This document shows, one piece after another, positions 1 through 64,000 of a stretch of 64,000 nt of DNA. The notes under the pieces were generated by a model. It was not told where the DNA came from. It saw only the letters and a list, made by a program, of their open reading frames with translations, and did no database searches. The stretch is taken from IMG/VR virus record IMGVR_UViG_3300042923_000281, positions 212,979 to 276,978 of that record. One strand, given 5' to 3'. The position numbers and the translations under genes are program-made. Numbering within the stretch: position 1 is the first letter of the stretch; every line of letters starts with the position of its first letter.

Positions 1-1151
1 TCGATCTGGGCTGCCAGCGAAGTCACCTTCAGCACAGCAGTCAGGCCCTTGCCCAGCGGAACACGTTTCTCGTAGAACGGGAACTCCGCTTGGTATTCAG
101 CCAGCCACTTCGCATCACGCTTGGCGCTACGAGAGGCCATCTTCAGCGCTTGGCTTGGGGTGATCTTGGCGCGGTCAACAAAGCCCATACGAGCAAAGTT
201 GATCAGCACTTCGTCGACGTGCTTGCACTTGTCTGGATCGGCCACGCATGGCTGACGCAGTGGGTAGCCGTCCGGGTACATCGCACAGGCCAGACCCCAC
301 ATCACTTGCTGGTAGTCACGGCTGCGGATCACTTCCATCAGCTCGTCAACGGTATCGCCGGTTTCGAAGGCGTAGTTGACGGAGACGATGTGCTCCAGCG
401 CGAATCGCATGTAGGTTTCAACGGTGTAGACTTCCACCGAGGAGAACACCATGCCGTTCGAGGAACGACCGAGGTTCATCTTCTCCATGCGGGTCTTCTG
501 TTCGAAGTCCAGCAGCGCTTGGATGGTCGGGGCACGGAATGTCACCCACAGACCAGTGTTCCACAGCGGCACCTGCACCATCGAGCCTTGGCCGAAGGTT
601 GCACGGATTGCCATGACCGGGTCTTTCATGTTGGCAGGCTTGACCTTACCAGCACCCAGACGGGTCTCGTTGTGCAGCACGGTGTTGTGCCAATCGCCTT
701 CACCGTCGATGCCGTCGAAGTACATGTCCTGCCACACGGCAGAAAGCGTACGGGACAGGTTCACCAGACGACGATCTTCCGGGGAGAGGGACTCAGCCTT
801 TTCTTTACTGAGTTCGTTCAGACCACGGTGATCCATGATCATTGCCATCTCGTCCATGCCCACTTTCAAAGCCACGAGGCCAGGACGTGCAGGGTCGAGT
901 GACTGACGCTTGAACATTGGTTCGGTCAGGGTGACGTGAGGGTTCGGTTTATCGAACTGATCCCACAACCCTTCGATTTCCATGGTGACTTCAGGTGTTT
1001 GTTCTGCTGGAGGCTTAGCAGTGGCCGCTGCTGTGGTGGCTTGGGCAAACGCATCAGCGCTCTGAGAGCTGTCAACGTTTGGCACCAAGTTGGACGTATC
1101 CAACTCCACCTCATCCATTCCTTCATTCTGGGGTTTCTGGTCGTCGCTCAT
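1..1151 (-). CDS. Conserved jumbo-phage protein, runs off the left edge (3' truncated); possibly T4 gp26/gp51-like hub or tail assembly protein
   Basis: Read manually (absent from the ORF track because there is no stop in the window). ATG at 1151 after GCAGGA; frame open to base 1: MSDDQKPQNEG...VPLWNTGLWVTFRAPT...YPDGYPLRQPCVADPDKC. Function is inference from motif spacing. Confidence 0.75.
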   Translation of the reverse strand, partial: MSDDQKPQNEGMDEVELDTSNLVPNVDSSQSADAFAQATTAAATAKPPAEQTPEVTMEIEGLWDQFDKPNPHVTLTEPMFKRQSLDPARPGLVALKVGMDEMAMIMDHRGLNELSKEKAESLSPEDRRLVNLSRTLSAVWQDMYFDGIDGEGDWHNTVLHNETRLGAGKVKPANMKDPVMAIRATFGQGSMVQVPLWNTGLWVTFRAPTIQALLDFEQKTRMEKMNLGRSSNGMVFSSVEVYTVETYMRFALEHIVSVNYAFETGDTVDELMEVIRSRDYQQVMWGLACAMYPDGYPLRQPCVADPDKCKHVDEVLINFARMGFVDRAKITPSQALKMASRSAKRDAKWLAEYQAEFPFYEKRVPLGKGLTAVLKVTSLAAQI

Positions 1152-1163
1152 GATCCTGCCTTA

Positions 1164-1547
1164 TTACGCAGTTTTCTTTTCGGAACGAACAAGATCACTG
1201 ATCAAATCCATCAGCTCACCGGAGTGAGGGGAGACGGTTGCAGTGGTCTGTTCAATGAAATCATAATAATCACCACCGGCCTTGAGCAGCACAGGGTGAT
1301 TAGGATTATTCAACACGGCTGACGTGATGTCGGCGCTGTGTTTGGCTTTGATCCCGTCGAGACGTTTCTTCATCTCTTCCAGATCACGTTTGATGATGCG
1401 GGTCAACTCAGCGACACGCTTGCCGTTCGGAGATTTACTCCAATCGTAGCGAGCTGCGTCTTGAGTGGTTGTAGCGAAACTGTGCAGTAGTCTCAAGGAC
1501 TGTTGGTGAAGGGACTGCAACCCCTGACTCCGTGTAAGCTTGGACAT
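1164..1547 (-). CDS. Hypothetical protein (127 aa)
   Basis: ORF with GGGG RBS-like site; co-oriented with and adjacent to the next gene. Confidence 0.7.
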   Translation of the reverse strand: MSKLTRSQGLQSLHQQSLRLLHSFATTTQDAARYDWSKSPNGKRVAELTRIIKRDLEEMKKRLDGIKAKHSADITSAVLNNPNHPVLLKAGGDYYDFIEQTTATVSPHSGELMDLISDLVRSEKKTA

Positions 1548-1644
1548 GATCTTTTAAACCCCAGTAATATGGAAAATGGACTGGCCAATTATTTGTACTT
1601 TACTCATAGTAGGTCGGCTAAACTTTTTTTATTAGGAAAACACA

Positions 1645-2481
1645 ATGTTCCAAGAACTCTCTGACATTCTTCTGGACAATGTGCACCCTGCCATCTACAG
1701 TGGAATGGTGACACTTACTCGGGCACTGGAAAAGCATCAAGCTGTCCAGTACAAGGAGCGCATCATTCAATTGCGGATGGATGCGAATAACCGTGAACCA
1801 CTCACCTTGACCGATGAGGCGATCTCGATCGTCTACGACCAGGTGCGTGCCCTGACCCAACAGATGAAAATCCAGTTGGAGTTGGACACCTTGAGCATGG
1901 ACAAGCTTTCCATGATCCTGGAGTGTCTGACCTTTACACCTAGCGATAATGATTCAGAGTATCTGGCAGCTTTGGATGCTGGAGAGGACTCTGAGGACAC
2001 GCTGCACGACATTCTGGCCATCTACATGCAGTGTGAGCCCATCGAATTGATGGAGTACGTCACAGGTGTGGACGGTGCGGTCATCGTGGCCATTCGTGAG
2101 ACCGTGGAACGTAACCTCAGCTACCTCGAGAAGGCAGAAGAGGGTGTGCAAGATGCGGTCGTGCTGCTGAACAAGTTCCAGACCCTCGTTGGGGACAAAC
2201 TGACGGTGGGCATGGAGTCGTTGCAGGCAGGTACTGAGGTAGGTGCGTCGGCTGAAGAGCTGGTGAACCAATCTCGCAGTCGTCTGGCTGACTTGCCGGC
2301 TGAAGACTTGGCAGATCAGTTGCTCTCCATTGCGATTATCGCCAAGACCCCACGCGATGCCCTGCAAGACGAAGTCATGTTCTTCGCAGAGAACATCATC
2401 CATGACCCGTTCATGGTTCAGAAGGCTTACAAGCGCGTTACCAAGCGCCTGAGTGAGTTGCCACCGGAGAATACGCCGTGA
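1645..2481 (+). CDS. Conserved acidic helical protein, probable virion protein (phiKZ gp79-like position)
   Basis: AGGAA RBS; GTGA overlap with the vRNAP subunit; synteny. Confidence 0.7.
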   Translation: MFQELSDILLDNVHPAIYSGMVTLTRALEKHQAVQYKERIIQLRMDANNREPLTLTDEAISIVYDQVRALTQQMKIQLELDTLSMDKLSMILECLTFTPSDNDSEYLAALDAGEDSEDTLHDILAIYMQCEPIELMEYVTGVDGAVIVAIRETVERNLSYLEKAEEGVQDAVVLLNKFQTLVGDKLTVGMESLQAGTEVGASAEELVNQSRSRLADLPAEDLADQLLSIAIIAKTPRDALQDEVMFFAENIIHDPFMVQKAYKRVTKRLSELPPENTP

Positions 2482-3824
2482 AGAAGCTTGACTTTTACAT
2501 TGATGCCCTCCAGGCAGGTGCGTACCGTCGTAAGGACTGGGTCATCAGTGCTTTTTCGGTGGTGCGTGAACAGGCCTCGTTTCATGGACCGGTTCCTGAG
2601 ACGCAAATGGGGGTGGGTGACCTTGCAGGGACCGAATTGTACTCGATCCGCTACGGTCGTGAGAGCACTGAGGTCTACGTGCCGACGTTGGCAGGTAATG
2701 AGTGGGTCTCCATTCAAGACACCGTGCCAATGACCCCGCTGTTCTACCCGGCTGATGAGTTGAACGTCACTCCGGCCATGATTCCGAACTGCAAAGCGGC
2801 CGTGGAGTCCACGTTTGGCGATATGCTGTTCAATTGGATCGCGTTGGTCGAGCCTTTCCATGATCGCATTGACTATCAAGTCGGTCCGGTGAAGATTGGC
2901 GCCATCGAACGGATCATTGCCAAGAAATTGGTGGACGATCCTGAGATCTCGGGTATCGAACCACGCCCTGACCAGATCCCGGTCAAGATGTACATGCGCT
3001 TTGGTCGTTGTGTCGGGGCCTTGGCGGGCTTTACACAGATCTTCGTGCCTACCTTGACGCCTAAGTCACTCCAGACCGACCCTCAAGTGCGGGTACGTCG
3101 GGGTGAACTGCTCGAAGAGAACGCTGATCGTCTCCATGACCCGGTTGTCGTGGCCAAGATCCAGAACGAACTCATCGACATGGACAAAGCGTGGCTTAAA
3201 GACGACCCGTCTGAAGGTTTCCTCCTGTCGAACAAGACTTGGGGTACGGCGCGTAAGCGGATGTTCCTCATCCACGGTCCTGAAGCAGGCTTTAACGAGG
3301 GCGGTAACGCTGAACTCGTGGTCAACTCGCTGGAAGAAGGCTGGGACACCGACAAACTGGTGGCCATGTTCAACTCCACACGGGCGGGTTCCTTCTATCG
3401 GGGTGCTCTGACAGCCCTCGGCGGGGAAGCGGTGAAGTTCTTCATGCGGGTGTTCCAGAACGTTGCCATTTCTGAAGAAGATTGTGGCTCCCGACTGGGT
3501 ATTGAACGCACCATCGAGAAAGGTCAGGGTGAATACTACGCTGGTCTGTGGGAAATCACCTCGACAGGTATTGCTCTGCTGACCGAAGAACGTGCGAAGA
3601 GTCTGGAAGGCAAGACCATCCGTACTCGTTCCCCTCAATTCTGCAAAACGGGCGGTACTGACTTCTGTGCGCGGTGTGTGGGTGATGCTCTGGCAGCCAT
3701 TCCATTCGCTATCGGTGCGGAAAGTACCTCCGTGGCTTCCAAGTTCATGGACATCATGATGGCCTCGGCTCACGCCAAGGAACTGAAGACGGCCAAACTG
3801 AACGTGCTGGAAGCATTTACCTAA
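2478..3824 (+). CDS. Virion RNA polymerase beta' subunit, middle part (phiKZ gp80-like)
   Basis: Bridge-helix-like RGALTALGGEAVKFFMR, DCGS, RSPQFC...CARCVG zinc site, trigger-loop-like MMASAH; GGAGA RBS before GTG. Confidence 0.88.
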   Translation: MKKLDFYIDALQAGAYRRKDWVISAFSVVREQASFHGPVPETQMGVGDLAGTELYSIRYGRESTEVYVPTLAGNEWVSIQDTVPMTPLFYPADELNVTPAMIPNCKAAVESTFGDMLFNWIALVEPFHDRIDYQVGPVKIGAIERIIAKKLVDDPEISGIEPRPDQIPVKMYMRFGRCVGALAGFTQIFVPTLTPKSLQTDPQVRVRRGELLEENADRLHDPVVVAKIQNELIDMDKAWLKDDPSEGFLLSNKTWGTARKRMFLIHGPEAGFNEGGNAELVVNSLEEGWDTDKLVAMFNSTRAGSFYRGALTALGGEAVKFFMRVFQNVAISEEDCGSRLGIERTIEKGQGEYYAGLWEITSTGIALLTEERAKSLEGKTIRTRSPQFCKTGGTDFCARCVGDALAAIPFAIGAESTSVASKFMDIMMASAHAKELKTAKLNVLEAFT

Positions 3825-3833
3825 GGGTGCCTC

Positions 3834-6749
3834 ATGAGCGACAAATACAACGGCAAATATCCCAAGGCGTGGACTCCGCAGGAGGTCGCAGCCTACAAAG
3901 AAACCGGGAACGAGCCTCCCAAGTCCAAGAACGGCTTGTGGGTAACTGATGGTGAACGCGAAGCCAAGGAGTTGAAGGACTGGACCTTGGCTGAACTGTT
4001 CGCACTGGCCAACGGTGAGCTGTATTCCTTCCACACCACCGGCAGTGACGACTTCTACGCTGCTGTCCGTGGCAAAGCGGTGCTGGATGATCGTGATGCT
4101 GTCAAGTGGGGTGAAGAAGACCTCTACAACTGGCTGGTGTTTGAACGTCCTCCGGCTAAAAGCCCGAACGGTTACTACATCAATGACCCGGAACGTTGGG
4201 TCAAAGATGCCAGCAAGTGGAACGACACTGAACTGTCGGATCTGGGGGCGGGTTACTTCGGGGAACCGGAGAAGAGCCAGCTCTACATCCTCGATGAGGC
4301 CTGTGAGCGCTTTGACTTGCCGCTCGGGATCACATGGGAAGACTTCTGTGCGTACATCACGACCAAAGCCAAACCTGCCCTGACTCACAACGACATCCTG
4401 GTCAATGACCGTAACCGTGTGGGTAAGGCGATTGCGGATTGGTCGGAAGCTGAGGTCGAAGCCTGGCTGCTGGATGAGATCGTTGTTGAAGATGAGCAAC
4501 GTTTGGCTCAGTTGCTGGCCCGGTGTGTGAAGTTGTTCGGTACAGGTCGTTACTGGACCAAGGACATGATCAAGGACTACGTCATTCGTGGTGCCGGTCC
4601 TGATGATCCCTTGGGTAACTGGCCCGACATTGACTACAGTCAGTACACTGACGAGCAGTTGACCATCCTGGCTGAAGAAGACAACGACACCGAAGCCCAG
4701 CATGAACTGCTGAGCCGCCACCCTGCGTTTGACCCACCACCGGAGCCTGAAGATGAACCAGCCCCAGTACCCCCTGTTGCCGAAGAACCTGACGACAGCG
4801 GAGCAGAGGAAGAAACTGGACTTGATCCAGAAGACGGAGGCCCTACTGGAGAGCCTGAGGAACCTGAACCTGAGCCGGATGCACCTAGCGATGACGATAG
4901 TGGCCCGGAGGAAGCGGAACCGGATGTTGAGGAACCGCCTACGGTGCTCTGGACGGATCTGGTGCCGGAAGGTACGCCACTCCATGAAGCGCTTGTCACT
5001 GGGACACCTGATGTCGTAATCGCCGACACCGATCGTCGACGTTTGCTCAGTGCCTCCAAGTGGACCCTCACTGAACTCATCGGTTGGGCACGGGGTGAAA
5101 TCTCCAACAGCCTGAACACCACTGACGACACTCTCATTACGGCTCTGCGAGTCGCTCTGGGGTCGTTTGTTACCAACTGGTCAAACGGTGCGGTAAAGAC
5201 CTTTGTCGTCTCTCAGGAGCTTCCTGCGGGCTTTGAGACAGGGGTTCTGGTTGAGGACTGCATCCGTGATCGCATGCACCCAGGTGACTGGCGTGAAGAG
5301 GAAGTCAAGGCATGGGCGGCGGGTAAAGTCATCACGACTGTTGCTGCTGACCGTATCCTCTTAGCGGCTCGGAATCGGTTCAGTATCCCAGACCGACTGA
5401 ACGACGAAGAAGTCAAGGAGTACATCGTGACAGGTATCATGCCTGATGACACGATTCCTCCGATCGAAGCGTGCAAGCCTGTGTCCAAGCGTCAACTGGA
5501 TGCGTGGCTCAAAGGTGAACTCCCGGCTGACAAGGCTGAGGAAGAGCGCCTGTTCGTGCAGGCTCGACAAGCGTACGGCATTGACATCCATTGGACCAAT
5601 GCTCACCTCCTTGCGTACATCCGTAACGGCTCCTCGCCCAAGCGTTTGCCCGATGGGACGCTGGTCGAAGATCGGATGCGGTGCAACGATGCATGCACCA
5701 ACTGGTCGTGGAAAGAACTGCGTGCCTTGGCAGCAGGCGAGCTCACTGCTCAGTTCACCATCACCGATGCCATGGACCGTATTCGTCGTTTGATCGACGT
5801 GCAGTTCGGGGTGAGTCCTGCTCACTGGTCGGACGACGATGTGCTGAACTACCTGCTCACCAACGAGAAGCCGAAGTCACTGGAAAGCGGGGTCTACATC
5901 AACGACCCTACCCGTCCAATGAAACAGGCCATCGAATGGCGTGACGCTGAACTCAAGGCATGGTTGCGGGGTGAGATCACCGAAACCGTCAAGGCTCCAG
6001 AGGACGTATTGTGGGACGAGATCTACGTTCGTTTCCGCGTTCCGTTGTTCTGGTACCGTGAGGATGCCAAATCGTATGTGCTGACCGGCAAGCAAGTACC
6101 TGCTACTCCATCAGGCATCTGGATACGTGACCGTAACCGTGATGCTCGTCCGGTGAAGCATTGGACACGTCGGGAAATCAAGGCCTGGTGCCGTGGGCAG
6201 ATCATGCCTTCGATCTCTGCCAGTCCTGAGACCATGATCAAGCGTGCTGCTGATCTCTTTGGGGTAACTACCCTGCTCGATGCTGATTCGATCAAGAAAC
6301 GGATCAGCTCTATCACTGAGGAATCCATGACCATGACCGTCAAATTTGTTGACAACGACCTGAAGTCGTACGAAGAAGGCCGTAAAGCCGCAGGCGACAA
6401 CGCTGCTGCTGCCGCGCCTTACCAGACGCTGCTGGACCGTTGCATCAGCCGTGTACTGCGCCTGGAAGGTGAAGACTTCGTGCAGGGTTGGACCGAACTG
6501 CTGAACTTCTTCCACAAGAACAGCAACGGCATCATGTCGCCGAAGAAGGTCTACACTGGCGTTGGCCAGATGTCGATCACTCCAAAAGGCCTGCGTCTGT
6601 TCAACAACATGACGTCGGTTCTGATGCAGACTGCTGATCCTGCGACCCGTGACCGCGCTGTCAAAGTCATCGAGTGGAACGCTTCCTTGAAAGAAGTGAC
6701 CAACGAGAAGACGCGTCAATCGCTGCTGGCGTACTACGGCCTCAGCTAA
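3834..6749 (+). CDS. 971-aa Trp-rich tandem-repeat protein with an acidic Pro/Glu linker and a distinct C-terminal domain
   Basis: About 9 degenerate repeats of W-x3-(E/D)...G-x3-D-x2-R...W-x3-E-(L/V/I)-x-AW-x2-G; PEPE-rich linker near 4730-4945. Confidence 0.85.
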   Translation: MSDKYNGKYPKAWTPQEVAAYKETGNEPPKSKNGLWVTDGEREAKELKDWTLAELFALANGELYSFHTTGSDDFYAAVRGKAVLDDRDAVKWGEEDLYNWLVFERPPAKSPNGYYINDPERWVKDASKWNDTELSDLGAGYFGEPEKSQLYILDEACERFDLPLGITWEDFCAYITTKAKPALTHNDILVNDRNRVGKAIADWSEAEVEAWLLDEIVVEDEQRLAQLLARCVKLFGTGRYWTKDMIKDYVIRGAGPDDPLGNWPDIDYSQYTDEQLTILAEEDNDTEAQHELLSRHPAFDPPPEPEDEPAPVPPVAEEPDDSGAEEETGLDPEDGGPTGEPEEPEPEPDAPSDDDSGPEEAEPDVEEPPTVLWTDLVPEGTPLHEALVTGTPDVVIADTDRRRLLSASKWTLTELIGWARGEISNSLNTTDDTLITALRVALGSFVTNWSNGAVKTFVVSQELPAGFETGVLVEDCIRDRMHPGDWREEEVKAWAAGKVITTVAADRILLAARNRFSIPDRLNDEEVKEYIVTGIMPDDTIPPIEACKPVSKRQLDAWLKGELPADKAEEERLFVQARQAYGIDIHWTNAHLLAYIRNGSSPKRLPDGTLVEDRMRCNDACTNWSWKELRALAAGELTAQFTITDAMDRIRRLIDVQFGVSPAHWSDDDVLNYLLTNEKPKSLESGVYINDPTRPMKQAIEWRDAELKAWLRGEITETVKAPEDVLWDEIYVRFRVPLFWYREDAKSYVLTGKQVPATPSGIWIRDRNRDARPVKHWTRREIKAWCRGQIMPSISASPETMIKRAADLFGVTTLLDADSIKKRISSITEESMTMTVKFVDNDLKSYEEGRKAAGDNAAAAAPYQTLLDRCISRVLRLEGEDFVQGWTELLNFFHKNSNGIMSPKKVYTGVGQMSITPKGLRLFNNMTSVLMQTADPATRDRAVKVIEWNASLKEVTNEKTRQSLLAYYGLS

Positions 6750-6800
6750 CAAAGAAAAAAGAAAGGAGACAGGAGCCCTAGGGCTCCTGTCTCTATTCCG
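6750..6800. terminator. Bidirectional terminator hairpin between convergent genes
   Basis: GAGACAGGAGCCC-TA-GGGCTCCTGTCTC; A-tract on the left, TATTCCG on the right. Confidence 0.85.
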
Positions 6801-7139
6801 TCAGATCGAGATTTCGATGATGTTCTGCCAGTTGTTCAACTGCTCGTGGTTGTAGCTGTACAACATGGTGAAGTGCATGCTCACGTAGCCTTGCTCGTAG
6901 TGCTTGCGTTGAATTACGCTCAGCACTTTGTAGAGATCCTTCTTGTGCTCTGTCTCTTGTTCCCAGCCAACCTTACTATCCAGCGGAAACACCGTCAGAT
7001 AGGTCCCGCCATTGGGAGCGCAGGTGTGAAGCCCGCTATGGGCTAAGCCAAGTTCGTCACACTTGGCCATCACTTGCTCCATCCCGTTGCGATCGGACGT
7101 TGACATCACGTGCAACGTCCTGAATCCGTACTCACTCAT
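6801..7139 (-). CDS. Hypothetical protein (112 aa)
   Basis: GGAGAAGG RBS; last gene of the HD-protein operon. Confidence 0.75.
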   Translation of the reverse strand: MSEYGFRTLHVMSTSDRNGMEQVMAKCDELGLAHSGLHTCAPNGGTYLTVFPLDSKVGWEQETEHKKDLYKVLSVIQRKHYEQGYVSMHFTMLYSYNHEQLNNWQNIIEISI

Positions 7140-7150
7140 TACCTTCTCCC

Positions 7151-7747
7151 TTACAACAATGCGATTTCATCACGCTGCTTTTGCAGCTCTTCACCAAAGC
7201 ACGTCAGGTACATTTCAGGATAGCGTGCATAACCGCTCATCCCAAACTTCTCCTTTAGATGCTTGACCGATTCTTCATACCGCTGATCTTCCGACTGTTC
7301 CGGATGATGCGCCACGCGATACAGAATGGCTCGTTCCAGCATATCCGAGACATTCCCCGGCATCATTCGATCAGCTGCGTTAATCAGCTCACAGAACTGA
7401 CTGTGGAACGATCCTTTGAACGATGCCCGATGCTGATGACACCCCCATGCGACCATCTTTGTTTCCAATGGATCAAGGTTATCAAGGATCACCGGATGAT
7501 CCGTGCTCATCATCCAATGAAAACTCAATTCATGATGATTCACCCGACTCCACGCAAACATATCGTGAAAGTACGCTGCAAACAGAATCAGCTTTGGATC
7601 ATACCCAAAGTCCATTCGGTTACTGATTGCAGTACCACATTGAAACACCGCTTCAAAGTGATTCTCTCGATGCGCTTTATCATTCAGCTCCCACACATGT
7701 GAGAATCCCTTAATGATCTCTTGACGCCATTCGGGAATATTCTTCAC
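7151..7747 (-). CDS. HD-domain metal-dependent phosphohydrolase
   Basis: HRENH...AAYFHD...HHELS...HQHRAS...AADR motifs; AAGGAG RBS, GTG start. Confidence 0.85.
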   Translation of the reverse strand: MKNIPEWRQEIIKGFSHVWELNDKAHRENHFEAVFQCGTAISNRMDFGYDPKLILFAAYFHDMFAWSRVNHHELSFHWMMSTDHPVILDNLDPLETKMVAWGCHQHRASFKGSFHSQFCELINAADRMMPGNVSDMLERAILYRVAHHPEQSEDQRYEESVKHLKEKFGMSGYARYPEMYLTCFGEELQKQRDEIALL

Positions 7748-7780
7748 TGCTCACTCCTTGGTGATGGTTATCTCACTCTT

Positions 7781-7807
7781 ACAATGTAGTGCTACAGATT
7801 CTTGGAA
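7781..7807 (-). promoter_or_regulatory. Putative phage early promoter
   Basis: TTCCAA-N13-TACATTGT upstream of the HD gene. Confidence 0.65.
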
Positions 7808-7809
7808 TC

Positions 7810-7848
7810 AAAAAAGAAAGGGAGGGCCGAAGCCCTCTCCTTTTATTC
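7810..7848 (-). terminator. Intrinsic terminator
   Basis: GAGAGGGC-TTCG-GCCCTCCC followed by TTTCTTTTTT on the minus strand. Confidence 0.85.
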
Positions 7849-8223
7849 GTAAGCGAACCGGATGTAGATCTGGAGTTGCTCCGTCAGGTACTTGACCTTG
7901 GCGGTGGAGAACAGCAATTGGTCCAGAGCACCGTACATGTACGACGGGTCTTCAGGACTGATCTGGTGACGGTCTTGCCAGTAGCGCTGCAAGTGTTCCA
8001 GCTTCAGTTTCGTGGTCGGGTAGGAAGGCATCTCAGGCTTCCAGCCTTCCTGTTCGATCAAGTGATGAGCAGCCTGAACGCCACCGAACAATGCGTAACG
8101 GCACTGGTCAATGATCTCAGGATCGACGGAGACCTTGTTGGCAGTGAGGACAGCTTCCAGCTCTGCCAAGGCAGTGACGTGCAAATGCCAGTGGACCTGA
8201 CGTGCACCGATTGAATTGTTCAT
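7843..8223 (-). CDS. Hypothetical protein (126 aa)
   Basis: GAGG RBS; tightly packed operon. Confidence 0.75.
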   Translation of the reverse strand: MNNSIGARQVHWHLHVTALAELEAVLTANKVSVDPEIIDQCRYALFGGVQAAHHLIEQEGWKPEMPSYPTTKLKLEHLQRYWQDRHQISPEDPSYMYGALDQLLFSTAKVKYLTEQLQIYIRFAYE

Positions 8224-8228
8224 GCTGC

Positions 8229-9239
8229 TTAGACCTCTTTCATTGATAGTTCGTGTCTGGTCAGAAGGTCATCAGCGATGCCATCCATGTCGTTCAGCAG
8301 GTCGTTAACCAGCAATGGGTTACGGTACCAGTCATTGATGTAGACGATGCCATCACGAGCGTTTACATCGTCTATGCCGACTGAACTGATGTAGACGATG
8401 TCACTGATGCCACCGCGAGCACTGTAGTCCCAGTCACGCTTGGATGATAACTTCACGCGGTAACCACGCCATTCAAACCAGGTATGGTTGACCTCATACT
8501 TGGTATACATCTCGCCGGCCAACAGTATCCGTAACTGATTGAAAGCACTTTCACCAGCGCCTTCTTCAGGGTTAGCCTGAGTGCCCCAGTAATGATCCAT
8601 CAAGAGCCATTCGAGCTTCTCTGGAGGTTCACGATGCTCAGTACCCACCATGTATTCGTACAGGGGAGTGTAGAGCATCTTGTCCAGGTAAGCTGCCTCG
8701 ACGGTAACCCCGTATGGCTTCTCGAACAACGGGCAGGTCAACAGTCCCTTGTTCTGGTGGAATTCCGGAAGCGTCAGTTGCATCTCGTTATTGTCCCAAC
8801 AGAAGACCGTTTCACCTGTCCTCATGTCGACCGTTACCTGATCATGCTCAGGGTCGTAGGTGTTGAACACGAATTCATCGTCCCCGTCACGCTCTTCCGG
8901 ACGGTTGACCATCCAGTAGTCCATGATCGCTCTCAGCGGACGACTTGGGGATCGGTTCCAATGCTCAGCAGCTAGGTTTTCGATGATCGGTTCTTTACGA
9001 GGCACCCCGATCTTCTTGCCAGTCTGCATTGTGTACAGTTTGGCCCACGGACTTTCGCCGAAGAACAGTTCAGAGCGCATTCCGCCCATCATCTGATTGA
9101 ACACGTTACGCAGGTCCATACCCATCATCTGGAGCACTGGCACCAACTGAGGATACGACGATGATAGCGAGTTGCCCATCAGGTTACGGGCGAGATTCTC
9201 GGCCATGTTCATGACCATTTCTTCGTTATCAGGAAGCAT
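8229..9239 (-). CDS. Hypothetical protein (336 aa, Met-rich N-terminus)
   Basis: Long ORF in the operon; GGGG RBS. Confidence 0.8.
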   Translation of the reverse strand: MLPDNEEMVMNMAENLARNLMGNSLSSSYPQLVPVLQMMGMDLRNVFNQMMGGMRSELFFGESPWAKLYTMQTGKKIGVPRKEPIIENLAAEHWNRSPSRPLRAIMDYWMVNRPEERDGDDEFVFNTYDPEHDQVTVDMRTGETVFCWDNNEMQLTLPEFHQNKGLLTCPLFEKPYGVTVEAAYLDKMLYTPLYEYMVGTEHREPPEKLEWLLMDHYWGTQANPEEGAGESAFNQLRILLAGEMYTKYEVNHTWFEWRGYRVKLSSKRDWDYSARGGISDIVYISSVGIDDVNARDGIVYINDWYRNPLLVNDLLNDMDGIADDLLTRHELSMKEV

Positions 9240-9244
9240 CTACA

Positions 9245-9730
9245 TTACCCCAGGTTGAATTTCTTTGGTTCATCGACAGTGATGCCCAGTCGAGCCATCG
9301 CAGACTGAGCGAAGAAGTCTTTTCGAATATCCGCTAGATTGTGCTCCCAGACACGCTTTGCATATTGCTCGAACACGTCGGGGTTCCGCTTGGGCATGTC
9401 CTTTATCAGGAGACGTCTCGCCTTGGCTTGTTCGTTGAGCAGTAGCTGGAACTGTTCTTGCCAGTCGATCTCATCCATGGCGTCCTTGCAGACACAGGAG
9501 AAGCCGTGCGGATCGGCACCAACGCAGGACTGGATTGGGAACGCCCGGTTACCGCAGAAGACGCAGAAGCGGGTGTGGGTGTGGACACCCATCGTCGAAG
9601 TGGGTTTCGCCTCACTAATCGGGTCCCAGCTTGTCTTGTAGCCTGTGTTGCCGTCACCATGACTGGTGCCCACGAAACCCCTGCTGAAATGCTTGTGGGA
9701 TCTCGGGTCAGCGTATTCTGGAATAGCCAT
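9245..9730 (-). CDS. Hypothetical protein with CxxC...CxC zinc-ribbon-like motif
   Basis: FCVFCG...FSCVC; AGGAG RBS. Confidence 0.75.
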   Translation of the reverse strand: MAIPEYADPRSHKHFSRGFVGTSHGDGNTGYKTSWDPISEAKPTSTMGVHTHTRFCVFCGNRAFPIQSCVGADPHGFSCVCKDAMDEIDWQEQFQLLLNEQAKARRLLIKDMPKRNPDVFEQYAKRVWEHNLADIRKDFFAQSAMARLGITVDEPKKFNLG

Positions 9731-9752
9731 TACTTGCTCCTAACCGAATAGA

Positions 9753-9774
9753 TGGGAGGACCGAAGTCCTCCCA
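9753..9774 (-). terminator. UUCG-loop hairpin (terminator or stabiliser)
   Basis: TGGGAGGAC-TTCG-GTCCTCCCA, followed by TCTATTCGG. Confidence 0.6.
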
Positions 9775-9780
9775 CTTGAA

Positions 9781-10701
9781 TCACTTCTTGGGGGTCTGTG
9801 CGTCGAAGAACGCGTCAGTGACAGCCTTCACGGTACCTGACGGATCAGGGTCACGTGGATCGGTCGTGATCTTCAACGTCTTGCCAGAGAGCGCCATGGA
9901 CAAGTCATCGGCCCACTCTTCAATGCAGCCCTTCATCATGGACTCATTGGTGGCGATGCGTACGTCAGCGTCCCAGCCCACAGCGGCCATGTGCTTGACC
10001 ATGTCGTGTTCCAGACGTGGCGGGACATCGTTCTCACGAGGGTTCAGCCAGAAGCCTACGTCGATGTCCTTGGTGTTGCTGTGGATGATCAAGGCGTAAT
10101 GGTTCAACGTACCAATCTGGATGACCAGCTTTGGCTCACGGCTGAAGACCGGATACTGCGAACGTTTGATACGACGGATGACCACACCTGTTGGCGTCCG
10201 CATGCTGAAGCGACCAGTCACGAAGTTGTATTCGAACCAGAACACCGGGCAGACAAAGTTCAGAGTCTGGTTCAGTCGATCCAGATCTGGTTTGCCGAGG
10301 GGGTTGCCTCGCACCTTGAACATCACAGGGGCAATGACGCGGTACAGGTTGCGGATGGTGTCGTCGTATTCAGCCCACTCGTACAGTCTGGCAGGAGCCA
10401 CCAAGAAGTACGTGTAGCTGTTTGGGTTCCCCAGCGTCAAGCGCAGGTTAGGGACTTGGTCGATGCTCTTGACCGAACCACGTTTGTGGCGCATCTCGGT
10501 GATGGTCAGCACATGGCTGAAGTCCAGCGGTTCAGTCTCACACACCTTTTCGATGAGGATGGTGAGAGTCTCAGACGACAAGCGCATGCCGTCATAGATC
10601 CGAAGTGAATCGCACAGCTGTGCACCTAGGACTTCACGCAGGAAGCCGCCTTTGAATTGACGGTTCAACATGGAGTCGAGGTTGCTTCGTGTATCGCTCA
10701 T
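9781..10701 (-). CDS. Hypothetical protein (306 aa)
   Basis: GGAGA RBS; long ORF. Confidence 0.8.
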   Translation of the reverse strand: MSDTRSNLDSMLNRQFKGGFLREVLGAQLCDSLRIYDGMRLSSETLTILIEKVCETEPLDFSHVLTITEMRHKRGSVKSIDQVPNLRLTLGNPNSYTYFLVAPARLYEWAEYDDTIRNLYRVIAPVMFKVRGNPLGKPDLDRLNQTLNFVCPVFWFEYNFVTGRFSMRTPTGVVIRRIKRSQYPVFSREPKLVIQIGTLNHYALIIHSNTKDIDVGFWLNPRENDVPPRLEHDMVKHMAAVGWDADVRIATNESMMKGCIEEWADDLSMALSGKTLKITTDPRDPDPSGTVKAVTDAFFDAQTPKK

Positions 10702-10851
10702 GGGTGTATCTCCAAAAACTGACTGGCCTCACTTGAGGGCTTATTCTGTCAGTGAATTGATACAGGAACGGAATGTCCCTGCAATCTGCCCAAGCCGGGC
10801 AAATACGGTGTGTTGCTTGTACGATTGGTTGAGTTTGTTTTCTTTGACATT

Positions 10852-10880
10852 CGGAATAAAAGGAGGGCCGAAGCCCTCCC
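10852..10880 (-). terminator. Terminator after the helicase
   Basis: GGGAGGGC-TTCG-GCCCTCC then TTTTATTCCG. Confidence 0.85.
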
Positions 10881-10881
10881 G

Positions 10882-12438
10882 TTATCCGTTGGTGGTCAGG
10901 ACGTACCGCGACATGACTTCCATGTGCGAGACTACCTTGCCTTTGAAGAACTCCAGCTTGTTCCTGTGGTACTTACAATGTTGCTCAATCTCCAAGCAGC
11001 CAAAGTAAATGAACTCAGGGGTCACATCTGGCCAACCGATCAGAGGACGCGTGCGCCCCAAGACCTGTTCGTTAGACTGACGCGAGTCAATTGCAGTCGA
11101 CATGAACGAGCAACGCAGGTTCTTGATGTCGATGGCGGTACCGCCCGAGCCGATGGTGGTGACACCAATGTCAGCTTCCAGCAATTCCTCGTAGGAGTCC
11201 CCCTCAGAGCCGACGTAACGCACGACGTTCAACTCTGGGTACATCTTCCTCAGACGCTCCACAAACAGCGTACAGAGGTCTACACGGGCAAAGAACACCA
11301 GTGCCTTCTGTCCTTCCTCACGCACCGACACGAAGCGGTTGTAGATCGCATGGTCGATGATCTTGAGGTAGGACTTCAGAAGCCCCTTATGCCGCATGAC
11401 GGATTCTTCGAACGTGGTGTGCGAGTAACCCTGAGCCCCCATGAACTTGATCCGAACTTCCGGGTCCATGTGGTACAAGATCGCAGTCACACCAATGTAG
11501 ACGTTGTAACCCCCGCCGTCATGGCGCTGTTGCGTTGGGTAACCGACGTCGTACATTCTGTTCTTGAACGCATCCGAGCTGACCATGGTAGCGGACAGGC
11601 CCAGTGTCTTGTACGTGTGCGTGTACAAGTCAATGCGGTAGTTGTTGTGGAACTCTTGGTGCAGCTCATCCGTCACCCGGAAGCCAATACCGGTCTTCGG
11701 GTAGAAGTCGATAGGCTTGATCGGATAGAGCTTGCTGTTACCGTTGGACTCCTCGTAGTTCTTGAGGTATTCACGCATGGTACCAGCCGTGATGATCACG
11801 ACTTGCAGTTTGTCCAGATCACCGTCCAGCGCCATTTGCTGAAGGGCGATCATGTCCTTACCACCACGCACGATCAGGAACTCACCACGCTTGAACTTGA
11901 AGGTCTCCTCCAAGTCATCCTTCCACCGGGAGACGTAACCGCCTTTGAAGTGGATGGCGGTGCGCAGTTCCAGTTTGTTCATGCAGTACTGGGCGACGTA
12001 GGTTTTACCGCCCCCGGTCTGCAACGTGACCATCTTGATGATCGGGTCCCACTTGGGGTTCTGATCGTCAAGCACGTATTCGATGATCCCGACTTGTCGC
12101 TCACGCGGTGGGAACATCTTACGGACGTCGAACTGGACCTTCGGAAGGATATCCTTGGACACGACGTGGTGAGTGATGGGGACCAGATGCTGAGCGTAGC
12201 CCAGGTTCCCGAATAGGTGGCGCTTCAGGGCATCGAGTTGGTTCCTGTGAAAGCTGAACTCTTTTCGATTCCGTGTAGCCGCAGCAAATGTACGAAGGCC
12301 TTTTGGAACGAATCGCCTGCCCTGTTTCTCATATCCCATCTCGATCAAGGGCCTGCAAAACGCCAACATCGCCTGGAGGTCACGATCAGTAGTTACATCG
12401 GTAACCCTTAACCCGTGACTGTAGACATCGATTTTCAT
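10882..12438 (-). CDS. SF2 DExH helicase (phiKZ gp75-like)
   Basis: Motif I LQTGGGKT, II DELH, III SAT, VI QVLGRTR; follows nvRNAP beta'-C as in phiKZ. Confidence 0.93.
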   Translation of the reverse strand: MKIDVYSHGLRVTDVTTDRDLQAMLAFCRPLIEMGYEKQGRRFVPKGLRTFAAATRNRKEFSFHRNQLDALKRHLFGNLGYAQHLVPITHHVVSKDILPKVQFDVRKMFPPRERQVGIIEYVLDDQNPKWDPIIKMVTLQTGGGKTYVAQYCMNKLELRTAIHFKGGYVSRWKDDLEETFKFKRGEFLIVRGGKDMIALQQMALDGDLDKLQVVIITAGTMREYLKNYEESNGNSKLYPIKPIDFYPKTGIGFRVTDELHQEFHNNYRIDLYTHTYKTLGLSATMVSSDAFKNRMYDVGYPTQQRHDGGGYNVYIGVTAILYHMDPEVRIKFMGAQGYSHTTFEESVMRHKGLLKSYLKIIDHAIYNRFVSVREEGQKALVFFARVDLCTLFVERLRKMYPELNVVRYVGSEGDSYEELLEADIGVTTIGSGGTAIDIKNLRCSFMSTAIDSRQSNEQVLGRTRPLIGWPDVTPEFIYFGCLEIEQHCKYHRNKLEFFKGKVVSHMEVMSRYVLTTNG

Positions 12439-12500
12439 GGGACATCCCTAACTGGCGGCATACGACTGTTACATAACAAACCTCATTTAGATGATAAAAA

Positions 12501-12540
12501 ACTGTCCACCGACGTCCATAGACGTCCACGGAGATCCATG
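12501..12540. repeat. Four imperfect 10-bp direct repeats
   Basis: actGTCCAcc gacGTCCAta gacGTCCAcg gagaTCCAtg. Confidence 0.6.
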
Positions 12541-12576
12541 AAACAAAATAGAAAGAGGAGCCCGAAGGCTCCTCTC
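12541..12576 (-). terminator. Intrinsic terminator after nvRNAP beta'-C
   Basis: GAGAGGAGCC-TTCG-GGCTCCTCT then TTCTATTTTGTTT. Confidence 0.85.
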
Positions 12577-12581
12577 ACTGG

Positions 12582-14684
12582 TCAGATCACTTCTGGGAAC
12601 ACGAACGGATCGAGGAGTCCAGCAGGCCGCTTGGTGATCAAGTAGCTGTCTGGATCTTCGATCATGTCCGGTTGACGCTCGTACGCCAGTTGCTGACCGC
12701 CAGAGCGGTACTGCATCAAGGTCCGGTGTTCCTCGAACTTCGTAGGCCGGCCAAACTCTGGCAGGCAATAGTCGTCCGGGTCATCGGCTGGGCGCATGAG
12801 CGACAGCAGGATCACTTCAAGGTGACTGATGGACACTTTCAACTGAGAGTTCACCAAGTCACTGAAGTCCAACAAGGCTGCCACGGGGTCCGTGTAGCTG
12901 GTCAACATCTTGCCCGAGAACCCATTCCGTTCCGACTTCTTCGCCGGAGATCGGATAAAGGCCTCAACTGCTGCCATGAAGTCCAGCGTACTGGCGTGGC
13001 GGCGTGGCAAGGAGAACGCTGGTGCACCGAAGTCCCATTGACTCAGGTCGATGCAGAAGTCCCCGTTCTCGTTGATCGTGTACCCGTGTTCCTGGATGTA
13101 GTACAGCATGAGGCGCGACAGCGACCCCAGACGTGCACCTTGGCAAACCGGTACCCATGCGTCATAGACTTCATCACGCAGGTTGGTGGTACGGATCTGC
13201 ACTTCCCGGAAGGCAGTGAAGCGGTGGATATTCAGACGTTCGATGACGGTATCTTTGTTGATACCTGCCAGCTCGGTCCCGTTGTCGGTGTTCTTGTCCG
13301 CAGAAGCCTGAAGGATCAGAATCGGATTCATCTTCTTCAAGCGTGGGTTGAACTTCAGCAACGACGATTCACGGGCAGTCTCAGGAATTGCTTCGCCGAG
13401 TGCTTCTTCCGTAACGTTCGACATCACTTCCACGTCTGCGTTGTCGTTCATGGCCGGGTCACTGGCACAGACATCGATGTACGGCAAGTGCTCCTCCGCA
13501 ATCACGATCTCCTCTACCACCGACGAGCCGTCCAAGTGTTTCACGGACAGCGTTCGCTGGGAGCCTTCCCGGCACAGCTCGGTGGCACACACGTGGCCCA
13601 AGCTGGTTTCCCGTGGGATCGACCATGCCAGCTCACCGAAGCAAACGTGGCAGACTTCACCCGCACCGCGGTACTTGCAGAACATGCTGGACCGCATCTT
13701 GATGGTCTGACCTTTCAGCGCCTTCATCTGTGCCGTGTTATCGGCATGGATGGGGGTGAGCTTGTTGGTCTTCTCGTTCAAGAAGAACTTGCCGTCCAGG
13801 TGCGACCAGAGGCTGGAGTCCACCACGAGTTCGGCGTACTGATCCGAACCGCAGTCGTTCCAGATGAGCTTGTCCACAACCGTAGTGGAGAGCTGCATTT
13901 TCCGGTTAAAGTACTCAACGATCCGCAGGGGCTTCTTGGTGAACAGCAAAGCCTTCTTCGCGGAGCACGACTCGATCATGATGTCGTGCATCTTGGTCAG
14001 GCCTTCGAAGAAGCCTACCGTGATCGGTTTACGGAAGATCACCTGATCGAGGTCAGTCCGGTAGCCCAGGCAGAGGATGATCTGCATGAACTGGCCCATC
14101 TTGATCTGCTTGGAGCGCAGACCACGCACGATCGGGTTGTGCAGGATAGCTGGGTCCTTCATCAGGACTTCAGCGGTTCTGTCCATCGCATTACTGATAG
14201 ACAGCTGGTTCTCCTGCAACGTCCCACGAATCTCCACCAACGGCGGATAGTCGTACAGCTCCAGCAAGTGGAAGCCGTTGATGTGTACGTGCCACTCTTC
14301 CAGGTTGATCGACAACACGTTGTAGATGTCGTTACCCACATCTTTGACCACACGCCACACGTCCTCCCGGTCGTAGCACTGGTCATGGTTAGCCATTTCC
14401 TGGCCAGGGGTGAAGTAGGTGTAGTGCAGGGACCGCACGATGTTGGAGAGCGTCTTGGGCACCATGTCGGCACTTGGGAACGCATTACCGATGTGGTGGT
14501 TCATGTTGAGCGGCGTGCGTGGGAAATTCCGGTGCAGCTCCCAGCAGAACCAGCTCAACGCTGTCCGGCGAGTGGTGGTCTCAAGGATACCGTCGTCGAA
14601 CTCGATCTCCAGTACTTCATCGGGCAGTGGCCATTCCGCAACGATGTCGCGGTTCATGAACTCCCGTGCCTTAATTCTGCGCAT
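12582..14684 (-). CDS. Non-virion RNAP beta' C-terminal subunit (phiKZ gp74-like)
   Basis: DCGS, MRSSMFC...CHVCFG zinc site, SQRTLSVKH trigger-loop-like motif; GAGGAGG RBS. Confidence 0.92.
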   Translation of the reverse strand: MRRIKAREFMNRDIVAEWPLPDEVLEIEFDDGILETTTRRTALSWFCWELHRNFPRTPLNMNHHIGNAFPSADMVPKTLSNIVRSLHYTYFTPGQEMANHDQCYDREDVWRVVKDVGNDIYNVLSINLEEWHVHINGFHLLELYDYPPLVEIRGTLQENQLSISNAMDRTAEVLMKDPAILHNPIVRGLRSKQIKMGQFMQIILCLGYRTDLDQVIFRKPITVGFFEGLTKMHDIMIESCSAKKALLFTKKPLRIVEYFNRKMQLSTTVVDKLIWNDCGSDQYAELVVDSSLWSHLDGKFFLNEKTNKLTPIHADNTAQMKALKGQTIKMRSSMFCKYRGAGEVCHVCFGELAWSIPRETSLGHVCATELCREGSQRTLSVKHLDGSSVVEEIVIAEEHLPYIDVCASDPAMNDNADVEVMSNVTEEALGEAIPETARESSLLKFNPRLKKMNPILILQASADKNTDNGTELAGINKDTVIERLNIHRFTAFREVQIRTTNLRDEVYDAWVPVCQGARLGSLSRLMLYYIQEHGYTINENGDFCIDLSQWDFGAPAFSLPRRHASTLDFMAAVEAFIRSPAKKSERNGFSGKMLTSYTDPVAALLDFSDLVNSQLKVSISHLEVILLSLMRPADDPDDYCLPEFGRPTKFEEHRTLMQYRSGGQQLAYERQPDMIEDPDSYLITKRPAGLLDPFVFPEVI

Positions 14685-14916
14685 TGGAGCCCTCCTCGGT
14701 ATTGGCTACCTTGAGGCGGGTCTTCACCACCTCGTACAGCTCGACTGTCTTGGTAATGCCCGAGGACTTCGCCTGACCAGTAGCGATCCTTTCGAACGCT
14801 TCTTCAGCCTGCACTTTGTCAGTGCCGCTGTGAAGTACGACTTTGACGTCGTACTCCCCGTGTGCAGCTACCTCGTACCGGGTTTCCGGCTTGAAGGCTT
14901 GTTCGCTGTAGCCCAT
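14671..14916 (-). CDS. Small hypothetical protein (81 aa) between two nvRNAP subunits
   Basis: GGAG RBS before ATG 14916 (MGYSEQAF...); overlaps the start of the next gene. Confidence 0.7.
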   Translation of the reverse strand: MGYSEQAFKPETRYEVAAHGEYDVKVVLHSGTDKVQAEEAFERIATGQAKSSGITKTVELYEVVKTRLKVANTEEGSNAQN

Positions 14917-14921
14917 GATGC

Positions 14922-17156
14922 TTACTCCGTATATTCGTTGGTGAGCTGCTTGCCAGAACATTCGAACATGTTGCGCATGTAGGCCAACGGACGATGTCCA
15001 CCAACAGGCACCACGGCACGATCGAGGACTTCTTCGACGTTCGTAGGCGTAGGGTGGGTCAGCAACCGTCGGAGCACGAACTTGTGCGCGATTGGGTTGT
15101 TGGACGCATCCTTCTGATCCGCGATCGCTTCACCACCGCACACGGCAGCTTCGGACCGGAACTCAGACTCACCGACACGGATAGACGACTGACGACCGGG
15201 AGAGTCGTACTTGTCGTTGTTACTCAGACGCGCTGTTGTACCGAAGACGTTGCACTTCGCAGACGATGCCGCCATCCACGAGTCTTCTGCGGTCTTTTCA
15301 AGGTTGATGTAGTAGGACGGGGCAATCAACATCGGTTCACGAGAAACCTTCATGTTGCCATCACGACCACGGAAACGCACCGGCGTAATAAACGGCGGCC
15401 AGCGCTCCTTAATGGTACGGATCACGTCCGGCATGTGGATCGGGTTGTTGGTCGGCATCTCCAGGTCGATACCGTACATGTGGTCGAACATCACAGAGGC
15501 TACCTGTGTGTACATGTACTCTGGGTTGAACTTCCGATACTCCGGATCGGTCAGGTCTTGCCATTGGAACGGCACCACGACCTTGTAGAACTCCAGCATC
15601 TCATTGAACGCTGCTTCCACCAAGTCACGGTTCTCTGGAGCGAACACGGCATCGTTGGCTTCTTCTTCGGTGATCTGCGTATTCAGCGGAAAGCCAAAGG
15701 AAGCTTGGATGCGTTTACCCAAGTCACGGGCGGCACCAGCAATGATCATTTCGATCGGAGAGGCTGGGGTTACCCGGTTCCAGCGAGAGTTCGGGTCGAC
15801 CACGATGTCAGCGACGATGCCGTTCTCATCGACTGGCATGTCTTCGTCTTCAACCACCTCAACGACGACCGACTTGTTCCCGTTGATGTCGGTGATCTTA
15901 TAGCCCTTGTTGGGAACCGACAGGTACTTGAACGTAATCTCTACGCGCCAAGCATCCAGTTTGAGCCCACGGTAGACTTTGTCGACCTTGCCGTTGTCAT
16001 CGTACTTCTTGTTGAACCCACCGTCAGGACGGATGTAGTCCGGCGTCACGCGGCCAATGGCCTCGTACACCAGATGGCTCAACGCAGGTTCCATCGGCAG
16101 CTCGCTGTAACCACGACGGCGAGCGTCCTTACGCTTATCCACCCAGAAGTCAACGATCTTCTTGTAGAACTCGGTGTCAGCGTTGTAGTACTTGAGCAGT
16201 TGCTCGTCCATGCCCACAGGCAGCGGCGGGATCGGGATCGAGGTGTTACGCTCAACCTTGATGTCCACCACCTCAGCATCAATGTGCTGCACGAAGCGCT
16301 TGCGGTCGAAGATGTAGTCCGGCTGCATCAACGCATCGACAGTCATGTTTGCCACAGCGCTGATTGGATCGTAGCGGCGCAGGGCCACCAACAGACCGGT
16401 ACTACTGACCTTCTCACCCAGATCGGGCATGATCTTGTAGACGCCCGGTATCGGTGATTGGTTGGTAGGGAAGAACTCTCGCCCGAATTCGAACACCCGG
16501 GTCTCAAATCCTGTGGGGGCCAACGACTCCAGATAACCACGGCGTGCCTTAACACCGTCTTCAGTCCCTGCCACGTCGGACGCCATGAGCACGTTCGTCT
16601 CACGACCGTACATGTAGTTCTTGTGTTCATCGATCAACGGGCTGTGTGCCAGTCGAGTGCCTTTCTTAAACCGCACGCCCTTACGCATTTTGTCGAGCGC
16701 ATCGCGGTTACGCTTGAACTCCGTGCCAAAGTGTTGGTGAGTGACGTGGTAGTCCGTCAACATCGTGACGCCAAGTTCCTTCGTGCGAAGGTTCTCGTAC
16801 AACACGGCTGTCTGTGGTGAATGACGGATACGGTTTGCGCCTGCCGTGTGGCCAAAGCGGGGAATGATCTCGAGTACTTCGACATCATCGTCGAACTCGA
16901 TCGAGAACGTTGCTTCGCCAAAAGGGCGCTCCATCCCAGAACGGATGCGTTTGCGCATGGGGTTCTTGATAACCACCATCTGCGCCAAGTTACCAGTAAA
17001 CATCGCCGCCCGGCTGGCGGAGATGTGCCGGATAAACGGGTTGAGTCCGTACAGCGACATCAGCTCCGGATGAAGTTCAACCGGGTTGTGCCATGACTGC
17101 TGCGCATAGAGCTTAGCCAACTGCTCTTGCACGGACGGGGTACTGTCGTTGAACAT
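14922..17156 (-). CDS. Non-virion RNAP beta C-terminal subunit (phiKZ gp71-73-like), uninterrupted
   Basis: SASRAAM, EDG, GYKITDINGNKSVV (GDK...HGNKG equivalent), DIVVDPNS..NR, RVGESE; start is GTG or ATG near 17156. Confidence 0.92.
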   Translation of the reverse strand: MFNDSTPSVQEQLAKLYAQQSWHNPVELHPELMSLYGLNPFIRHISASRAAMFTGNLAQMVVIKNPMRKRIRSGMERPFGEATFSIEFDDDVEVLEIIPRFGHTAGANRIRHSPQTAVLYENLRTKELGVTMLTDYHVTHQHFGTEFKRNRDALDKMRKGVRFKKGTRLAHSPLIDEHKNYMYGRETNVLMASDVAGTEDGVKARRGYLESLAPTGFETRVFEFGREFFPTNQSPIPGVYKIMPDLGEKVSSTGLLVALRRYDPISAVANMTVDALMQPDYIFDRKRFVQHIDAEVVDIKVERNTSIPIPPLPVGMDEQLLKYYNADTEFYKKIVDFWVDKRKDARRRGYSELPMEPALSHLVYEAIGRVTPDYIRPDGGFNKKYDDNGKVDKVYRGLKLDAWRVEITFKYLSVPNKGYKITDINGNKSVVVEVVEDEDMPVDENGIVADIVVDPNSRWNRVTPASPIEMIIAGAARDLGKRIQASFGFPLNTQITEEEANDAVFAPENRDLVEAAFNEMLEFYKVVVPFQWQDLTDPEYRKFNPEYMYTQVASVMFDHMYGIDLEMPTNNPIHMPDVIRTIKERWPPFITPVRFRGRDGNMKVSREPMLIAPSYYINLEKTAEDSWMAASSAKCNVFGTTARLSNNDKYDSPGRQSSIRVGESEFRSEAAVCGGEAIADQKDASNNPIAHKFVLRRLLTHPTPTNVEEVLDRAVVPVGGHRPLAYMRNMFECSGKQLTNEYTE

Positions 17157-17202
17157 CGGTTACTCCCATTACACTACAGGTTAGCGTTCGCTTACCAATT
17201 AG

Positions 17203-17229
17203 ATAATGTATCTCTGAAGAAAATTCAAA
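17203..17229 (-). promoter_or_regulatory. Putative phage early promoter
   Basis: TTTGAA-N13-TACATTAT upstream of nvRNAP beta-C. Confidence 0.7.
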
Positions 17230-17243
17230 CGAGGAACACGGGC

Positions 17244-17582
17244 ATGAGCCAGTTGCTTAACAACCTGATGCAAGTCGAAGGCGCTACGACCTTCCACACA
17301 CCAGAATTCCTAAGTTACATCCACACCCATGAAGCATACCTCAAGGCGAACTCGATCAAGACTCCCTTGGACCCGGGACTCGTTCACAAGTTCGAGTACA
17401 ACTTCATGTCGCTCCTCGTAGAACTGAAGCTACCGATCGAGAATTTGCTGATCTTCATGGTGGTTAACGACCTCGATTGCCCTACACAGATGACCAGAGA
17501 CTTCAAGGAAATGAGGCTCCCGGACTTGGGAGTGGTCGACAACCTCAAGAACCTTTACCTACAGACACCAGGCCGTATCTAA
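17244..17582 (+). CDS. Small conserved protein, LysM/baseplate-wedge-like (112 aa)
   Basis: GAGGAA RBS before ATG 17244; IFMVVNDL..P...MRLP resembles a LysM/gp53-type motif (inference). Confidence 0.7.
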   Translation: MSQLLNNLMQVEGATTFHTPEFLSYIHTHEAYLKANSIKTPLDPGLVHKFEYNFMSLLVELKLPIENLLIFMVVNDLDCPTQMTRDFKEMRLPDLGVVDNLKNLYLQTPGRI

Positions 17583-17627
17583 CAAAGAAAAGAGGAGGGG
17601 GCGTAATTGCCCCTTCCTCTATGCCGT
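17581..17627. terminator. Bidirectional terminator hairpin
   Basis: AGAGGAGGGGGC...GCCCCTTCCTCT; A-tract on the left, ATGCCG on the right. Confidence 0.8.
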
Positions 17628-17630
17628 CAG

Positions 17631-19064
17631 TCAGAAGCGACTGCGGCTTTGCGTCTGCTGTGCACCGCTACCGAATGGACGACGACCGGAGGTGCTGCGC
17701 TCTTCCCGACGGAAGTCTTGACGACTCCAGCTGGTTTCACGCTCTGGCTCACGGTCACGGTCCAGGCCGAGATCAAAGCGGCGACCGCCACGTTCATCAC
17801 GGGTGTCACGGCTATCACGACCATCGCGGTTGTTCCAGCGGCCACCGCGGTCATCACGACCACGATCTTCACGGCTCCAGCGAGTGTCGCGGTCACGGTC
17901 ACCGCCACGGCGATCATCGTCACGACGGGTATCGCGCCCGCCATTCAGGTAATCGTCCAGCGACTTGCCACCGGTACGGCGAGCAGGTGGTTCGTCACGA
18001 CGTGCTTTGGTGCCTTGGTTCGAATCGTCGTCCACATCGAACGGCAGGTCGAGTTCATCAGCACGGCCACCGCTGCGGCTTTCATTGCTGGCACGGGTAG
18101 GTGGGGCAATGCGGGTGGACAGCTTCTCAGCCGTCTTCGCCACGTCTTTGGCTTCGGCCACGATGATGCAGCCTTCGTTACCTTCTTGCGGAGGCACGAT
18201 GCGGCGCATGTCAGCCAGGTCGTCCATGCCGTCAACCCAACTGGTGTCGATCAGCAGGTCGTCGGACAGCCAGCGGCCGGTTTCCTTGCCGTCAGCATCG
18301 ATGGCATGGCCCAGCAACTTCTTGTGCGTCTTGATGACGCCGTTGAGGTGCGTGGCAAATGCATTGAAGCCCATCATCAGTGCGTGGAAGTACGGCGCAG
18401 CCATGTTCTTGCTGCCGTAATCGTAGCCAGCACGAGTGTCCTCGTCACCCAGCACGATCTCGAACAACGCGATCAGGTTCTGACGCGCCTTCTTGGACGG
18501 GTACTTCACGCCGAGCAGTTCTTGCTCGTCGGTCAGCAACTGATCCAAGACTGGGAACTTGAACTTGGCAGCACGCAGCACGCCGTCCTTGTTACCCTTG
18601 CGCAGGCTGATGGACACCAGACGCTTCTCAGGCTCCGGCCCGATACGCAGGATGACCTTCTTCAGGAACTCGTAGGACCGTGCGTCCATGCCCGAGACCT
18701 GCTTCAGGTATTTGCTGGCATCTTTGCCGAGACGGGAGTGCTCACTGTCAGTGGCAGCCACACGGCCCAGCTCAGAGATCAACTGCACCGCGATCACGGT
18801 CAGCTTGAACATGATCTGATCGCGCATCGACTTGATCATGTCCGACTCACCACGGGTGATGTTCTCCGACAGCGGGTGATAGATCACCACACCACTGTCA
18901 TCACCGCGCAGATGCTCGGCAGTTGGCAGCACCACGCGCTTCTCGCCGATCATGAACGGCACAGTACGGTCTTCGCCCAGCACACGGCTCAGGTGACCTT
19001 TACCTGTCTCGTCGACGATCCCGATGGCATTGAGCACACGGGGGTTGAAATCATGGAGATCCAT
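17631..19064 (-). CDS. Conserved chimallivirus protein (phiKZ gp70-like) with an R/D/G-rich disordered tail
   Basis: Synteny after the PicA-like gene; GGGAG RBS; about 110-aa RD/RG tail. Confidence 0.8.
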   Translation of the reverse strand: MDLHDFNPRVLNAIGIVDETGKGHLSRVLGEDRTVPFMIGEKRVVLPTAEHLRGDDSGVVIYHPLSENITRGESDMIKSMRDQIMFKLTVIAVQLISELGRVAATDSEHSRLGKDASKYLKQVSGMDARSYEFLKKVILRIGPEPEKRLVSISLRKGNKDGVLRAAKFKFPVLDQLLTDEQELLGVKYPSKKARQNLIALFEIVLGDEDTRAGYDYGSKNMAAPYFHALMMGFNAFATHLNGVIKTHKKLLGHAIDADGKETGRWLSDDLLIDTSWVDGMDDLADMRRIVPPQEGNEGCIIVAEAKDVAKTAEKLSTRIAPPTRASNESRSGGRADELDLPFDVDDDSNQGTKARRDEPPARRTGGKSLDDYLNGGRDTRRDDDRRGGDRDRDTRWSREDRGRDDRGGRWNNRDGRDSRDTRDERGGRRFDLGLDRDREPERETSWSRQDFRREERSTSGRRPFGSGAQQTQSRSRF

Positions 19065-19075
19065 GTGTTACTCCC

Positions 19076-20572
19076 TTAGAAATTGAAATTGCCAGTGTTG
19101 CTGAGAAGTGGGGACTCTTCGTAGTCATCGTTGTCGTTTGGACGACGGCCCGACCCGAGTTTGTCCACGATGTCAGTGAGCGAGGAGCTCATGGCACCGA
19201 TGGTGTCCTGATCGTCCACGATGACCGGCGCCACCAAGGAGTCACAGAAGACCGGGAACACGTCTTCGAACGGATCTTCGCCTTCCAGCTTGAGCCAGAT
19301 TTCGATGTCGTTGGACAGTCCCGCTTTAACGCTGATGTCGAACATGCAGTCAGGCCACGGCAGCATGTCATGGAACATCTCGGTGATGCAGCGCTCTTCG
19401 AACGCCATCAACGACCGATCCGTGATCTGCTTGCCAATGATCGGCAGGCACTGCGGGATGATCATGACTGCGTCACCCATGGCCGACATGTTGTCCGCCG
19501 TGAACTCGACGTACGCGATGTGGTGGAACGCCATGAACGCTGGCAACGCACGCGCCACTTGGATCGCAGCGATGGTGCTGTTGTCACGACCGGACCAGCC
19601 AGAACGGTTCTGGTAGTTACGGACTGTTTCAGGGCGTTCGAAGAACACCTTGACGTCGTCCCACATGTAGTCCGGGTTCATGGCGATCAGCTCGCCGTAG
19701 GTGATGAAGCCTTGCTCGAGGATGTTGGTCTCACGAGCAATGTCAGCCAGCACAGGAATGCTGCTCACGGTCTTCTCACGGACCTGAGAGCGTGCGTCTT
19801 TCAGGATCGACCCAGTGTCGCGGTCGAACTGATTGCCTTGGCCGAACATCTCGCCTTCATTCGCAGTTGCCAGCGCCTTGATCGAGCGGTGCAAGTAACG
19901 AGTGGAGGAGTCATTGAGGCGGTGAGACATCCGCAGGCCTTTACCGGTGAACCCATGACGCATGTCAAGGTAGTTCTCTTTCTCGGCACGGCGGTTGAAC
20001 GCGTTGGACACGACGTTCTTCGGGTTGTTGTGGAACACGTCTTCTGGACGCATCACCAACGTACCCGCTGACATCCGATCACGGCTGAAGTCCGGCAAGA
20101 CTTGCGGCGCAATCAAATGGTTGGAACTGGCAATCTGGGTCTGCCAACCACGGCGGGTCGGGGTATCCATGTAGCTCTGGTTCAGCTCGGTCACGGAGTT
20201 GAAGTACAACGCCATGCTCTCGTCAAGCTTGATACCGCGAATGCCTTGGGAAGCACCCACGTGGTCGGTGTAACCGGAGATCTCCAGGGTCCGGATGTCG
20301 GTACGGCTTTTGCGAACCAACACGGTCATCATGAACATGAAACGCTTCTCGCCCCAGCCACCGGCAATCAGGGCGGACCCTTGGTGCTTGGCAGCAGGAC
20401 GGATGATTCGACCCGCCACGCGGCTCAGGGCCGCTGGAGTCAGGTCTTCACCGCCGCGAGTGTCACGGTCCAGGATGCCGATCAATTCATCAGTGGCATC
20501 AGCGTAATAAGGACGGAGCTGCATGTCCTTGTAGCCCGAGCGCTCACGGAATACGAGATCAATTAGTTGCAT
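19076..20572 (-). CDS. picA: Probable phage-nucleus import factor PicA/Imp1 (phiKZ gp69-like)
   Basis: Directly downstream of the gp68-like subunit; about 500 aa; RPY...GWGEKRFMF...GYTD...YFNSV...RPEDVF pattern; GGGAG RBS before ATG 20572. Assignment is mainly synteny. Confidence 0.72.
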   Translation of the reverse strand: MQLIDLVFRERSGYKDMQLRPYYADATDELIGILDRDTRGGEDLTPAALSRVAGRIIRPAAKHQGSALIAGGWGEKRFMFMMTVLVRKSRTDIRTLEISGYTDHVGASQGIRGIKLDESMALYFNSVTELNQSYMDTPTRRGWQTQIASSNHLIAPQVLPDFSRDRMSAGTLVMRPEDVFHNNPKNVVSNAFNRRAEKENYLDMRHGFTGKGLRMSHRLNDSSTRYLHRSIKALATANEGEMFGQGNQFDRDTGSILKDARSQVREKTVSSIPVLADIARETNILEQGFITYGELIAMNPDYMWDDVKVFFERPETVRNYQNRSGWSGRDNSTIAAIQVARALPAFMAFHHIAYVEFTADNMSAMGDAVMIIPQCLPIIGKQITDRSLMAFEERCITEMFHDMLPWPDCMFDISVKAGLSNDIEIWLKLEGEDPFEDVFPVFCDSLVAPVIVDDQDTIGAMSSSLTDIVDKLGSGRRPNDNDDYEESPLLSNTGNFNF

Positions 20573-22124
20573 GGGTACGGCTCCCGATGGTGTTGTTGAC
20601 ATGAATGATCATGTCTGCTAGTTGTCGTCTGATGTCGCCCGAGATGTACATGTAGCCAGTCTGGGTCAACATCGGTACACGGTTGATAATGTCGCGAGGT
20701 GCATGTGGTTTCCAAGCCCGGCCGCTCATCCAGTCCACCACCATGTCAATGGCGGTCACTGCGACGTTGCCACGCTTGCCCGGTTCCTGACGTTTGGTTT
20801 CCTGACGCCAGTGCGGGTATTGCTTGTCCAAGATCTCGGCCTGGATCTTGGTGATCTTGTTGCGGGTTTCCGTCGGGATGTACGTTTCACCGTCATCGCT
20901 GATGTACTCTTCCGCCGAGACCAGCAGTGCCAGCTCATGGAAGCCCCAGTGATCGAGGATGGCCTGAGCCACACCCATCAGACGGAACTCCGTACGCTTG
21001 AGCAACAGCTCACGGGCTTCAGGCGAGATCGTCCGGATGACCCAGAAGATGATCGCCTTCTGGAAGTCTTCCACCTTGCGCTCTTCGTGACGAGAGCAGA
21101 TGGCGACACACTGCTGCACACGAGCAATGTCCAGAGTCGGGTCAGCACGTACCACGATGACTTGGGTGTTCTCACTGAACACTTCCAGCAACTGACGGTC
21201 GCCTTCGGTGATCTCGGTGGTTTGACCGTAGTCATCCCAGACCGACGAGTTATCCTCATCGCCTTTGTCCAGACTGCGCGAACGTTTGGCCTGTACCACG
21301 CCGGTGACGCTTTGGAAGCGACCATCCATGCGCAGGTGCGTGCCTGTCACGTAGTTGAACAGGATACGAGCCAGGCTGTCCCGATCCACCGGAGTGGACA
21401 GCGGCCCGATGGAGATCTTGCGGACTAATGCCATAGCCATCAAGTGACGCGGTACTTCTTCACTCGATAGACCGGCCATGACCATGGTCATGCTGATCTC
21501 TTTGTCCACCGATGCCTCGATGTACTCCATCATGCGGATATAAGGAGGCCATTGGTTCACACCGGCCAGCTCAATCAGCTTGACAGCTTCGGATTCCTTG
21601 TAACCGTTGCCGTGGGTAGACGCCACGTTTTGGATGTACATGCCCCAGATAGGCACGACCATCCGCAAGCCCAACGCCAGCGCTTGCAAGTCAATGTAGT
21701 CCGCCTTGATGTACGTACGACTGCGGTAGTTGCGACCGCGCTCGTTGAACTCTTCGAACTTTTCACTGACATCGCTTGGGATGTCCAAGCGAGCCTGCTC
21801 TACCCAGCCACGAACCACTGGCCATGTGATGATCTTGTACAGGTCTTTGACGACCGTCTCGATCTCGGCACGGATAAAGAAGGACGACCGAATCTCTTCG
21901 GACGACAGGTACTCGTTGACTTTGAGGTACAGTTCCCAAAGCTGGTATTGCGCCTCGGGGCTTAGACTCGCGAGGAAGTCATTGGTCTCCTTGAACAGTG
22001 TGTCACGGTTGATGATCGCAGCCGAATGGTAGCTGCCAGCCGACAGCTTCATTGAGTTGCCGCGGTGTTCCAGATTCAGGGATGTGATTCCCTTACTTGA
22101 CAGTTCATTAAGCTGAATCTGCAC
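20559..22124 (-). CDS. Non-virion RNAP promoter-specificity subunit (phiKZ gp68-like)
   Basis: About 520 aa, helical; RTY...DY...LR..VPIWG.Y pattern; synteny; GAGG RBS before GTG 22124. Confidence 0.78.
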   Translation of the reverse strand: MQIQLNELSSKGITSLNLEHRGNSMKLSAGSYHSAAIINRDTLFKETNDFLASLSPEAQYQLWELYLKVNEYLSSEEIRSSFFIRAEIETVVKDLYKIITWPVVRGWVEQARLDIPSDVSEKFEEFNERGRNYRSRTYIKADYIDLQALALGLRMVVPIWGMYIQNVASTHGNGYKESEAVKLIELAGVNQWPPYIRMMEYIEASVDKEISMTMVMAGLSSEEVPRHLMAMALVRKISIGPLSTPVDRDSLARILFNYVTGTHLRMDGRFQSVTGVVQAKRSRSLDKGDEDNSSVWDDYGQTTEITEGDRQLLEVFSENTQVIVVRADPTLDIARVQQCVAICSRHEERKVEDFQKAIIFWVIRTISPEARELLLKRTEFRLMGVAQAILDHWGFHELALLVSAEEYISDDGETYIPTETRNKITKIQAEILDKQYPHWRQETKRQEPGKRGNVAVTAIDMVVDWMSGRAWKPHAPRDIINRVPMLTQTGYMYISGDIRRQLADMIIHVNNTIGSRTHATN

Positions 22125-22159
22125 GTGGTACAACCTCGATGGTTACTGGTTACAATGAG

Positions 22160-22187
22160 ATAATGTATCGCGCCAGAAGTCTTTAAA
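22160..22187 (-). promoter_or_regulatory. Putative phage early promoter
   Basis: TTTAAA-N14-TACATTAT upstream of the gp68-like gene. Confidence 0.65.
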
Positions 22188-22806
22188 CGAATTTCCACTG
22201 GGCGAACTTGGGTGATGTCGCATCAAGCCGTGCTCTGGCAGTTCCTAACGGAATACCGAGAGCTATTGCTGCATCGCGCACCCCAGCGTATCTCACACCG
22301 TCGATGAGGACGGGTCGCTTGAGGTGGTCTTTAGCAGAGCTCATTCGATCAAGCGTTTCTGGACTACGTTTCAACCCAGTGTTTGCTTGTCGAACAGCTT
22401 CACGGGCCTCGTCAGACACAACGTGGCCTTTGGCGTATTGGTTACCGATGGAACGTTGACGGTTCTTCTCGATGATGTGCTCTGGAACATTACCTGGAGT
22501 CCAGCCTGGAATTGCATTGACGGCTACATTACAGCAATCTGGATCGTGCCAGTATTTATCCAGCAAAGTCTGCTCGCCACGGCGAGCCTCCTCTACAGAA
22601 CTAGCGACTGCGATCTCAATGGAGATGTCATCGAGCGATGTGAACACCTCCTGCAACTTGGCGTTGTAGTGGGTGCCGTTGACTAGACTGTTACGATGAA
22701 CGTGAAAGCGTTCTTGCAAGTTCTGAGTAGAACCTACGTAGAATCGACCGGTCGGATTGTGAATAATGGCGTACGCACCAGGTGCTTTAGCAAGTGGAGA
22801 TCCCAT
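22183..22806 (-). mobile_element. Free-standing GIY-YIG homing endonuclease gene
   Basis: GAY...FYVGS...R...H...E...N catalytic pattern; NUMOD3-like repeats (GHVVSDEAREAVR, GLKRSPETLDRMS); C-terminal HTH (PVLIDGVRY...AAIALGI). Confidence 0.9.
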
Positions 22807-22839
22807 GACAGATCCTCGTTAATGGTTTACTCACTTAGT

Positions 22840-22866
22840 ATAATGTATCGCCATATCGAGGTCGAG
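22840..22866 (-). promoter_or_regulatory. Putative phage early promoter of the endonuclease
   Basis: CTCGAC-N13-TACATTAT. Confidence 0.65.
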
Positions 22867-22890
22867 CAGAACGCCGTCAGGGTATAAGAG

Positions 22891-22922
22891 TCGACACAGG
22901 ACCAAGACTGGTCCTGTGTCGA
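22891..22922. terminator. 14-bp perfect hairpin downstream of the ChmC-like gene
   Basis: TCGACACAGGACCA-AGAC-TGGTCCTGTGTCGA. Confidence 0.7.
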
Positions 22923-22944
22923 TGCTGGCTATGTCGGGCTCGTT

Positions 22945-23730
22945 TTAAAGAGGCACGTCGTCACTGAAGTCAAAGCCAGTGCCGCCAGATACCTGCGCAG
23001 GCGCTTGAGACTGACCACCACCGTTGCCACCCCAACCACCACCGCCGGAATTACCGCCGCCGTTGTTGTTGCCGCCCCAGTTATTACCCCCGCCACCTTG
23101 ACGGTTACCGCCACCACCATTACCGCCCCACTGGCCACCGCCACCGTTGTTCTGCTCACGGCGCTGCATCCAGGCTGGCTTGGCGTAGTTCTTCTCGATC
23201 ACGACTGGCAGGTATTCACGAACGACGTCGATCCAACCCAGGCAGTACAGTTTCGAGGCCACGTCTACCGGCATGCTGCCTTGGCCATCACGGAACTGAT
23301 GGTAGGTGCAGTCGAGGAACGGGAATTCGATCAGCGGACGGTTTTTACCGGCACTGATGCAGATGGAGATCACGCCTTCGTTCGTCTTCTCGAGCTTGAT
23401 CATGCTCATGATGGACGGGTTCGGATCACGCTTCTTATCAACGAAGCGGTGGCCTTTGTTGTCCAGGAAGACAATGGTCGGGCCGTTCGAGTTGGCCACG
23501 AGTTCCAGAGCGCGAAGGACCGAGAAGAACGCACGGTTAGACAACGCCGCTTCGATCTTGCCATGGTTCTTGTCGTTCGGTACACGGGTCTTCACGACCA
23601 GACGCGGGTTGTTTTCGTAGTAAGCCGGACGCAGAGTAGGCTCGCCTTCCATGCCGTCTTGCTTCTTCGCTTTGAGGGCCAGGGAAGGGTCGTCCAGGAT
23701 TGTTTCCGGACGCGCGTTCTGTTCGCTCAT
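22945..23730 (-). CDS. chmC: Nucleic-acid-binding protein, ChmC-like (phiKZ gp67 position), with a G/N-rich tail
   Basis: Upstream neighbour of the gp68-like gene apart from the endonuclease; folded N-terminus, GGNN/W low-complexity tail, ends FDFSDDVPL. Confidence 0.68.
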   Translation of the reverse strand: MSEQNARPETILDDPSLALKAKKQDGMEGEPTLRPAYYENNPRLVVKTRVPNDKNHGKIEAALSNRAFFSVLRALELVANSNGPTIVFLDNKGHRFVDKKRDPNPSIMSMIKLEKTNEGVISICISAGKNRPLIEFPFLDCTYHQFRDGQGSMPVDVASKLYCLGWIDVVREYLPVVIEKNYAKPAWMQRREQNNGGGGQWGGNGGGGNRQGGGGNNWGGNNNGGGNSGGGGWGGNGGGQSQAPAQVSGGTGFDFSDDVPL

Positions 23731-23814
23731 CTAGTGTTACTCCAAACCAAAAATTGTGATCGGCTTCTATTCAAAAGATAGGACCTAGGCGTTTCTTTTT
23801 ACCCGCCGGTTCCC

Positions 23815-24684
23815 CTAGCCTTTCGAGTAAAGATTGATCACCAGTCTTTCAAGCTCGGGCTCGTAAGCCTTCTTGACCGATTGGATGATGTAGTCTTTTG
23901 TCGTCATGGCATGCCAGCGGTTTTTCTGAGCGATGTCGAGCATGATCCTCCGGAACTTGATCGGGAAGCCTGTGAACAGGTTACCGTTGTCTCCGAAGAA
24001 CTGAAGCGTCATCCGATCAAACGGAATGTGCGACAACTCTTTACCATTGGTAAGCTTGGTGTACCACATTGCTGGAGGCTTAGTGGCGCCGGTATGCGAT
24101 TCAAGCAGGGTGATGGCTGCGAACTTGTAACGCTGCAAGAGATCCACGGCGTAGTTCGACAGCAACAGCACCTTACGGGCGTCCGGTGGCAACTCCATAT
24201 CGGTCTCGATAGGGCGAATGTGCGGATGCTCGTGCAGGAGTCGACGAAACTCAATGACTGTGTTCTCTTCACGTAGCGCTGCGTAGCGCTGACGATCGGT
24301 GTTCGCGTTCTTGAGGATGCCGTACTGGAACTTGCGAGGCAGGTCCCGGTAGTTACATAGATAAGGCTGGACTTTCACCCGACCTTTGGAGACCAGTGCC
24401 ACCGCTTGCTCAATGGTGGTCAACTCATTCACCAGGCTGAAGGCCAAGTCTTCTGGAAAGACCGCGCTGAGCTGCTCAGCGTCAATGGCCCCGACCATGT
24501 TCCGGATCAGGGTCCGGATGTTGACGTACAGGACGTCCACGTTGTGAATGATGGGCTTCGGGTTGTGGTTATCCTCAAGGATGCCAAAGGCACCCTCGAG
24601 GGCCAGACTGGTACCGATAGAGACGGGGATCTGCCCCAGCTCACGGCCTGACAGCGCCGCTTGGGCACTAGGATCACTGATCAT
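23815..24684 (-). CDS. Conserved chimallivirus protein (phiKZ gp66-like), possible PIN/FEN-like fold
   Basis: SIGTSLALE, LYVNIRTLIRN, LLESHTG, WYTKL; synteny; ATGA overlap with SbcD. Confidence 0.75.
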   Translation of the reverse strand: MISDPSAQAALSGRELGQIPVSIGTSLALEGAFGILEDNHNPKPIIHNVDVLYVNIRTLIRNMVGAIDAEQLSAVFPEDLAFSLVNELTTIEQAVALVSKGRVKVQPYLCNYRDLPRKFQYGILKNANTDRQRYAALREENTVIEFRRLLHEHPHIRPIETDMELPPDARKVLLLSNYAVDLLQRYKFAAITLLESHTGATKPPAMWYTKLTNGKELSHIPFDRMTLQFFGDNGNLFTGFPIKFRRIMLDIAQKNRWHAMTTKDYIIQSVKKAYEPELERLVINLYSKG

Positions 24685-25850
24685 GCCGCCTCCTTAAATT
24701 TGTCCAGGACAGCAAGGACCTTCTGTGCTCGAGCATCGGACACGTCAACACCTTGACGCGCCATCCGTTCAGACACGAGGTGGCCAATGTTGGTTGGGGT
24801 GATACTGATCGGTTTAACCACCGGAGCCTGCTGTTGAGTCAGGACTACTTCTTCCTGAGTCTTCAGATCATCCTGCTGTGTGGTCAAGCGGAACTGAGGG
24901 AACCGCTTACGCAGATCCTTCAACCCGTACTGCACCGTACCGCCCCGCTGAATCAGCAGTCGGAAGTTCGACTGGTCTGGTTCATTCTCATATTGCGCCA
25001 AGAGGTTGATAGTCTCATCAATGTCTTGGTTACGGCAGTCCAGCGTCTTATAGATGCGGGCACCGACGTTTTCAACGAACCAATGGTAATTACCGGCAGG
25101 CGAGATGCACGCCCTGTAATGTCCCTTCGGCGCTTCCTCACCGTGTGACAACCGATCAAAGGACCCTTGGGCCAAGATGACCGAGGAGTACGCTGAGAGG
25201 GCACGCTCAGTGCGGATGTGCACATGGCCAATGCCAATGAAATGACGGACCAGTGCAAGGTACGCTTGGCTGTTGTGGTTCTTGCTCGACTCAATCGGCA
25301 ACTGGTAATCGAAGGCACCGTGCATACAGCCCACGTCTACCTTGTCCAGCCCATGGATCGAGAGGAGTTCTTGGACCTGAGTCCATGTAACACTGGCGTC
25401 AGCGTTCCACTCATCCGGCACGTACAGCACGCTCAGGTTGTCCAGCTCTGCAATCACCTCAATACTCAATGTATCGACGTAGCGCAGGTTAGCAGGATTG
25501 TCCAGCGTGTTGTTGACGTTGACGAACTGTTTCGACTGGCGCCAGTCATGGCTTGGAGTGCCTTCGAGGACCCGTACGATGATGTCGCGTTTCGCACAGA
25601 TACGAAGAAGATCACCGATCCACTCTTGGATGGCGTCCACCTCATCCTGAGGTAGGCTCATCAGGCGGTCAAAGACATCGCCTGCAAAGAAGATGACATC
25701 GAGCTTGCCCGTCTGCTCATCATCCGGAAACGCCTTGCGGAGGTTCTCGATGATGTGGTACGTGTTGGTACGTGGGTGGGCTAAGTGGATATCGGAGATG
25801 AACGCCATGAGTCTTTCAGAGCGGTTCGATGTCGTCGTCTTCAATCTCAT
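24681..25850 (-). CDS. sbcD: SbcD/Mre11-like metallophosphoesterase nuclease
   Basis: SDIHL, AGDVFD, GTPSHD, MHG, GHVH motifs; start uncertain (25850 or 25808). Confidence 0.88.
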   Translation of the reverse strand: MRLKTTTSNRSERLMAFISDIHLAHPRTNTYHIIENLRKAFPDDEQTGKLDVIFFAGDVFDRLMSLPQDEVDAIQEWIGDLLRICAKRDIIVRVLEGTPSHDWRQSKQFVNVNNTLDNPANLRYVDTLSIEVIAELDNLSVLYVPDEWNADASVTWTQVQELLSIHGLDKVDVGCMHGAFDYQLPIESSKNHNSQAYLALVRHFIGIGHVHIRTERALSAYSSVILAQGSFDRLSHGEEAPKGHYRACISPAGNYHWFVENVGARIYKTLDCRNQDIDETINLLAQYENEPDQSNFRLLIQRGGTVQYGLKDLRKRFPQFRLTTQQDDLKTQEEVVLTQQQAPVVKPISITPTNIGHLVSERMARQGVDVSDARAQKVLAVLDKFKEAA

Positions 25851-26412
25851 CGAGGGTTTTCCTGACCGGAGTGGAATCAGTCTCGGCTTCGCCGCTGATC
25901 TGGCCGAGTTGACGGGCCACTTCAGGAGCATCTTCACCGAACATGCGTTCCAGCGGGATGTTGTAACGGCGGTAGATCTTGGCCCACATCAGGCTGTAGA
26001 CCGCGGAGATCGCGTCAGCCGGACTGTAGTTCAACGCCATGAGGCGGTTGACGAAACCGTCGATCACCATGCCTGGGGCGTTGGTGGATACCTGAGCATC
26101 GTACTCAGCGCTGAGTTCACCAATGTCCGTTTCCGGCCGCGCATGAATCGAGCGGATGGTCATCGGAGTCGGGGAGATCAACGGTGGAACGGTGAACAGG
26201 ATCTTGGCAGGGTTGCCGTTTTCGAACACGTCGATCATGCGGTTGGCATGACCTGCGGCAGCGACATAGATGTCAACGCGCACGTTTTCGTTAGTGCCAT
26301 TCGGCACAAGGTGAGGCAGTAGACGCTGGATGAAGTCACGCTCGTTCATCTTAGCGTTGGCTTCTTTGTCCATCTGATCCAGACGTTTGAAATCGTCGTC
26401 GGTAAGCTGCAT
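25816..26412 (-). CDS. Conserved hypothetical protein (198 aa)
   Basis: GGAGAG RBS; ILFTVPPL motif; acidic C-terminus. Confidence 0.8.
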   Translation of the reverse strand: MQLTDDDFKRLDQMDKEANAKMNERDFIQRLLPHLVPNGTNENVRVDIYVAAAGHANRMIDVFENGNPAKILFTVPPLISPTPMTIRSIHARPETDIGELSAEYDAQVSTNAPGMVIDGFVNRLMALNYSPADAISAVYSLMWAKIYRRYNIPLERMFGEDAPEVARQLGQISGEAETDSTPVRKTLDEIEDDDIEPL

Positions 26413-26425
26413 GACAGTCTCTCCG

Positions 26426-26451
26426 TAAAAGAGGGAGGCCGAAGCCTCCCC
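26426..26451 (-). terminator. UUCG hairpin terminator
   Basis: GGGAGGC-TTCG-GCCTCCC then TCTTTT. Confidence 0.75.
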
Positions 26452-26462
26452 CAGTGCAGGAC

Positions 26463-27290
26463 TTAGTGAACGATCGGAGCTTCCGACGCCGACTGTGCAG
26501 GATCAGCAGCAGGCGCTTCGACCACCGGAGCAGCTGCACCAGCAACTTGTTCCAGGGCTTGCTTGGCGCCGGCCTGAGCGTCTTTGCGGAAGGTCTCGAG
26601 ATGCACGTCTTCTACGACGTAGTACGGACGACCGATGCTTGCGCCGAAACCGGCCAGCAGGTTACCGAACACTTCAGGGATCATTTCGCCCTGCATGCTT
26701 TCGGACATCTTCTCGCCAGTCACCCACTCACCGGTGTCAGTGAGTTGCTCTTCAACCAGCACGCCGCCTTCTTCCAGCAGAGTCACGCGGATTGCGCCTG
26801 GGATTGGCTGCTCGATAACAACCAGCTCAGGGGTGCGGTGCTGCGAAGCACGGGCCTTGAAGGCGATGGCGTTGGCACCGGCGATCAGGATACGCTGGCA
26901 GATGCTGTCGATCATGACCGGATCGCTGAACAGACGGTCGATGTGGGCCGCAGTCATGTCGACGATGTTGCGCTGGATGTTCAGCAGAGCGTTGTTGGCG
27001 CTTTCCAGAGCGTGCTCGACGGTTTCCAGGCGGGAGCCTTGGTCAGCCAGCAGGTCTTCCAGTTTGGCGATACGGGCTTCTTGCAGGAACTCACGCGCTT
27101 CGCCGGCTTCAGCAACCAATACTTCGGTCACGGTTTCGCGCAGCTGAGCACCACCACGAGTCACGGTGTAGCTGTCACCGACAACCAGTTCGTCTGCACG
27201 AACATCGGTGCCGTCATCGCGCTGGAAGACTTGACTGGCCAGCATGAGGATCGGGCCGTTTTGGGTGTTCAGCTTAACAACTTGGGACAT
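26463..27290 (-). CDS. Hypothetical protein with a coiled-coil segment (275 aa)
   Basis: AGGAG RBS; codon usage typical of a highly expressed gene. Confidence 0.8.
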   Translation of the reverse strand: MSQVVKLNTQNGPILMLASQVFQRDDGTDVRADELVVGDSYTVTRGGAQLRETVTEVLVAEAGEAREFLQEARIAKLEDLLADQGSRLETVEHALESANNALLNIQRNIVDMTAAHIDRLFSDPVMIDSICQRILIAGANAIAFKARASQHRTPELVVIEQPIPGAIRVTLLEEGGVLVEEQLTDTGEWVTGEKMSESMQGEMIPEVFGNLLAGFGASIGRPYYVVEDVHLETFRKDAQAGAKQALEQVAGAAAPVVEAPAADPAQSASEAPIVH

Positions 27291-27299
27291 GGATCACTC

Positions 27300-27725
27300 C
27301 TAGGTAGTAAGAAGGTCAGCCAGAATGAATGGCTTACCGTCATTTTGCAGATCGATGATGCTGCGAATTTTGGAATCGGATGACGTCACTACGTGTTGAA
27401 TGTCAATCGACTTGTCACCGTCTCGTAGGATAGCACCGATTTGTAAATCAATACTGGGTCCTTTGACTACGGTGTTGACATCGAGGGTCACTTCATCGAA
27501 CAGACGCTCGAAGTAGCTCTCGAGTACGTCCCTGACCTCGTCTTCGAGGCCTGAGGGGTTGTTTCCGAGTCGACTGATGATATCCCCCAGACTGACGATT
27601 GCACCCCGATACATGTCGGACTGCGAGCGCTGAGAGATATAGAAATTGGTCAGGGCTTCATCGGCCTTGATGGTCAAATCGGTAGCAAATCCAACACTAC
27701 CCAAGACCGGGATGACACGTGCCAT
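27300..27725 (-). CDS. Conserved chimallivirus protein (141 aa)
   Basis: GGAG RBS before ATG 27725 (MARVIPVLGSVG...). Confidence 0.75.
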   Translation of the reverse strand: MARVIPVLGSVGFATDLTIKADEALTNFYISQRSQSDMYRGAIVSLGDIISRLGNNPSGLEDEVRDVLESYFERLFDEVTLDVNTVVKGPSIDLQIGAILRDGDKSIDIQHVVTSSDSKIRSIIDLQNDGKPFILADLLTT

Positions 27726-27740
27726 AGGACACTCCAGACG

Positions 27741-27811
27741 AAAAAGAAAAGGGGCGAGGCGGTTGCAGAGCACATACCCATAAGGCTGTGCTCCACTTGA
27801 CCCCGCTCCTT
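27741..27811 (-). terminator. Long irregular hairpin with U-tract
   Basis: AAGGAGCGGGG...GAGCACA-loop-TGTGCTC...CCTCGCCCCTT then TTCTTTTT. Confidence 0.65.
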
Positions 27812-27814
27812 TAC

Positions 27815-28438
27815 TTACAGCGACCCGTTGTTGGCGTCGCTTGGATCGTCCAGACCTGCATCGAGGAAGCTTTCGAAGTTAGCCCACATGCTGTCCTTCA
27901 CCAAGGTTTGCTCGGCAAAGCGCAGCGGACCACGGTTGTCACCGTCACGAATGGTCAGGTACTGCGTACTCACAGCCCCGCCTTCTTCGTTAAAGGTGAA
28001 CAGGCCGTCCATGACTGCTTGGTAATCTGGGTTATCCTCGCCGTGTCTACCTTGGAAGTAGTTCACGAACGAGTCACGCCAGCCATTCATCATGTCCTTC
28101 TCCAGCAGACGCTGAGCACGGGGGTTAGCCATGAGCCAGCGTTGCTGTTCCGGTCCTGCTTGCTGGAACTGACCGATCTTGAACATCGGCCGGATTTCGT
28201 CCCGGTCAAACAGGTGACTGACCTTCCGCTTCAGGGCGTCCATCTTGCGTTCCAGTCGATCGAAGTCAAACGACTCAAACCGCTGTACCGCTCGAGTGAA
28301 CATTTCACTGCCAGACAGGCCATACGACCGTGCAGTGTTTTCCATACGCTGTCGGATAGCCGCACGGTCCTCCGATCGCGGAAGTCCGTAGTGCATGACA
28401 CCGAACTCCTGATCATCAGCGTAGATAGCTATCGCCAT
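27815..28438 (-). CDS. Conserved chimallivirus protein (phiKZ gp59-like position)
   Basis: GAGGAG RBS; QQA...QRWLMANP...DYQAVMDG...DPS pattern; follows beta'-N. Confidence 0.75.
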   Translation of the reverse strand: MAIAIYADDQEFGVMHYGLPRSEDRAAIRQRMENTARSYGLSGSEMFTRAVQRFESFDFDRLERKMDALKRKVSHLFDRDEIRPMFKIGQFQQAGPEQQRWLMANPRAQRLLEKDMMNGWRDSFVNYFQGRHGEDNPDYQAVMDGLFTFNEEGGAVSTQYLTIRDGDNRGPLRFAEQTLVKDSMWANFESFLDAGLDDPSDANNGSL

Positions 28439-28448
28439 GGTGGTCTCC

Positions 28449-29912
28449 TCATCGTGATACTTGGTCGCCCTCGACGATCCAACTGGTAATCGTCGCAATC
28501 AACGGCGGCGGAAGCGTCGTGTTACGGGATACCGTGAAGGGTTTGTCGAGGTCCATGACACCTGTGACTGGATCATGGCGGGACATGACTTTCGCGTTCT
28601 TCAGGTCAAGCGGCAGCTCGCCCCAGAGTGCGTCACCATCAAAGTCAGCGTTCTTGTCGATCAGGTTGAGCGGCGAGATGCTGATGGTGTTGTCAGTTGG
28701 GTCCGGCTTGATCGTGTCGATCTGGTTGTAGCCAATCGAGCCACGGGTCAGCGTCGGGTTACGACCGAAGGTGGTTGGAATGGTGCCGTTCGGAGCTTCG
28801 GCTAGTAGCTCCTTGAACAACCTGTCCAGCTCAGGGTGCCAGCGTAGAGTGTTCTCGTAGATCAGGGCCTGCATCTCATTGGGGATGTACCCCTGAGTCA
28901 GCAGCTTGTTCTGCAAGTGAACCTTAAACAGCAAGGTACTCGCGGACCACGGCATCTCCATACCGTCCTGCCGGTGAGGCTTCTGACGCGACGTAATCAC
29001 CGCACGGAACCCGAAGTACGGACGTGTACCGTAGATCAGCTTCCGTGCTACCCCAGGCTTCTTGAAGATCACCTCAGACTCGAAGGTCTTATAGTAGTCA
29101 TTGAAGTGCTGGAGTGCGCTAACAACGCGACCCTCTTTTACCGCCTGAGCCAGCTTGGGCTGATTCTCGGCAGTCTCACGGTTGTCGATCCCGATCAGGA
29201 TGTGCGCGGCGTTAACCGCAGACACCATCTTGGGGTCAGCCGTGATACGGTTGTTGGAGTTCTCTTTGATGAACCCGAGACGCGTTGGGAATGGCAGGTA
29301 ATCCGAGAACGTCCGGTCGAAGTTCTCCTGCAAGAAGCGCATGATCTTTCTACGCTTACGGGCAGATGCCGAGGGACCAATTAAGCCAGCCTTAAACAGC
29401 GCTACCAGGATGGACTCGTAGTTCTCGACAAAGTGGTTGTAGCCACGGGGGATTTCCAGCTTATCCAACTTGCGCATCTTGTCAGCCGCCAGGGGAGAGG
29501 CAGCTGTGTAGCGCGGGTTGCAGAGGTACTCCAGGATGTTGAAGTTCGAATGCGTCAGGTTCTTCGAGAGAATCCGCCACACTGTCAAGTTAATGAATTT
29601 CTTGATGCCTGCCGGACATTTGATCCACAGGAGAGTCTCCAGTGGTTTCTCAGTGATCGGCATGACCAAGCTCAGACAGTCATTACAGCGGATGCCGTAA
29701 TTGTCCATGCCGTGGATGAGTCCACAGTCACAGCTCGCCGTGTTGTTCAGCGAGTCCCCGTCGAGGCTGGCATAAATCAGGTTGTTCAGCTTGAGACGGT
29801 CTGCCTCAAGATCGATGTTGAAGTCGTTCATCAGGATCGCTGGGTGCGACTGATGCATGAACATGGTGTCGTAACCCACCACGCGTAAGTAAATGCCATT
29901 ACGCTTTTTCAT
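28449..29912 (-). CDS. Non-virion RNAP beta' N-terminal catalytic subunit (phiKZ gp55-56.1-like), uninterrupted
   Basis: CDCG...CNDC zinc finger, RAVITS, RNPTL, NADFDGD catalytic motif; GGGAGG RBS. Confidence 0.95.
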   Translation of the reverse strand: MKKRNGIYLRVVGYDTMFMHQSHPAILMNDFNIDLEADRLKLNNLIYASLDGDSLNNTASCDCGLIHGMDNYGIRCNDCLSLVMPITEKPLETLLWIKCPAGIKKFINLTVWRILSKNLTHSNFNILEYLCNPRYTAASPLAADKMRKLDKLEIPRGYNHFVENYESILVALFKAGLIGPSASARKRRKIMRFLQENFDRTFSDYLPFPTRLGFIKENSNNRITADPKMVSAVNAAHILIGIDNRETAENQPKLAQAVKEGRVVSALQHFNDYYKTFESEVIFKKPGVARKLIYGTRPYFGFRAVITSRQKPHRQDGMEMPWSASTLLFKVHLQNKLLTQGYIPNEMQALIYENTLRWHPELDRLFKELLAEAPNGTIPTTFGRNPTLTRGSIGYNQIDTIKPDPTDNTISISPLNLIDKNADFDGDALWGELPLDLKNAKVMSRHDPVTGVMDLDKPFTVSRNTTLPPPLIATITSWIVEGDQVSR

Positions 29913-29933
29913 TGACCTCCCCTAGTGCCCGGT

Positions 29934-29976
29934 GAAAATAAAAAGGCATAACAAGGGGGAGCACAGGCTCCCCCAA
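29934..29976 (-). terminator. Terminator after chmA
   Basis: GGGGGAGC-CTGT-GCTCCCCC then TTGTTATGCCTTTTTATTTT. Confidence 0.85.
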
Positions 29977-29990
29977 GCTATGAACGTCAG

Positions 29991-31904
29991 TTAGAAGCTA
30001 TTGCCGAAGCCAAAGCCGTTACCAACGCTACCACGCAGCGAACGTGCGCCATCACCAGTCACGCGGCGGCTCGAGAGCATGCCGTGAGTGAGGTCACCAC
30101 CGACGAAGTCACGGATGCGAGTGTTACCACGCAGGCGACGGTTGCCGAAGGTGTAGTGAGCCGAACGCTGGTCGATGTTGATTTTGCAATCAGCAACGGC
30201 CATGGCCAGCGCTTCGATGAACTGCGGGTTGACGAACGCCAGGTCTACGTAACGAGCGAACTTGACGTTGCTCGCACCGAGAGCGCTGGTCAGTTGGTCG
30301 TACTGCTCGCTGACGCGGATTTCAACGTCCAGGTCAACGCGGTCGATCACGTCCTGATAACGCAGGGCAGACTCGCCTTCGTCATTCGGGTTGGTGGCCA
30401 TCCAGCGCAGCAGGTCCCATTCACGCAGATCGCGCTCGTTGCCCTTCTCGTCGATCCAGGTGCCAGTCAGGTAACGAGCACCGGACATTTGCAGCGGGGT
30501 TTCGACGCCCAGTTCACGGGCACGGCGGGTGAAGTTGCCGTTGGTCAGACGGTCGGCGTAGTCGTACAGACGGCCGATGGCGTCCTTGTTGGCGCTGTCG
30601 TCAGTTGCAGCGTCGGACAGCAGGGAGGTGATCCAGCTGTTGTCGCCGCCTTCTTCGAGCTCGATAGCCCAGGCCAGGTTGTCGTCAACCAGGCTGAAGA
30701 AGTACTGAGCCCACTTGTGGGTGTCCAGCGACGCACGGTTGTCGAACTCGACCGGAGTCTTGTCCTGATCCGGGCCGAGGATGTTCAGCAGACCAGCGTC
30801 ACGGTGGTCGATCTCACCACGAGCAACATCGCCCGGCAGGTAAGTCTGAGCCCACGCTTGGTCTTTGGAGATGACCGACGCACCAGCCAGAGCCAGCAAC
30901 AGCAGCTCAGGGGTGATGCCGTTGGCGTTGGTGTCCATGCGGTTGATCACGTACATCGGAGTGAAGTACGGCTGATCACGGCGCTGGGTACGGGACCAAC
31001 GATCTTGTTCGACCGGCGGGGTGTACATGATGCTGACGTAACCGCCCAGGTTGGCCAGGCCAACAGGGATGTTCTGGTCGCCTTTGCGCACGATGCCGGC
31101 AACGGTAACGGCCAGGTCGGAACGACGCGGCAGACCGTCGGCGGTCATGACTTCACGGCCAGACAGGTCGACGTTGATTTCCAGAGTCGACTGCTTGCTC
31201 AGCCAGTCCAGCGAGAAGAACAGGTCAGGCTGGAACAGGTTGCTGTAGATCGCTGCCAGAGCGGCCTGGGCGTAGAACACGACCTGACGCACTTCGGTGT
31301 TTTCCGGATCGTTGAAGTCAACCTTGTGGCTCACTACACGCCAGCCGGCACGCACGATTTCAACGCTACGGCGCTGGCCTTCGAACGCCTTCTTCGCGAT
31401 TTCGTCAACCAGAGCCAGGTAGCTCTCGGTGATGTAGTCGGAAGCGATGATCGGCAGCGGGTAGGTGCGGTGGTTGATCTCGACGTTACGCACGGTGGCG
31501 TCGTCGGTCATGCTCGAGGACAGAGCCAGGGCGGAAACCAGAACCTTGACGGTGCCGTTGTCTTCGACCGGGTATGCCAGGATCACAGAGCTGATGCTCA
31601 CGTTGTGCTCGGAAGCTTCCAGACCCAGAACTTGGATCTTGGAGAGGTCGATCAGGCCGGCGCCTGCAACCTGACGCTCTGGATCGAACCAGTGCTTAAC
31701 CGACTTAACAGCGTTGACCAGAACTTCGCCGCTGATGCGACGGGACATCGGTGCGCCGAGCAGGCGGTTGATGTCCAGCAGACCGGCGGTGGTCGCTTGG
31801 GATTCACGAGCCGGGCGCTCAGCACGCTGCTCTTGGCGCGGAGCTTCGCGGGAGGTACGCTCGTTGCTCGAAGCGGAGTTGTCGATGTCGTCTTGTACAG
31901 CCAT
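29991..31904 (-). CDS. chmA: Phage nuclear shell protein chimallin (phiKZ gp54-like)
   Basis: 637 aa, immediately upstream of beta'-N; G.P.RSD..V and G.W.D..G..RDLR..D patterns; aromatic/Gly C-terminal tail; strong AAGGAG RBS; own promoter and terminator. Confidence 0.88.
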   Translation of the reverse strand: MAVQDDIDNSASSNERTSREAPRQEQRAERPARESQATTAGLLDINRLLGAPMSRRISGEVLVNAVKSVKHWFDPERQVAGAGLIDLSKIQVLGLEASEHNVSISSVILAYPVEDNGTVKVLVSALALSSSMTDDATVRNVEINHRTYPLPIIASDYITESYLALVDEIAKKAFEGQRRSVEIVRAGWRVVSHKVDFNDPENTEVRQVVFYAQAALAAIYSNLFQPDLFFSLDWLSKQSTLEINVDLSGREVMTADGLPRRSDLAVTVAGIVRKGDQNIPVGLANLGGYVSIMYTPPVEQDRWSRTQRRDQPYFTPMYVINRMDTNANGITPELLLLALAGASVISKDQAWAQTYLPGDVARGEIDHRDAGLLNILGPDQDKTPVEFDNRASLDTHKWAQYFFSLVDDNLAWAIELEEGGDNSWITSLLSDAATDDSANKDAIGRLYDYADRLTNGNFTRRARELGVETPLQMSGARYLTGTWIDEKGNERDLREWDLLRWMATNPNDEGESALRYQDVIDRVDLDVEIRVSEQYDQLTSALGASNVKFARYVDLAFVNPQFIEALAMAVADCKINIDQRSAHYTFGNRRLRGNTRIRDFVGGDLTHGMLSSRRVTGDGARSLRGSVGNGFGFGNSF

Positions 31905-31975
31905 GGTGTGACTCCTTGGTATATAACGTTACTAGGCCTAGTGAACTTCGAAGCTTGGCTTCTGTATTCATGTTT

Positions 31976-32002
31976 ATAATGTAGCACCGTACGAAGTTCG
32001 AA
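31976..32002 (-). promoter_or_regulatory. Putative phage early promoter of chmA
   Basis: TTCGAA-N13-TACATTAT (perfect consensus). Confidence 0.75.
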
Positions 32003-32231
32003 TGGAATCCGCGCAGAGAGCCTCATTATGATTCGGCCAGGGGGTTTAAATTTACGTGCGATCTTTCCAGGAAAAGGAAATACCCTCCTCTTGTACTGGG
32101 CTGTTAACCCAGTCGGAGCAGATCTCCTATAGCATATGCACTCTCAGGTTATTTTTTACGATTCCACTCGCACCACCTCGGTAAGAAGATCCGGCTATCC
32201 TTTGAGACTTACCCGCCAATGGACCATCGCC

Positions 32232-33371
32232 ATGTACCAACTGTTCAACACCGAGTCCAGGATCAAACAGACCAACATCGCTACGTTTGGCCTGGACTAC
32301 GTTAAGCGCGAACTGATGAACGTACAGGTGAACCGCTATAAACAGCTTCGGGCTTTGAACCCGGGGTACCTGAAGAGCGACCACCTGCTACAGAAGATCC
32401 TGGGCATGATCGACATCCCTTTCGATGGCGACCTACCCGACTACTATCTCCGTGTCTCCAGCATCGTCGACCGGCTTGCTGGTCAGATGGGCTTTTGCAC
32501 CGCCGGCCACCACGGGCGGGTCAGGAACCACAGCCACTTCTACGGCAAAGGGGTGAATGAAGTCATCATCGCGATTGCAGACGATGAAGTCACTCCGGCC
32601 CAGATCTGGTTTAACTGGCGGAATATGAGCCCTGTGAGGGTACTCTCACATCCTATCATGGGATGTGGTATTATTGAACTGGATGGGACCAACGACATCA
32701 AGGGATTGCCTTACGGCGCCACCGCGGTGATCGAGATCAACATCCCGTTGCTGGCTTGTCAGTATCACTTGTGGCGGGTGGCTGTACGTGGCTTAGCTCC
32801 AGAGGGCTTTGCCTTCCCAGTCAGTCACTTCCTCACCCAGATCGTCATCCCCAACCTCCTCCCCAGTCACTTGGACGTGGCGGTGGGCAATACCCTGCAC
32901 TCCTTGATTGGCGGACAAGGTTACGTGAAGGTTGAGAGTGACATGCCGTTCTACACGGCTGACTTGTACCCTCGGTTGGAGAAAGGCCTGCAAGAGCTCG
33001 CTACACGCTTCTGCAACCAGACCCTCTACTACCGTGACATCTTGTCCAACGTGCCTGTCTTTGGCAACGACACGCTGCTCCAGACGGTACGGATGCCCGA
33101 CATCGCCTACACCAACCAAGCAATCTGGGCCTTGACCATGGCCAGGCTCCCGGTGGTAGCGATGCTGCTGAAGTTCGACCAGTTGGCCAAGAACGTCAAG
33201 AACGACGCTGACCGGAACCGGATTCGTCGTAGCCTCAGTGAAGCAGACAGTGGTAAGTACCTGACGAACCAGATCCCTTCCGATGTTGCAGCAGGGATTG
33301 CGAACTTCATTGCTACTAATGTCACGCCGTTACTGAACAGCTCGCCCCAAGCAGCAGAACAAACCCTGTAA
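32232..33371 (+). CDS. Conserved chimallivirus protein, probable virion protein (phiKZ gp52-like)
   Basis: ATG 32232 MYQLF...; divergent from chmA; synteny. Confidence 0.75.
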   Translation: MYQLFNTESRIKQTNIATFGLDYVKRELMNVQVNRYKQLRALNPGYLKSDHLLQKILGMIDIPFDGDLPDYYLRVSSIVDRLAGQMGFCTAGHHGRVRNHSHFYGKGVNEVIIAIADDEVTPAQIWFNWRNMSPVRVLSHPIMGCGIIELDGTNDIKGLPYGATAVIEINIPLLACQYHLWRVAVRGLAPEGFAFPVSHFLTQIVIPNLLPSHLDVAVGNTLHSLIGGQGYVKVESDMPFYTADLYPRLEKGLQELATRFCNQTLYYRDILSNVPVFGNDTLLQTVRMPDIAYTNQAIWALTMARLPVVAMLLKFDQLAKNVKNDADRNRIRRSLSEADSGKYLTNQIPSDVAAGIANFIATNVTPLLNSSPQAAEQTL

Positions 33372-33372
33372 A

Positions 33373-33405
33373 CATAGAGAGGAGCCTAGGCTCCTCTCTA
33401 TGCCG
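33373..33405. terminator. Perfect hairpin between convergent genes
   Basis: CATAGAGAGGAGCC-TA-GGCTCCTCTCTATG-CCG. Confidence 0.85.
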
Positions 33406-33407
33406 TG

Positions 33408-33986
33408 TCAGTCAAACAAACGATCAATGGAAAGGCTGGTCATGATGGGCAATGAAGCAATGTGCACACTCCGAGGTTGTACGAAAGCCTCAGGCATGGG
33501 CAGCAGCCCTGGGATCACCCGACGAATCACGGTACCATCAGGCAGAACGCGGGTGAGTGGTTCAGACTCACGTTCCTTGGCCCATTGCTCCGCCTGTAAG
33601 CGCGCCTGAGCCTGCCGGACAGCTTTGTCCACCACACGTTGCGCTTGGGCCTCAGGAGCCATCATACCGGCTTGGAAGAGCGCCTGTAGAGGAGTCTCGT
33701 AGACGGTACCGCTGCGGTGGGTGAAGTCCTGCTTGAACGTTACGTCATCACGGAAGGTCACCATCCCATGAGGCCAGACGATCAACCAATGCCCGCCTTC
33801 TGGCTTGAAGAGTGCCATCATCTCAGGGTCGATCTGATGACGCTCTTTTGGGTTGAAGCCGTACGCCATGTACGACGGTTCATCGCCGAACATCCAATCC
33901 GTACGGTCAACCCGCTGGATCTGGAACGCATGCACCTTAGACCACGGTGTGATTCTAAGGGTTGAGACGGTCTCGTTGGGCTTCAT
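33408..33986 (-). CDS. Hypothetical protein (192 aa)
   Basis: GAGGAG RBS; VHAFQI...KPEGGHWLIVWPHG...F..DF resembles a common small phage domain. Confidence 0.75.
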   Translation of the reverse strand: MKPNETVSTLRITPWSKVHAFQIQRVDRTDWMFGDEPSYMAYGFNPKERHQIDPEMMALFKPEGGHWLIVWPHGMVTFRDDVTFKQDFTHRSGTVYETPLQALFQAGMMAPEAQAQRVVDKAVRQAQARLQAEQWAKERESEPLTRVLPDGTVIRRVIPGLLPMPEAFVQPRSVHIASLPIMTSLSIDRLFD

Positions 33987-34290
33987 CGGCGCTCCTCAAA
34001 GCTCTTAGGGTTTCAGTCAGCAACTTAGCCACCGGGACACTCAAGCCCGTGTGGCGACGGATCGCTGTCTCTGCCAGTACGTACACCGATACACCGCTGA
34101 TAACAGACTGCGTGACAGCCACATCCATCAGTTCAGCGAATACTTCAGCCACACACCGAGGTTTGAACGGCTCGGCAATGAGGGCTGAGGTGACGCAGTG
34201 TGCGCTGTAGTCGCCGGTGAGATCGCCCCAAGTGGTCAACAATTGGGGCTTTCTCTCAGGGAACTTGAGGATCTTGCACTCAGTCGGCAA
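33955..34290 (-). CDS. Hypothetical protein (about 111 aa)
   Basis: GGAGAGG RBS inside the end of the polymerase gene, TTG start 34290 (MPTECKILKFP...). Confidence 0.6.
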   Translation of the reverse strand: MPTECKILKFPERKPQLLTTWGDLTGDYSAHCVTSALIAEPFKPRCVAEVFAELMDVAVTQSVISGVSVYVLAETAIRRHTGLSVPVAKLLTETLRALRSADEAQRDRLNP

Positions 34291-36571
34291 GCCAGTCCTC
34301 TCCATCATCTTCTTCGTACTCCTCATCGTCATCCTCGTCGATCTTGAGGATGATACTGTTTGCGTCTGTTGGGTCAGGTTGCAGGTTGACTTCGCCACGT
34401 GGGGTGTAGATGTCGCTGATCAAGCGGACGTACTTGCTGTCCACTTGGAAGATCCCCAGCGTCTCGAGGATCATGTAGAAGGACTCCAGGATCTCGTAGG
34501 TGAGACGACGGACGTCGATCATGGCCATGACCTCGTCTGGCATCCCGATGCCCGAGAGGATCGACAGAGGCAGCATGAGCGTGCCCATCTTGTCCTTGCC
34601 AGCCCGTTGGCAGTACTCGCGCAGACGTTCACCCATGTCCTTGTCCGTCTTGTCCACGTGAGCCATCCAGTCCTGCATGTCGGTCTTGTTATTGATCGCC
34701 AGCGGAACCTTAATCACGGAGAAGGGTGGGCTTTCTACATGGCCGTACTTCGGTGCAAAGACGTGCTCCCAGAAGTGATAGTGACGGTAGTTCGTCTTCT
34801 CACGGAACGGGTCTTCCTTGTTCATGTTCGGGTACGATTCCTGAACCTGTGCAGACTTCAGGTAACGGTGTTCCCCGGACTTGATCGAGGTGTAGATGTC
34901 TTGCTCCAAACGCCACACCAGCAGGTACAGCTCTTCCAACGTGAACTGACGGTTCTCATCCGCGCGGGTCATGACTTCCTTCATGAACGCCTTGGCCTGC
35001 TTGATGATTGCTACCGGTACAGTGGAGGAACGCAGGGCTACGCCTTTGATCTCCATCTCGTAGTCACGGTACACACGGCCTTCACGAGCACTCATGAACG
35101 CGTAGTAGTGCTTCGCCCGGCTGGTCAAGGTAAAGACTGGGAAGGCGTACTCGTTCTTCATGGTCAGACGGTGCAGGTCTTCCTGAATCACCCCCATGTT
35201 TGCCGAGAGCTTCGCCAGTACGTGCACGATACATTGGCAAGCCACGTACGTCGTGGTGTACCAGATCCCGTCACCTTCACGGCTACGCACGTCACTGCCG
35301 GTGTACCACGTTACCCACTCTTGGGTGGTGAAGATCGTGGAGTCGGTGTCAGACGCCAGTACCACACGGCGCAAGATGCCCTTGACGTTTGCCACGGTTG
35401 GAGCCAACAGCACAGGCGTGAGGAACACACGGATGAACTGGAAGTAGTCCTGCAAGGTGTTCTGGATGTTCGCTGAGCTCTTGGCAACCAAGGCCAGCTC
35501 TGCGGTCATCCCTTTCTCCTTCATGGAGTCAAAGTCTTCACCACGGGTGATGTCAGCGTTGAGGTACGTGGCCAACATCTTGGTGTCGTCATCGAACTTC
35601 TTGCTGCGCAGCATCTCGAAACCGTCTTCCACTTCCATGGAGTCGTTACGAGGCTCGTGCTTGATGATGCGGTCCATGAACCCACGGACAAACCCATCGT
35701 TCAGCTGAGCAATGTGGTACAGGTCGCCCGTGTACATCACAATGGCCCGTTCCAGCGGGGTCAGCTTCTCAAGCAGATCAACGATCTTCTGGAAGTTAGC
35801 CTCGTTGCGCCAGTACAGGTCGGTCGAACGCTTGATGCACGCTGCGGCTTGCTCGGTGGTTGGGTACACGAAGCCGCAGTTGTCCATGGCCTGACGGAAC
35901 TCCTCGTGCGGTTGGCTCTTCACCAGCGCGAGGATATTCGCTATCGTTATCTTGGGGGACCAATAGTGTCTTGATCCCGCCAAGAGCTTCTCGTTACTGG
36001 CGTTACCGTAACCGGTGGCCGAACGGCACATGGAGGTCAGGCTGGAGTGGCCCGATTTGACGTACAGGATGTTGCCGGTGAAGCCGTGCATGCCAGACAG
36101 CGAGTTAATCGCGATCTTCTTGGCGTTCTGCTCGGCGTCCTTGATCTTCTCAAGGGTCTCGTCCCCTGCTACCTGAGCAAGGAACATCTCGTTCTTGGCT
36201 TTCTTACGACCTGCGATACCCGATTCAACGAACTTGGCCGAAGGGGACTTCAACACCTTCGGGTTCTCGTAGCACACCATCGATGGACTGATGATGCGGT
36301 TGCTCTCGGTCACCGTCTTGACGTAGCTGAGCAGGGTCATTTCAGTCTTGACCCGGTTGCCCGGTGATTCTTGTTTCAGGACCAGCATGTTCGGATCACG
36401 AAGCGGGTACTTCCCACCTCGGGAGAGTGTACGCTTCAGGAAAGCCAAGCATTTGTCTTCTGGCTGACCGGTCATCCGATGCAGGTAATGGGTATTCTGT
36501 TCGAAGTACCCCTTTAGCAGATCGAGGTCACGGACATAGGCTTCCTTCGGAAGTACAAACGGATTTTCCAT
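34280..36571 (-). CDS. Family-B DNA polymerase, polymerase-domain subunit (phiKZ gp50-like)
   Basis: Q...KIAINSLSG (motif B), ASDTDS (motif C), KHYYA, EIKGV; ATG 36571 MENPF; no exonuclease domain (split enzyme). Confidence 0.92.
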   Translation of the reverse strand: MENPFVLPKEAYVRDLDLLKGYFEQNTHYLHRMTGQPEDKCLAFLKRTLSRGGKYPLRDPNMLVLKQESPGNRVKTEMTLLSYVKTVTESNRIISPSMVCYENPKVLKSPSAKFVESGIAGRKKAKNEMFLAQVAGDETLEKIKDAEQNAKKIAINSLSGMHGFTGNILYVKSGHSSLTSMCRSATGYGNASNEKLLAGSRHYWSPKITIANILALVKSQPHEEFRQAMDNCGFVYPTTEQAAACIKRSTDLYWRNEANFQKIVDLLEKLTPLERAIVMYTGDLYHIAQLNDGFVRGFMDRIIKHEPRNDSMEVEDGFEMLRSKKFDDDTKMLATYLNADITRGEDFDSMKEKGMTAELALVAKSSANIQNTLQDYFQFIRVFLTPVLLAPTVANVKGILRRVVLASDTDSTIFTTQEWVTWYTGSDVRSREGDGIWYTTTYVACQCIVHVLAKLSANMGVIQEDLHRLTMKNEYAFPVFTLTSRAKHYYAFMSAREGRVYRDYEMEIKGVALRSSTVPVAIIKQAKAFMKEVMTRADENRQFTLEELYLLVWRLEQDIYTSIKSGEHRYLKSAQVQESYPNMNKEDPFREKTNYRHYHFWEHVFAPKYGHVESPPFSVIKVPLAINNKTDMQDWMAHVDKTDKDMGERLREYCQRAGKDKMGTLMLPLSILSGIGMPDEVMAMIDVRRLTYEILESFYMILETLGIFQVDSKYVRLISDIYTPRGEVNLQPDPTDANSIILKIDEDDDEEYEEDDGEDWLAD

Positions 36572-36592
36572 CAGTTGGGCCCTTGATACGGC

Positions 36593-36638
36593 AAAAGAAA
36601 AAGAAAGGGAGGAGTAGCTCATAGTAGAGTACCCCTCC
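36593..36638 (-). terminator. Terminator-like hairpin just upstream of the polymerase start
   Basis: GGAGGGGTA...TACTCCTCC then CTTTCTTTTTCTTTT. Confidence 0.7.
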
Positions 36639-36642
36639 GTTT

Positions 36643-37131
36643 TTATTCACTGAAATTCACGAACGTGTAAATGACAGTGTCTTCTTCTCGCATCGGTACA
36701 ACCTCGGTGAGAATGAAGCCATCTTCCTGCGCTTGGATAAGCCGCAACGTGTCAATGCCATGGGGCTTGATGCCGTTGTTGTGGAAGTTGACCACCTCCT
36801 CGAGGAAGTCCTGTGCAACAGCATCCTCGAACGTGTTGTAGATGTCGTCCATGTGGGACTCTGTCACGTCCGTCTCACCATTCTCCTCACGGATCATGAT
36901 GTCCACGTGAAGGGCAAGGGAGCACATGGCGAACATGTTCTCTTTAAGCTCTTCGGACAGGTGGTGCTTGTGGACGACCTTGTCGACCGCGTCGAGGAAG
37001 TCGCCGTAGACCGCGAAGAAGTCTCCGTCGTAGGGAAGAAGAATGTGGTTCTCCGTCCCCGCTTCGAAGTGCAGCCGCGGACGGCGACGAGGAGGCCACT
37101 TAATAGTCGATCGTGAAATCCTTGATGCCAT
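36643..37131 (-). CDS. Acidic small protein, member of the tandem array
   Basis: ORF; start uncertain (ATG 37131). Confidence 0.7.
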   Translation of the reverse strand: MASRISRSTIKWPPRRRPRLHFEAGTENHILLPYDGDFFAVYGDFLDAVDKVVHKHHLSEELKENMFAMCSLALHVDIMIREENGETDVTESHMDDIYNTFEDAVAQDFLEEVVNFHNNGIKPHGIDTLRLIQAQEDGFILTEVVPMREEDTVIYTFVNFSE

Positions 37132-37492
37132 TTTGGAGAAGTGCCTCGCGCACGAGTTGTTCGGTTGTGTCACTGACCTTGGCGATGGTGATAACCAGCT
37201 TGCGATCAGTGATAACCTCAATGGTGTTTAGGTCGATCCACGGCACACCAAGGACTTCAATAGCCCCGTTGCCGTAGCGCAACTTCACGTAACTGTACGA
37301 ACCTGCCGACTGGGGCAGGGTGGTCAGGTAGTTCTTCACCTGACTGTGCTTGGCCTTGACATCCGAAATCAGCTGGGCTGTATCGAGGTCAAGGTCCGCG
37401 GCAACAATGGTGACGTTATCGCGGTTGGCACCCAAGACGTTCGGTGCCGTGGTGTTGAAGCGAACCGTCTTACCTTTGAAGTCGGTGATCAT
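37100..37492 (-). CDS. Conserved chimallivirus beta-rich protein (phiKZ gp49-like)
   Basis: GAGGAA RBS; F.T.AP.VLG and VLGVPWI motifs; upstream of the polymerase. Confidence 0.75.
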   Translation of the reverse strand: MITDFKGKTVRFNTTAPNVLGANRDNVTIVAADLDLDTAQLISDVKAKHSQVKNYLTTLPQSAGSYSYVKLRYGNGAIEVLGVPWIDLNTIEVITDRKLVITIAKVSDTTEQLVREALLQNGIKDFTIDY

Positions 37493-37790
37493 GCGGATGT
37501 TCCTCAATGAGTAGTACGAATGTCCCTTCTGTGTCCACTACTTCTACGTCAACCCACCGCCGGTGTGAGAGCGTGCTGAAAGAGCGGTCTTGGCGGATTC
37601 GAGCCAACCATTCGCCATGGTGCTTCAGGTCTTCCCTGAGGGCGATGAAGAATGCATGCAGGATCAGATCCCGCACGTAACGTCGAACCGCAGCAGGCAG
37701 TTCTTCGTCGGGAGGCAAGTCTGGGTCGAGGGAGTAACAGACCTCAGGCAGGAGGTCAGCCAGCACCTCAGATGTGTTGATGACAATCAT
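37470..37790 (-). CDS. Small protein, tandem array member
   Basis: AAGGA RBS; 106 aa. Confidence 0.75.
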   Translation of the reverse strand: MIVINTSEVLADLLPEVCYSLDPDLPPDEELPAAVRRYVRDLILHAFFIALREDLKHHGEWLARIRQDRSFSTLSHRRWVDVEVVDTEGTFVLLIEEHPHDHRLQR

Positions 37791-37799
37791 GGGTGGTCC

Positions 37800-38156
37800 T
37801 TAGCGCACAACGACGATCAAGGCCTCTTCGTCTGGGTAGTACGCGGCGTGTACAACGCTACGTCGATCCAGTCCAGGAGTTGCACGGTCTATCGTACAGT
37901 AGAGGTTGATCATAGCATTTCTCAGCGCTATGAAGTTGTCTTGGGCATCTTCCTGCTCTTCTCGGCGGGAACCGGGATAAACGGGGTACATCGGTTTGCA
38001 GTAGTTGTCCACTGCGACCTCACCCCTCCGGCACCAATCTGCATAGAACGAATACATCTCGTCTATGACATACGAGTGGTCCATCACTTGGGACAAGTCG
38101 GTTAGGAAGGCTTCATGGATCTCGCCCCCATTGAAGATCATGTTACGCTCAGCCAT
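37800..38156 (-). CDS. Small protein, tandem array member
   Basis: 118 aa; overlaps the upstream stop. Confidence 0.75.
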   Translation of the reverse strand: MAERNMIFNGGEIHEAFLTDLSQVMDHSYVIDEMYSFYADWCRRGEVAVDNYCKPMYPVYPGSRREEQEDAQDNFIALRNAMINLYCTIDRATPGLDRRSVVHAAYYPDEEALIVVVR

Positions 38157-38499
38157 TGGATATTCTCACAACGATTGAGCCATCCAACGCATCGTAAGCC
38201 ACCAGTTCAGTGAACAGATGCTCAAGACTACGGAAGCGGCTCAGTTGGTCTGCAAAGTCAGAGAATACGGGTATGACCAGCTCGTAAGCTTCATCGACTT
38301 CCAGTATTAACCGGTCACGAAGGACATTCCGATCCGCAGACTCTCTCATCCAATAACTGAGTACTCGTCCATATTCAATCGCGATCGTGTTCTTGATCAC
38401 CCCTCGTAACACTGAGGACACCGTTACGGCCAGCAGCTTTCGATTGATACTTTGGAGCCAGCTTCCTTCGACGGGGATGCACAATAGTAGCGGGGTCAA
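38149..38499 (-). CDS. Small protein, tandem array member
   Basis: GGAG then TTG 38499 (MTPLLLCIPVEG...); start inferred. Confidence 0.65.
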   Translation of the reverse strand: MTPLLLCIPVEGSWLQSINRKLLAVTVSSVLRGVIKNTIAIEYGRVLSYWMRESADRNVLRDRLILEVDEAYELVIPVFSDFADQLSRFRSLEHLFTELVAYDALDGSIVVRISNG

Positions 38500-38839
38500 C
38501 GGTGGCGTCTCCAATTGATCTGGGGGTAATTTCGACAACGGCAAGATCATCATCCAGTACCTCCACCAAATGAAAGTCGCCGAGCTGGTCGACGAAGTGG
38601 CTTGTCGAATGCGACAGGTCTTCAACGACGTTAGCGATTACACTGGAGAGCTCCGACTGTATCGACGGAGGTAACCGATCATTCATCATCGGTTCGATCA
38701 GCAGGTCAGAAGTTCGATGGAGCCGTCCAGCGGCGACGGACAGGTACTCGAACAGTTGCTCGAGCGACAGGCCGGTGGCGTCCAGTACACGTGCCACGTT
38801 CAGTAAGAACTCGCCACTGGTTTCCAAGGTGATAATCAC
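38375..38839 (-). CDS. Small protein, tandem array member
   Basis: GAGAG then GTG 38839 (MIITLETSGE...); start inferred. Confidence 0.65.
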   Translation of the reverse strand: MIITLETSGEFLLNVARVLDATGLSLEQLFEYLSVAAGRLHRTSDLLIEPMMNDRLPPSIQSELSSVIANVVEDLSHSTSHFVDQLGDFHLVEVLDDDLAVVEITPRSIGDATVDPATIVHPRRRKLAPKYQSKAAGRNGVLSVTRGDQEHDRD

Positions 38840-39221
38840 TTTGGTCTCTCGAGGCTTGGATGTAGAGGTCTTCGTCGAACTCGGCGTAGACAACCTTGAG
38901 GAGGCTGAATGGCTTCCGAGTGCGCCAATTCTGAGCTGGTCCAGAAGATTTATCGGTGGTCTCATAAAAAGTCCTGAGGTTCTCAAAGAGGGTATAAAAG
39001 GTGGAGTAGATGTCATCGCACCACCACATCAATTCCTCTTCCATATCCGGGTTGTTCTCGTTGATGTCCTCCAAGTAGAAAGAATCGTCGAAGACAAAAT
39101 ACGCGATAGCGGCATAGAGTAGTGCTGAGGCACCAATGTGATCGGCTAATTTCTTGCCGAGCATATCGAATGCCTCATCGTACGGTAGATTCAAAGCGAT
39201 TGAGCTTATTCCAGTCGACAA
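38706..39221 (-). CDS. Acidic small protein, tandem array member
   Basis: GAGGTG RBS, TTG start. Confidence 0.7.
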   Translation of the reverse strand: MSTGISSIALNLPYDEAFDMLGKKLADHIGASALLYAAIAYFVFDDSFYLEDINENNPDMEEELMWWCDDIYSTFYTLFENLRTFYETTDKSSGPAQNWRTRKPFSLLKVVYAEFDEDLYIQASRDQSDYHLGNQWRVLTERGTCTGRHRPVARATVRVPVRRRWTAPSNF

Positions 39222-39666
39222 CTCGTCTCACCTCTATTACCATTACGCCGTCACAGTATTCAAGAACACGACAGTCGGAACAGGCGTTCTTGAGCAGGCC
39301 CATAAACGCGGCCTGCATGATACGGTTGACAGCGCGGATATTCATGCGGTTGGCGCGGTGCACAGATTCGGGCACCCTGTTAATCCATGAACGGCCGGCT
39401 CTAGTGTCGAGTACATCTCGGGCAATGATGGCACAGTTGATCATTTCGACCATGGGGATCATGATGCCAATCTTGCCCAATCGCCTGTAATGGCGTTTGA
39501 ACTCATCATGATCCATGGGCGATTCGACCAGTACGTACTGGATGCGGTCAGGCGCTGGGCCGACTGTCACCTTCGACACTGTGTACGGCTTATAGGCCTG
39601 AGGATATAAGTTCTTCGAGCGCTCGACGTAACCGTTCAGGATAGAAATCTCCCTGCTTTTGGGCAT
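39175..39666 (-). CDS. Small protein, tandem array member
   Basis: AAGGAAG RBS, ATG start. Confidence 0.7.
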   Translation of the reverse strand: MPKSREISILNGYVERSKNLYPQAYKPYTVSKVTVGPAPDRIQYVLVESPMDHDEFKRHYRRLGKIGIMIPMVEMINCAIIARDVLDTRAGRSWINRVPESVHRANRMNIRAVNRIMQAAFMGLLKNACSDCRVLEYCDGVMVIEVRRVVDWNKLNRFESTVR

Positions 39667-40033
39667 GGTGATAGTCTTCCTTTATGCGGTGGGAGGGTTT
39701 TGGCACCGGGCGTTTGCGTTGCTCCACGAACAAGGTCTCGTTCAATGGATGGTACTCCAGATTAACGAAGTACTCTTTAAGATCGGTTCCAGTCTCTACC
39801 AACCGGATGAACTGATCTGCAATGTCGTCCACCGGGGAGTAATCAGAGAGGTTACCCCCCAATGATTCGATCACATCGCCTACCAAGTTGGCAGACTCTG
39901 TCCGGTTGTATGAGTTGACCAAGGTGGCCACGGCTTTAGTCACAGTCGAACTGAAGCACGAGCCATGCTGTTCGAGAAACATCTCTCTGAGCATGGTCTC
40001 GATTTCACCTGTCGCGACAAGGAATGTTGTCAT
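39590..40033 (-). CDS. Small protein, tandem array member
   Basis: AGGTG RBS, ATG start. Confidence 0.75.
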   Translation of the reverse strand: MTTFLVATGEIETMLREMFLEQHGSCFSSTVTKAVATLVNSYNRTESANLVGDVIESLGGNLSDYSPVDDIADQFIRLVETGTDLKEYFVNLEYHPLNETLFVEQRKRPVPKPSHRIKEDYHHAQKQGDFYPERLRRALEELISSGL

Positions 40034-40044
40034 CTGAGCACCTG

Positions 40045-40653
40045 TTACTGACGGCTGAGCTGCTCCATGTACATGCGCTTGACTTCGTCCTTGATGACTG
40101 GGTTACTGATGTTCGAGAACACTTCATTGATGCAGTAGTCGATGTACTCGGCCACTTCATCCAGATCATCAATTTCCTGCACCATCTTCGGCGGGGTCAT
40201 GCGCTTGACTTGACGGAGCAAGTCCTTATACCGTTCTACGAGCTGGTCACTTTTTACTTCAATGATCAGGTCTTCGGTGAACTTGATGTGACGAAACTCG
40301 ACGGTGCGATTACCTACAGTGCGCAGGATTGTGTCGATCATCGGGTCCATGGTCATCATGATGGCCATGTAGTGTTCGTCGCATTCGTTGCACAGCTCGT
40401 CAATATCCTCCTCGGACATTGCCTTCACGGGGTAGCCCAACGCTACGACCAATTCCTCGAGCGGGTCAGGCTTCCTGCGGATGTGCCTCATCGACATGCG
40501 GATGTAGGCTTTCGCAAAAGCTGCTGCTGCGTTTACCAGCGCCTCATTCCGGGCCGGACCACTGCTCTCCACATTGTGACCACGGGGCCACAAGTCCAGT
40601 GTATCGTCGAGGTAAGAAACTACCTCGGAAATCGGTACTGAGATGTTCTGCAC
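40045..40653 (-). CDS. Protein of the tandem array with a C-terminal helical extension
   Basis: GGAG RBS, GTG start. Confidence 0.78.
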   Translation of the reverse strand: MQNISVPISEVVSYLDDTLDLWPRGHNVESSGPARNEALVNAAAAFAKAYIRMSMRHIRRKPDPLEELVVALGYPVKAMSEEDIDELCNECDEHYMAIMMTMDPMIDTILRTVGNRTVEFRHIKFTEDLIIEVKSDQLVERYKDLLRQVKRMTPPKMVQEIDDLDEVAEYIDYCINEVFSNISNPVIKDEVKRMYMEQLSRQ

Positions 40654-40667
40654 GGCTTCACTCCAAG

Positions 40668-41003
40668 CTAAGTCTTTTTTCTTTTGACCATGACCAGTAT
40701 CTCATTAGTCATTTCGATCGCTATCACGTAGCGTTGCAAATGCGCGACTACGTTTCTGTCCAGCTGATCGACGAATGTCATTCCACACCGTTCTTGTAGA
40801 GCGCGGATCTGTCGGTACTGCCTTTCCAACGATTTGCACCGTGGGGTAGAAGAGACTAAGGTCATGAAGGTTTTCTCAACCAACTCTCGCTCGATCACGT
40901 ACTGCCATGCAAGCAACGATAGTTCTCCACCCTCATCAAGGGTACCGATGAGGAACGAAACGTCGAACACGAGCGCTGTAGGGCCCTTAAATTCGATGTT
41001 CAT
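40668..41003 (-). CDS. Small protein, first gene of the tandem array
   Basis: GAGGGG RBS, ATG start. Confidence 0.75.
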   Translation of the reverse strand: MNIEFKGPTALVFDVSFLIGTLDEGGELSLLAWQYVIERELVEKTFMTLVSSTPRCKSLERQYRQIRALQERCGMTFVDQLDRNVVAHLQRYVIAIEMTNEILVMVKRKKT

Positions 41004-41047
41004 ACATGTCCCCTCAAAGGATACCGGGTGTCTGTATAAAAAGACCT

Positions 41048-41087
41048 AAAAAATAACTCACTGAGAGCAGGGGGTTCCCTGCTCTCG
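41048..41087 (-). terminator. Terminator separating the upstream operon from the array
   Basis: GAGAGCAGGG-AACC-CCCTGCTCTC...TTATTTTTT. Confidence 0.75.
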
Positions 41088-41097
41088 TTATGGAGTG

Positions 41098-41307
41098 TCA
41101 CCCCAGGCTCGGCCAGCCGCCACCACCCGGTGGATCGGTCTTGTTCAGCGCAGGACCGTGCTTGTCGAAGTCATAGCGCTCTTCCGGGAACATGTGATGC
41201 CATTCGCCGTGCTTGCAACGACCACATTCGTAGCCAGGGCCAGTTTGCTGAGTAGCATGAATATCGTCGACGTTCTGGCACGTCTCACATTCGAAGACAG
41301 TAGTCAT
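41098..41307 (-). CDS. Small zinc-ribbon protein (69 aa)
   Basis: CETC...CGRC; AAGGAAGG RBS. Confidence 0.75.
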   Translation of the reverse strand: MTTVFECETCQNVDDIHATQQTGPGYECGRCKHGEWHHMFPEERYDFDKHGPALNKTDPPGGGGWPSLG

Positions 41308-41358
41308 AATGCGTTCCTTCCTTAAAGGGATCTGTATACACCTTGATGATGTATGGCT

Positions 41359-41661
41359 TCAGAAATTTGCAGGTACAAGAACCCGACGTTGGGCTCGAGG
41401 TACAGGCTGGTCTGGTGTTACGTCGTAGTACTCGTAAATCCCTACGACTCGGTTATCCCCTGTTACATAGGCGTAGTCGCAAAAGTCCAGAGAACGGTTT
41501 GCGCCACAGGCCTCAATGGCTTCGATGGTGGAGGGGTAAGGAGGGCTGGTGACCACTAGACGTTTGTCCGAGTGCTCTGCCAAGTACTTCTTATCCCGTT
41601 CTTCTTGGGTGAGTCGATCCCGGTCGAAGTGCTGGGCCGGACTCAAGACCTTGGTTTCCAT
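41359..41661 (-). CDS. Hypothetical protein (100 aa)
   Basis: GAGGG RBS; overlap-coupled. Confidence 0.7.
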   Translation of the reverse strand: METKVLSPAQHFDRDRLTQEERDKKYLAEHSDKRLVVTSPPYPSTIEAIEACGANRSLDFCDYAYVTGDNRVVGIYEYYDVTPDQPVPRAQRRVLVPANF

Positions 41662-42107
41662 GGACGCGGTTTCCCTCGTGCAGGAGTCGGTGGTCGTTCC
41701 ATGAGGCCTTCGCCGAACAGATCAACGTAATGCTCAGCGCCGTTGTCCAGCCCAAGGTTAGCGTTGGCTTCCTTGAGTTTGGCCTCGCGGTAGTGATTGG
41801 GATCGATGCTTGGGAACCACGTCTTGAGCCTGTCTACTGATCGGTTGGGAGTGAGGTCGTAGTCGTGGATCATGTAGTCCACGCCTTTAAACGACATCCC
41901 GATGCAGTAGTTGACTGAACCGTCTTCCATCTCGTGCTTGACCATGACAGCGCAGCAAGGTGCGTCGTCTTGTTTCCACACGAGTTCGTTGTACGGTTCA
42001 AGCAAGGTATGGATCTGCTTATCTTCACTGTTGGATAGGAACATAAGCAGATCCACCAAGGACGACGTGGTGTCTGCTGAGTGCAGGACAGTCGTCAGTT
42101 TGATCAT
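41643..42107 (-). CDS. Hypothetical protein (154 aa)
   Basis: ATGA overlap with the upstream gene. Confidence 0.72.
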   Translation of the reverse strand: MIKLTTVLHSADTTSSLVDLLMFLSNSEDKQIHTLLEPYNELVWKQDDAPCCAVMVKHEMEDGSVNYCIGMSFKGVDYMIHDYDLTPNRSVDRLKTWFPSIDPNHYREAKLKEANANLGLDNGAEHYVDLFGEGLMERPPTPARGKPRPWKPRS

Positions 42108-42319
42108 CGCGGTTCAGCACCCGTGCTGTCGTGGTTGATCTTGATGGTCAGGACCAGTTCACTGAAGGTCCCCGTCGTATTGACCTGAAGACCCACTTCA
42201 CTGCCCGGCCTGTCTTCTTGAAGCCGCTCAGCCAAGCTACCGATGTCACTGGCGTAGCGGTACGGGATACCGACGCCTTCAGCCAGCTTGGTGATACGTG
42301 TCTTGACGTTATTGCTCAT
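42104..42319 (-). CDS. Hypothetical protein (71 aa)
   Basis: GGAGA RBS; coupled overlaps. Confidence 0.7.
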   Translation of the reverse strand: MSNNVKTRITKLAEGVGIPYRYASDIGSLAERLQEDRPGSEVGLQVNTTGTFSELVLTIKINHDSTGAEPR

Positions 42320-43127
42320 CGGCTTTCTCCGACGCCACCGGTGGCGTCAAGTAGGTCGGGCTGAACTGCGGCTCGGAGCTGTCGATCGTGGATTCCGAGA
42401 TGATCGGGAAATCAGGATCACGAGGACGCAGGCGAGGACCACGGAACAGAGGCCGGGGTTCGGTCTGGGTGCTGTCGCTCCAGGTCTTGACGACTTGGAG
42501 AGGCGCCCATGCAGTGAGGATGTCAGCTTGGGTAGCCGATTCCACTTCCTGCCACTGGATGGTCCGGTACTTGCCTTCGGCGTCCAGCAACTGCATGTTG
42601 CCTTTCTTGCCATTACGACAGAAGGTGATCTGCACCAGTTCGTGGATGGTCATTTCTTCAGCGAGCAGCTCACCGACCGGCATCAACTTGCGATTCAGGA
42701 TGGTGTCACGCAGGGTGAAGTACAGCATGGTGTTCTTGAAGACCCGACGGGAGACCTTCTTCGCCTTACGGCCAAGGTGGATGGTGCCCTTCTCGCGCAT
42801 TTTGGTCTTGAGCTTCTTGCCAGCCCAGCCGATCAGCAGATCACTTTCTTTCAGCGCATTGTGATCGAATGCAGTCAGCGGATTGAAGCCGGCACGACGT
42901 GCGTACTTCATCAGTTTGTTCTGGAACTCTGCCTTGGAGCGTTTCTGACGGAAGCCATAAGCGACTTCTTGACGCAATACACCGCGCCACAGTTGACGGC
43001 GAGTGAGTTCGATGCGTTCCATGTAGTTCATGTTGCGAGGTTCCTTGATGGAATAGCCACTGAGGCCGTGCTTGTTTCGAAGCACGACCCCATCAGCGCC
43101 AATAGAAAGGTTGGAGTGGAAGTCCAT
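42309..43127 (-). CDS. Basic hypothetical protein (272 aa)
   Basis: TGATG overlap; K/R-rich. Confidence 0.75.
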   Translation of the reverse strand: MDFHSNLSIGADGVVLRNKHGLSGYSIKEPRNMNYMERIELTRRQLWRGVLRQEVAYGFRQKRSKAEFQNKLMKYARRAGFNPLTAFDHNALKESDLLIGWAGKKLKTKMREKGTIHLGRKAKKVSRRVFKNTMLYFTLRDTILNRKLMPVGELLAEEMTIHELVQITFCRNGKKGNMQLLDAEGKYRTIQWQEVESATQADILTAWAPLQVVKTWSDSTQTEPRPLFRGPRLRPRDPDFPIISESTIDSSEPQFSPTYLTPPVASEKADEQ

Positions 43128-43837
43128 CAGAACTTGAAGTTCGTCGGGAGGCCACCTTCTTCGAGGTTGGCTGGGGTGTGGAACTTGACCAGCTCTTCGT
43201 AACGAGCTTTGGCTTCGTCCATGTTTGCTGTCGGGTAGATCTCGACAGTCAGGGTTTCCCAGGTCTTGTATTCAGCCTGGAACTCAGTGCTTGGGTGCAC
43301 GCCGTATTCCAGCTTGTGGTTGTTCAGCTGGATAGCGTAGTCCAGGTCATCGCTGAAGCCCAGGATGCTGAAGGTGTCGTCTTCGTCGTCGAAGATGCGG
43401 AACGCACCGATCTTGCGAGGAGCGACCTTGAAGTCGTCAGCATGCACTTCTTTGAGCCAACTCGGCTCTTGGAAGTTGGCGTTGAAGCCGTAGCGCATCG
43501 CGTTGTTCTCGAAGACAGTGATCTCCGTGGCTTCAGGCCAGAAGGTCGTGATGTCGTCGATGCTTTCCACGTAGGCCATCATCATGTTGGCATCATGGGA
43601 CATGCGCACGATCCAGTACGGGTGGTACAACGGCCAGGCGATTGGGCGGGAGTCGTGGATGTACTCCGGGTCTTCCAGATGACGCGGAGGGACAGGCGAC
43701 AGGAAGCCCACACGGAACAGTGGCGTGCCGCCGTAGACCGGCTGCCACATGAACGCTTGTTCAGCGTGTGGCTTGGTAATGAGTTCGTACATCGGTTTGC
43801 CGTCAACACCGAGGATGACTTCTTTCTTCTGGCTCAT
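43127..43837 (-). CDS. Two-domain protein: phage WP..HPYW domain plus degenerate GIY-YIG domain
   Basis: AGGAG RBS, ATG 43837; C-terminus aligns by eye to the 22183..22806 nuclease domain. Confidence 0.75.
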   Translation of the reverse strand: MSQKKEVILGVDGKPMYELITKPHAEQAFMWQPVYGGTPLFRVGFLSPVPPRHLEDPEYIHDSRPIAWPLYHPYWIVRMSHDANMMMAYVESIDDITTFWPEATEITVFENNAMRYGFNANFQEPSWLKEVHADDFKVAPRKIGAFRIFDDEDDTFSILGFSDDLDYAIQLNNHKLEYGVHPSTEFQAEYKTWETLTVEIYPTANMDEAKARYEELVKFHTPANLEEGGLPTNFKF

Positions 43838-43847
43838 GGTGTAACTC

Positions 43848-44207
43848 CTAGCAGATGGGGCTAATGATGATGACCGTATCGTCAAGCTTGAAGCCTGGGA
43901 TCGGCAGTGGATCGCTCATGTCGGTGTAACCCAGTCCCGTGTTCATATCCACGAAGATCAGGCCAGTCAACACACGCTCCGGCGTGGTGGTGATTTCGAG
44001 GAACTCACGACGAGCGCCTTCAGAACTGCGAACCGGCGGGTGCATGGTGTCGTGTGGCCGCGGATGGGACTCGACACGCATGTTGATGGTGTGGTCGATG
44101 AAACGACCGAATACGCGGTAGACCTGCTCACTGCCACCGCGAAGGAATTCATCGCCCGGTAACAGGCGTTTGACGCTGATGGGTGTGCCTTGACGAGTAC
44201 GGCTCAT
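43848..44207 (-). CDS. Hypothetical protein (119 aa)
   Basis: AGGAA RBS before ATG 44207. Confidence 0.7.
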   Translation of the reverse strand: MSRTRQGTPISVKRLLPGDEFLRGGSEQVYRVFGRFIDHTINMRVESHPRPHDTMHPPVRSSEGARREFLEITTTPERVLTGLIFVDMNTGLGYTDMSDPLPIPGFKLDDTVIIISPIC

Positions 44208-44230
44208 GGTGAGGTTCCTGTTACTACATG

Positions 44231-44266
44231 CGGCATAAAGACCGTGGAAGATTCCCTCCACGGTCC
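44231..44266 (-). terminator. Hairpin+TTTATGCCG after phuZ
   Basis: GACCGTGGA-GGGAATCT-TCCACGGTC-TTTATGCCG. Confidence 0.75.
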
Positions 44267-44272
44267 TTGTGT

Positions 44273-45262
44273 TTACCAAACCAGGCCGGAGGCCGTTGGC
44301 TTGTCCTTGTCGCCGGTGAACGCCACTGCATCAGTCGCAGCTTGTTCTTGATCGGCGATTTCACGCTCGAGGTCTTCAACGCGCTTACGCAGTTCGCCCA
44401 TGGAGCCGTTTTCGATACCGAAGAACAGACTGCCTTTGGCTTGTGCGATGGATGGCATTACGCCGTAGGTGCTGTAAGGCACGAACATTTCCGGCGTTGG
44501 GTCGGTGGCTTCACGCAGCAGGTAAGCAGAGGCCAGAGCACCACTGCGCATCAGCTTGGTGAAGTCTTCGATGTTGTCGGAGACGTGCATGCGGCACAGT
44601 TGCGCGCGAGCCTTGGTCGACTTGGTGAAGTTGAACAGCGACTTCAAGTCTGCGGTGTCCAGGCCGTGGTTACGGCGAGAGACCAGAGCAGCCAAAGCGG
44701 TGATCATCAGGTGCGCTTCGTTGTCCACTGACTTGTCGGTCATCTGGCCAGGCTTGTTGAAGCCCAGATGGATGATGCCAGGCATGCCGCACGACCGCGA
44801 GATGTTGTCCAGGGTCTTCACGCCACCGATGGTGTTCTCGGCGTTGCGAATGGCCTGTTGAGCCCAGACCACGATACCCATGGCCATGTGACCATCGTCC
44901 AGCAGCTTCTTCAGGATCAGAGGACCCGATACCGAACCCGTACCGCCAGCCAGCGTGAAGACCACAACAGTCATGTCCGCTGGTGGGAACTTGCGCAGGA
45001 TGTCAGGCACTGCTTTGGCGATGGCTTCAGCGTTTTCAGGACGCAGACCGCCGGAACCGTCCAGGCCGTCGAACAGCCAGGTCTTGTCAACCAGACGATC
45101 ATCGAGGTTGGAGTCAGAGGTGTCCACGAAGCAGACGTCGATGTTTGCAACGTCAGCGCTGTGACCAGCTTCCAGGTATTCCTTAGCGATGTTCACACCG
45201 CCGCCACCACAGCCGATGATGCGCATGGTGCCTACAGGACGATTAGAGAGACCGTGACTCAT
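44273..45262 (-). CDS. phuZ: Tubulin-like spindle protein PhuZ
   Basis: IGCGGGGVN, DTSDSN, GSG, LAGGTGS tubulin signature, LDTAD T7 loop; GAGG RBS, ATG 45262. Confidence 0.95.
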   Translation of the reverse strand: MSHGLSNRPVGTMRIIGCGGGGVNIAKEYLEAGHSADVANIDVCFVDTSDSNLDDRLVDKTWLFDGLDGSGGLRPENAEAIAKAVPDILRKFPPADMTVVVFTLAGGTGSVSGPLILKKLLDDGHMAMGIVVWAQQAIRNAENTIGGVKTLDNISRSCGMPGIIHLGFNKPGQMTDKSVDNEAHLMITALAALVSRRNHGLDTADLKSLFNFTKSTKARAQLCRMHVSDNIEDFTKLMRSGALASAYLLREATDPTPEMFVPYSTYGVMPSIAQAKGSLFFGIENGSMGELRKRVEDLEREIADQEQAATDAVAFTGDKDKPTASGLVW

Positions 45263-45309
45263 TGTGACTACCTCATTGAGGGTTGTTGATTTGGGGGTTG
45301 CACACAATG

Positions 45310-45336
45310 ATAATGTATCACTGTGGAAAGTTTGAC
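45310..45336 (-). promoter_or_regulatory. Putative phage early promoter of phuZ
   Basis: GTCAAA-N13-TACATTAT. Confidence 0.7.
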
Positions 45337-45995
45337 TAGCTGCCTACACGCGCGGCTGCTGCGGTCAACTTACGAAGGCCCTTACGTTCACGGGCTTCGT
45401 TGATGATCATCAGCATCTGCGATTGCAACCGGTCACCGTACATGTTCTTCTCTTCGATGAAGTTCAGTCTGGCATAAATTTGCTCGATAAGGTCGCGTTC
45501 GCTCTGACCGAAATAGCGGAAGACGCCAGTGTAGCACTGCATCATCGTTTCCAGACTGTCCACGACTTCGCCGATTGGGTTGGTCTGTGCCATGTGGTCG
45601 ATGTCTTCAACCGTCTTGGCCAGAGCACCCACTTTACGGATCAGTTCCGGGAAGCAGCATTCGAATGACCAGAACGATTGTTGACGTGGACGGGCGCTGT
45701 ACAGCTTGTTTGCCACGTTCAACATGGAGAGGCTGACGATCATGCCGTCAACGCACAGACGCTGAATAATGGCTTTCGCATCGACGTCTTCGAAGAAGGC
45801 TGGACGACCCGTCATGGCCCGGACTTCGGTGTCAAACAAGGTGAACAGTTTGGACGTGTACTTGCAATGATGCAGGACCAAGTGCGTTAAACGGTGCGGT
45901 TTGGTCAGGTTGTAGATGTCGCCATGAAACAACCGATCGTGCAGCTCTTGGCGAAACTGAACCTCATCCCACAAACCTGCGATGTCGTTATTCAC
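45336..45995 (-). CDS. All-alpha protein, possibly MazG-like NTP pyrophosphatase
   Basis: Q..HD..FH.DI...RLTHLVLH..KY; VDGMIV; KTVEDIDH; AAGGAG RBS. Confidence 0.6.
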   Translation of the reverse strand: MNNDIAGLWDEVQFRQELHDRLFHGDIYNLTKPHRLTHLVLHHCKYTSKLFTLFDTEVRAMTGRPAFFEDVDAKAIIQRLCVDGMIVSLSMLNVANKLYSARPRQQSFWSFECCFPELIRKVGALAKTVEDIDHMAQTNPIGEVVDSLETMMQCYTGVFRYFGQSERDLIEQIYARLNFIEEKNMYGDRLQSQMLMIINEARERKGLRKLTAAAARVGS

Positions 45996-46055
45996 GCTAT
46001 GCTCCTTTTCTATTATCCAATCATGTGTACCTTCGTCTTATCGAGGCAAGTCACC

Positions 46056-46883
46056 ATGATGGATCTTATCACAATTGCCCTTGACAGGGTAGGTTTCGAA
46101 ATTCCGCAGGAGGTGCTCCGCTATACCTTCTCACCCACCCGCTACGACCCGTCCAAGAATGGACTGATCCGTGACTACAGTACCGGTATCAGCAACGACA
46201 CCGTGATCCGTCGTCAAGTGATCGATGCCCGCGTCATGGTGGACATCAACCTGTGTTCTGGTGTGGAACTGTTCATTCCCCTGAACGGTTGCCCAGCGAA
46301 GATGGTTGACCGCTGGACGTACGTCTACACCATCCCTAAGGAGTTGACCCAAGGCCGGTCGATCACTGTTCCTTACGGCTTGAGTTACGGACAAGGCAAC
46401 AACATGGGCCAGGCTGGCTCGTTCTCCGAAGACCGCTCGATGGTCTTGGAAGCGGCTGCTGGTTTGATCCAGTCCAACTCTGCATGGACTCAGGTGCAGT
46501 CAGCCTACTGCACGCTGGTGGCCGACAACGTCGTCGAAGTCACCAACATGAGCCGTGTGCCCGGTATCAGTTACTTGCGCTGCTTGGTCAGCCATGAACC
46601 GAACCTTGCGAACATCCCTCCACACTACGCAGACAAGTTCACCGAACTGGTGATCCTGGCTGTGAAGGCGTACATCTACACCCGGACTATCATTCCATTG
46701 GATGAAGGTGCAATCCGAGGTGGTGCGTCGTTGGGTCGGATTCGTGAGATCGTCGATTCGTTTGCCGATGCCAACCAGATGTATAAGGAGTTCCTCAAGG
46801 ACAACTGGCGTAAGTCGGGCGTCATGTCGAACCGGGCACAGCATCAACGGCTGTTGCGCTATACAGTAGGCTCACGCCGTTAA
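46056..46883 (+). CDS. Conserved chimallivirus protein, probable virion/neck protein
   Basis: GAGG RBS, ATG 46056; IP..VL..F, LAVKAYIY, GG..LG.IREIVDSF patterns. Confidence 0.75.
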   Translation: MMDLITIALDRVGFEIPQEVLRYTFSPTRYDPSKNGLIRDYSTGISNDTVIRRQVIDARVMVDINLCSGVELFIPLNGCPAKMVDRWTYVYTIPKELTQGRSITVPYGLSYGQGNNMGQAGSFSEDRSMVLEAAAGLIQSNSAWTQVQSAYCTLVADNVVEVTNMSRVPGISYLRCLVSHEPNLANIPPHYADKFTELVILAVKAYIYTRTIIPLDEGAIRGGASLGRIREIVDSFADANQMYKEFLKDNWRKSGVMSNRAQHQRLLRYTVGSRR

Positions 46884-46893
46884 GAATGACCAG

Positions 46894-46940
46894 AAACAAA
46901 GAAAAAAGAAAGGGGAGCCGTTGGGCTCCTCTCTCTATTT
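46894..46940. terminator. Terminator between convergent genes
   Basis: A-tract, GGGGAGCC...GGCTCCTC, then TCTCTATTT. Confidence 0.75.
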
Positions 46941-46943
46941 CGT

Positions 46944-47300
46944 TTAGGCTGCTTCGCGCAGTTCTACACGGTCGATGTGACCCGGGCAGAGTGGGTTGCG
47001 TTTCTGACCTTCGTTGTAATCTTCAACGCCAGTCATGACGTCGCCGAACGGTTTGATCAACCCGCCTACTGACCAAGTCGACAGGTGTGGACGACCTTCG
47101 TCATCCAGGTAGATCGAGTTGACGCTGAAGTAGGAGACACGACCGTAGAGGGCGACGACTTCTTCTTTGCCACCTGCCTTGTGGACACCCACAGCGCAGA
47201 TGGTTTCCAGGCCACGCTTTGGATCGTGGTTGTCGATGATCTTGAAACCGGCAGCTTTAACGGCTTCGATGATTTGTGCTGGGGTGGCTTTAGTAGTCAT
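46944..47300 (-). CDS. Hypothetical protein (118 aa)
   Basis: AGGAG RBS. Confidence 0.78.
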   Translation of the reverse strand: MTTKATPAQIIEAVKAAGFKIIDNHDPKRGLETICAVGVHKAGGKEEVVALYGRVSYFSVNSIYLDDEGRPHLSTWSVGGLIKPFGDVMTGVEDYNEGQKRNPLCPGHIDRVELREAA

Positions 47301-47345
47301 GGTGTTGCTCCTGATGCAAGGGTTAGGGTTTTGTGTTGCGGTGGA

Positions 47346-47480
47346 TTATTCGGACAGCTTGCGGATCGTGGTACCGATGACCCAGCCGAGTGCAGCAGCT
47401 ACGCCGATCTTGGCAGCGAAGATGCCGAGGTGACCAGCGGTGGAACGGACTACGGCTTTACCAGTTTGTGCAGTTTGCAT
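47346..47480 (-). CDS. 44-aa single-helix membrane peptide
   Basis: GGAGA RBS; hydrophobic GIFAAKIGVAAALGWVIG; first gene after the promoter. Confidence 0.7.
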   Translation of the reverse strand: MQTAQTGKAVVRSTAGHLGIFAAKIGVAAALGWVIGTTIRKLSE

Positions 47481-47517
47481 GGTGATCTCCATTGATCGTG
47501 GTTGGTATCTCATCACT

Positions 47518-47544
47518 ACAATGTATTGTTGAAAAGAATTCGAA
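47518..47544 (-). promoter_or_regulatory. Putative phage early promoter
   Basis: TTCGAA-N13-TACATTGT. Confidence 0.72.
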
Positions 47545-47557
47545 TCACATTTCGACA

Positions 47558-47595
47558 CGGCATAAAGGCGGGGATGATCCCCCGCCCTATGTCAG
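47558..47595. terminator. Hairpin flanked by CGGCATA and TATGTC
   Basis: CGGCATAAA-GGCGGGG-ATGATC-CCCCGCC-CTATGTC. Confidence 0.75.
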
Positions 47596-48080
47596 ATGTT
47601 GTAATCCTCAGCCGCTTGCAATGCTTCTTTAACCGTCAGACTGGGTTGGTTTGGCGATGAAAGCGCTACCCGCCGGACGGCGTAATACATCCCGCCCATC
47701 AGGTCACGTAGCTGCTGGCAGATAAGACTGCTCTCATGCCATTCCGATTCAGCGGACAAGGTCAGCTCATGGGCCTGTGCCACAATTTCCCCGAACACCT
47801 TCTCTGCCACTAACCGACGATCTTTGTCAGTCACGAACGTCGGATGGGACGGATTAGCGAGGATCTCATTGAAGAGTGCCTCACTGGTGATCCCGATAAT
47901 CTTTCTCACGGTGACTGGGTAAGCTGCTTCGGCGTTATCACCTTGACGCCCCGCGATAAACGAGACAGCTACCCCGAGCCAGCAGATGTTATCGTGGTGC
48001 CAATTGGGGTCTTTGGCTACCGGTTCCAAGATAGTGCAGAGAGTGACGATGTGGTGGTTCAACGGTGTGGCAAGGATCAT
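47592..48080 (-). CDS. Hypothetical protein (162 aa)
   Basis: AGGAA RBS. Confidence 0.72.
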   Translation of the reverse strand: MILATPLNHHIVTLCTILEPVAKDPNWHHDNICWLGVAVSFIAGRQGDNAEAAYPVTVRKIIGITSEALFNEILANPSHPTFVTDKDRRLVAEKVFGEIVAQAHELTLSAESEWHESSLICQQLRDLMGGMYYAVRRVALSSPNQPSLTVKEALQAAEDYNI

Positions 48081-48092
48081 GGACAGTTCCTG

Positions 48093-48434
48093 TTAGAGCT
48101 TCTGGGGTTTGTAACGGTACCCAGAGGCATGCGCGAGATGGATGAGGTACATCAGGTGGAAGAAATAGATGGTGGCAGCACAGGCAACCTTGGGGAAGAC
48201 CGCACACAGGAAGAACAGGATCGTGAAGATCCCTATCAGCCCGCTCAGGTCCTTTTGGGCCATTCCGTGCAGCACCATGGCGTAACCAATACCGTTCTCC
48301 TTCATGGAGCCTTTGAGGGTCCTGTAGACACGGTAGTGGTCAACGTACGGGACGAGTAGGAAGATCAAGAACCCTACTACAAACGCCCACTCAACGAAAC
48401 TCGTGATCGCCTTCAGAGTTATCATCGTCTGCAT
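48093..48434 (-). CDS. Small membrane protein (about 3 TM segments)
   Basis: Hydrophobic stretches WAFVVGFLIFLLV, LIGIFTILFFLCAVF, TIYFFHLMYLI. Confidence 0.7.
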   Translation of the reverse strand: MQTMITLKAITSFVEWAFVVGFLIFLLVPYVDHYRVYRTLKGSMKENGIGYAMVLHGMAQKDLSGLIGIFTILFFLCAVFPKVACAATIYFFHLMYLIHLAHASGYRYKPQKL

Positions 48435-48804
48435 CCTTAATCATACCCAGGTATTCAGCCAGTTCTTTCATCTTGCCTTCGACACTGACTTTCACGTTGC
48501 CGTTGTCAGCGACCAAGACAGGGATGCTGTCCGTCGCGTCTTCCGGTTTGCCTTTGTAGTAGAAGAGGATCTGTGCAGGCATGCCATCCGGTACAGGATC
48601 TTCTTTCACAATCCCGTTAACGAACGACTCAGCCGAATACGACAGGGTCTTCGGGATGGTCTGGACGGCGTAGCCCAGATTGACCAATGCACCGGCGGCG
48701 TCTTGGACGTTCTCATCCCAGTCTTCGATCATCAGACCGACCACCGGGGCTTTGGGCTCACCGTGGGGCGAGAGGGTTTCTTCAAGTGATGCAAAGATGT
48801 TCAT
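48391..48804 (-). CDS. Acidic hypothetical protein (137 aa)
   Basis: GGAG RBS. Confidence 0.75.
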   Translation of the reverse strand: MNIFASLEETLSPHGEPKAPVVGLMIEDWDENVQDAAGALVNLGYAVQTIPKTLSYSAESFVNGIVKEDPVPDGMPAQILFYYKGKPEDATDSIPVLVADNGNVKVSVEGKMKELAEYLGMIKDADDDNSEGDHEFR

Positions 48805-48808
48805 GGAC

Positions 48809-49525
48809 TCACCATTTGAATGCAGGAGGAGGGTTCAACGAGAGCATGTCCGCTGACAGGCCTTTGAGCTTGGCGTATTCACCAAAACCGATCTTGTTGA
48901 TCGAGTACGGCTTGACGTCAGACCACTGACCATGGACTTCAGGCGAAGGCCCGTCGATCATCCAATAGCCTTTGTCCAACTTCACGTCCCCGCCGAACAA
49001 CACACCGCCTTCCCGTTGGACATCCACCAACAGCTTGACCATGTACTGAGGATCTTTCCCCGTCTGAGGCAACATCTTCAGCTCAGCGTAGAACATCTTG
49101 GCGACGATGTTACCCTTGTACTCCCGGGTTTGGGGAGAGTAGGTCACCAGCCAGTGTTCATTACTCTGGTCCACGTCAAACAGTTGCTTCTTATTCGGCT
49201 TGATGGCGTACTCGTACGGGATGTCGTAGAGGTACCATCCATTCTTGTGGCGCTTACCGTCGTAGTTAGGCCACGTGATGTCACCCCAGGCAGCAACGTA
49301 CCCAATGAAGCACCCCATGATGCTAGGGGCTACAGAGACACGAGGCACCGAGATGTTTTCTTTCTGAGCAGCGCGACGAGTGACGTAAGGAGTGAACTTC
49401 TTGATCTCCCCATCGAGCGACATGTGGAACATAGGGCCTGCATCCTCAGCAGAGACGAACTCCACTGCCTTACGGATAGCAGTAGGCTGTAGGTCCAGCC
49501 ATTGCTTGATAGCGTCTGCACTCAT
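48809..49525 (-). CDS. Protein with an ADP-ribosyltransferase-like motif, possibly virion-associated
   Basis: MFHMS...F.P...E...PRVSVAPSI.GC...E.W pattern; AGGA RBS. Confidence 0.6.
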   Translation of the reverse strand: MSADAIKQWLDLQPTAIRKAVEFVSAEDAGPMFHMSLDGEIKKFTPYVTRRAAQKENISVPRVSVAPSIMGCFIGYVAAWGDITWPNYDGKRHKNGWYLYDIPYEYAIKPNKKQLFDVDQSNEHWLVTYSPQTREYKGNIVAKMFYAELKMLPQTGKDPQYMVKLLVDVQREGGVLFGGDVKLDKGYWMIDGPSPEVHGQWSDVKPYSINKIGFGEYAKLKGLSADMLSLNPPPAFKW

Positions 49526-49880
49526 GGCAGTATCCTGACGATTGTTCTATACACTACCTAACAATCAAAATAAAAAACGCCAGCTAAGCTGACTGATTGT
49601 AGGCCCTTTTAGTTTTTCACTATGAAATCAGACATATAGAGTGAGTACGTTTTGCCGGTATCTAGTATAGGTGAGGCTTCGCCTCACTAGAACAGCTCAT
49701 TGCGTCGTCTATCCTCCGGTCAGTAACCTTCCCTCCAGACAGCCACCACAACGGCAGACCATTCCCTTCCTATCCCAACCCCCAGACTAATTCCTCACTC
49801 CGTTCGTCATTAGTCTTGCCCCCTTCCCTTTCCTTCCCAAGAAGTTGACAAGCCTTGCATACTATACATAGCCCCGTTTA
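49526..49880. other. Largest non-coding interval; hairpins and C/G tracts (candidate origin or ncRNA)
   Basis: No ORF in the track; GTGAGGC-TTC-GCCTCAC at 49671-49687; AGACTAAT/ATTAGTCT stem at 49784-49816; C-runs 49764-49838. Confidence 0.5.
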
Positions 49881-49921
49881 AGAAAAGAAAAGAGCAGGGG
49901 GTGACCCTGCTCCTATGTCCG
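49881..49921. terminator. Terminator hairpin
   Basis: A-tract, GAGCAGGG-GGTGA-CCCTGCTC, then CTATGTCCG. Confidence 0.8.
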
Positions 49922-50338
49922 CTAGTGCACTACCGCCCGTTCCATTGGGATGGTAGACATTAGCGTGTAGATCTCCGAACTGTCGAACACATCGGTGACG
50001 TTACGGTAGACACAGATCCCCGTGTCCTTGTCAGTCAAGCGCACTGCCACAGCACCGTCGTTAGCGTACTGACCGTATTTGATCCCCTCATCATCCAGTC
50101 GGTCAAAGATGTCTTGACGGACCGAACTCATGATGAGCACTGTCTCCTGAGCCGTAAGCTTCTTCATCCCCACACAAGGAATGCCGACTACCAAGGCAGC
50201 CACCGAATCAACCAACTTACCGATCTGCTTACGGAACTCGTGCTTCTCACTGGGGAGCATGTCATCGAATTTACCAGACTGCTGGAAAGCGACCAGAGCT
50301 TTGAACTCTCGAACCAGTTGCTCGAACGTTTGTTCCAT
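49922..50338 (-). CDS. Hypothetical protein (138 aa)
   Basis: AGGAA RBS before ATG 50338. Confidence 0.72.
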   Translation of the reverse strand: MEQTFEQLVREFKALVAFQQSGKFDDMLPSEKHEFRKQIGKLVDSVAALVVGIPCVGMKKLTAQETVLIMSSVRQDIFDRLDDEGIKYGQYANDGAVAVRLTDKDTGICVYRNVTDVFDSSEIYTLMSTIPMERAVVH

Positions 50339-50447
50339 TTGACATTCCTGCAAAAAAAGATCCTTATCACACCAGACGCTCAAGAGCGAAGGGGATGGCA
50401 CACGACTGGATTGGGGGTCGTGATAAGGATCAATGGGGTGTGTAGGG

Positions 50448-51032
50448 TTATACCGCAAAGCTGACGTAGTACGACGTCGACATTTCGATGTTGTCGATGT
50501 TGTCCTTGCTCGGCTCCTTGAAGATCTTCCAGGACTCGTTGGTCATCGGGTCATTGAGGTGACCGATCAGACGCTTGTTGCCCAAGTCCACCATGCGAGT
50601 GCGTTCACGAATCGCTGCACGCATTTGAGGTTCGTTCAACCCGATGGTCACCAGCCCGCGACCCTTTTCAAAGGTCACGATGGCGCCAGTGGATTCGATG
50701 ATGTCGAACTTCTGGTTCAGGGTGCCTTCTTCGTGGGCGGTACGCAGCTCGTCACGGATCAGGATGAAGGCCGGGTGTTCCAGAACGGTGTCTTGGAACT
50801 CGGACTGCACCTTGCACCAGTGAGTGGCTTCGAGCAGGGAGAACATGCGACCGAAGAGAGTGCCTTCAGCTTGTTTGTGCTGGCTGATGTCAGCGACGTT
50901 TCGAGACACGACGCGAACAGTGCCAACAGTACCAGTGAAGTTGTTATCTTCCTTCGCCATGAGTTGCTCCAGGGCAGTGTCATCAAGATGTACTTGGGTA
51001 ACGTCTGATTGTTGTTGGGTCAATGCGTTCAT
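50448..51032 (-). CDS. Hypothetical early protein (194 aa)
   Basis: GGAG RBS; first gene after the promoter motif. Confidence 0.78.
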   Translation of the reverse strand: MNALTQQQSDVTQVHLDDTALEQLMAKEDNNFTGTVGTVRVVSRNVADISQHKQAEGTLFGRMFSLLEATHWCKVQSEFQDTVLEHPAFILIRDELRTAHEEGTLNQKFDIIESTGAIVTFEKGRGLVTIGLNEPQMRAAIRERTRMVDLGNKRLIGHLNDPMTNESWKIFKEPSKDNIDNIEMSTSYYVSFAV

Positions 51033-51084
51033 TGGGAGACTCCAGATTCGTTAGTCGTTTGGTTAATGGTTCTAGCTCACCTGT

Positions 51085-51111
51085 TTAATGTATTACTGAA
51101 ATTATTTCGAA
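51085..51111 (-). promoter_or_regulatory. Putative phage early promoter
   Basis: TTCGAA-N13-TACATTAA. Confidence 0.72.
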
Positions 51112-51175
51112 TTGACCTGAAACGACAGCGTATCGCTATGAAACTTCGACTACTCTGTCCAACAGGATACCAGTT

Positions 51176-52438
51176 ATGTCAACCCCGGCTCCTAATGTGA
51201 AGTCGTTGTTCGAGGAGGCTACTAAGCACCTGACCATCGACCGCAAGTTCCTCCACAAGCTCCAAGGCTACCGTCAACACTTTGCCAACAAGAACGACGA
51301 TCACGTTGCGTTCTTCGGCGGACACCTCATGGGTGTACAAGATGTGCGCTTCACCAAAGCCGATCGTCTCGAATGGCTCAGCGGTGTACTCGACATCGAC
51401 GATGTCACGTTGCAAGAAGACCTGCTGACTCTGAGCACCCTCGTGCCCGACCCGAACAAGGTCCGCTTCGTATCCACAGACGTGATGAACCTCTCGTGTC
51501 TGTGGTTGGTCCATGCCATCTTCAATGCGCCTGGCCTGACTGACAAGGAAAAGCACCAAGGCATGATCGACGCCTTGCTCGTCCTTGAGTACAAGTTCAT
51601 CACCTCGATCTTGGCATACTGGTTCCCCAACCGTGCCGATGAAGCAGTGGCCACCGCCACCTACGCTCGCCTTCCGAAGAAGTTCAAACTCAAGGAAGTG
51701 GGGTCGTGGGGTGCATTGTTGGTGTACCGTGCTGAAGCCACCGTCAATGCAGCGTCGCCTCACTTCAAACTGAAGACGTTCCAGAAGTTCGACGACGACT
51801 ACGACATCATCTACATGGTCAACGACATTCAGGGCCGAATCAAAGGCTACCTGAAGAACATCCGTGACGTGTTCGAGATCGTCCGTAAAGACCCTACCGC
51901 CCTGATCCGTACCAACAGCAACACCACGGTGAACATGGACGGTGAGGTGGTCGTCAAGAACAAGAAGAACGTGTACTCCACGTATCGGCGTTACATTGAC
52001 GAGGTCATGACAGACCGTCAGAGCTTCATCATCCCGGAACTCACCGAGATCGTGGCGGGCTGCATGCCGAAGCTGCCGCTGCACAACATGATGCAGTGCC
52101 TTGAGTACATGACGCGTCACTCGTCTAAGCTCAAGGGTGACCCGGACGTGGCCAAACTGGTGGACTTGACACTGGAGCACCTGTTCGACTACATCGCCAC
52201 CAACCGCAACACGATCAACGTTCGGGACATTCCTGGACTGCTCACCAAACTGTGCAATCTGTACAAAGCGTCGCGGGCTAACAATGACCTGTTGCTGGGC
52301 ATGCGCGAAGTCGGTGAGAAACTGGTGCGTAAAGCAGTAAAAACCAAGAACGACAACTTGGTCATGTCGATCCGTACTGGTGCCATTCTGTATCTGGTGG
52401 CCCGTACCATCACCATGAACTACTACCGCAAGAGTTAA
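51176..52438 (+). CDS. Conserved chimallivirus virion protein (phiKZ gp32-like)
   Basis: FFGG.L.GV..VRF, Y..L.KKF.LK..GSW motifs; AGGA RBS. Confidence 0.75.
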   Translation: MSTPAPNVKSLFEEATKHLTIDRKFLHKLQGYRQHFANKNDDHVAFFGGHLMGVQDVRFTKADRLEWLSGVLDIDDVTLQEDLLTLSTLVPDPNKVRFVSTDVMNLSCLWLVHAIFNAPGLTDKEKHQGMIDALLVLEYKFITSILAYWFPNRADEAVATATYARLPKKFKLKEVGSWGALLVYRAEATVNAASPHFKLKTFQKFDDDYDIIYMVNDIQGRIKGYLKNIRDVFEIVRKDPTALIRTNSNTTVNMDGEVVVKNKKNVYSTYRRYIDEVMTDRQSFIIPELTEIVAGCMPKLPLHNMMQCLEYMTRHSSKLKGDPDVAKLVDLTLEHLFDYIATNRNTINVRDIPGLLTKLCNLYKASRANNDLLLGMREVGEKLVRKAVKTKNDNLVMSIRTGAILYLVARTITMNYYRKS

Positions 52439-52448
52439 AGCGACTCAA

Positions 52449-52484
52449 CATACAGGGCGGGGTGATCCCCCGCCCCTTATGCCG
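52449..52484. terminator. Hairpin+TATGCCG between convergent genes
   Basis: CATACA-GGGCGGGG-TGATC-CCCCGCCC-CTTATGCCG. Confidence 0.8.
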
Positions 52485-52486
52485 CA

Positions 52487-54703
52487 TCACCGAATCACGT
52501 AGTTGTTACCCGGTACTCTGAACGTCTTGCGATGACCCATGTTGAGGTTCAATGGACGGTCAACATCCAAGGCTCGACCAGGACCGAAGTTCCGGTTAGC
52601 GATGTTGAGTTTCTCACGGCTACTCTCCCTGATTTGGTCAAGGGACATCGTGCCTTCCATTTCAAACTCGTCGGTCACTTGGAGCAAGAGCAGTTCCAAG
52701 CGGTGCTGTAGCTTCATCCGTTCGAACGTGTTGCGTTCTTGACCAATGCGCTCACCCAGTTGAGTGACTTCATCACGGACAGCTTGCTGTTGGTCATAAC
52801 GGCGCTGTTCTTCCCACGAGAGCTTGTGTTCGGCTTCGTAGATACGACGCTTCACTTCGCTCAAGGTGATGCCGTAGTGTTCAAGGTTACGGCCATAGGT
52901 CAGGAACCAGTGGCAGAGCAACCAGCTGATAACGTGGTCATCGTGGCCCGAGGCGTCGTGGTCGATTCGACCATTACGTTCTACGAGGCGAGACAACTCA
53001 CTCTGGAGTTTGGCGTCACGTACCACCGCACCGGTCTTCTTGGCTGCTTCTTGCAGCACCGGACCGTAGATGATTTCACGCAACTGCGAGTTGGTTGGGA
53101 AACCGAAGTACTTCCGGTACGACCGGTAGTTGTCTCGGTCGCCAATGTATTCATGGTACCGTTTACGGTCCTCAGGCGACGAATCCTTGGCATCCACGAG
53201 TGTGGAGTAGATGCGCTTGGCCGGGTCGATCTTGAACGTCGGCATGGTGAGGAGCAGGGTGTCGAGGATACCGATCCAGGTGGATTTTGATTCAGGTACC
53301 ATCGTGAGTTTCGGGAAGCGGACCAACAGTTTACCCACCCACATGGCAAAGGCCGTGAGGTTAGAGTCGTTGACTGTCCACGCACCGACGACTTCCAGCG
53401 TACTGTTGTCGACAATGACCCCGGTGATGTTGTCTCGGCCCACGGCGTTGGAGGTATCCATGCCCATGGTGAGTTCGCGATTGAGAATGCCTTGTTGCAC
53501 TTCCCATTCTGGAATGTACCAGCGAATGGAATAGTTCTCCTGCTTGTCGATCTCCAAGTACATCGGTTTCACGACGCTCGAGTGGATCTTACGCAGGGTG
53601 TCCTTGGACAATGGGTTACGGGCGTTACCCGAGGTCCATTCGTTCAAGTAATCTCGACGGACGTTGTCACCGGTCTGACGGGATTCAGCGATCTTCTGAC
53701 GCAGCCACGCATCGGTCTTGCCGAGCTGTTTGTGGTTGAACGTACCGTTGATGAGGATCGCGTCTTTGTTACGGCACTGCTTACGCACCACATCGTACAG
53801 ATGCTCGGTGTTGTTGCAGTCGTAGAAGTGATCGTTCCACTCGGCTCCACCGGTCATCAGGTCGTAAGCGTAAGCGCCTTCGTCCGTGTCCAGTTCGCCA
53901 GCCGTTGTGGTGAAGATGTTACCGTACGGCAAGCCGTTGCGCGCTGCTTCTTCACGTGCTGCACCACCACCTGCCAGCATAACGCCGAGGGAGATGTGCA
54001 CGTTCTTCAGGAACGCGATTTCGTCCGTGTGGGAGTGCGGGGTGGTCAGACCACGACCCAGGTTACGTGCCGCTTCCTCGTCCTTTTGAGGAATGTACAC
54101 CACCATGCGGTTACCCTGAGACATGTTGGTGAATTCTTTCTGGTTGTCCGTGTCCTTCTTGACAATGTTGACCAGATACTTCGGCAGCAAACCACGCAGC
54201 TTCTTGAGACGGGCGATGTGTTCTTTAAACAAGTCACCCTTGGTGAACAAGTTGGAACGGGAGTTCCGTGCCCCGAACATCTGGTACCATACCGAGATGC
54301 CGTCGGAGTTCAACGACTTACCGGTCTGACGAATCTGCACCAGGAAGTAGTCGATGTGGTTCAGGAAGCTCCACCACAGTGAGATGTTACCTCGGTTAGC
54401 CTGAAGGACAACCGGCGTATCACCAGCGGCAGGTGGTACACGCATGACTTCACGGATGAAGTACCACGGGTTGAACGTGCACTCCACCTTGATCTTGAGC
54501 TTCATTTCCTCAGTGAGGAACGGGTCGTAGGGATCGACGCCCTGAAGGTCAGGCTGCATCAGTGCGAGCATGAACAGGTGGTTCTCTACGCCCATGTGTT
54601 TCAACAGGGCTGAGAACTCGAGGAATGAGGTGTTGGTGGTCTTTGTATCCCAGATGGCCGTGGGGTATCGGTCCCAGTCGGGCTTAAAGAGGATCGTTTC
54701 CAT
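52487..54703 (-). CDS. terL: Terminase large subunit (phiKZ gp25-like)
   Basis: NPWYFIRE, Walker A RQTGKS, Walker B HTDEIAF, TTTAG, nuclease GMDTS and HDDHVISW; AAGGA RBS, ATG 54703. Confidence 0.93.
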   Translation of the reverse strand: METILFKPDWDRYPTAIWDTKTTNTSFLEFSALLKHMGVENHLFMLALMQPDLQGVDPYDPFLTEEMKLKIKVECTFNPWYFIREVMRVPPAAGDTPVVLQANRGNISLWWSFLNHIDYFLVQIRQTGKSLNSDGISVWYQMFGARNSRSNLFTKGDLFKEHIARLKKLRGLLPKYLVNIVKKDTDNQKEFTNMSQGNRMVVYIPQKDEEAARNLGRGLTTPHSHTDEIAFLKNVHISLGVMLAGGGAAREEAARNGLPYGNIFTTTAGELDTDEGAYAYDLMTGGAEWNDHFYDCNNTEHLYDVVRKQCRNKDAILINGTFNHKQLGKTDAWLRQKIAESRQTGDNVRRDYLNEWTSGNARNPLSKDTLRKIHSSVVKPMYLEIDKQENYSIRWYIPEWEVQQGILNRELTMGMDTSNAVGRDNITGVIVDNSTLEVVGAWTVNDSNLTAFAMWVGKLLVRFPKLTMVPESKSTWIGILDTLLLTMPTFKIDPAKRIYSTLVDAKDSSPEDRKRYHEYIGDRDNYRSYRKYFGFPTNSQLREIIYGPVLQEAAKKTGAVVRDAKLQSELSRLVERNGRIDHDASGHDDHVISWLLCHWFLTYGRNLEHYGITLSEVKRRIYEAEHKLSWEEQRRYDQQQAVRDEVTQLGERIGQERNTFERMKLQHRLELLLLQVTDEFEMEGTMSLDQIRESSREKLNIANRNFGPGRALDVDRPLNLNMGHRKTFRVPGNNYVIR

Positions 54704-54775
54704 GACTGTTCCTTGACAGGACAACATACGGAACACAGGACTGCCGGGGATCACCCCAGCAGCCCCATGCACCAA

Positions 54776-56452
54776 TCAGTTGCTTTGCTCGACGGCCAAG
54801 CCAGTTACGCCCAGTTGAAGCTGAGCGTTTGCGGTTTCCCGAATCCATCGAATGTAGATGGTCTCGCCGACTTTGACGTCGTTGAGGATCGGGAACTCTT
54901 GATTCCACTGGGTCACAGCGAACGGGTACTCACGCGTCTTCGTCTGAATCACGAAGTGCGTAGGTTCGAGTGCTTGGATCTCACTGGTATCGTCGAACAA
55001 ATGGTTGAGTGGGTAGTAAACCTTGTTGAGCCAGCCGTCCAGATCTGTAGCCCCCGCTTTCAGATCCAAGTACGACAGGTTGACGTTGACGAAGCGGTTC
55101 TTGGCAATGACGCCAGCGCCGAAGAACTTCTCTTGCGACGGATCGCACTTGACCTGCCACTTGTCGCCTTTCTCCGAACCGGGCTTCATCAAAGCAAACT
55201 CGGCAGATTGGACGAACTTGTGTTCAGGGAAGATCGGGTCAACGTTACTGAGCAGTACGCCGAACTTCAGGCGCTGACGGGACACGTAGTCCTTGCCATC
55301 GAACGCCACTTCGTTGTCTGGGGTCTCGACAACCGAACGCGGTACACGGTAGTACTGGTCGCGATCGACATTGAAGAGCCAGAAATCCAGATCATACCGC
55401 GACGCTGGATCGTTCCAGGTCGGGAATGCGTACAGACGCACACTATAAGCATTGTCTGCCGCGATTGCTTTGATCGTGAACGGCTCGGTAATGAAGCCAT
55501 TCTCGGTAATCCCGTGTTCCAGGGAGAACTCTTGATCGGACAATTTGTACGACAGGGTCAGCTTGTGAGCGTAGGTCTGGATCGTCGGGGAATACCACCG
55601 CAGCCCGTGCAACGACATCTTGCCAGTGCCATCGAGTACCACTGGGATCTCGAGTTCTTCACCCGTGTTGTACCGCACCACGCCGGTCATGACCACAGTC
55701 TTGAGGTCGACGTTGATAGGTACCACGAGTTGGCTCGAGTCCGCTTCGGACAGGTACGGGCTTTTCAGACCGATGGAACGGATCTGTTTACGACCCGCTG
55801 CCGTACGACGCACCAGCGTAGTGTTTTCCACCAGCATGGTCGAATGGCTCAGGGCGTTACCCACGGCGTTGTACAGCACAACCGTGACCACTTCACCGTT
55901 GGACAGCTTACGGTTCGTGTTGCCCGCCTTAGGCGCCCAGATAGCCCAGTTGTTCAGCTCATCGTGGCCCACATGTTCCAACCCGATGTTCTCGTTCTCG
56001 TACTCGCCCGAAGGAGAATAAGAAGCCGAGATCAAGATACCGTTGTCGGTCTTGTCCGTGCCGAGGAAGACCTTGTAGTGGTCAGCGTCCGAACGGTACA
56101 GGTGGAGACGCCCGTCGATCTGCATCGAGTAAGGCATCTGACGGGTGTCGATGTACACGCGCCATGTTTCCGATTGCGAACCGGTACCGACGCCCAGCAA
56201 CTGGTCGACGATCACGTTGTTCTCGGTGGTGATTGGCAACTTCCACGGAATGAAGGTGCATTTGCCGGTGGAGATGTCGATCGTGGTCACCAGATACCAG
56301 CCTGAGGTCAGGTCAAGGATCAAGTCATCCACGTTGGGGCAGTACAGACCAGTGCCTGGCTTGCCCGTGAAGATCTGACGCATGAACCAGATTCGGGGTT
56401 CTCGTGTCAGATCGACAATACCTACCTGAGGAATGTCTTCAACAGTACTCAT
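54776..56452 (-). CDS. Virion structural protein, probable baseplate (phiKZ gp26-like)
   Basis: 558 aa, beta-rich; synteny with the terminase. Confidence 0.75.
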   Translation of the reverse strand: MSTVEDIPQVGIVDLTREPRIWFMRQIFTGKPGTGLYCPNVDDLILDLTSGWYLVTTIDISTGKCTFIPWKLPITTENNVIVDQLLGVGTGSQSETWRVYIDTRQMPYSMQIDGRLHLYRSDADHYKVFLGTDKTDNGILISASYSPSGEYENENIGLEHVGHDELNNWAIWAPKAGNTNRKLSNGEVVTVVLYNAVGNALSHSTMLVENTTLVRRTAAGRKQIRSIGLKSPYLSEADSSQLVVPINVDLKTVVMTGVVRYNTGEELEIPVVLDGTGKMSLHGLRWYSPTIQTYAHKLTLSYKLSDQEFSLEHGITENGFITEPFTIKAIAADNAYSVRLYAFPTWNDPASRYDLDFWLFNVDRDQYYRVPRSVVETPDNEVAFDGKDYVSRQRLKFGVLLSNVDPIFPEHKFVQSAEFALMKPGSEKGDKWQVKCDPSQEKFFGAGVIAKNRFVNVNLSYLDLKAGATDLDGWLNKVYYPLNHLFDDTSEIQALEPTHFVIQTKTREYPFAVTQWNQEFPILNDVKVGETIYIRWIRETANAQLQLGVTGLAVEQSN

Positions 56453-56490
56453 CTAATCATCACGGGGACCAAGTCCCCGTGCTCCTGAGG

Positions 56491-59061
56491 TTAATCGATT
56501 GGCAGGTGGTCAATGACGATAGAACGGGTGATGTCGATCTTGTCGTTCAGCATCACCTTGATCGCCCGAGCCAGGAAGTTGTACTGGTAGATCGGGAGAG
56601 CGAAGGTCGTGTTGCGCTCATGGGCCTCAATGGCCACGTAACGCTCATCGAACCCTTTGGTGGTCGGCTCGTACTTGAGCAACCACTCGTACCCTTTACA
56701 CCACGTCCGCACATCCACGTCACTGTAGTACTCAGTCAGCGGGATCTGGTCAAAGTACCCACTGATCAAGTCGTGCATCAACTTGCCCACGAAGGGACTG
56801 TACACGGAATGACGGAAGGGGATCAGGTTGACCTCTTGTGGAGGGACCTCACCCGCACGGATGGTCATGTAGTCTTCGATCTGCTGATCAGTGGCTTCCG
56901 CCACCTTACGCATGTCGTACGCATCCTGATACGTCACTCCCCGCAAAGGGATCAACGGCTCAGTGACCTGATACGGAGCACCGTTGCGCACATTCTTCAG
57001 AGTGACTTCTGGACGGTCTTCTGCCCAGCTCAACTCATCACGGCTCCAGATGCGACCATCGGCAATGACACGAATGACCTTGTCATCGCGCAGGTTCCAA
57101 CGGTTGTTACGGCTGAGCAGACCATTCTCCACAAACCCGTACTCCGACTCTTTGACCCGCGACATGTCGGGGTTGCAGAAGCCAGTGTGACGGATGGTGA
57201 TGATGTTCTTCGTGCCAACCTGATTACGGTACTGACGGTTGATGATCATGATCTCTTTATCGACCATGAACCAATCCAGCTTCTCGACCAAAGGATGGCC
57301 GTTCAACCAGATCTCCAGCAACCCGGCCGGGATCTCAACCAAACCCGTGTAGAGCACGCCGTCAATGCGGATCTCTTTCACGTTCAAGCTGAACCGCAAC
57401 AGACCGTCTGCGTAATCCAACTCAAGGCTGTAGGTCAGGAACGAATCATCGAACTTCACCGCGGTGTAGAACTGCTGCGGGTTGACCTTCCACACCACTT
57501 CCCCATTGATGAGGTCGTAATGCGTGGTCTTGTCGGTGACGTCGATCCAATCGCCGGTAGGTAGTGCATTGTCAATCGGGCACACGTAGCAACGGTAGGT
57601 CAGCCCCGCTTTTACCTTGGCGTTCTTTCCGTAGACCGTGGTCAGTACGTCAGTCCCTCGGCCCACGATGCCTTCAATGTAACGGCACGCTTCAGCACGA
57701 GGCACGTAGTTCTGCACGTTCTGGTTCAAGTACCAGCCCAACAGACGACCGGAGCCGTCGTATTCGTAGACCGTGCTTTCACCCCGCAGACCAAATGGCA
57801 ATTCAGTCCAGGCCTTTGGTGAGGTGATCTTCTGCGGCGTGTCCGCCACGATACGGGTGATGGTGTTGTAGCCGTAAGCTTCTTCCACCATCTCACGAGT
57901 GATCGTTCCCGAACGACTGCGCATCAAAGCAGGATACTGAGACTTCTCCAGCTCCTCGATACGCCACACGTCCACCACGGCCTCAGTGCCGATGACCGCA
58001 CCCAGCCATTCACTGTCTTTGAGCTTGTACAGCTCTCGGATGTGATGGGCTTCACTCATCAGTTCGCGATCTAGCCCCGAACGACGAATGAACATCTGCA
58101 CGGTAATCTGGTTGTTGACTGCCCAGTTGGGGTTCTGGTTCAAGAAGCGGTCCACTTGAGCCGTCGGGATCGAATAGTCGCGATGGGTGACCATGCGCAA
58201 CGAATCCTCGGTGTTCTTGTGGTAGTACACGCCCTTGTGAATGTACGGGGTCTTCTTGTACATCAAGAAGATGTCCTGGTCATCGCGGTACCAGATCAGG
58301 TCGTCGTTGTTGGTCTTTGGATGAAGCAAGTACTTCTGCTTCTGATCCAGTTCCGACAAGAAGACCGGCAGGTCCTTGACTTCGAACTCTTCCACCCGTA
58401 CCACCGAGCTGTCCCGCACGATCTCAACGAGATCCCCAACCTTCAGGGTGCTCACGTTGAGTTCATTGACCCGCCAGCCATTGACAAAGGCAAAGCAGTA
58501 GCCGGTCTTCAAACGCATGTCCCGCAGCTTGAACGTCAGGGCGTTGATCTGCGAACTGCTCAGCGGTTTGCCGTAGTGGTACTCAATGCCTTCATACGGA
58601 TCGTTCATGTCGTCCCGATCAAAGAAAGCATTGCTGTAGAACCGCACGTAGATGTTCTCGTAACCGAAGTCACCGATCACCAACAGGTTCTCTACCGCGA
58701 TCACAAGGTTGCCATCGTCGGTATAAAGGAAGTAAGCCAGACGACGAGGAATCATCAGGCCACGTTCACTGTAGATGTCGATCAGCAAGACGGAATCCAC
58801 CATCTGGCTGCTCACGGCTGTCCACGTGTTTCGTTTCAGGTCAAGGTCCAGATTGCTCAGGGCGATGTTACCAAATTGGAACACATGGTAGCGTTCTTTT
58901 GCAGTCGGGAGATTGAAGCGCGTCCATAGCACCTCAATACTTCCCCGAGCCCCGACTTTAGGGCTGATGCGTGCAGGACGAAGGATGTGCTGCCGGTCCT
59001 GCTCCGGCGCACACCACACGTTCTTGTACGCATGGTTGATCAGAAAATCATCGGAGGTCAT
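56491..59061 (-). CDS. Virion structural protein (phiKZ gp27-like)
   Basis: NVWCAPEQDRQ, RMVTHRDYS, YGYN motifs; synteny. Confidence 0.8.
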   Translation of the reverse strand: MTSDDFLINHAYKNVWCAPEQDRQHILRPARISPKVGARGSIEVLWTRFNLPTAKERYHVFQFGNIALSNLDLDLKRNTWTAVSSQMVDSVLLIDIYSERGLMIPRRLAYFLYTDDGNLVIAVENLLVIGDFGYENIYVRFYSNAFFDRDDMNDPYEGIEYHYGKPLSSSQINALTFKLRDMRLKTGYCFAFVNGWRVNELNVSTLKVGDLVEIVRDSSVVRVEEFEVKDLPVFLSELDQKQKYLLHPKTNNDDLIWYRDDQDIFLMYKKTPYIHKGVYYHKNTEDSLRMVTHRDYSIPTAQVDRFLNQNPNWAVNNQITVQMFIRRSGLDRELMSEAHHIRELYKLKDSEWLGAVIGTEAVVDVWRIEELEKSQYPALMRSRSGTITREMVEEAYGYNTITRIVADTPQKITSPKAWTELPFGLRGESTVYEYDGSGRLLGWYLNQNVQNYVPRAEACRYIEGIVGRGTDVLTTVYGKNAKVKAGLTYRCYVCPIDNALPTGDWIDVTDKTTHYDLINGEVVWKVNPQQFYTAVKFDDSFLTYSLELDYADGLLRFSLNVKEIRIDGVLYTGLVEIPAGLLEIWLNGHPLVEKLDWFMVDKEIMIINRQYRNQVGTKNIITIRHTGFCNPDMSRVKESEYGFVENGLLSRNNRWNLRDDKVIRVIADGRIWSRDELSWAEDRPEVTLKNVRNGAPYQVTEPLIPLRGVTYQDAYDMRKVAEATDQQIEDYMTIRAGEVPPQEVNLIPFRHSVYSPFVGKLMHDLISGYFDQIPLTEYYSDVDVRTWCKGYEWLLKYEPTTKGFDERYVAIEAHERNTTFALPIYQYNFLARAIKVMLNDKIDITRSIVIDHLPID

Positions 59062-59082
59062 GACACTCGCCCTTTTGAGTAA

Positions 59083-60393
59083 TCAGTCATTACCTGCGAT
59101 GATCTCATCCAGGTACTTGCTGAAGGTGGTCTTCATTGGCGTTTCGCCAGCCGGGCTGACTTCGTACAGGTTGCCCCGGGAGTCAGCAGCAATGAACACC
59201 GAGTCCACGCCCACGCTTTCGATCACGTACAGGCCTTTGGTCTTGAAGTACTTGCTGATTTCTTTCGTCCCAGCAACCACGTCGAGGTGACCGGCTTTAT
59301 CGCCGAGACCGTAGATCTCGTGACTGCCGATGGCCAGTACGCCGAACTTCTTGAGGAAGGCCACGTAGTCCGGTGCGAACTTCACACCCAGCTCTTTCTG
59401 AGCCAGATCGATCTCGCCTTGCAGTGGTGGCTTGCCGCCTTCGAAGGATTCGGTGGAGACGGTCAGTTGACGCATCTTGCCAGCCAGGGTTTCCATCGAC
59501 TTGACGAACGAACTCATGCCGGCTTCGTTCAAGCCTAGCTTCTGCACGAGCAAGCCCAGGCTGTTACGACGCCACACTTTGGTGTTCGCCGCAGCTTCAA
59601 CCAACGACAGGAAGACCGGTGGATATTCCAGAGCCACGCCACACAGTTCTTCAGCGCCCCAGCCGAACCACGAACGGTTCAGACCCATGACGATAAAGCC
59701 TGCGTTCACCTGCACGATGCGGGTGTTCGAGGAGAAGTGTGCACGCAGAACCGAAACGTAATCTTCCAGCAACGCCATGTAGTTGGAGCTTTCCACTACA
59801 CTCTGGATGATCTGGATCGGATGACGCGTCCAGCGCTGAATCAACTTCATTGCGGTAGCTTTACCATGTGCCGACAGTACTTCGTCTGCACCATAAAACT
59901 GATGGATGTAAAAAAGTCCCGTAATGATCTGAATCTCGCGCGCTGCCACTTCGTCGACGCCGAGCTTGCTTGTGATGAGGCCGGCTACCCAAGAGATGTA
60001 CACTTGAGGAGCCAAATCACCCACTCGCAGGAAATCATCTCGGACTGAGAGGTCTTTAACCCACAGCGCAGTCAGCTCACCCACGCGGACGATAAAGTCT
60101 GCTTGGGTTTGGTTTGTGATAACGAAGCCCGAGGGCGAACGCTTTTCTTCACGCATGAACGACCGGCCGTCACTGAACACGACGCCGTTCTCGTTCAACT
60201 TGCGGCTGCCGTATTCTTCCGATGTGATCGGGAGTTTAAAGGCAGGGATCTTTGCAGCAGCAGGTGTAGCCAAAACTACAGCGGTACCGTCAGCGACCAA
60301 TTGACCCATGGCTTTTGCCACGGCCAGTTCGCTGATAATTTCGCCAGTTTTGTGTTGACGAAGCGCGGTGGAGTTCCAGGGGCTGGTGATCAT
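59083..60393 (-). CDS. Conserved virion protein (phiKZ gp28-like) fused to a C-terminal SMI1/KNR4 (SUKH) domain
   Basis: N-domain with W.G...VALEYPP.F; after VSTES comes EI..AQKELGVKFAPDYVAFLKKFG...EIYG...YVIE...TFSKYL; GAGG RBS, ATG 60393. Confidence 0.82.
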   Translation of the reverse strand: MITSPWNSTALRQHKTGEIISELAVAKAMGQLVADGTAVVLATPAAAKIPAFKLPITSEEYGSRKLNENGVVFSDGRSFMREEKRSPSGFVITNQTQADFIVRVGELTALWVKDLSVRDDFLRVGDLAPQVYISWVAGLITSKLGVDEVAAREIQIITGLFYIHQFYGADEVLSAHGKATAMKLIQRWTRHPIQIIQSVVESSNYMALLEDYVSVLRAHFSSNTRIVQVNAGFIVMGLNRSWFGWGAEELCGVALEYPPVFLSLVEAAANTKVWRRNSLGLLVQKLGLNEAGMSSFVKSMETLAGKMRQLTVSTESFEGGKPPLQGEIDLAQKELGVKFAPDYVAFLKKFGVLAIGSHEIYGLGDKAGHLDVVAGTKEISKYFKTKGLYVIESVGVDSVFIAADSRGNLYEVSPAGETPMKTTFSKYLDEIIAGND

Positions 60394-60559
60394 CTTCGAC
60401 CTCTTCTGTCGCAACCAGTAAAAAATAACAAAATAGTATGTGGTGATGGTATCGAATACATCGAGTACCGAATCCTACGGTTTTTAAATGTAGGCAAGGG
60501 CCATACCATTCGTAACTTCACGCGCGAAGTTGATATTCTTTCCCATGGGAGACATGAAC

Positions 60560-62617
60560 ATGTCGTCTGTTTCGATGGCTTCGTCTTTGCCGAGAACGGA
60601 AGTTCTTGGTTTTAAAGATGTGAGCGGTCAGGGTCAACCGCTGGAGATCGTCAACCTGCCGATCTTCCTGCCCTGGACCCCGCTGTTCACATCCTGGGGT
60701 CCCTCCGACACCGCCATGCTGGTGAGTGGGGGTGGCTTCAGCACTATTTACGGTGCGGACAACTTCTACCCTGGTTCGGCATTCCTGAGCCACCAAGGCG
60801 CCATGTTGCAGAAAGTCATGCAGACTGGTGCAATGGCCTTGGTCCGTCGACTGAAGGCAATCGGTGCAGCAACCGCCAACCTGCGTATCTGGGTTGACAT
60901 GGTCGATGACAAAATCGATCAGTACGAGCGTAACCCAGACGGTACCTTCAAACGTACCAATGGCGCGCTGGTTGTTATCGGTGAGCCTGTGCTTGGCTAC
61001 CGCCTGCGTTTCGTGGTCGAGAAGATCGACGGCGAAGACGGCGTGAAGAAAGCCTCGCCAACCACCGGCACCATGACCAACTGGGACGGCAAACCGTCTA
61101 CCCAGTACCCGCTGATGGATCTGGAAGCCCGTTTCGACGGCGCCAAGGGTTCCAACTTCGGTCTGCGTCTGGTCGCTCCAACCACCAACAGCTCGACTCC
61201 GGTCAACGCTGAACTGGTTGAAGGCCAAGGTGCGTACGTGTACCGCCTGTCGATCCTGGAACGCGCTGGTGTGAATAGCACCGGTCAAGTCCTGATGAAC
61301 CTCGACGGCAACCCGTTCGTTGAGTTCACGCTGAAGCAAGGTGTGGTCGATCCAAAGTCCAACCTGAACTACAGCTACGACAAGCGCATCCTCAAGGCGT
61401 TCGAAAATAACGACCCTGAAGTGTTCTCCGGTTATGGCCCGCTGAAGACGTTCCACGTTTACAGCGCTCACCTGAAAACCGTGCTCGACGCGATCTACGC
61501 CACCGAGAAAGACTTCGGTCTGATCGAAAGCGAGATCACCCCAGAGCAGTCGATCAACCTGTTCGGCGGTACCAACGTCAATGGCGTTCCGTACTACTCC
61601 GTCAAGATCGAAGGTCCTTCTGCCGGCGGCGTGCTGTTCGGCGAGACCGCGACTCACTGGCTGCAAGGCGGTGAAGACGGTGAAGTGACTCCTGAGTCTT
61701 ACGACGAAGCAGTCCAAGGCGAACTGAACGTGTTCGGTGAAGGCGATGTGCCTTACGCTGACCGTGCAAGCTTCCCGATGTCCAGCTTCATCGACACCGG
61801 CTTCACCTTGCCGACCAAGCGTCTGATGTCCAACGTCATGGCGATTCGTCCTGATGCGTGGGTATTGGCGTCGACCCAAGACGTGCTGGAGCCGTTGAAC
61901 ACTCCGGAAGAAGATTCGAGCATCGGCGCTACCCTGCGTAACGCGCTGAGCTTGGTTCCTGAATCCGAGTTCTACAACACCGGCGCCTGCCGTGCTATCG
62001 TCATGAAGCACGCTGGTACCTACCTCGATTCCGACTACGACGGCATCCTGCCGTTCACCGTCGACTTCGCGGTCAAGGTCGCTACCTACATGGGTGGCGA
62101 GCGCATGAAAGCGGGCTACGCGCCTGACAACTCGGCTGGTCGTATTGTGTCTCGCTTCGTCGACCACAACGCCAAGTTCCGTCCGGTCAAGCCGCGCAAC
62201 ACCGACTGGCAAGCTGGTATCTCCTCGGCTGAGCCCTTCGACCACCGTGGTCAAGTGTTCTTCCCGGGTATCCAGACCGTCTACCACGACAACACGTCGG
62301 TCCTCAACTCGTTCTTCCCGATGGCCATCTGCTGCCACCTCAACCGTATCGGTGAGTTGGCCTGGCGCATGTTCACTGGCGACAGCCGCATGACTGCTGC
62401 TGAATACGCCACGAACGTCGATCGGTTCATCGAAGAGCAGATCAAGGATCGTTACGACGGTCGTGCGGACATCACCCCGAGTTCCTACTACACTGCGGCT
62501 GACACTCAGCGCGGTTACAGCTGGCACACGGACATCGAAGGTCTTTTCGACGGCATGAAGACGGTGGAAGTATTGACCGTTGTTGCTGGCCGTCGTCCTG
62601 GTACGGAGACTGAGTAA
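60560..62617 (+). CDS. Tail sheath protein (phiKZ gp29-like)
   Basis: About 685 aa; GFKD.S, LQGG.DG, DTGF.L.TK, PESE.YNT.ACRA, RGYSW; precedes the tube; GGGAG RBS. Confidence 0.9.
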   Translation: MSSVSMASSLPRTEVLGFKDVSGQGQPLEIVNLPIFLPWTPLFTSWGPSDTAMLVSGGGFSTIYGADNFYPGSAFLSHQGAMLQKVMQTGAMALVRRLKAIGAATANLRIWVDMVDDKIDQYERNPDGTFKRTNGALVVIGEPVLGYRLRFVVEKIDGEDGVKKASPTTGTMTNWDGKPSTQYPLMDLEARFDGAKGSNFGLRLVAPTTNSSTPVNAELVEGQGAYVYRLSILERAGVNSTGQVLMNLDGNPFVEFTLKQGVVDPKSNLNYSYDKRILKAFENNDPEVFSGYGPLKTFHVYSAHLKTVLDAIYATEKDFGLIESEITPEQSINLFGGTNVNGVPYYSVKIEGPSAGGVLFGETATHWLQGGEDGEVTPESYDEAVQGELNVFGEGDVPYADRASFPMSSFIDTGFTLPTKRLMSNVMAIRPDAWVLASTQDVLEPLNTPEEDSSIGATLRNALSLVPESEFYNTGACRAIVMKHAGTYLDSDYDGILPFTVDFAVKVATYMGGERMKAGYAPDNSAGRIVSRFVDHNAKFRPVKPRNTDWQAGISSAEPFDHRGQVFFPGIQTVYHDNTSVLNSFFPMAICCHLNRIGELAWRMFTGDSRMTAAEYATNVDRFIEEQIKDRYDGRADITPSSYYTAADTQRGYSWHTDIEGLFDGMKTVEVLTVVAGRRPGTETE

Positions 62618-63483
62618 TGACCGTCCGTCATCGCGACACCCTGCTCGGTAACGGCTTGGGCTACGGCGAGTACAACAACTCGCCGATGGTCAACCTGGCG
62701 ATTGGTGGGCAGAACGCCTACCAGTCTGACCTCCGTTACTTCCACGCCAACACCGACTACGTGCGCCGCAACCTGATCATCAAGGTTCTGCAAGCGCCAC
62801 GTGGTTTCCAATACCTGGACAACCCAGACGCTTACTACAAAGCCCTCAAAGGCATTGTAGAGATGCACGCACAGACGTGGGACGGCTTCAACCGTACCCT
62901 GACTGTGAACAGCGTCGAAGCTCCGGTGTCCGGTGCTGGCGAAATGCAACAGACTCCAAGCAACGTGACGCGTCAGCGTTCCGATCCTTCGATGACCATC
63001 CGTGAGAAATACGGCCGTCCAGTTCAGCGCTTCTTCGAGAGCTGGATCACCGAGCTGATCATGGACCCGGACTCGAAGGTGCCTGGCATCTCCACCCGTG
63101 TCAACAAGCCTACCGACTTGCTGCCGGACATCTACTCGATGAGCATCATTGCTTTCGAGCCAGACCCGTCCTTCACCAAGGTTAACTCGGCCTGGCTGAT
63201 GACCAACATGTACCCAACCACTGCCGGTGATTTCACTGGCCGCCGTGACAAGACGGCTGATGGTGAAGAGTTGGTGCTGTCGATCCCTTGGACCGGCATG
63301 CAGCAAGTGGGTCTGGCCGTCGACCGTTTCGCTCAGCAACTGCTGGATGCGATGCCGAAGACCGGTACCTCTCCAAACCTGAAGCCGTCGTTCGCGACGG
63401 GCGTGGAAGCAGACGTTGCCAAACACAACGTAGGTTTCACCGAGCAGGTAGCGGACTTCAACCGCACTTACATCAAGCTGTAA
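62617..63483 (+). CDS. Tail tube protein (phiKZ gp30-like)
   Basis: 288 aa, TAATG-coupled to the sheath; YVRRN, EKYG, MDP..K.P, AWL.TNM.P patterns. Confidence 0.85.
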   Translation: MTVRHRDTLLGNGLGYGEYNNSPMVNLAIGGQNAYQSDLRYFHANTDYVRRNLIIKVLQAPRGFQYLDNPDAYYKALKGIVEMHAQTWDGFNRTLTVNSVEAPVSGAGEMQQTPSNVTRQRSDPSMTIREKYGRPVQRFFESWITELIMDPDSKVPGISTRVNKPTDLLPDIYSMSIIAFEPDPSFTKVNSAWLMTNMYPTTAGDFTGRRDKTADGEELVLSIPWTGMQQVGLAVDRFAQQLLDAMPKTGTSPNLKPSFATGVEADVAKHNVGFTEQVADFNRTYIKL

Positions 63484-63493
63484 GGCTTGGTGC

Positions 63494-63548
63494 AAAAGAA
63501 AAAAAGAAGAACATACACCGGGAGCCAGATGGCTCCCGGTGTATGCCG
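63494..63548. terminator. Bidirectional 16-bp hairpin
   Basis: A-tract, CATACACCGGGAGCCA-GA-TGGCTCCCGGTGTATG-CCG. Confidence 0.88.
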
Positions 63549-63559
63549 TATGTCACTGA

Positions 63560-63991
63560 TTAGTGAAACAGAACGAACGGACGCAGACGACCAGGTTCTA
63601 CTGGCAGTTGGCCTTTTTCATTGTGCAGTTCGGCACGAGCGTAGTTGCTGGTGCGTGCAGCACGTTCACGACGCAGGCTATCGGCCAACACGAGCAGGAA
63701 CTTGTGCTCGTACTGATCGTAGTCAGCGATGAAGTACATCTCTTTCTTCGCATCGTCTTCGATGAAGACAAACTGGTTGATTTGCGGAATCCATTCACGC
63801 GTTGGGATACGCGATGGACGTTCTGGTTCTTCGGTACGTTGGTGCTCACGAACTTCTTTCACGCTGCTTGCACCGAGTTCATCCCGTTGCAGGGTACGGT
63901 CTTTGCCAACGCCACCCGAAGCAGGACGACGAGGCAGGTCCGACAGGCGTGTACTGACTGCACGGAAGGAGATGTCTTCCAGTGTGAACAC
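63560..63991 (-). CDS. Hypothetical protein, possibly 5'-truncated by the window edge
   Basis: Frame stays open from GTG 63991 to the window end. Confidence 0.65.
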   Translation of the reverse strand: MFTLEDISFRAVSTRLSDLPRRPASGGVGKDRTLQRDELGASSVKEVREHQRTEEPERPSRIPTREWIPQINQFVFIEDDAKKEMYFIADYDQYEHKFLLVLADSLRRERAARTSNYARAELHNEKGQLPVEPGRLRPFVLFH

Positions 63992-64000
63992 CGGGCCTTC

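What the first reader, a model, noticed from the sequence alone, without database searches (positions are those of the whole stretch)
36643..41003. Tandem array of about 10 highly divergent small paralogues upstream of the DNA polymerase
Seen: ten consecutive minus-strand ORFs of about 105-200 aa, bounded by terminators at 41048-41087 and 36593-36638, have little residue identity but the same layout. Each has a short hydrophobic N-terminal strand (ALVFDVS, NISVPIS, TFLVATG, YVLVESP, IALNLPY, IITLETS, LLCIPVE, NMIFNGG, MIVINTS, HILLPYD), then 2-3 amphipathic, mostly acidic helices, then a beta-hairpin with a D/E/N/G turn (IAIEMTNEILVMV, HIKFTEDLIIEV, LEYHPLNETLFVE, VLEYCDGVMVIEV, YAEFDEDLYIQA, LVEVLDDDLAVVEI, VAYDALDGSIVVRI, AYYPDEEALIVVV, VEVVDTEGTFVLLI, VVPMREEDTVIYTF). 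Only the gp49-like gene (37100-37492) breaks the pattern. Inference: one fold amplified and diversified, either as a hetero-oligomer or as a library of adaptors. From memory (needs checking), small genes in the equivalent phiKZ interval were implicated in cargo-specific nuclear import with Imp1/PicA. The array could therefore be a set of specificity adaptors for the phage nucleus or of anti-defence factors.
Basis: partly seen in the sequence, partly recalled or inferred. Interest (0 to 1): 0.8.

Follow-up and report, generated by a model that had tools for sequence, protein, structure and literature searches.

The report
Import-adaptor-like small gene operon
Ten small, fast-evolving genes in front of the DNA polymerase of a nucleus-forming jumbo phage form one conserved operon that matches the phiKZ block holding the nuclear-import adaptors Imp2 and Imp4, so they are good candidates for further cargo adaptors, although a common origin of all ten is not shown.

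Summary
The ORFs, the quoted peptides and both flanking terminators are real. The interval is one terminator-bounded operon of eleven minus-strand genes: W1-W9, a phiKZ gp49 homologue and W10. It lies between PhuZ and polB in a phage that also encodes ChmA and Imp1/PicA.

It is not a recently amplified array. Each gene is a separate family with one orthologue, in the same order, in about 20 related contigs and in Pseudomonas phage pPa_SNUABM_DT01.

No BLAST, HMM or profile-profile comparison links the ten families.

Only W8 and W9 could be modelled (pLDDT 94 and 88). Both show the predicted layout of an N-terminal strand, helices and a C-terminal hairpin. Neither resembles anything in PDB, AlphaFold DB or the ESM Atlas. 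In BFVD they match almost only small Chimalliviridae proteins, several per genome. Eight matches were traced by accession to genes one to four places upstream of gp49. These include 201phi2-1 gp80 (Imp4 family) and Phabio gp64 (Imp2 family).

W9 is probably the Imp4 counterpart and W8 the Imp2 counterpart. The block is collinear with phiKZ gp44-gp48.

An old, diversified family of cargo-specific import adaptors is the best reading, at moderate confidence. Eight of the ten folds remain untested.

The parts
41047..41086 (-). Intrinsic terminator of the upstream zinc-ribbon gene; marks the 5' boundary of the operon
   Evidence: A 10-bp GC-rich stem followed by a U-run, z = -3.66. Nine related loci carry different but self-complementary stems ahead of a conserved TTATTTTTT (read by eye; RNAalifold failed on this alignment).
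40668..41003 (-). W1, 111 aa, pI 7.8
   Evidence: ORF. A GAGGGG Shine-Dalgarno motif lies before the ATG. There are 14 distinct orthologues in the same position. No Pfam or PHROG hit.
40045..40653 (-). W2, 202 aa, GTG start, acidic; the hairpin is followed by about 60 further C-terminal residues
   Evidence: A 202-aa BFVD entry with a DT01-type accession, taken by length to be the DT01 orthologue PA10_00135, is a weak Foldseek hit of the W8 model: probability 0.38, TM 0.38. The accession itself was not mapped.
39590..40033 (-). W3, 147 aa, acidic; strongly conserved C-terminal helix after the hairpin
   Evidence: Codon-phase divergence shows its own frame under constraint right to the stop.
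39175..39666 (-). W4, 163 aa, basic (pI 9.7); the first 25 codons are overprinted on the 3' end of W3
   Evidence: The ATG is conserved in all 12 loci aligned. Constraint in W4's own frame begins just after the W3 stop. The DT01 annotation starts 50 codons too late.
38706..39221 (-). W5, 171-aa ORF with a TTG start; the conserved core is about 126 aa and ends at the hairpin. The tail is a variable read-on across W6
   Evidence: Beyond about residue 120 the W6 frame dominates. This gene is not annotated in DT01, but tblastn finds it there at 65% identity.
38375..38965 (-). W6, 196 aa counted from the conserved ATG; a 40-residue Ser/Thr/Pro-rich leader overprinted on W5, an acidic core, and a variable tail across W7
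38149..38553 (-). W7, 134 aa; possible counterpart of phiKZ gp46
   Evidence: Conserved ATG with a GGAGGT Shine-Dalgarno motif. The ESM Atlas holds exactly this 134-aa product. hhalign against the gp46 family gives p = 0.0037 over 76-98 columns, which is suggestive only. Not annotated in DT01.
37800..38156 (-). W8, 118 aa, acidic; counterpart of the gene two places upstream of gp49 (phiKZ gp47, Imp2)
   Evidence: AlphaFold2 pLDDT 94.5, strand-helices-hairpin. BFVD hits mapped by accession: MORTIMER_222, the orthologue of Ea357_214 (probability 0.98, TM 0.61); RP12 ORF008 (0.96, 0.57); PHABIO_64 of the Imp2 family (0.44, 0.39).
37470..37790 (-). W9, 106 aa, acidic; counterpart of the gene directly upstream of gp49 (phiKZ gp48, Imp4)
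   Evidence: AlphaFold2 pLDDT 88. BFVD hits: Ea357_215 (E = 2.5e-3, TM 0.64/0.68) and 201phi2-1 gp80 (probability 0.89, TM 0.55), both mapped by accession. gp80 clusters with phiKZ gp48 by jackhmmer. A DPDxP loop and a D..G hairpin turn are shared.
37100..37492 (-). gp49 homologue, 130 aa; a core Chimalliviridae gene, annotated in some records as a DNA-polymerase-associated SH3 protein
   Evidence: tblastn finds it in 144 phage records, including PHIKZ049. HMM E-values run from 1e-18 to 1e-25 against gp49 of phiKZ, PhiPA3, 201phi2-1, RSF1 and pEa_SNUABM_37.
36643..37131 (-). W10, 162 aa counted from the conserved ATG, very acidic; the fastest-evolving member. Absent from the more distant relative L022 and from phiKZ
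36593..36638 (-). Intrinsic terminator closing the operon, with a conserved loop GCTCTATTATGAGC
   Evidence: Fold z = -3.05. Five of eight pairs show compensatory changes across 10 loci.
34280..36571 (-). Family B DNA polymerase (phiKZ gp50 counterpart), with corrected start; context only
   Evidence: The conserved ATGGAAAATCC (MENPF...) start lies downstream of the terminator in all loci.
19079..20602 (-). Imp1/PicA orthologue; context, the proposed docking partner
   Evidence: 27.7% identity over 506 residues to PHIKZ069, E = 5e-40.
29991..31904 (-). ChmA (nuclear shell) homologue; context
   Evidence: tblastn to phiKZ gp54, E = 8e-16, and to Noxifer gp50, E = 7e-26.
44273..45307 (-). PhuZ tubulin homologue; context, the upstream boundary of the syntenic block
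   Evidence: tblastn to phiKZ gp39, E = 1e-24.

Best explanation
The interval is one operon, bounded by terminators on both sides. Its genes are tightly linked, with eight overlaps or near-abutments. It is the counterpart of the phiKZ gp44-gp49 block that lies between PhuZ and the DNA polymerase in all Chimalliviridae examined.

It encodes ten small, mostly acidic proteins plus the gp49 homologue. Each small protein appears to be built as one strand, several helices and a closing beta-hairpin. Each is a distinct orthologous family held in fixed order.

W9 corresponds to Imp4 (phiKZ gp48) and W8 to Imp2 (gp47).

The most likely function of the set is that of cargo-specific adaptors or co-factors. 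Each would bind one client, a phage or host replication or transcription protein, and present it to the Imp1/PicA importer at the ChmA shell. Rapid sequence change on a kept scaffold would then reflect tuning to clients.

Shown here: the operon structure, the orthology pattern, the synteny with phiKZ, the folds of W8 and W9, and their structural neighbours.

Inferred: a shared fold for the other eight, a common origin by ancient duplication, and the adaptor function itself.
For: Operon and starts.

One orthologue per family, in the same order, in about 20 loci and in DT01.

Synteny. A run of 5-10 small genes upstream of gp49 and polB is present in phiKZ, PhiPA3, 201phi2-1, Phabio, Noxifer, RSF1, RSL2, RP12, pEa_SNUABM_37, Ea35-70, Miami and L022.

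Known function in phiKZ. Imp2 is orf47 and Imp4 is orf48, both called cargo-specific adaptors (bioRxiv 10.1101/2024.03.27.586873; bioRxiv 10.64898/2026.09.21.753271). Neither tolerates transposon insertions (PMC12676376).

Folds. Confident models of W9 and W8 share the same order of elements.

Structural neighbours. Nearly all of the first 42 BFVD matches of W8 are Chimalliviridae small proteins. At least six genomes contribute two or more distinct proteins. Nine targets appear in both the W8 and W9 lists. Eight matches were traced by accession to array genes one to four places upstream of gp49.

Specificity control. The same models find nothing comparable among 2.3 million cellular fold clusters, the PDB or the ESM Atlas.

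Context. Imp1/PicA, ChmA and PhuZ are all present in the window.

Faint sequence signal. The W8 and W9 profiles align their hairpins in register, p = 0.043.
Against: No significant sequence or profile similarity links any two of the ten families. The best of 55 pairs has p = 0.006 and HHalign probability 6%.

The W9 family does not reach phiKZ gp48 by HMM or hhalign (p = 0.09), nor W8 the gp47 family (p = 0.19).

Cross-position Foldseek matches have only moderate TM-scores of 0.37-0.61.

W8 and W9 do not retrieve each other's DT01 orthologue within the listed matches.

Eight of the ten were never modelled.

Some BFVD hits are not array genes. A Noxifer 136-aa hit is not NOXIFER_38, and the Miami 150-aa and RP12 193-aa hits match no array gene by length.

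The adaptor function is known only for the phiKZ proteins. Nothing here tests binding, localisation or import.
Confidence: 0.45

Rival explanations
1. The ten proteins are unrelated small families that merely share a simple strand-helices-hairpin architecture. They sit in a conserved replication-module operon and act as accessory factors of the DNA polymerase or replisome, together with the gp49 SH3-like protein. Import phenotypes of the phiKZ homologues would then be specific to those two genes or indirect.
For: There is no detectable homology among the families. They are co-transcribed with gp49, which some records annotate as polymerase-associated, and lie directly upstream of polB in every Chimalliviridae examined. 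The order-specific sequence signal is marginal, p = 0.048. Cross-position TM-scores are mostly 0.4-0.6.
Against: The W8 model retrieves proteins from four different array positions in other phages. It retrieves almost nothing from 2.3 million cellular fold clusters. That is hard to explain by a generic architecture. The two characterised members of the block are import factors, not replisome parts.
Confidence: 0.3
2. The array encodes subunits of one hetero-oligomeric assembly. The closing hairpins and N-terminal strands would pair between subunits, and the coupled, overlapping genes would ensure matched synthesis.
For: Gene overlaps of 8-260 nt suggest translational coupling. Gene number and order are fixed across the clade. 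Edge strands are available for strand pairing in both models.
Against: Gene number differs between genera, from 5 to 10, and W10 is missing in L022. In phiKZ, imp2 and imp4 mutants have different, cargo-specific phenotypes rather than one shared phenotype.
Confidence: 0.15
3. The array is a set of anti-defence or host-takeover proteins diversifying under an arms race.
For: The proteins are small, acidic, of unknown function and fast-evolving: 26-58% identity between the window and L007, where polB keeps 78%.
Against: Strict one-to-one orthology and fixed order across the clade, with no gain, loss or shuffling. The block lies in the conserved core between PhuZ and polB. The phiKZ counterparts imp2 and imp4 lack transposon insertions, unlike dispensable accessory genes. 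No PADLOC-type or other family hit was sought or found that would support this reading.
Confidence: 0.05

Closest known systems
Imp4 (phiKZ gp48/orf48) and its family (PhiPA3 gp045, 201phi2-1 gp80, Phabio gp65)
   Same: W9 occupies the same place, directly upstream of gp49 and polB. It is of similar size and acidic. It has the same order of structural elements, a proline-containing xPDxP loop after the first helix, and a D..G hairpin turn. Its model matches 201phi2-1 gp80: Foldseek probability 0.89, TM 0.55.
   Different: There is no significant sequence or profile similarity to phiKZ gp48. W9 is 20-40 residues shorter. The published function, TopA import, is untested for W9. The source paper describes Imp4 as confined to Pseudomonas phiKZ-like phages, so this would widen its range.
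Imp2 (phiKZ gp47/orf47) and its family (PhiPA3 gp044, 201phi2-1 gp79, Phabio gp64)
   Same: W8 occupies the same place, two genes upstream of gp49. It has the same strand-helices-hairpin order. Its model matches the proteins at that position in RP12 and Agricanvirus (probability 0.96-0.98), and weakly Phabio gp64.
   Different: W8 has 118 aa, against 170-287 in the Imp2 family. Profile comparison is not significant, p = 0.19. The direct structural match to an Imp2-family member is weak (TM 0.39).
Paralogous gene families of phiKZ-like phages, such as the inner-body family gp93/162/163 and the baseplate family gp131-135
   Same: Tandem or dispersed sets of related genes inside Chimalliviridae genomes.
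   Different: Those families are recognisable by sequence (for example a shared Pfam domain) and encode virion proteins. The array here has no detectable sequence relationship between members and is non-structural.
Eukaryotic import adaptors that bridge cargo to a transport receptor (importin-alpha, snurportin); a comparison from general knowledge
   Same: The proposed logic is the same: small cargo-specific proteins hand clients to one central import factor.
   Different: No homology, a different fold, and a protein-lattice shell instead of a nuclear pore. This is a functional analogy only.

Membership tests
Imp4 (phiKZ gp48) family, tested for W9 | Gene lies directly upstream of the gp49 homologue and polB | tested here: met
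   Window order is W9, gp49, W10, polB. phiKZ order is gp48, gp49, gp50.
Imp4 (phiKZ gp48) family, tested for W9 | Significant sequence or profile similarity to phiKZ gp48 or its recognised homologues | tested here: not met
   The extended W9 HMM gives no hit to gp48, PhiPA3 gp045, 201phi2-1 gp80 or Phabio gp65. hhalign gives p = 0.09, with only the hairpins aligned. The exhaustive search of 1.84 billion proteins stops at about 100-aa relatives.
Imp4 (phiKZ gp48) family, tested for W9 | Same fold as a family member | tested here: inconclusive
   Foldseek against 201phi2-1 gp80 gives E = 0.12, probability 0.89, TM 0.55/0.47. The match to the same-position protein Ea357_215 is stronger: E = 2.5e-3, TM 0.64/0.68.
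Imp4 (phiKZ gp48) family, tested for W9 | Required for import of a specific cargo (host TopA in phiKZ) | not testable with these tools
   This is a genetic and microscopy assay.
Imp2 (phiKZ gp47) family, tested for W8 | Gene lies two places upstream of gp49 | tested here: met
Imp2 (phiKZ gp47) family, tested for W8 | Significant sequence or profile similarity to phiKZ gp47 homologues | tested here: not met
   HMM E above 2. hhalign p = 0.19.
Imp2 (phiKZ gp47) family, tested for W8 | Same fold as a family member | tested here: inconclusive
   PHABIO_64: probability 0.44, TM 0.39. Proteins at the same position that have no sequence link to Imp2 match better: RP12 ORF008 at 0.96 and 0.57, MORTIMER_222 at 0.98 and 0.61.
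Imp2 (phiKZ gp47) family, tested for W8 | Itself imported into the nucleus and required for Nlp1 import | not testable with these tools
   describes the assay.
Tandem array of paralogues with one fold, tested for all ten | Detectable pairwise or profile similarity between members | tested here: not met
   (the last gives p = 0.043 for W8 against W9).
Tandem array of paralogues with one fold, tested for all ten | Same order of secondary-structure elements | tested here: inconclusive
   Met for W8 and W9 by AlphaFold2. For the other eight there is only a crude propensity profile, which is compatible.
Tandem array of paralogues with one fold, tested for all ten | Structural superposition of members (TM above 0.5) | tested here: inconclusive
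   No tool superposes two models directly. Indirectly, the two lists share nine BFVD targets, and W8 matches array genes at four positions with TM 0.37-0.61. There is no direct W8-W9 orthologue hit within the listed matches.
Tandem array of paralogues with one fold, tested for all ten | Copy-number variation or recent duplicates, as expected of an actively amplifying array | tested here: not met
   Gene number and order are the same in about 20 loci. Numbers differ only between genera.
gp49 family (core Chimalliviridae gene), tested for ORF 37100-37492 | Sequence homology to PHIKZ049 | tested here: met
   (E = 3e-19).

The most novel reading that the evidence does not exclude
All the small genes between PhuZ and gp49 in Chimalliviridae, ten here and six in phiKZ including Imp2 and Imp4, descend from one ancestral strand-helices-hairpin protein. 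Together they form the phage nucleus's repertoire of cargo-specific import adaptors, each docking a different client onto a different interface of Imp1/PicA. The fold would be confined to this virus family. The array would be the main genetic determinant of what may enter the phage nucleus.
Probability: 0.25. Interest if true: 0.85.

Novelty: new variant of a known kind. Interest (0 to 1): 0.6.

Why it matters
How the phage nucleus chooses its cargo is an open question. Only a handful of adaptors are known, all from phiKZ: Imp2, Imp4, Imp5 and Imp7. They are described as restricted to close Pseudomonas phage relatives.

If the whole conserved block upstream of gp49 and polB belongs to the same class, three things follow. 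It supplies a defined list of candidate adaptors, eight new families in this clade. It extends Imp2 and Imp4 counterparts to distant Chimalliviridae through position and structure where sequence fails. And it gives a cultured system, pPa_SNUABM_DT01 on P. aeruginosa, in which each gene can be tested.

The work also corrects gene models: two unannotated genes and two truncated ones in DT01, and the polB start.

Tried and rejected
Searches that found nothing:
- Pfam and PHROGs scans of all ten proteins gave no hits.
- megablast and tblastn against 50,697 phage records found only pPa_SNUABM_DT01 for the array genes.
- All-vs-all BLASTP, phmmer and hhalign gave nothing significant.
- Family HMMs against array proteins of five other phages detected only gp49.
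- PDB, AlphaFold DB clusters and ESM Atlas shape searches with both models gave no meaningful match.
- Language-model look-alikes for W2 and W7 scored 0.46-0.55, which is uninformative.

Tests that were weak or flawed:
- hhalign of ten W profiles against 33 same-position families from other phages put W2-Ea357_214, W9-Ea357_215 and W7-gp46 on top at p = 0.002-0.004. That is about what 330 comparisons give by chance, although two of the three pairs share a position.
- Control families from the flanks were too few and too shallow, so the comparison of W x W with W x control (p = 1e-6) is confounded. Reversed W profiles also score high. I do not use that result.
- A strict pattern for the C-terminal hairpin failed even on W8 and W9. 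A looser one found only 2 of 10 in the window, and 27% against 11% in other phages, p = 0.03. This is weak and post hoc.
- Matching BFVD hits to genes by length alone proved unsafe. A Noxifer 136-aa hit is not NOXIFER_38. Only accession-mapped hits are counted.

Readings rejected:
- Recent amplification and an anti-defence library, because of the fixed one-to-one orthology.
- A programmed frameshift joining W5 and W6. I considered it, but a conserved ATG with a Shine-Dalgarno-like motif and the codon-phase pattern are explained by overlapping genes.

Full report
**What the window is.** It is identical to IMG/VR contig UViG_3300042923_000281, 277 kb. The nearest cultured relative is Pseudomonas phage pPa_SNUABM_DT01, at roughly 60% amino-acid identity in this region. 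The window encodes homologues of PhuZ (44273-45307), ChmA (29991-31904) and Imp1/PicA (19079-20602; 27.7% identity over 506 residues to PHIKZ069, E = 5e-40). It therefore comes from a nucleus-forming Chimalliviridae phage.

**Checking the observation.** All ten minus-strand ORFs, the gp49-like ORF and every quoted peptide are present.

The two bounding hairpins are real terminators.
- 41047-41086 folds with z = -3.7, and 36593-36638 with z = -3.1. Each is followed by a U-run.
- Both are kept in relatives through compensatory changes.
- The polB-side alignment also shows that polB starts at the conserved MENPF codon (36571), not at 36622. That puts the terminator in an intergenic gap.

**Gene models.** Stop-to-stop alignments across 12 loci, conserved start codons and Shine-Dalgarno motifs give these products.

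| Gene | Coordinates | Length |
|---|---|---|
| W1 | 40668-41003 | 111 aa |
| W2 | 40045-40653 | 202 aa |
| W3 | 39590-40033 | 147 aa |
| W4 | 39175-39666 | 163 aa |
| W5 | 38706-39221 | 171 aa, conserved core about 126 |
| W6 | 38375-38965 | 196 aa |
| W7 | 38149-38553 | 134 aa |
| W8 | 37800-38156 | 118 aa |
| W9 | 37470-37790 | 106 aa |
| gp49 homologue | 37100-37492 | 130 aa |
| W10 | 36643-37131 | 162 aa |

Neighbouring genes overlap by 77, 47, 260, 179, 8, 23 and 32 nt. Divergence by codon position shows that inside the overlaps the upstream gene's frame carries the constraint. The tails of W5 and W6 beyond their hairpins are variable read-on. In W4, W6, W7 and W10 the 'N-terminal' strand therefore follows an overprinted leader. 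Eight of the ten proteins are acidic.

**Not a young array.** tblastn finds exactly one orthologue of each gene, in the same order, upstream of polB in about 20 related contigs and in DT01. DT01 has two of these genes unannotated and two truncated. Identity between the window and L007 is 26-58% for the array against 78% for polB. These are ten fast-evolving but stable families with no copy-number turnover.

**Sequence tests of paralogy.**
- There are no Pfam or PHROG hits.
- All-vs-all BLASTP and phmmer give nothing.
- hhalign of the family profiles gives at best probability 6% and p = 0.006 among 55 pairs.
- Real profiles beat reversed ones by only 1.1 bits, Wilcoxon p = 0.048.
- The deeper W8 and W9 profiles align their C-terminal 35 residues in register with the modelled hairpins, but only at p = 0.043.

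As shown next, though, sequence methods also miss relationships that structure supports.

**Structures.** Only two predictions were allowed. I deepened the alignments first: 41 homologue clusters for W9 and 56 for W8, all from this clade.
- W9: pLDDT 88, with E2-6, helices at 8-21, 33-46 and 53-72, then E78-84 and E90-96.
- W8: pLDDT 94.5, with E4-9, helices at 11-21, 31-56 and 65-92, then E101-107 and E112-117.

In BFVD the picture differs.
- After its DT01 orthologue, W9 hits a 100-aa Ea35-70 protein (E = 2.5e-3, TM 0.64/0.68), a Psa21 protein, and a 128-aa 201phi2-1 protein (probability 0.89, TM 0.55).
- Nearly all of the first 42 matches of W8 are small Chimalliviridae proteins. At least six genomes supply two or more distinct proteins. 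Nine targets are shared with the W9 list.

Exact look-ups tie UniProt identifiers to genes. Positions are counted in genes upstream of gp49.

| BFVD identifier | Gene | Position | Hit by |
|---|---|---|---|
| W6ARH3 | Ea357_215 | 1 | W9, W8 |
| B3FK55 | 201phi2-1 gp80 (Imp4 family) | 1 | W9, W8 |
| A0A2H5BKW7 | MORTIMER_222, orthologue of Ea357_214 | 2 | W8 |
| A0A1L7N0I7 | RP12 ORF008 | 2 | W8 |
| A0A1Y0SW36 | PHABIO_64 (Imp2 family) | 2 | W8 |
| A0A1L7N1A8 | RP31 orthologue of RP12 ORF009 | 3 | W8 |
| A0A1Y0SUY9 | NOXIFER_39 | 4 | W8 |
| A0A1Y0SY73 | PHABIO_62 (gp45 family) | 4 | W9 |

The best hits of each model are thus the proteins at the same position. Weaker hits fall on other array positions. 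This is evidence for one fold class recurring along the array.

The caveats are these:
- TM-scores are moderate, 0.37-0.61.
- W8 and W9 do not retrieve each other's DT01 orthologue among the listed matches.
- Some hits are not array genes.
- Eight window proteins remain unmodelled.

**Link to known biology.** In phiKZ the order is PhuZ (gp39)..., gp43, gp44, gp44.1, gp45, gp46, gp47, gp48, gp49, gp50 (polB). orf47 is Imp2 and orf48 is Imp4, both cargo-specific import adaptors that work with Imp1. Neither tolerates transposon insertions.

A run of 5-10 small genes in the same place occurs in every Chimalliviridae genome I examined. jackhmmer groups phiKZ gp48 with PhiPA3 gp045, 201phi2-1 gp80 and Phabio gp65, and gp47 with their Imp2 homologues.

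W9 shares three things with this family and with the 26 distant relatives found by the exhaustive search. These are a short first strand, an xPDxP loop, and a D..G turn in the hairpin. Sequence statistics do not reach phiKZ gp48. W7 against the gp46 family gives p = 0.0037, which fits collinearity but proves nothing.

**Conclusion.**
- The phiKZ recollection is right.
- W9 and W8 are probably the Imp4 and Imp2 counterparts.
- The wider claim of one amplified fold is plausible but shown for only part of the array. If true, the duplication is ancient rather than ongoing.
- The best mechanistic reading is a set of cargo-specific adaptors feeding Imp1/PicA.
- A set of unrelated replication-module accessory proteins is the main rival.

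Noticed in passing
window 36571-36650: The longest polB ORF starts at 36622, but that ATG lies in the loop of the terminator hairpin. The start conserved in all relatives is the MENPF codon at 36571. The hairpin loop (GCTCTATTATGAGC) and the AATAAAAAC just before the stem are nearly invariant across 10 loci while the stem co-varies. The element may therefore do more than terminate, for example act as a promoter or a translational operator for polB.
   Followed up: partly
window 38375-39666 and 37100-37131: The gene overlaps are unusually long: W3/W4 77 nt, W4/W5 47 nt, W5/W6 260 nt, W6/W7 179 nt and gp49/W10 32 nt. Each downstream gene starts at a conserved ATG inside the upstream gene. Divergence by codon position shows the upstream frame dominating, so the leaders of W4, W6, W7 and W10 are overprinted sequence.
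   Followed up: yes
L001 (pPa_SNUABM_DT01, MW735835) 5180-6270 and 3665-4252: The GenBank annotation lacks the W5 and W7 orthologues, which tblastn finds at 65% and 59% identity. It also starts the W4 and W10 orthologues 50 and about 40 codons late.
   Followed up: yes
window 41098-41307 (minus strand): A 69-aa protein with two CxxC pairs (zinc-ribbon-like) lies just upstream of the operon's terminator. It is conserved in 15 distinct versions among the related loci and in DT01 (PA10_00133).
   Followed up: no
window 41004-41046 and the same place in L003-L019: Between the upstream terminator and the W1 start there is a conserved TATC.TGTAGGGGGA block. Its GGGGGA is the Shine-Dalgarno motif. 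The TATC..TGTA part could be the operon's promoter, but I did not compare it with known phiKZ promoter classes.
   Followed up: no
L022 4111-10013: In this more distant relative (polB 55% identical), PhuZ directly abuts a run of ten small genes that ends in recognisable W8-like and W9-like genes and gp49. There is no W10 between gp49 and polB. W10 is therefore a clade-specific addition.
   Followed up: partly
AlphaFold DB hit of the W8 model: The only cellular-proteome match with high probability is an uncharacterised 131-aa protein, A0A7W8PCM5 (probability 0.97, TM 0.51). It may be a jumbo-phage sequence inside a bacterial assembly.
   Followed up: no

What the first reader, a model, noticed from the sequence alone, without database searches (positions are those of the whole stretch)
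43170..43411. Acidified GIY-YIG domain lacking catalytic residues, related to the intact endonuclease in the same window
Seen: GAFRIFDDEDDTFSILGFSDDLDYAIQLNNHKLEYGVHPSTEFQAEYKTWETLTVEIYPTANMDEAKARYEELVKFH aligns almost gap-free with GAYAIIHNPTGRFYVGSTQNLQERFHVHRNSLVNGTHYNAKLQEVFTSLDDISIEIAVASSVEEARRGEQTLLDKY (22183-22806). Scaffold positions are kept (GA.., F..G, L..G.H...Q, EI, EA). Both motif Tyr and the Arg are replaced, the metal-binding Glu position is Tyr, and the surface is strongly acidic. It is fused behind a DSRPIAWPLYHPYW...WPEA...F..P.W domain, two genes downstream of phuZ. Inference: a domesticated homing endonuclease fold reused as a decoy, DNA mimic or inhibitor.
Basis: partly seen in the sequence, partly recalled or inferred. 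Interest (0 to 1): 0.62.

Follow-up and report, generated by a model that had tools for sequence, protein, structure and literature searches.

The report
Dead GIY-YIG nuclease domain beside phage tubulin
A jumbo phage keeps, right next to its tubulin gene, a protein whose second half is a homing-endonuclease catalytic fold that has lost its catalytic residues and turned acidic yet stays under purifying selection, so the nuclease fold has been recycled for a non-cutting job that is still unknown.

Summary
Gene 43127-43837(-) encodes a 236-aa protein. Residues 142-222 (window 43172-43414) form a GIY-YIG fold: VIA Z 11.0, rmsd 2.5 Å over 82 residues to I-TevI. It is homologous in sequence to phage GIY-YIG homing endonucleases (family profile E 1.4e-10 in 1.8 billion proteins; E 2.6e-6 to the window's own enzyme).

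In 32 family members the second Tyr, the Arg and the metal-binding Glu positions are replaced (one Glu excepted). The first Tyr survives in 8, the His in 4. The domain carries net charge -6 to -12, against -5 to +4 in its nearest endonuclease relatives. dN/dS is 0.02-0.30.

The gene lies directly downstream of phuZ in 13 of 13 related loci. Two of five relatives searched have no Pfam-detectable GIY-YIG gene but keep this one, so it is a fixed gene, not a mobile element or a partner of the window's endonuclease.

The better-conserved N-terminal half belongs to a large, unnamed family of small phage proteins.

I read the domain as an exapted, non-catalytic binding module. The decoy, DNA-mimic or inhibitor idea stays possible but untested; the acidity is not unusual for this proteome. 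A PhuZ-binding prediction gave no answer.

The parts
43127..43837 (-). Whole gene, 236 aa plus stop: N-terminal domain followed by a pseudo-GIY-YIG domain
   Evidence: ATG at 43837 with AGGAG 8 nt upstream. The TGA stop at 43129-43127 overlaps the next gene's ATG. The 26 homologues at 90% clustering are 230-240 aa.
43433..43732 (-). N-terminal domain (residues about 36-135): motifs RVGF, D-x-R-P-I-x-W-P-x-x-H-P-Y-W, W-P-E-A, F-x-x-x-F-x-x-P-x-W
   Evidence: This is the most conserved part (mean top-residue frequency 0.73, against 0.59 for the C-domain). More than 200 clusters at 50% identity carry the core, mostly as stand-alone 77-125-aa proteins, for example PaBG_00027. No Pfam, PHROG or NCBIfam hit. 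AF2 model pLDDT 95. The best PDB matches are only generic ferredoxin-like arrangements: Z 4.9, Foldseek E 0.17.
43172..43414 (-). Pseudo-GIY-YIG domain (residues 142-222): beta-beta-alpha-alpha-beta-alpha, without catalytic Tyr/Tyr/Arg/His/Glu, net charge -10
   Evidence: AF2 secondary structure E144-150, E153-162, H165-178, H184-189, E196-202, H206-220. VIA Z 11.0, rmsd 2.5 Å over 82 aa to I-TevI 1ln0. The next hits are UvrC, PD-T4-3, R.Eco29kI and T4 EndoII, with a plant glutaredoxin N-terminal domain at rank 4. Foldseek TM 0.73. BFVD and Atlas hits are almost all GIY-YIG.
43130..43171 (-). C-terminal tail (residues 223-236): low-confidence acidic linker, then a semi-conserved G-L-P-T-N-[FL]-x-[FI] end
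   Evidence: pLDDT below 50 for residues 224-236. T232 is present in 27 of 32 members and L230/P231 in most. It may be a short docking motif; this was not tested.
44273..45307 (-). phuZ (phage tubulin), same strand. It lies upstream of the target in every related locus
   Evidence: phrog_4733 'tubulin PhuZ', E 8.4e-67. phuZ is followed by the target, with at most one small gene between, in 13 of 13 related loci. The real start is probably the internal ATG near 45262.
43848..44207 (-). Small intervening gene (about 119 aa from the first ATG), not universally present
   Evidence: Recognisable homologues in L001, L009 and L010. In six related loci phuZ abuts the target directly. No family hit.
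42309..43127 (-). Downstream basic protein (272 aa, net +15, pI 9.9). Its start codon overlaps the target's stop (TGATG)
   Evidence: Found directly downstream in L009-L012, L014 and L018. Absent from the complete relatives DT01 and G005, so it is not an obligate partner.
22183..22806 (-). Intact I-TevI-type GIY-YIG homing endonuclease of the same genome (the comparison partner)
   Evidence: Pfam GIY-YIG E 1.4e-6, I-TevI_DNA-bd E 0.003. phrog_314 'homing endonuclease' E 1.6e-14. Full Y/Y/R/H/H/E/N set. It is the only Pfam GIY-YIG hit in the genome.

Best explanation
The gene encodes a non-catalytic, two-domain protein that is a fixed gene of the pPa_SNUABM_DT01-like clade of PhuZ-encoding jumbo phages.

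Shown:
- The C-terminal half descends from the catalytic domain of an I-TevI-type GIY-YIG homing endonuclease.
- The fold is intact.
- In 32 members the second motif Tyr, the Arg and the Glu positions are substituted (one Glu excepted). The first Tyr is kept in 8 and the His in 4.
- The basic residues of helix alpha1 are replaced by a conserved acidic and aromatic stripe: D163, D164, D166, Y167, Q170, L171, H174, Y178.
- The domain evolves under purifying selection.
- The gene is not mobile.

Inferred:
- The domain no longer cuts DNA and probably no longer binds it.
- Its former active-site face has been remodelled into a binding surface for a basic protein, peptide or cation.
- It works with the N-terminal domain, which is itself a widespread, apparently non-enzymatic phage module rich in invariant Pro and Trp. 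Together they would act as a scaffold or adaptor made from the same transcription unit as PhuZ.

The partner and the biological process are not known.
For: Fold:
- Z 11.0, rmsd 2.5 Å over 82 aa to I-TevI. Five of the top six PDB representatives are GIY-YIG nucleases.
- Foldseek probability 1.0, TM 0.73.
- The BFVD and ESM Atlas lists are dominated by GIY-YIG endonucleases.

Homology:
- Pairwise E 7e-5.
- The family profile's top PDB sequence hit is I-TevI, E 0.04.
- Hit to the own-genome endonuclease at E 2.6e-6.
- Library-wide hits down to E 1.4e-10, of which 9 of 11 pass as Pfam GIY-YIG and several carry I-TevI or NUMOD DNA-binding modules.

Loss of catalysis, column make-up over 32 members (mapping):
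- Tyr6 position: F19, Y8, W4, V1.
- Tyr17 position: I21, L9, V1, S1.
- Arg27 position: A23, D6, Q2, S1.
- His31 position: N24, H4, Q2, T1, I1.
- Glu75 position: A20, Y9, G2, E1.
- The two solved I-TevI catalytic-domain entries that match are an E75A mutant (1mk0, by its title) and a chain with Ala at residue 27 (1ln0).

Charge shift: -6 to -12 in all 27 aligned members, against -5 to +4 in the nearest endonuclease domains.

Selection: C-domain dN/dS is 0.015-0.30 for pairs with dS below 1, similar to the N-domain.

Fixed gene:
- Present downstream of phuZ in 13 of 13 related loci, at 41-95% identity.
- Kept in two complete relatives that have no Pfam GIY-YIG gene.
- No DNA-binding domain is detectable.

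N-domain: invariant positions across 95 sequences are almost all Pro, Trp, Phe or Tyr plus one Arg. No enzyme family or fold matches it.
Against: - No direct functional evidence exists.
- I could not inspect model coordinates. The claim that the conserved stripe is solvent-exposed rests on helix periodicity and on the corresponding I-TevI residues (K26, K29/R30, K33, K37) being surface residues. It could instead be the interface with the N-domain.
- His181 (I-TevI His40), Tyr167, His174 and Tyr178 are nearly invariant and could form a relocated active or metal site.
- The complex prediction with PhuZ returned no answer.
- Gene order is generally conserved in these phages, so synteny with phuZ may carry no functional meaning.
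Confidence: 0.6

Rival explanations
1. Decoy, DNA mimic or nuclease inhibitor. The acidified nuclease fold imitates DNA or a nuclease subunit and sequesters a DNA-binding protein. Candidates are a host defence nuclease, a competing phage's homing endonuclease, or a basic phage protein.
For: - The domain has net charge -10 over 81 aa, conserved in all members.
- Basic helix-alpha1 residues of I-TevI are replaced by a conserved acidic and aromatic stripe.
- The gene is translationally coupled to a strongly basic 272-aa protein (+15, pI 9.9).
- Stand-alone N-domain homologues lie among small hypothetical genes, with a Sir2-like gene, a methyltransferase and NUDIX/MazG-type genes nearby.
Against: - The acidity is not exceptional here. 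5.4% of all 81-aa windows, and 97 of 295 crude proteins, have a window at least as acidic. The whole protein ranks 25th of 295.
- Two complete relatives lack any Pfam GIY-YIG gene but keep the protein, so it is not a dedicated inhibitor of the phage's own endonuclease.
- The basic neighbour is absent from DT01 and G005.
- No similarity to known DNA mimics appeared in any fold search.
Confidence: 0.18
2. PhuZ accessory factor. The protein regulates or anchors the phage tubulin spindle, for example by linking filaments to the nucleus shell or capsids, or by capping filaments. The disordered tail ending in LPTN[FL]x[FI] could serve as a docking peptide.
For: - Strict co-orientation and adjacency to phuZ in 13 of 13 loci spanning 41-95% identity. 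In six loci nothing lies between them.
- The window genes have short or overlapping junctions, consistent with one operon.
- The C-terminal motif is semi-conserved behind a low-confidence linker.
Against: - Neighbouring genes alone are weak evidence.
- The family was not found by tblastn in phiKZ or Noxifer.
- No other line of evidence bears on binding.
Confidence: 0.12
3. Still an enzyme with migrated catalytic residues. The invariant Tyr167, His174, Tyr178 and His181 (with Asp164 and Asp166) would form a new metal or active site for a nuclease or another phosphoryl-transfer reaction.
For: - These residues are 91-100% conserved over 32 members.
- His181 corresponds to the conserved His40 of I-TevI.
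- Some pseudoenzymes turn out to have relocated catalytic residues (abstract of PMC10211241, seen).
Against: - The Arg and Glu positions are lost in all members but one. Their loss is what the solved inactive I-TevI variants carry.
- The positive DNA-binding face is gone.
- There is no DNA-binding domain.
- His181 is Cys or Leu in two distant members.
Confidence: 0.07
4. Decaying remnant of a homing endonuclease that happened to fuse to an upstream gene and has no function of its own.
For: - Catalytic residues are lost.
- The C-domain is less conserved than the N-domain (0.59 against 0.73).
Against: - dN/dS is 0.015-0.30.
- The reading frame is intact in all 32 members.
- About a dozen positions are conserved at 90% or more, including family-specific ones.
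- The AF2 fold is confident (pLDDT 86-97).
- The fusion persists down to 41% identity.
Confidence: 0.02

Closest known systems
I-TevI catalytic domain (PDB 1ln0, 1mk0) and related phage GIY-YIG homing endonucleases, including the window's own 22183-22806 enzyme and P0081, P0171, P0175
   Same: Same beta-beta-alpha-alpha-beta-alpha fold (Z 11.0). Shared scaffold motifs: G at the GIY position, G of YIG, L-x-x-G-x-H, F/L-Q and the E-A helix start. The nearest canonical relative, P0081, sits on a contig from a related jumbo phage.
   Different: No catalytic Tyr/Tyr/Arg/His/Glu set. Acidic instead of neutral to basic. The domain is C-terminal rather than N-terminal, and no NUMOD or I-TevI DNA-binding domain follows it. 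The gene is fixed and syntenic rather than sporadic.
Degenerate GIY-YIG copies inside tandem-domain homing endonucleases (P0094, P0128, P0156, P0162, P0107, P0117, P0159) and the stand-alone 95-aa P0169
   Same: These are GIY-YIG-like domains that have lost the catalytic residues but are retained in phage proteins. They score 20-45 bits against the target's domain HMM. P0169 even shares the C-terminal helix pattern.
   Different: Those copies are not acidified (-4 to +4). All but P0169 sit in front of a further GIY-YIG copy, which is canonical in six of the seven proteins, and most also carry a DNA-binding region. They therefore probably assist a working nuclease. The target has no active copy and a different N-terminal partner.
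CapR of the Vibrio cholerae satellite PLE, described as a domesticated endonuclease (PMC8096241)
   Same: A precedent that a phage-world endonuclease can be domesticated for a non-homing role (title and abstract seen).
   Different: From my own knowledge, not read here, CapR acts as a DNA-binding repressor. The target keeps only the catalytic fold, has no detectable DNA-binding domain, and is acidic.
Inactive GIY-YIG-family proteins noted elsewhere, for example MMSYN1_0777 of JCVI-syn3.0 (PMC13621843)
   Same: Annotated as an inactive GIY-YIG-family nuclease retained in a minimal genome.
   Different: A bacterial membrane-anchored protein. No sequence relationship was tested, and the context is different.
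PaBG_00027 and other stand-alone small phage proteins carrying the N-terminal domain
   Same: Same N-domain (33% identity, E 2e-11 by tblastn; TM 0.79 to the BFVD model of S5WK67).
   Different: These are single-domain proteins of about 80-100 aa, or fusions to PRA-PH/MazG, Lar, GNAT, DUF551 or zinc ribbons. None carries the pseudo-GIY-YIG domain, and they are not next to phuZ.

Membership tests
GIY-YIG nuclease superfamily (fold and descent) | Three-stranded sheet with flanking helices in the order beta-beta-alpha-alpha-beta-alpha | tested here: met
   AF2 model. Z 11.0, rmsd 2.5 Å over 82 aa to I-TevI. Foldseek TM 0.73.
GIY-YIG nuclease superfamily (fold and descent) | Statistically significant sequence similarity to bona fide members | tested here: met
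   E 7e-5 pairwise. E 2.6e-6 in the own genome. E 1.4e-10 library-wide, with 9 of 11 hits being Pfam GIY-YIG.
GIY-YIG nuclease superfamily (fold and descent) | Passes the Pfam PF01541 gathering score | tested here: not met
   No hit for the window protein at E up to 1. One of 27 members hits at E 0.052.
Active GIY-YIG nuclease | Tyr of the GIY motif (I-TevI Y6) | tested here: not met
   F146 here. Family make-up: F19, Y8, W4, V1.
Active GIY-YIG nuclease | Tyr of the YIG motif (I-TevI Y17) | tested here: not met
   I158 here. Family make-up: I21, L9, V1, S1.
Active GIY-YIG nuclease | Catalytic Arg on helix alpha1 (I-TevI R27) | tested here: not met
   A168 here. Family make-up: A23, D6, Q2, S1; never Arg or Lys.
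Active GIY-YIG nuclease | Metal-binding Glu on helix alpha3 (I-TevI E75) | tested here: not met
   Y213 here. Family make-up: A20, Y9, G2, E1.
Active GIY-YIG nuclease | Conserved Asn about 15 residues after the Glu (I-TevI N90) | tested here: inconclusive
   N233 aligns with it, but it lies in a tail with pLDDT below 50. The column is N13, T11.
GIY-YIG homing endonuclease (I-TevI type) | N-terminal nuclease domain tethered to a C-terminal DNA-binding region (NUMOD or I-TevI_DNA-bd) | tested here: not met
   The domain is C-terminal and followed by only 14 residues. No DNA-binding family was detected.
GIY-YIG homing endonuclease (I-TevI type) | Sporadic, mobile distribution among related genomes | tested here: not met
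   Present at the same site, downstream of phuZ, in 13 of 13 related loci. By contrast, canonical GIY-YIG genes are present in only 3 of 5 relatives and at different positions.
DNA-mimic proteins (Ocr, ArdA, UGI type) | Exceptionally high negative charge density | tested here: inconclusive
   -0.12 per residue in the domain. However, 5.4% of 81-aa windows in this proteome are at least as acidic.
DNA-mimic proteins (Ocr, ArdA, UGI type) | Carboxylates arranged like DNA phosphates, and binding to a DNA-binding protein | not testable with these tools
No binding assay is possible.
PhuZ-associated factor (hypothetical class) | Physical interaction with PhuZ | tested here: inconclusive
   Complex prediction returned 'no answer'.

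The most novel reading that the evidence does not exclude
The recycled nuclease fold is one of two things. Either it is the business end of a new kind of phage counter-measure, an acidic pseudo-nuclease that traps a DNA-binding defence or competitor protein. Or it is part of the first dedicated accessory factor of the phage tubulin PhuZ. In both cases the widespread, unnamed N-terminal domain would act as a general-purpose targeting module that many phages also deploy on its own.
Probability: 0.15. Interest if true: 0.8.

Novelty: new variant of a known kind. Interest (0 to 1): 0.45.

Why it matters
Homing endonucleases are usually seen as selfish passengers of phage genomes. Here the catalytic fold of one has become a fixed, selected, non-catalytic part of a core-like gene in a clade of nucleus-forming jumbo phages. 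That is a clean natural example of a pseudo-nuclease.

It also points to three testable things:
- A remodelled active-site face that should bind something.
- A large, undescribed family of small phage proteins (the N-domain), found in more than 200 clusters.
- A candidate partner gene of phuZ, for which no accessory factor is known to me.

A cultured relative exists: Pseudomonas phage pPa_SNUABM_DT01, gene PA10_00130. The questions are therefore experimentally reachable.

Tried and rejected
- Pfam, PHROGs and NCBIfam scans of the whole protein and of ten stand-alone N-domain proteins gave nothing.
- megablast of the region against the phage collection gave no match.
- An ESM Atlas feature search on the N-domain gave no usable hit.
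- Fold searches with the N-domain alone gave only generic ferredoxin-like rows (Z at most 4.9, Foldseek E at least 0.17). I do not claim a new fold, only that no specific relative was found.
- Complex prediction for PhuZ plus the target gave 'no answer' (score 0.00, controls not run). This is not evidence either way.
- Genomic contexts of stand-alone N-domain proteins and of P0169 and P0081 were mostly short contigs. Neighbours were DnaB, Phage_ABA_S and a weak DUF6378 hit. There is also one fusion to PRA-PH and nearby NUDIX or dATP/dGTP diphosphohydrolase genes. This hints at replication or nucleotide-metabolism modules but is too thin to build on.
- The terminator and sigma-70 promoter scan was at background level.
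- Public reads: one 19.3-kb contig of a relative (183 differing letters and 13 gaps over 2.4 kb) in a peat metatranscriptome library covers phuZ and the target. A contig in an RNA library does not show transcription.
- Rejected: a dedicated inhibitor of the window's endonuclease.
- Rejected: obligate pairing with the basic downstream protein.
- Rejected: a decaying pseudogene.
- Rejected: a special kinship with the window's endonuclease. It is not the nearest relative.

No alternative genetic code was used.
Full report
**What is there**

The window is the last 64 kb of a 276,978-bp viral record with direct terminal repeats. It is a jumbo phage. Its nearest named relative is Pseudomonas phage pPa_SNUABM_DT01 (69% protein identity for this gene). 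The paper describing that phage places it in the phiKZ/Noxifer cluster (PMC8541153).

The finding lies in a minus-strand ORF. The ORF listing starts it at a TTG (43885, 252 aa). The ATG at 43837 has an AGGAG 8 nt upstream, and all homologues are 230-240 aa. The gene is therefore 43127-43837(-), 236 aa.

It lies two genes downstream of phuZ (44273-45307; phrog_4733, E 8e-67). Its stop codon overlaps the start of the next gene (TGATG).

Yes. BLASTP of the protein against the 22183-22806 product gives E 7e-5 (20% identity over 74 residues, one gap). That partner is a bona fide I-TevI-type GIY-YIG homing endonuclease. Its hits are Pfam GIY-YIG E 1.4e-6, a weak I-TevI DNA-binding domain hit, and phrog_314 E 1.6e-14.

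I built a profile from 27 family members (A1). It gave three results:
- It finds that endonuclease as the only other hit in the whole phage genome (E 2.6e-6).
- It ranks the I-TevI catalytic domain first among all PDB sequences (E 0.04).
- In an exhaustive HMM search of 1.84 billion representatives it hits GIY-YIG endonucleases down to E 1.4e-10. Nine of 11 such hits pass as Pfam GIY-YIG, and several carry I-TevI_DNA-bd or NUMOD modules.

**Fold**

The AlphaFold2 model has mean pLDDT 83.9 and pTM 0.78. It gives residues 144-220 as beta-beta-alpha-alpha-beta-alpha.

- Exhaustive alignment against 48,161 PDB representatives puts I-TevI first: Z 11.0, rmsd 2.5 Å over 82 residues. The next hits are UvrC, PD-T4-3, a plant glutaredoxin N-terminal domain, R.Eco29kI and T4 EndoII.
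- Foldseek agrees (TM 0.73, probability 1.0).
- The viral (BFVD) and ESM Atlas libraries return almost only GIY-YIG endonucleases for this part.

**Catalytic residues**

I used the I-TevI alignment and a joint alignment with canonical enzymes. The table gives the window residue and the make-up over 32 members.

| I-TevI position | Window residue | Family make-up (32 members) |
|---|---|---|
| Tyr6 | F146 | F19, Y8, W4, V1 |
| Tyr17 | I158 | I21, L9, V1, S1 |
| Arg27 | A168 | A23, D6, Q2, S1 |
| His31 | N172 | N24, H4, Q2, T1, I1 |
| His40 | H181 | H30 |
| Glu75 | Y213 | A20, Y9, G2, E1 |

The window's endonuclease, P0081, P0171 and P0175 all carry the full Y/Y/R/H/H/E/N set.

The two solved I-TevI catalytic-domain entries that match are an E75A mutant (1mk0) and a chain with Ala at residue 27 (1ln0). 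These are exactly the two positions lost in this family. Canonical catalysis is therefore very unlikely.

**Charge**

The domain's net charge is -10 over 81 residues here and -6 to -12 in all 27 aligned members. The homologous domains of the nearest endonucleases range from -5 to +4.

In I-TevI the helix alpha1 residues K22, K26, R27, K29, R30 and K33 are basic. Here they are D163, Y167, A168, Q170, L171 and H174. The 'acidified' description is therefore correct relative to homologues.

The phage proteome is itself acidic, with a median of -0.023 per residue:
- 5.4% of all 81-aa windows are at least as negative.
- 97 of 295 crude proteins contain such a window.
- The whole protein ranks 25th of 295.

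The acidity alone does not mark it as a DNA mimic.

**Is it functional?**

Pairwise Nei-Gojobori estimates were made on 13 genes: the window plus 12 viral contigs. For pairs with dS below 1, the C-domain gives dN/dS 0.015-0.30, comparable with the N-domain.

About a dozen C-domain positions are conserved at 90% or more. Some are shared scaffold positions: G144, G160, L176, G179, H181, Q187, A209. Others are family-specific: Y167, Q170, H174, Y178 and F219, with D166 and L171 at 88% and D164 matching the canonical N/D helix cap.

The positions 164, 167, 170/171, 174 and 178 have the spacing of one face of helix alpha1. That face adjoins the former catalytic face. I infer, but cannot show without coordinates, that this is a remodelled binding surface.

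**Fixed gene, not a mobile element**

- In all 13 related loci (41-95% identity) the gene follows phuZ on the same strand. In six of them nothing lies between.
- Pfam-detectable GIY-YIG genes occur in only three of the five relatives searched, at unrelated positions. Two relatives, both 100% complete, have none but keep this gene.
- This excludes a dedicated relationship with the window's endonuclease.
- The window's endonuclease is not the closest relative. It scores 29 bits to the domain HMM. P0081 scores 62, P0175 scores 54 and P0171 scores 49.
- P0081 lies on a contig whose flanking gene is 79% identical to a gene of this genome, so it comes from a related jumbo phage. This suggests the fold was recruited from endonucleases circulating in this lineage.

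**The N-terminal half**

Residues about 36-135 are the better-conserved part. Their core, roughly profile positions 60-130, occurs in more than 200 clusters at 50% identity. Most are stand-alone 77-125-aa proteins. Some are fused to PRA-PH/MazG, Lar, GNAT, DUF551 or zinc ribbons.

Named examples are PaBG_00027, RsoM2USA_77, Klebsiella phage 05F01 gene_258 and a 180-aa protein of phage csAssE-Sib.

None is in Pfam, PHROGs or NCBIfam. Folded alone with a 95-sequence alignment it reaches pLDDT 95. It matches only generic ferredoxin-like arrangements: best Z 4.9, Foldseek E 0.17.

The nearly invariant positions across the wide family are Pro, Trp, Phe and Tyr plus one Arg. That looks like a binding module rather than an enzyme. 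No other N-domain protein carries the pseudo-GIY-YIG domain. The fusion is confined to this clade: six clusters at 50% identity.

**Mechanism**

I commit to the following. The protein is a non-catalytic scaffold or adaptor. The exapted nuclease fold contributes a new acidic and aromatic binding face. The N-domain contributes a second binding function. The protein is made from the phuZ transcription unit. My confidence in this is about 0.6.

Shown: fold, descent, loss of catalytic and basic residues, purifying selection, fixed synteny.

Inferred: no DNA cleavage or binding, exposure of the conserved stripe, operon expression, binding of a partner.

Rivals:
- Decoy, DNA mimic or inhibitor: about 0.18.
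- PhuZ accessory factor: about 0.12.
- Enzyme with migrated residues: about 0.07.
- Decaying remnant: about 0.02.

A complex prediction of PhuZ with the protein gave 'no answer'. It counts neither way.

The basic, translationally coupled downstream protein (+15, pI 9.9) would be an attractive partner for an acidic protein. However, it is missing from DT01 and from another complete relative.

**Comparison with what is known**

[quoted passage not shown] Several defining features of those two classes were tested and not met (see the membership table).

- Domesticated endonucleases are known, for example CapR of PLE (PMC8096241).
- Inactive GIY-YIG proteins have been noted before, for example MMSYN1_0777 (PMC13621843).
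- I found no description of this family, of the N-domain family, or of a pseudo-GIY-YIG next to phuZ.

**Verdict**

It is a new variant of a known kind: a pseudo-enzyme derived from a selfish nuclease. Interest is moderate (0.45). The evolutionary story is clean and testable in a cultured relative, but the function remains open.

Noticed in passing
Library proteins P0094, P0128, P0156, P0162, P0107, P0117, P0159 (not in the window): These phage GIY-YIG endonuclease-like proteins carry two or three GIY-YIG-like domains in tandem. The N-terminal copies lack the catalytic residues. In six of the seven the last copy is canonical (in P0156 it is degenerate too), and several proteins also carry an I-TevI-type DNA-binding region. 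I do not recall this architecture being described.
   Followed up: partly
window 43433-43732 (-), and P0032-P0175: The N-terminal domain (D-x-R-P-x-x-W-P-x-x-x-P-Y-W ... W-P-E-A ... F-x-x-R-F-P-x-P-x-W) defines a large family of small phage proteins with more than 200 clusters at 50% identity. It is absent from Pfam, PHROGs and NCBIfam and has no specific structural relative.
   Followed up: partly
window 42309-43127 (-): A strongly basic 272-aa protein (+15, pI 9.9) with no family hit. Its ATG overlaps the target's stop. It is conserved downstream in six of the 13 related loci but absent from DT01 and another complete relative.
   Followed up: partly
P0169 (95 aa) on locus L024: A stand-alone degenerate GIY-YIG-like protein (L, L, A, A, Q, H, Y at the catalytic columns). 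It scores 45.5 bits to the target's domain HMM and shares its C-terminal helix pattern. The contig is only 2.4 kb, so the context is uninformative.
   Followed up: partly
window 22183-22806 (-) and relatives G001-G005: The intact GIY-YIG homing endonuclease is the only Pfam GIY-YIG hit in this genome. Canonical GIY-YIG genes are present in only 3 of 5 related genomes, at different positions, as expected for mobile elements.
   Followed up: partly
window 22945-23730 (-): A 261-aa ORF next to the endonuclease. It has a long Gly/Asn-rich linker (GGGGQWGGNGGGGNRQGGGG...) and ends in ...FDFSDDVPL. From memory this resembles the acidic C-terminal tip of single-stranded DNA-binding proteins.
   Followed up: no
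window 42981-45400, run X18: A 19.3-kb contig of a relative (183 differing letters and 13 gaps over the 2.4 kb laid) in a peat metatranscriptome library spans phuZ and the target. Relatives also occur in soil, compost, food and dust metagenomes. A contig in an RNA library does not prove transcription.
   Followed up: partly
window 43127-43885 (-): The mechanical ORF starts at a TTG 16 codons upstream of the likely true ATG start (43837, AGGAG RBS). Similarly, the phuZ and intervening-gene ORFs are probably shorter than listed.
   Followed up: yes

Follow-up and report, generated by a model that had tools for sequence, protein, structure and literature searches.

What does a domain typical of bacterial immunity proteins do at the end of a phage capsid protein, and does it stay there once the head has matured? 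The question is raised by a gene found in a 64,000-nucleotide window (the whole stretch of DNA analyzed), which is part of a complete IMG/VR genome of 276,978 bp with terminal repeats and about 300 ORFs. The gene is a minus-strand ORF of 436 codons, running from an ATG at window position 60393 to a stop at 59083-59085. This ATG, and not an upstream TTG at 60414, is taken as the start because the MITSPW N-terminus is common to all homologues. The product, called here gp28-SUKH, has a full-length mass of 47.6 kDa and is made up of three parts, a vertex-binding (VTX) domain, a disordered linker and a SUKH_5 domain, located as follows.

59083-60393, minus strand: gp28-SUKH fusion gene (436 aa plus stop), defined by the ORF, Pfam and the shared MITSPW start
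59485-60393, minus strand: PhiKZ_VTX (gp28 vertex-binding) domain, aa 1-303, from PF25614, Foldseek and the DT01 homologue
59437-59484, minus strand: inter-domain linker, aa 304-319, predicted to be disordered from AF2 pLDDT and linker identity
59446-59460, minus strand: putative prohead-protease site V312-S-T-E315 / S316, from conservation, published specificity and motif enrichment
59086-59436, minus strand: SUKH (SMI1/KNR4, SUKH_5) domain, aa 320-436, from PF14567, PF14568 and fold matches

The earlier note on this DNA had read the gene as a gp28-like domain followed by a SUKH domain, and Pfam, AF2 modeling and Foldseek agree on both assignments. The Pfam family PF25614 (PhiKZ_VTX, "vertex-binding protein gp28") matches aa 1-303 at E 6.6e-66 (223 bits, cut-off 27) and is covered from position 1 to 300 of its 303 profile positions. 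Identity of the same region to the gp28 homologue (311 aa) of Pseudomonas phage pPa_SNUABM_DT01 (hereafter DT01) is 63%. In the C-terminal part, PF14567 (SUKH_5) matches aa 320-401 with 42.6 bits and PF14568 (SUKH_6) passes with 29.4 bits (cut-off 27 for both), while the SMI1_KNR4 profile, at 21.6 bits, stays under its cut-off of 25.4; the SMI1/KNR4-type assignment holds, through the two SUKH profiles. The MuF (SPP1 gp7) domain has no Pfam match in the protein. An AF2 model built on 22 homologues (pLDDT 84) features two confidently folded domains, residues 308-320 being the sole segment with pLDDT below 50, and the SUKH domain ranging from 77 to 94. The N-terminal domain resembles the phiKZ capsid chain 8y6v_D (Foldseek E 5.5e-12, TM 0.83 by target, 331 aligned columns). 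Fold matches of the C-terminal domain, which take in yeast Knr4, all have a probability of at least 0.98, reaching at least 0.99 for 2icg, 2prv (B. subtilis YobK), 3d5p, 2pag and 8aj2, with TM by target of 0.62-0.65 for the bacterial SUKH structures 2icg, 2prv, 3d5p and 2pag.

Since a fusion of this kind is absent from GenBank phages (megablast with the gene returned zero matches, and the C-terminal third is covered in none of 172 GenBank phage records by tblastn), it might be thought a chimeric assembly, or two genes mis-called as one read-through. The earlier note had left room for such an artefact, and the probability of it is now virtually nil. Contigs from X3, X5 and X8, three independent runs of which none carries a flag as a potential origin of this DNA, span the junction free of indels, the differences being substitutions, and the strain variants found in them are synonymous in the gp28-SUKH frame at 19 of 20 sites, including all four in the SUKH part. 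The fused architecture recurs in at least 17 metagenomic protein clusters (JGI, NCBI, ENA, Logan) at 42-92% identity, and two divergent members, L020 and L021, carry it in the same synteny as the window, gp28-gp27 adjacency included. The stretch itself turns up in 14 or more public runs, sampled from soil, food and dust. Composition is likewise at odds with a chimera: the GC3 of the SUKH segment is 0.735, that of the neighboring gp27 gene 0.734, which further indicates that the SUKH domain is no recent import.

The gene is surrounded by virion genes, ordered as tail tube, tail sheath and then, divergently, gp28-SUKH, gp27-like and gp26-like. The neighbors, and one more distant gene, are listed below.

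56491-59061, minus strand: gp27-like virion protein (DUF7193; PF23823, E 6e-296), directly downstream of gp28-SUKH after a 21-nt spacer
54776-56452, minus strand: gp26-like virion structural protein (phrog_3430, E 6e-156)
60530-62617, plus strand: tail sheath, phiKZ gp29-like (PF20961, phrog_3242), divergent from gp28-SUKH
62617-63483, plus strand: tail tube protein, phiKZ gp30-like (PF23806, E 9e-117)
30063-31859, minus strand: homologue of chimallin, phiKZ gp54 (E 4.7e-20; genome positions G000:243041-244837)

The gp30-gp29 / gp28-gp27-gp26 order is conserved in phiKZ and in DT01, the closest cultured relative. Further products of the genome are a virion RNA polymerase subunit, internal head proteins of the phiKZ_IP type and a homologue of the gp175-type prohead protease (G000:7361-7945; E 1.5e-28, found only in a search started from phiKZ gp175); together with the chimallin homologue, these mark a nucleus-forming phiKZ-like phage. 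A protease of the T4 type (Peptidase_S77) has no match in the genome.

In phiKZ, gp28 is found on the inner capsid surface, in the vertex-binding complex (PMC11297242), so that a C-terminal extension should sit inside the prohead, within reach of the protease. By TnSeq in phiKZ, just three minor-capsid genes came out as essential, orf28 among them (bioRxiv 10.1101/2025.11.23.690004), which bears out the description of the locus as a core virion gene in the earlier note and makes gp28 a dependable carrier. By homology to phiKZ, the gp28 domain would be the segment directing the fusion to the prohead. The protein is 320 aa long in phiKZ and 311 aa in DT01, and both forms end where the linker of the window protein begins.

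The fusion is found beyond the window as well: it characterizes a clade, and belongs to a modular system of cargo domains. In a large protein database, 11 clusters (436-440 aa, 55-92% identity) feature the VTX plus SUKH architecture, and in six longer proteins (569-604 aa) SUKH is followed by a third module. A single protein, P0026, consists of VTX and the third module only, with no SUKH, and about 25 proteins of some 311 aa are VTX only. In a maximum-likelihood tree built from the VTX domain only, the window protein falls within a clade of 11 members, all SUKH-bearing (support 100/98). Forms with cargo appear in three or more lineages of this tree, and their presence and absence takes at least four changes; the backbone being poorly resolved, a single origin of the cargo followed by losses is possible. 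The SUKH-only P0012 is sister to P0026. The third module is predicted to fold confidently (pLDDT 92), had no credible PDB match in the fold search, and groups with DUF6985/DUF2262 clusters of uncharacterized bacterial proteins; DUF6985 itself has no match in the window genome. As relatives swap SUKH for this DUF6985-like module, or add the latter, behind further S-x-E sites, gp28 would act as a carrier for exchangeable cargo.

The SUKH module also changes carrier. In a related compost phage, a SUKH module 63% identical to that of the window lies within a different head protein, P0044, where it is bracketed exactly by ASME/S and TSME/A. The P0044 gene is located just upstream of a 295-aa gene, a gp91-like gene and two phiKZ_IP genes. 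The orthologue of P0044 in the window genome (G000:191113-192531) is without SUKH, and has PSMEA/VAMEA at the corresponding spot. The N-terminal part of P0062 showed no likeness to gp28 by HMM or hhalign.

These comparisons bear on the view that SUKH is a structural or assembly accessory, which would stay in the head, cleaved or tethered, and bind a capsid, vertex or inner-body protein, with no target in the host. SUKH domains are versatile protein-protein interaction modules (PMC3482391), and the make-up of the vertex complex can vary: the gp28 position is filled in Goslar by an additional domain of gp65, and the map showed no gp28 homologue. No homologue of phiKZ gp184, another member of this complex, was detected in the window genome, so a component might have been substituted, and no toxin partner came out of the LHH, AHH and HNH searches. 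DT01 and more than 20 VTX-only proteins nevertheless do without the domain alongside the same capsid gene set, which argues that it is not structurally required. Nor would such a role be expected of a module that is found in a different carrier in a related phage, is swapped for an unrelated DUF6985-like one, and is delimited by a protease motif strictly conserved at every module boundary. We consider the accessory role unlikely.

The S-T-E-S string corresponds to residues 313-316 and window positions 59446-59457, exactly where it had been placed. It lies in the least conserved part of the protein, mean pairwise identity being 51% in the linker, 70.7% in VTX and 68.6% in SUKH. Yet S313 and E315 are fixed across all cargo-bearing homologues, preceded by V, I or A and followed by S, A, G or T. 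Further S-x-E motifs are found at the boundary between SUKH and the third module in P0009, P0030, P0031 and P0033, the post-SUKH strings being VSLES, VSQEA and SNQEA; the boundary string of P0026 is ISMED. The specificity of the phiKZ head protease has been given as S/A/G-x-E and refined to L-S-x-E (PMC10449902); mapped phiKZ cleavage sites include SLE-13 in gp93 and SQE-122 in gp86 (PMC5694885). The protease of SPN3US prefers A-x-E, with V favored at P4 and S at P1' (PMC10052503). The putative site V-S-T-E/S fits the published phiKZ specificity and the SPN3US preferences at P4 and P1'.

The short [SAG]-x-E motif is common: gp28-SUKH by itself has 11, among them a K-S-M-E conserved in the final helix of VTX and the motifs S-F-E, S-H-E and A-G-E inside the SUKH segment. 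A narrower form, [VIA]-S-[MLNTFQ]-E-[SAGT], the P2 residue set of which was picked post hoc, after the alignment and a first motif listing, occurs 17 times in the proteome vs. 4.9 +/- 2.2 in shuffled sequences (3.5-fold; maximum of 11 in 300 shuffles), one of the 17 counts (ASLEA, L012) falling in a spurious plus-strand ORF which overlies the protease gene. Twelve of the 17 are N-terminal; they belong to the beta subunit of the virion RNAP, two phiKZ_IP proteins, a large virion protein and phrog_2767. For the broader motif, the enrichment is no more than mild (26 vs. 16.5 +/- 4.1). The reading of S-T-E as a prohead-protease site, first proposed in the earlier note, thus gains from its conservation in a variable, disordered linker and from the enrichment of the motif in packaged proteins, as from the gp175 homologue encoded in the genome and the position of gp28 on the inner capsid surface. 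Cleavage after E315 would yield a fragment, S316-D436, of 121 aa and 13.0 kDa. With a pI of 5.15, the fragment is not a basic DNA-packing protein.

Nearly all cleavages mapped in SPN3US take off N-terminal propeptides (PMC10052503), so the release of a folded C-terminal domain would be atypical. The phiKZ-group protease removes propeptides that then exit the head (PMC10052503, PMC5694885), and SUKH might by analogy be a C-terminal pro-domain, serving as chaperone or spacer in prohead assembly, and then cut, and cleared or degraded. The internal S-F-E, S-H-E and A-G-E motifs would suit such a fate; they sit, however, in a confidently folded domain. Propeptides of the phiKZ group are typically of low complexity and multi-site, whereas SUKH is a well-folded domain of 13 kDa, conserved as strongly as the structural one, and its bacterial relatives are immunity-type proteins. 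A discarded pro-domain is therefore quite improbable.

The reading preferred here, to which we assign a probability of about one half, is that gp28 is the carrier of a SUKH domain which is freed by the protease, injected with the DNA and neutralizes a toxin-type effector. By homology, the gp28 domain would assemble on the inner face of the non-portal vertices, placing SUKH inside the prohead, with as many as some 55 copies in each head, should the stoichiometry be that of phiKZ. Comparative data suggest that the gp175-type protease would cut after E315, leaving a mildly acidic 13-kDa SUKH protein in the capsid lumen. As phiKZ gp184/Tad1, gp93 and the T4 internal proteins suggest by analogy, the free domain may exit the head together with the DNA at the next infection. 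It would then, as judged from the role of the family, bind and neutralize a toxin-type effector in the first minutes of infection, ahead of phage gene expression; this effector would most likely be a nuclease domain of a host defense system or of an inter-bacterial weapon. The packaging of SUKH in the head and its release by the protease appear well supported, by comparative evidence and precedent, and its injection is plausible by analogy. In this way SUKH might, as the earlier note had it, protect the genome before the nucleus forms.

A direct precedent for a released, genome-delivered domain is gp184/Tad1 of phiKZ, which belongs to the same sub-assembly: it is a member of the vertex-binding complex, acts against Thoeris and CBASS, and is injected, its C-terminus being reportedly liberated by the gp175 protease (PMC10449902). 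Like gp184/Tad1, gp28-SUKH would be part of the inner vertex-binding complex, with one portion held by the capsid and a C-terminal functional portion, here predicted, released by the protease. The two differ in that the carrier is the essential gp28 and not the dispensable gp184, and in that the cargo is a SUKH protein binder instead of a cyclic-nucleotide sponge; their sequences are unrelated. A further precedent, though a more remote one, is offered by Ip1, Ip2 and Ip3 of T4: these small proteins are loaded into the prohead, processed by the protease and co-injected, and each inhibits a specific host nuclease (GmrSD variants; PMC12373910). The turnover of cargo among gp28 relatives is reminiscent of these proteins, which are hypervariable between related phages, but the T4 proteins are encoded by stand-alone genes with a short N-terminal capsid-targeting leader, have folds unrelated to SUKH, and differ in both respects from a C-terminal fusion to a structural protein. 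MuF-fused toxins and polyvalent proteins (PMC3482391) resemble gp28-SUKH in joining a head-incorporated domain to variable C-terminal effector modules, with predicted delivery; the carrier is here gp28 and not the portal-associated MuF, and the cargo is an immunity-type binder and not a toxin or enzyme. What is evident from sequence comparison as apparently new, relative to known injected cargo released by head proteases, is the essential gp28 carrier, the class of cargo (SUKH, DUF6985-like) and the exchange of cassettes between carriers.

The function of the cargo is the least secure step of this reading. As to the possible target, an exhaustive search of a representative library returned 384 SUKH relatives at E <= 0.001, mostly stand-alone proteins of about 130 aa at 31-43% identity; a word-indexed protein search with the SUKH part alone returned zero matches. 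Multidomain relatives in bacteria include combinations of SUKH_5 with an LHH nuclease, SUKH_5 with PoNi, Tli4_C with SUKH_5 and DUF6985, and DUF6985 with SUKH_5. Such combinations correspond to the polyimmunity architectures of polymorphic toxin systems, where SUKH domains neutralize 18 nuclease families and other toxins (PMC3482391). As DUF6985 accompanies SUKH both in bacteria and in these phages, both may be immunity-type binders. The domain of the window protein belongs, by profile and fold, to the same superfamily as bacterial Imm-SUKH proteins such as B. subtilis YobK. Unlike these, it is fused to a virion protein of a lytic jumbo phage, is 31-43% identical to its cellular relatives, and has no cognate toxin gene at its side or, as far as LHH, AHH and HNH are concerned, elsewhere in the genome. 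Purifying selection acts on it as strongly as on the structural part (identity of 68.6 vs. 70.7%; synonymous variants, 19 of 20). We infer the anti-toxin or anti-nuclease function of the SUKH domain from family membership alone, since no toxin partner was found beside the gene or, among LHH, AHH and HNH domains, in the genome; SUKH domains are generic protein binders.

In its canonical role, SUKH confers immunity to a cognate toxin of the same genome, and phages are known to package MuF-fused toxins (PMC3482391); SUKH could on these grounds neutralize a toxin or nuclease packaged or expressed by the phage itself. No cognate toxin is encoded beside gp28-SUKH, the neighbors being virion genes, which agrees with the absence of an adjacent toxin already remarked on from the sequence. 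LHH, AHH and HNH domains have no match in the complete genome, a test limited to these three families, and SUKH is single, with no toxin adjoining. Self-immunity is thus even less probable than the pro-domain, and a target in the host or in a competitor is the likelier one. Injected chimallivirus DNA is reportedly already shielded from nucleases by the EPI vesicle (2026 review). This weakens the need for a nuclease inhibitor, and implies that the target of SUKH does not have to be a DNase directed at phage DNA.

A broader and more tentative reading, which we hold to be somewhat doubtful, is that head proteins of chimalliviruses carry swappable, protease-bounded cassettes of immunity domains, both SUKH and DUF6985-like, arranged in tandem or moved from one carrier to another, and forming an injected "polyimmunity" kit which would disarm toxin-domain effectors of the host, or of its neighbors, before phage genes are expressed. 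If correct, these would be the first polymorphic-toxin immunity domains recruited as injected phage counter-defense. No paper describing SUKH domains in tailed-phage virions was found in the literature, and none in which DUF6985 is named; phages receive no more than a brief mention in the founding SUKH paper, with regard to replication nucleases. Tad1 is so far the sole anti-defense protein to have been reported from jumbo phages (2026 review), and SUKH, if released and injected, would be a second, mechanistically different counter-defense cargo, linking polymorphic-toxin immunity proteins to phage counter-defense. An S-x-E-bounded module on a head protein may serve as a sequence signature for packaged effectors in uncultured jumbo phages, and the SUKH domain as bait for a host effector acting in the first minutes of infection. 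Being essential and having a natural slot for C-terminal cargo, the carrier is moreover a candidate site at which foreign proteins could be loaded into phiKZ-like capsids. Lastly, phiKZ gp184 has the string ASLES near its N-terminus, and the same pentapeptide recurs in packaged proteins of the window phage.

A SUKH module closely related to that of the gp28-like fusion in the window resides in P0044, a head protein other than gp28 from a related phage, in which it forms an insert. The orthologue of P0044 encoded by the phage of the window lacks SUKH.
L015:6001-7746, P0044, head protein with SUKH insert, compost metagenome contig RCUJ01000006.1
G000:C1:191113-192531, minus strand, orthologue of P0044 in the genome of the window phage, outside the window
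Sequence comparison gave 63% identity between the P0044 and window SUKH modules. The insert is flanked by ASME|S and TSME|A, and the orthologue features PSMEA/VAMEA at the corresponding position. The presence of a bracketed SUKH in one protein, and of these motifs in its SUKH-less orthologue, implies that the cassette has moved between carrier proteins.

SUKH_5 domains, either C-terminal or in tandem, were also detected in large-phage proteins with N-terminal parts not resembling gp28; to judge from sequence, SUKH may have been recruited independently in these proteins to serve as virion cargo.
P0062/P0217, L017:8001-9275, 424 aa, contigs of 297-303 kb, linker YATES/AITES
P0052, 572 aa, contig of 217 kb, DUF7211 plus two SUKH
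P0195, 471 aa, two SUKH

A DUF6985-like module, predicted to fold as a beta-sheet plus a long helix (pLDDT 92), had no match among solved structures.
P0026:322-454, DUF6985-like module; also the third module of the gp28 homologues P0009, P0030, P0031 and P0033
The module clusters with bacterial DUF6985/DUF2262 proteins, and in bacteria co-occurs with SUKH_5 and Tli4_C; it may thus represent an uncharacterised immunity family.

In P0038 and P0039, two metagenomic gp28 homologues, the tail is just 22-32 aa long, and VSKE or VSFE is retained, followed in one of the two by an acidic run. Such tails may be leftovers of a lost cargo cassette.

An S-M-E motif, a possible second cleavage site, is also found within the vertex-binding (VTX) domain of the fusion.
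Window 59494-59502, K-S-M-E-T, residues 298-300, last helix of the VTX domain
This motif is kept in nearly all family members, those free of cargo included, but is missing in phiKZ gp28.

Further features of the same genome concern virion cargo and phage type.
G000:C1:67084-71040, minus strand, 1318-aa virion protein (L005), outside the window
Window ~30063-31859, minus strand, homologue of chimallin (phiKZ gp54), E 4.7e-20, 24% identity
The virion protein carries three N-terminal motif sites (VSMES 167, VSFES 212, ASLES 311); its match to PHROG 3004 extends only over residues 18-963, leaving ~350 aa at the C-terminus unexplained, which could be a further cargo region. Homologues of phiKZ gp184/Tad1, the only anti-defence cargo that phiKZ is known to inject, were not found at E <= 0.1 in the whole genome, inside or outside the window; on this weak negative evidence, the phage may be without such a protein. 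The chimallin homologue confirms the phage as a nucleus-former of the Chimalliviridae type.

The phage is environmentally widespread. Near-identical sequences (63-100% of the 31-mers from window 58900-60600) occur in at least 14 public runs, which derive from metagenomes of soil, food and dust and from several samples labelled with an organism.
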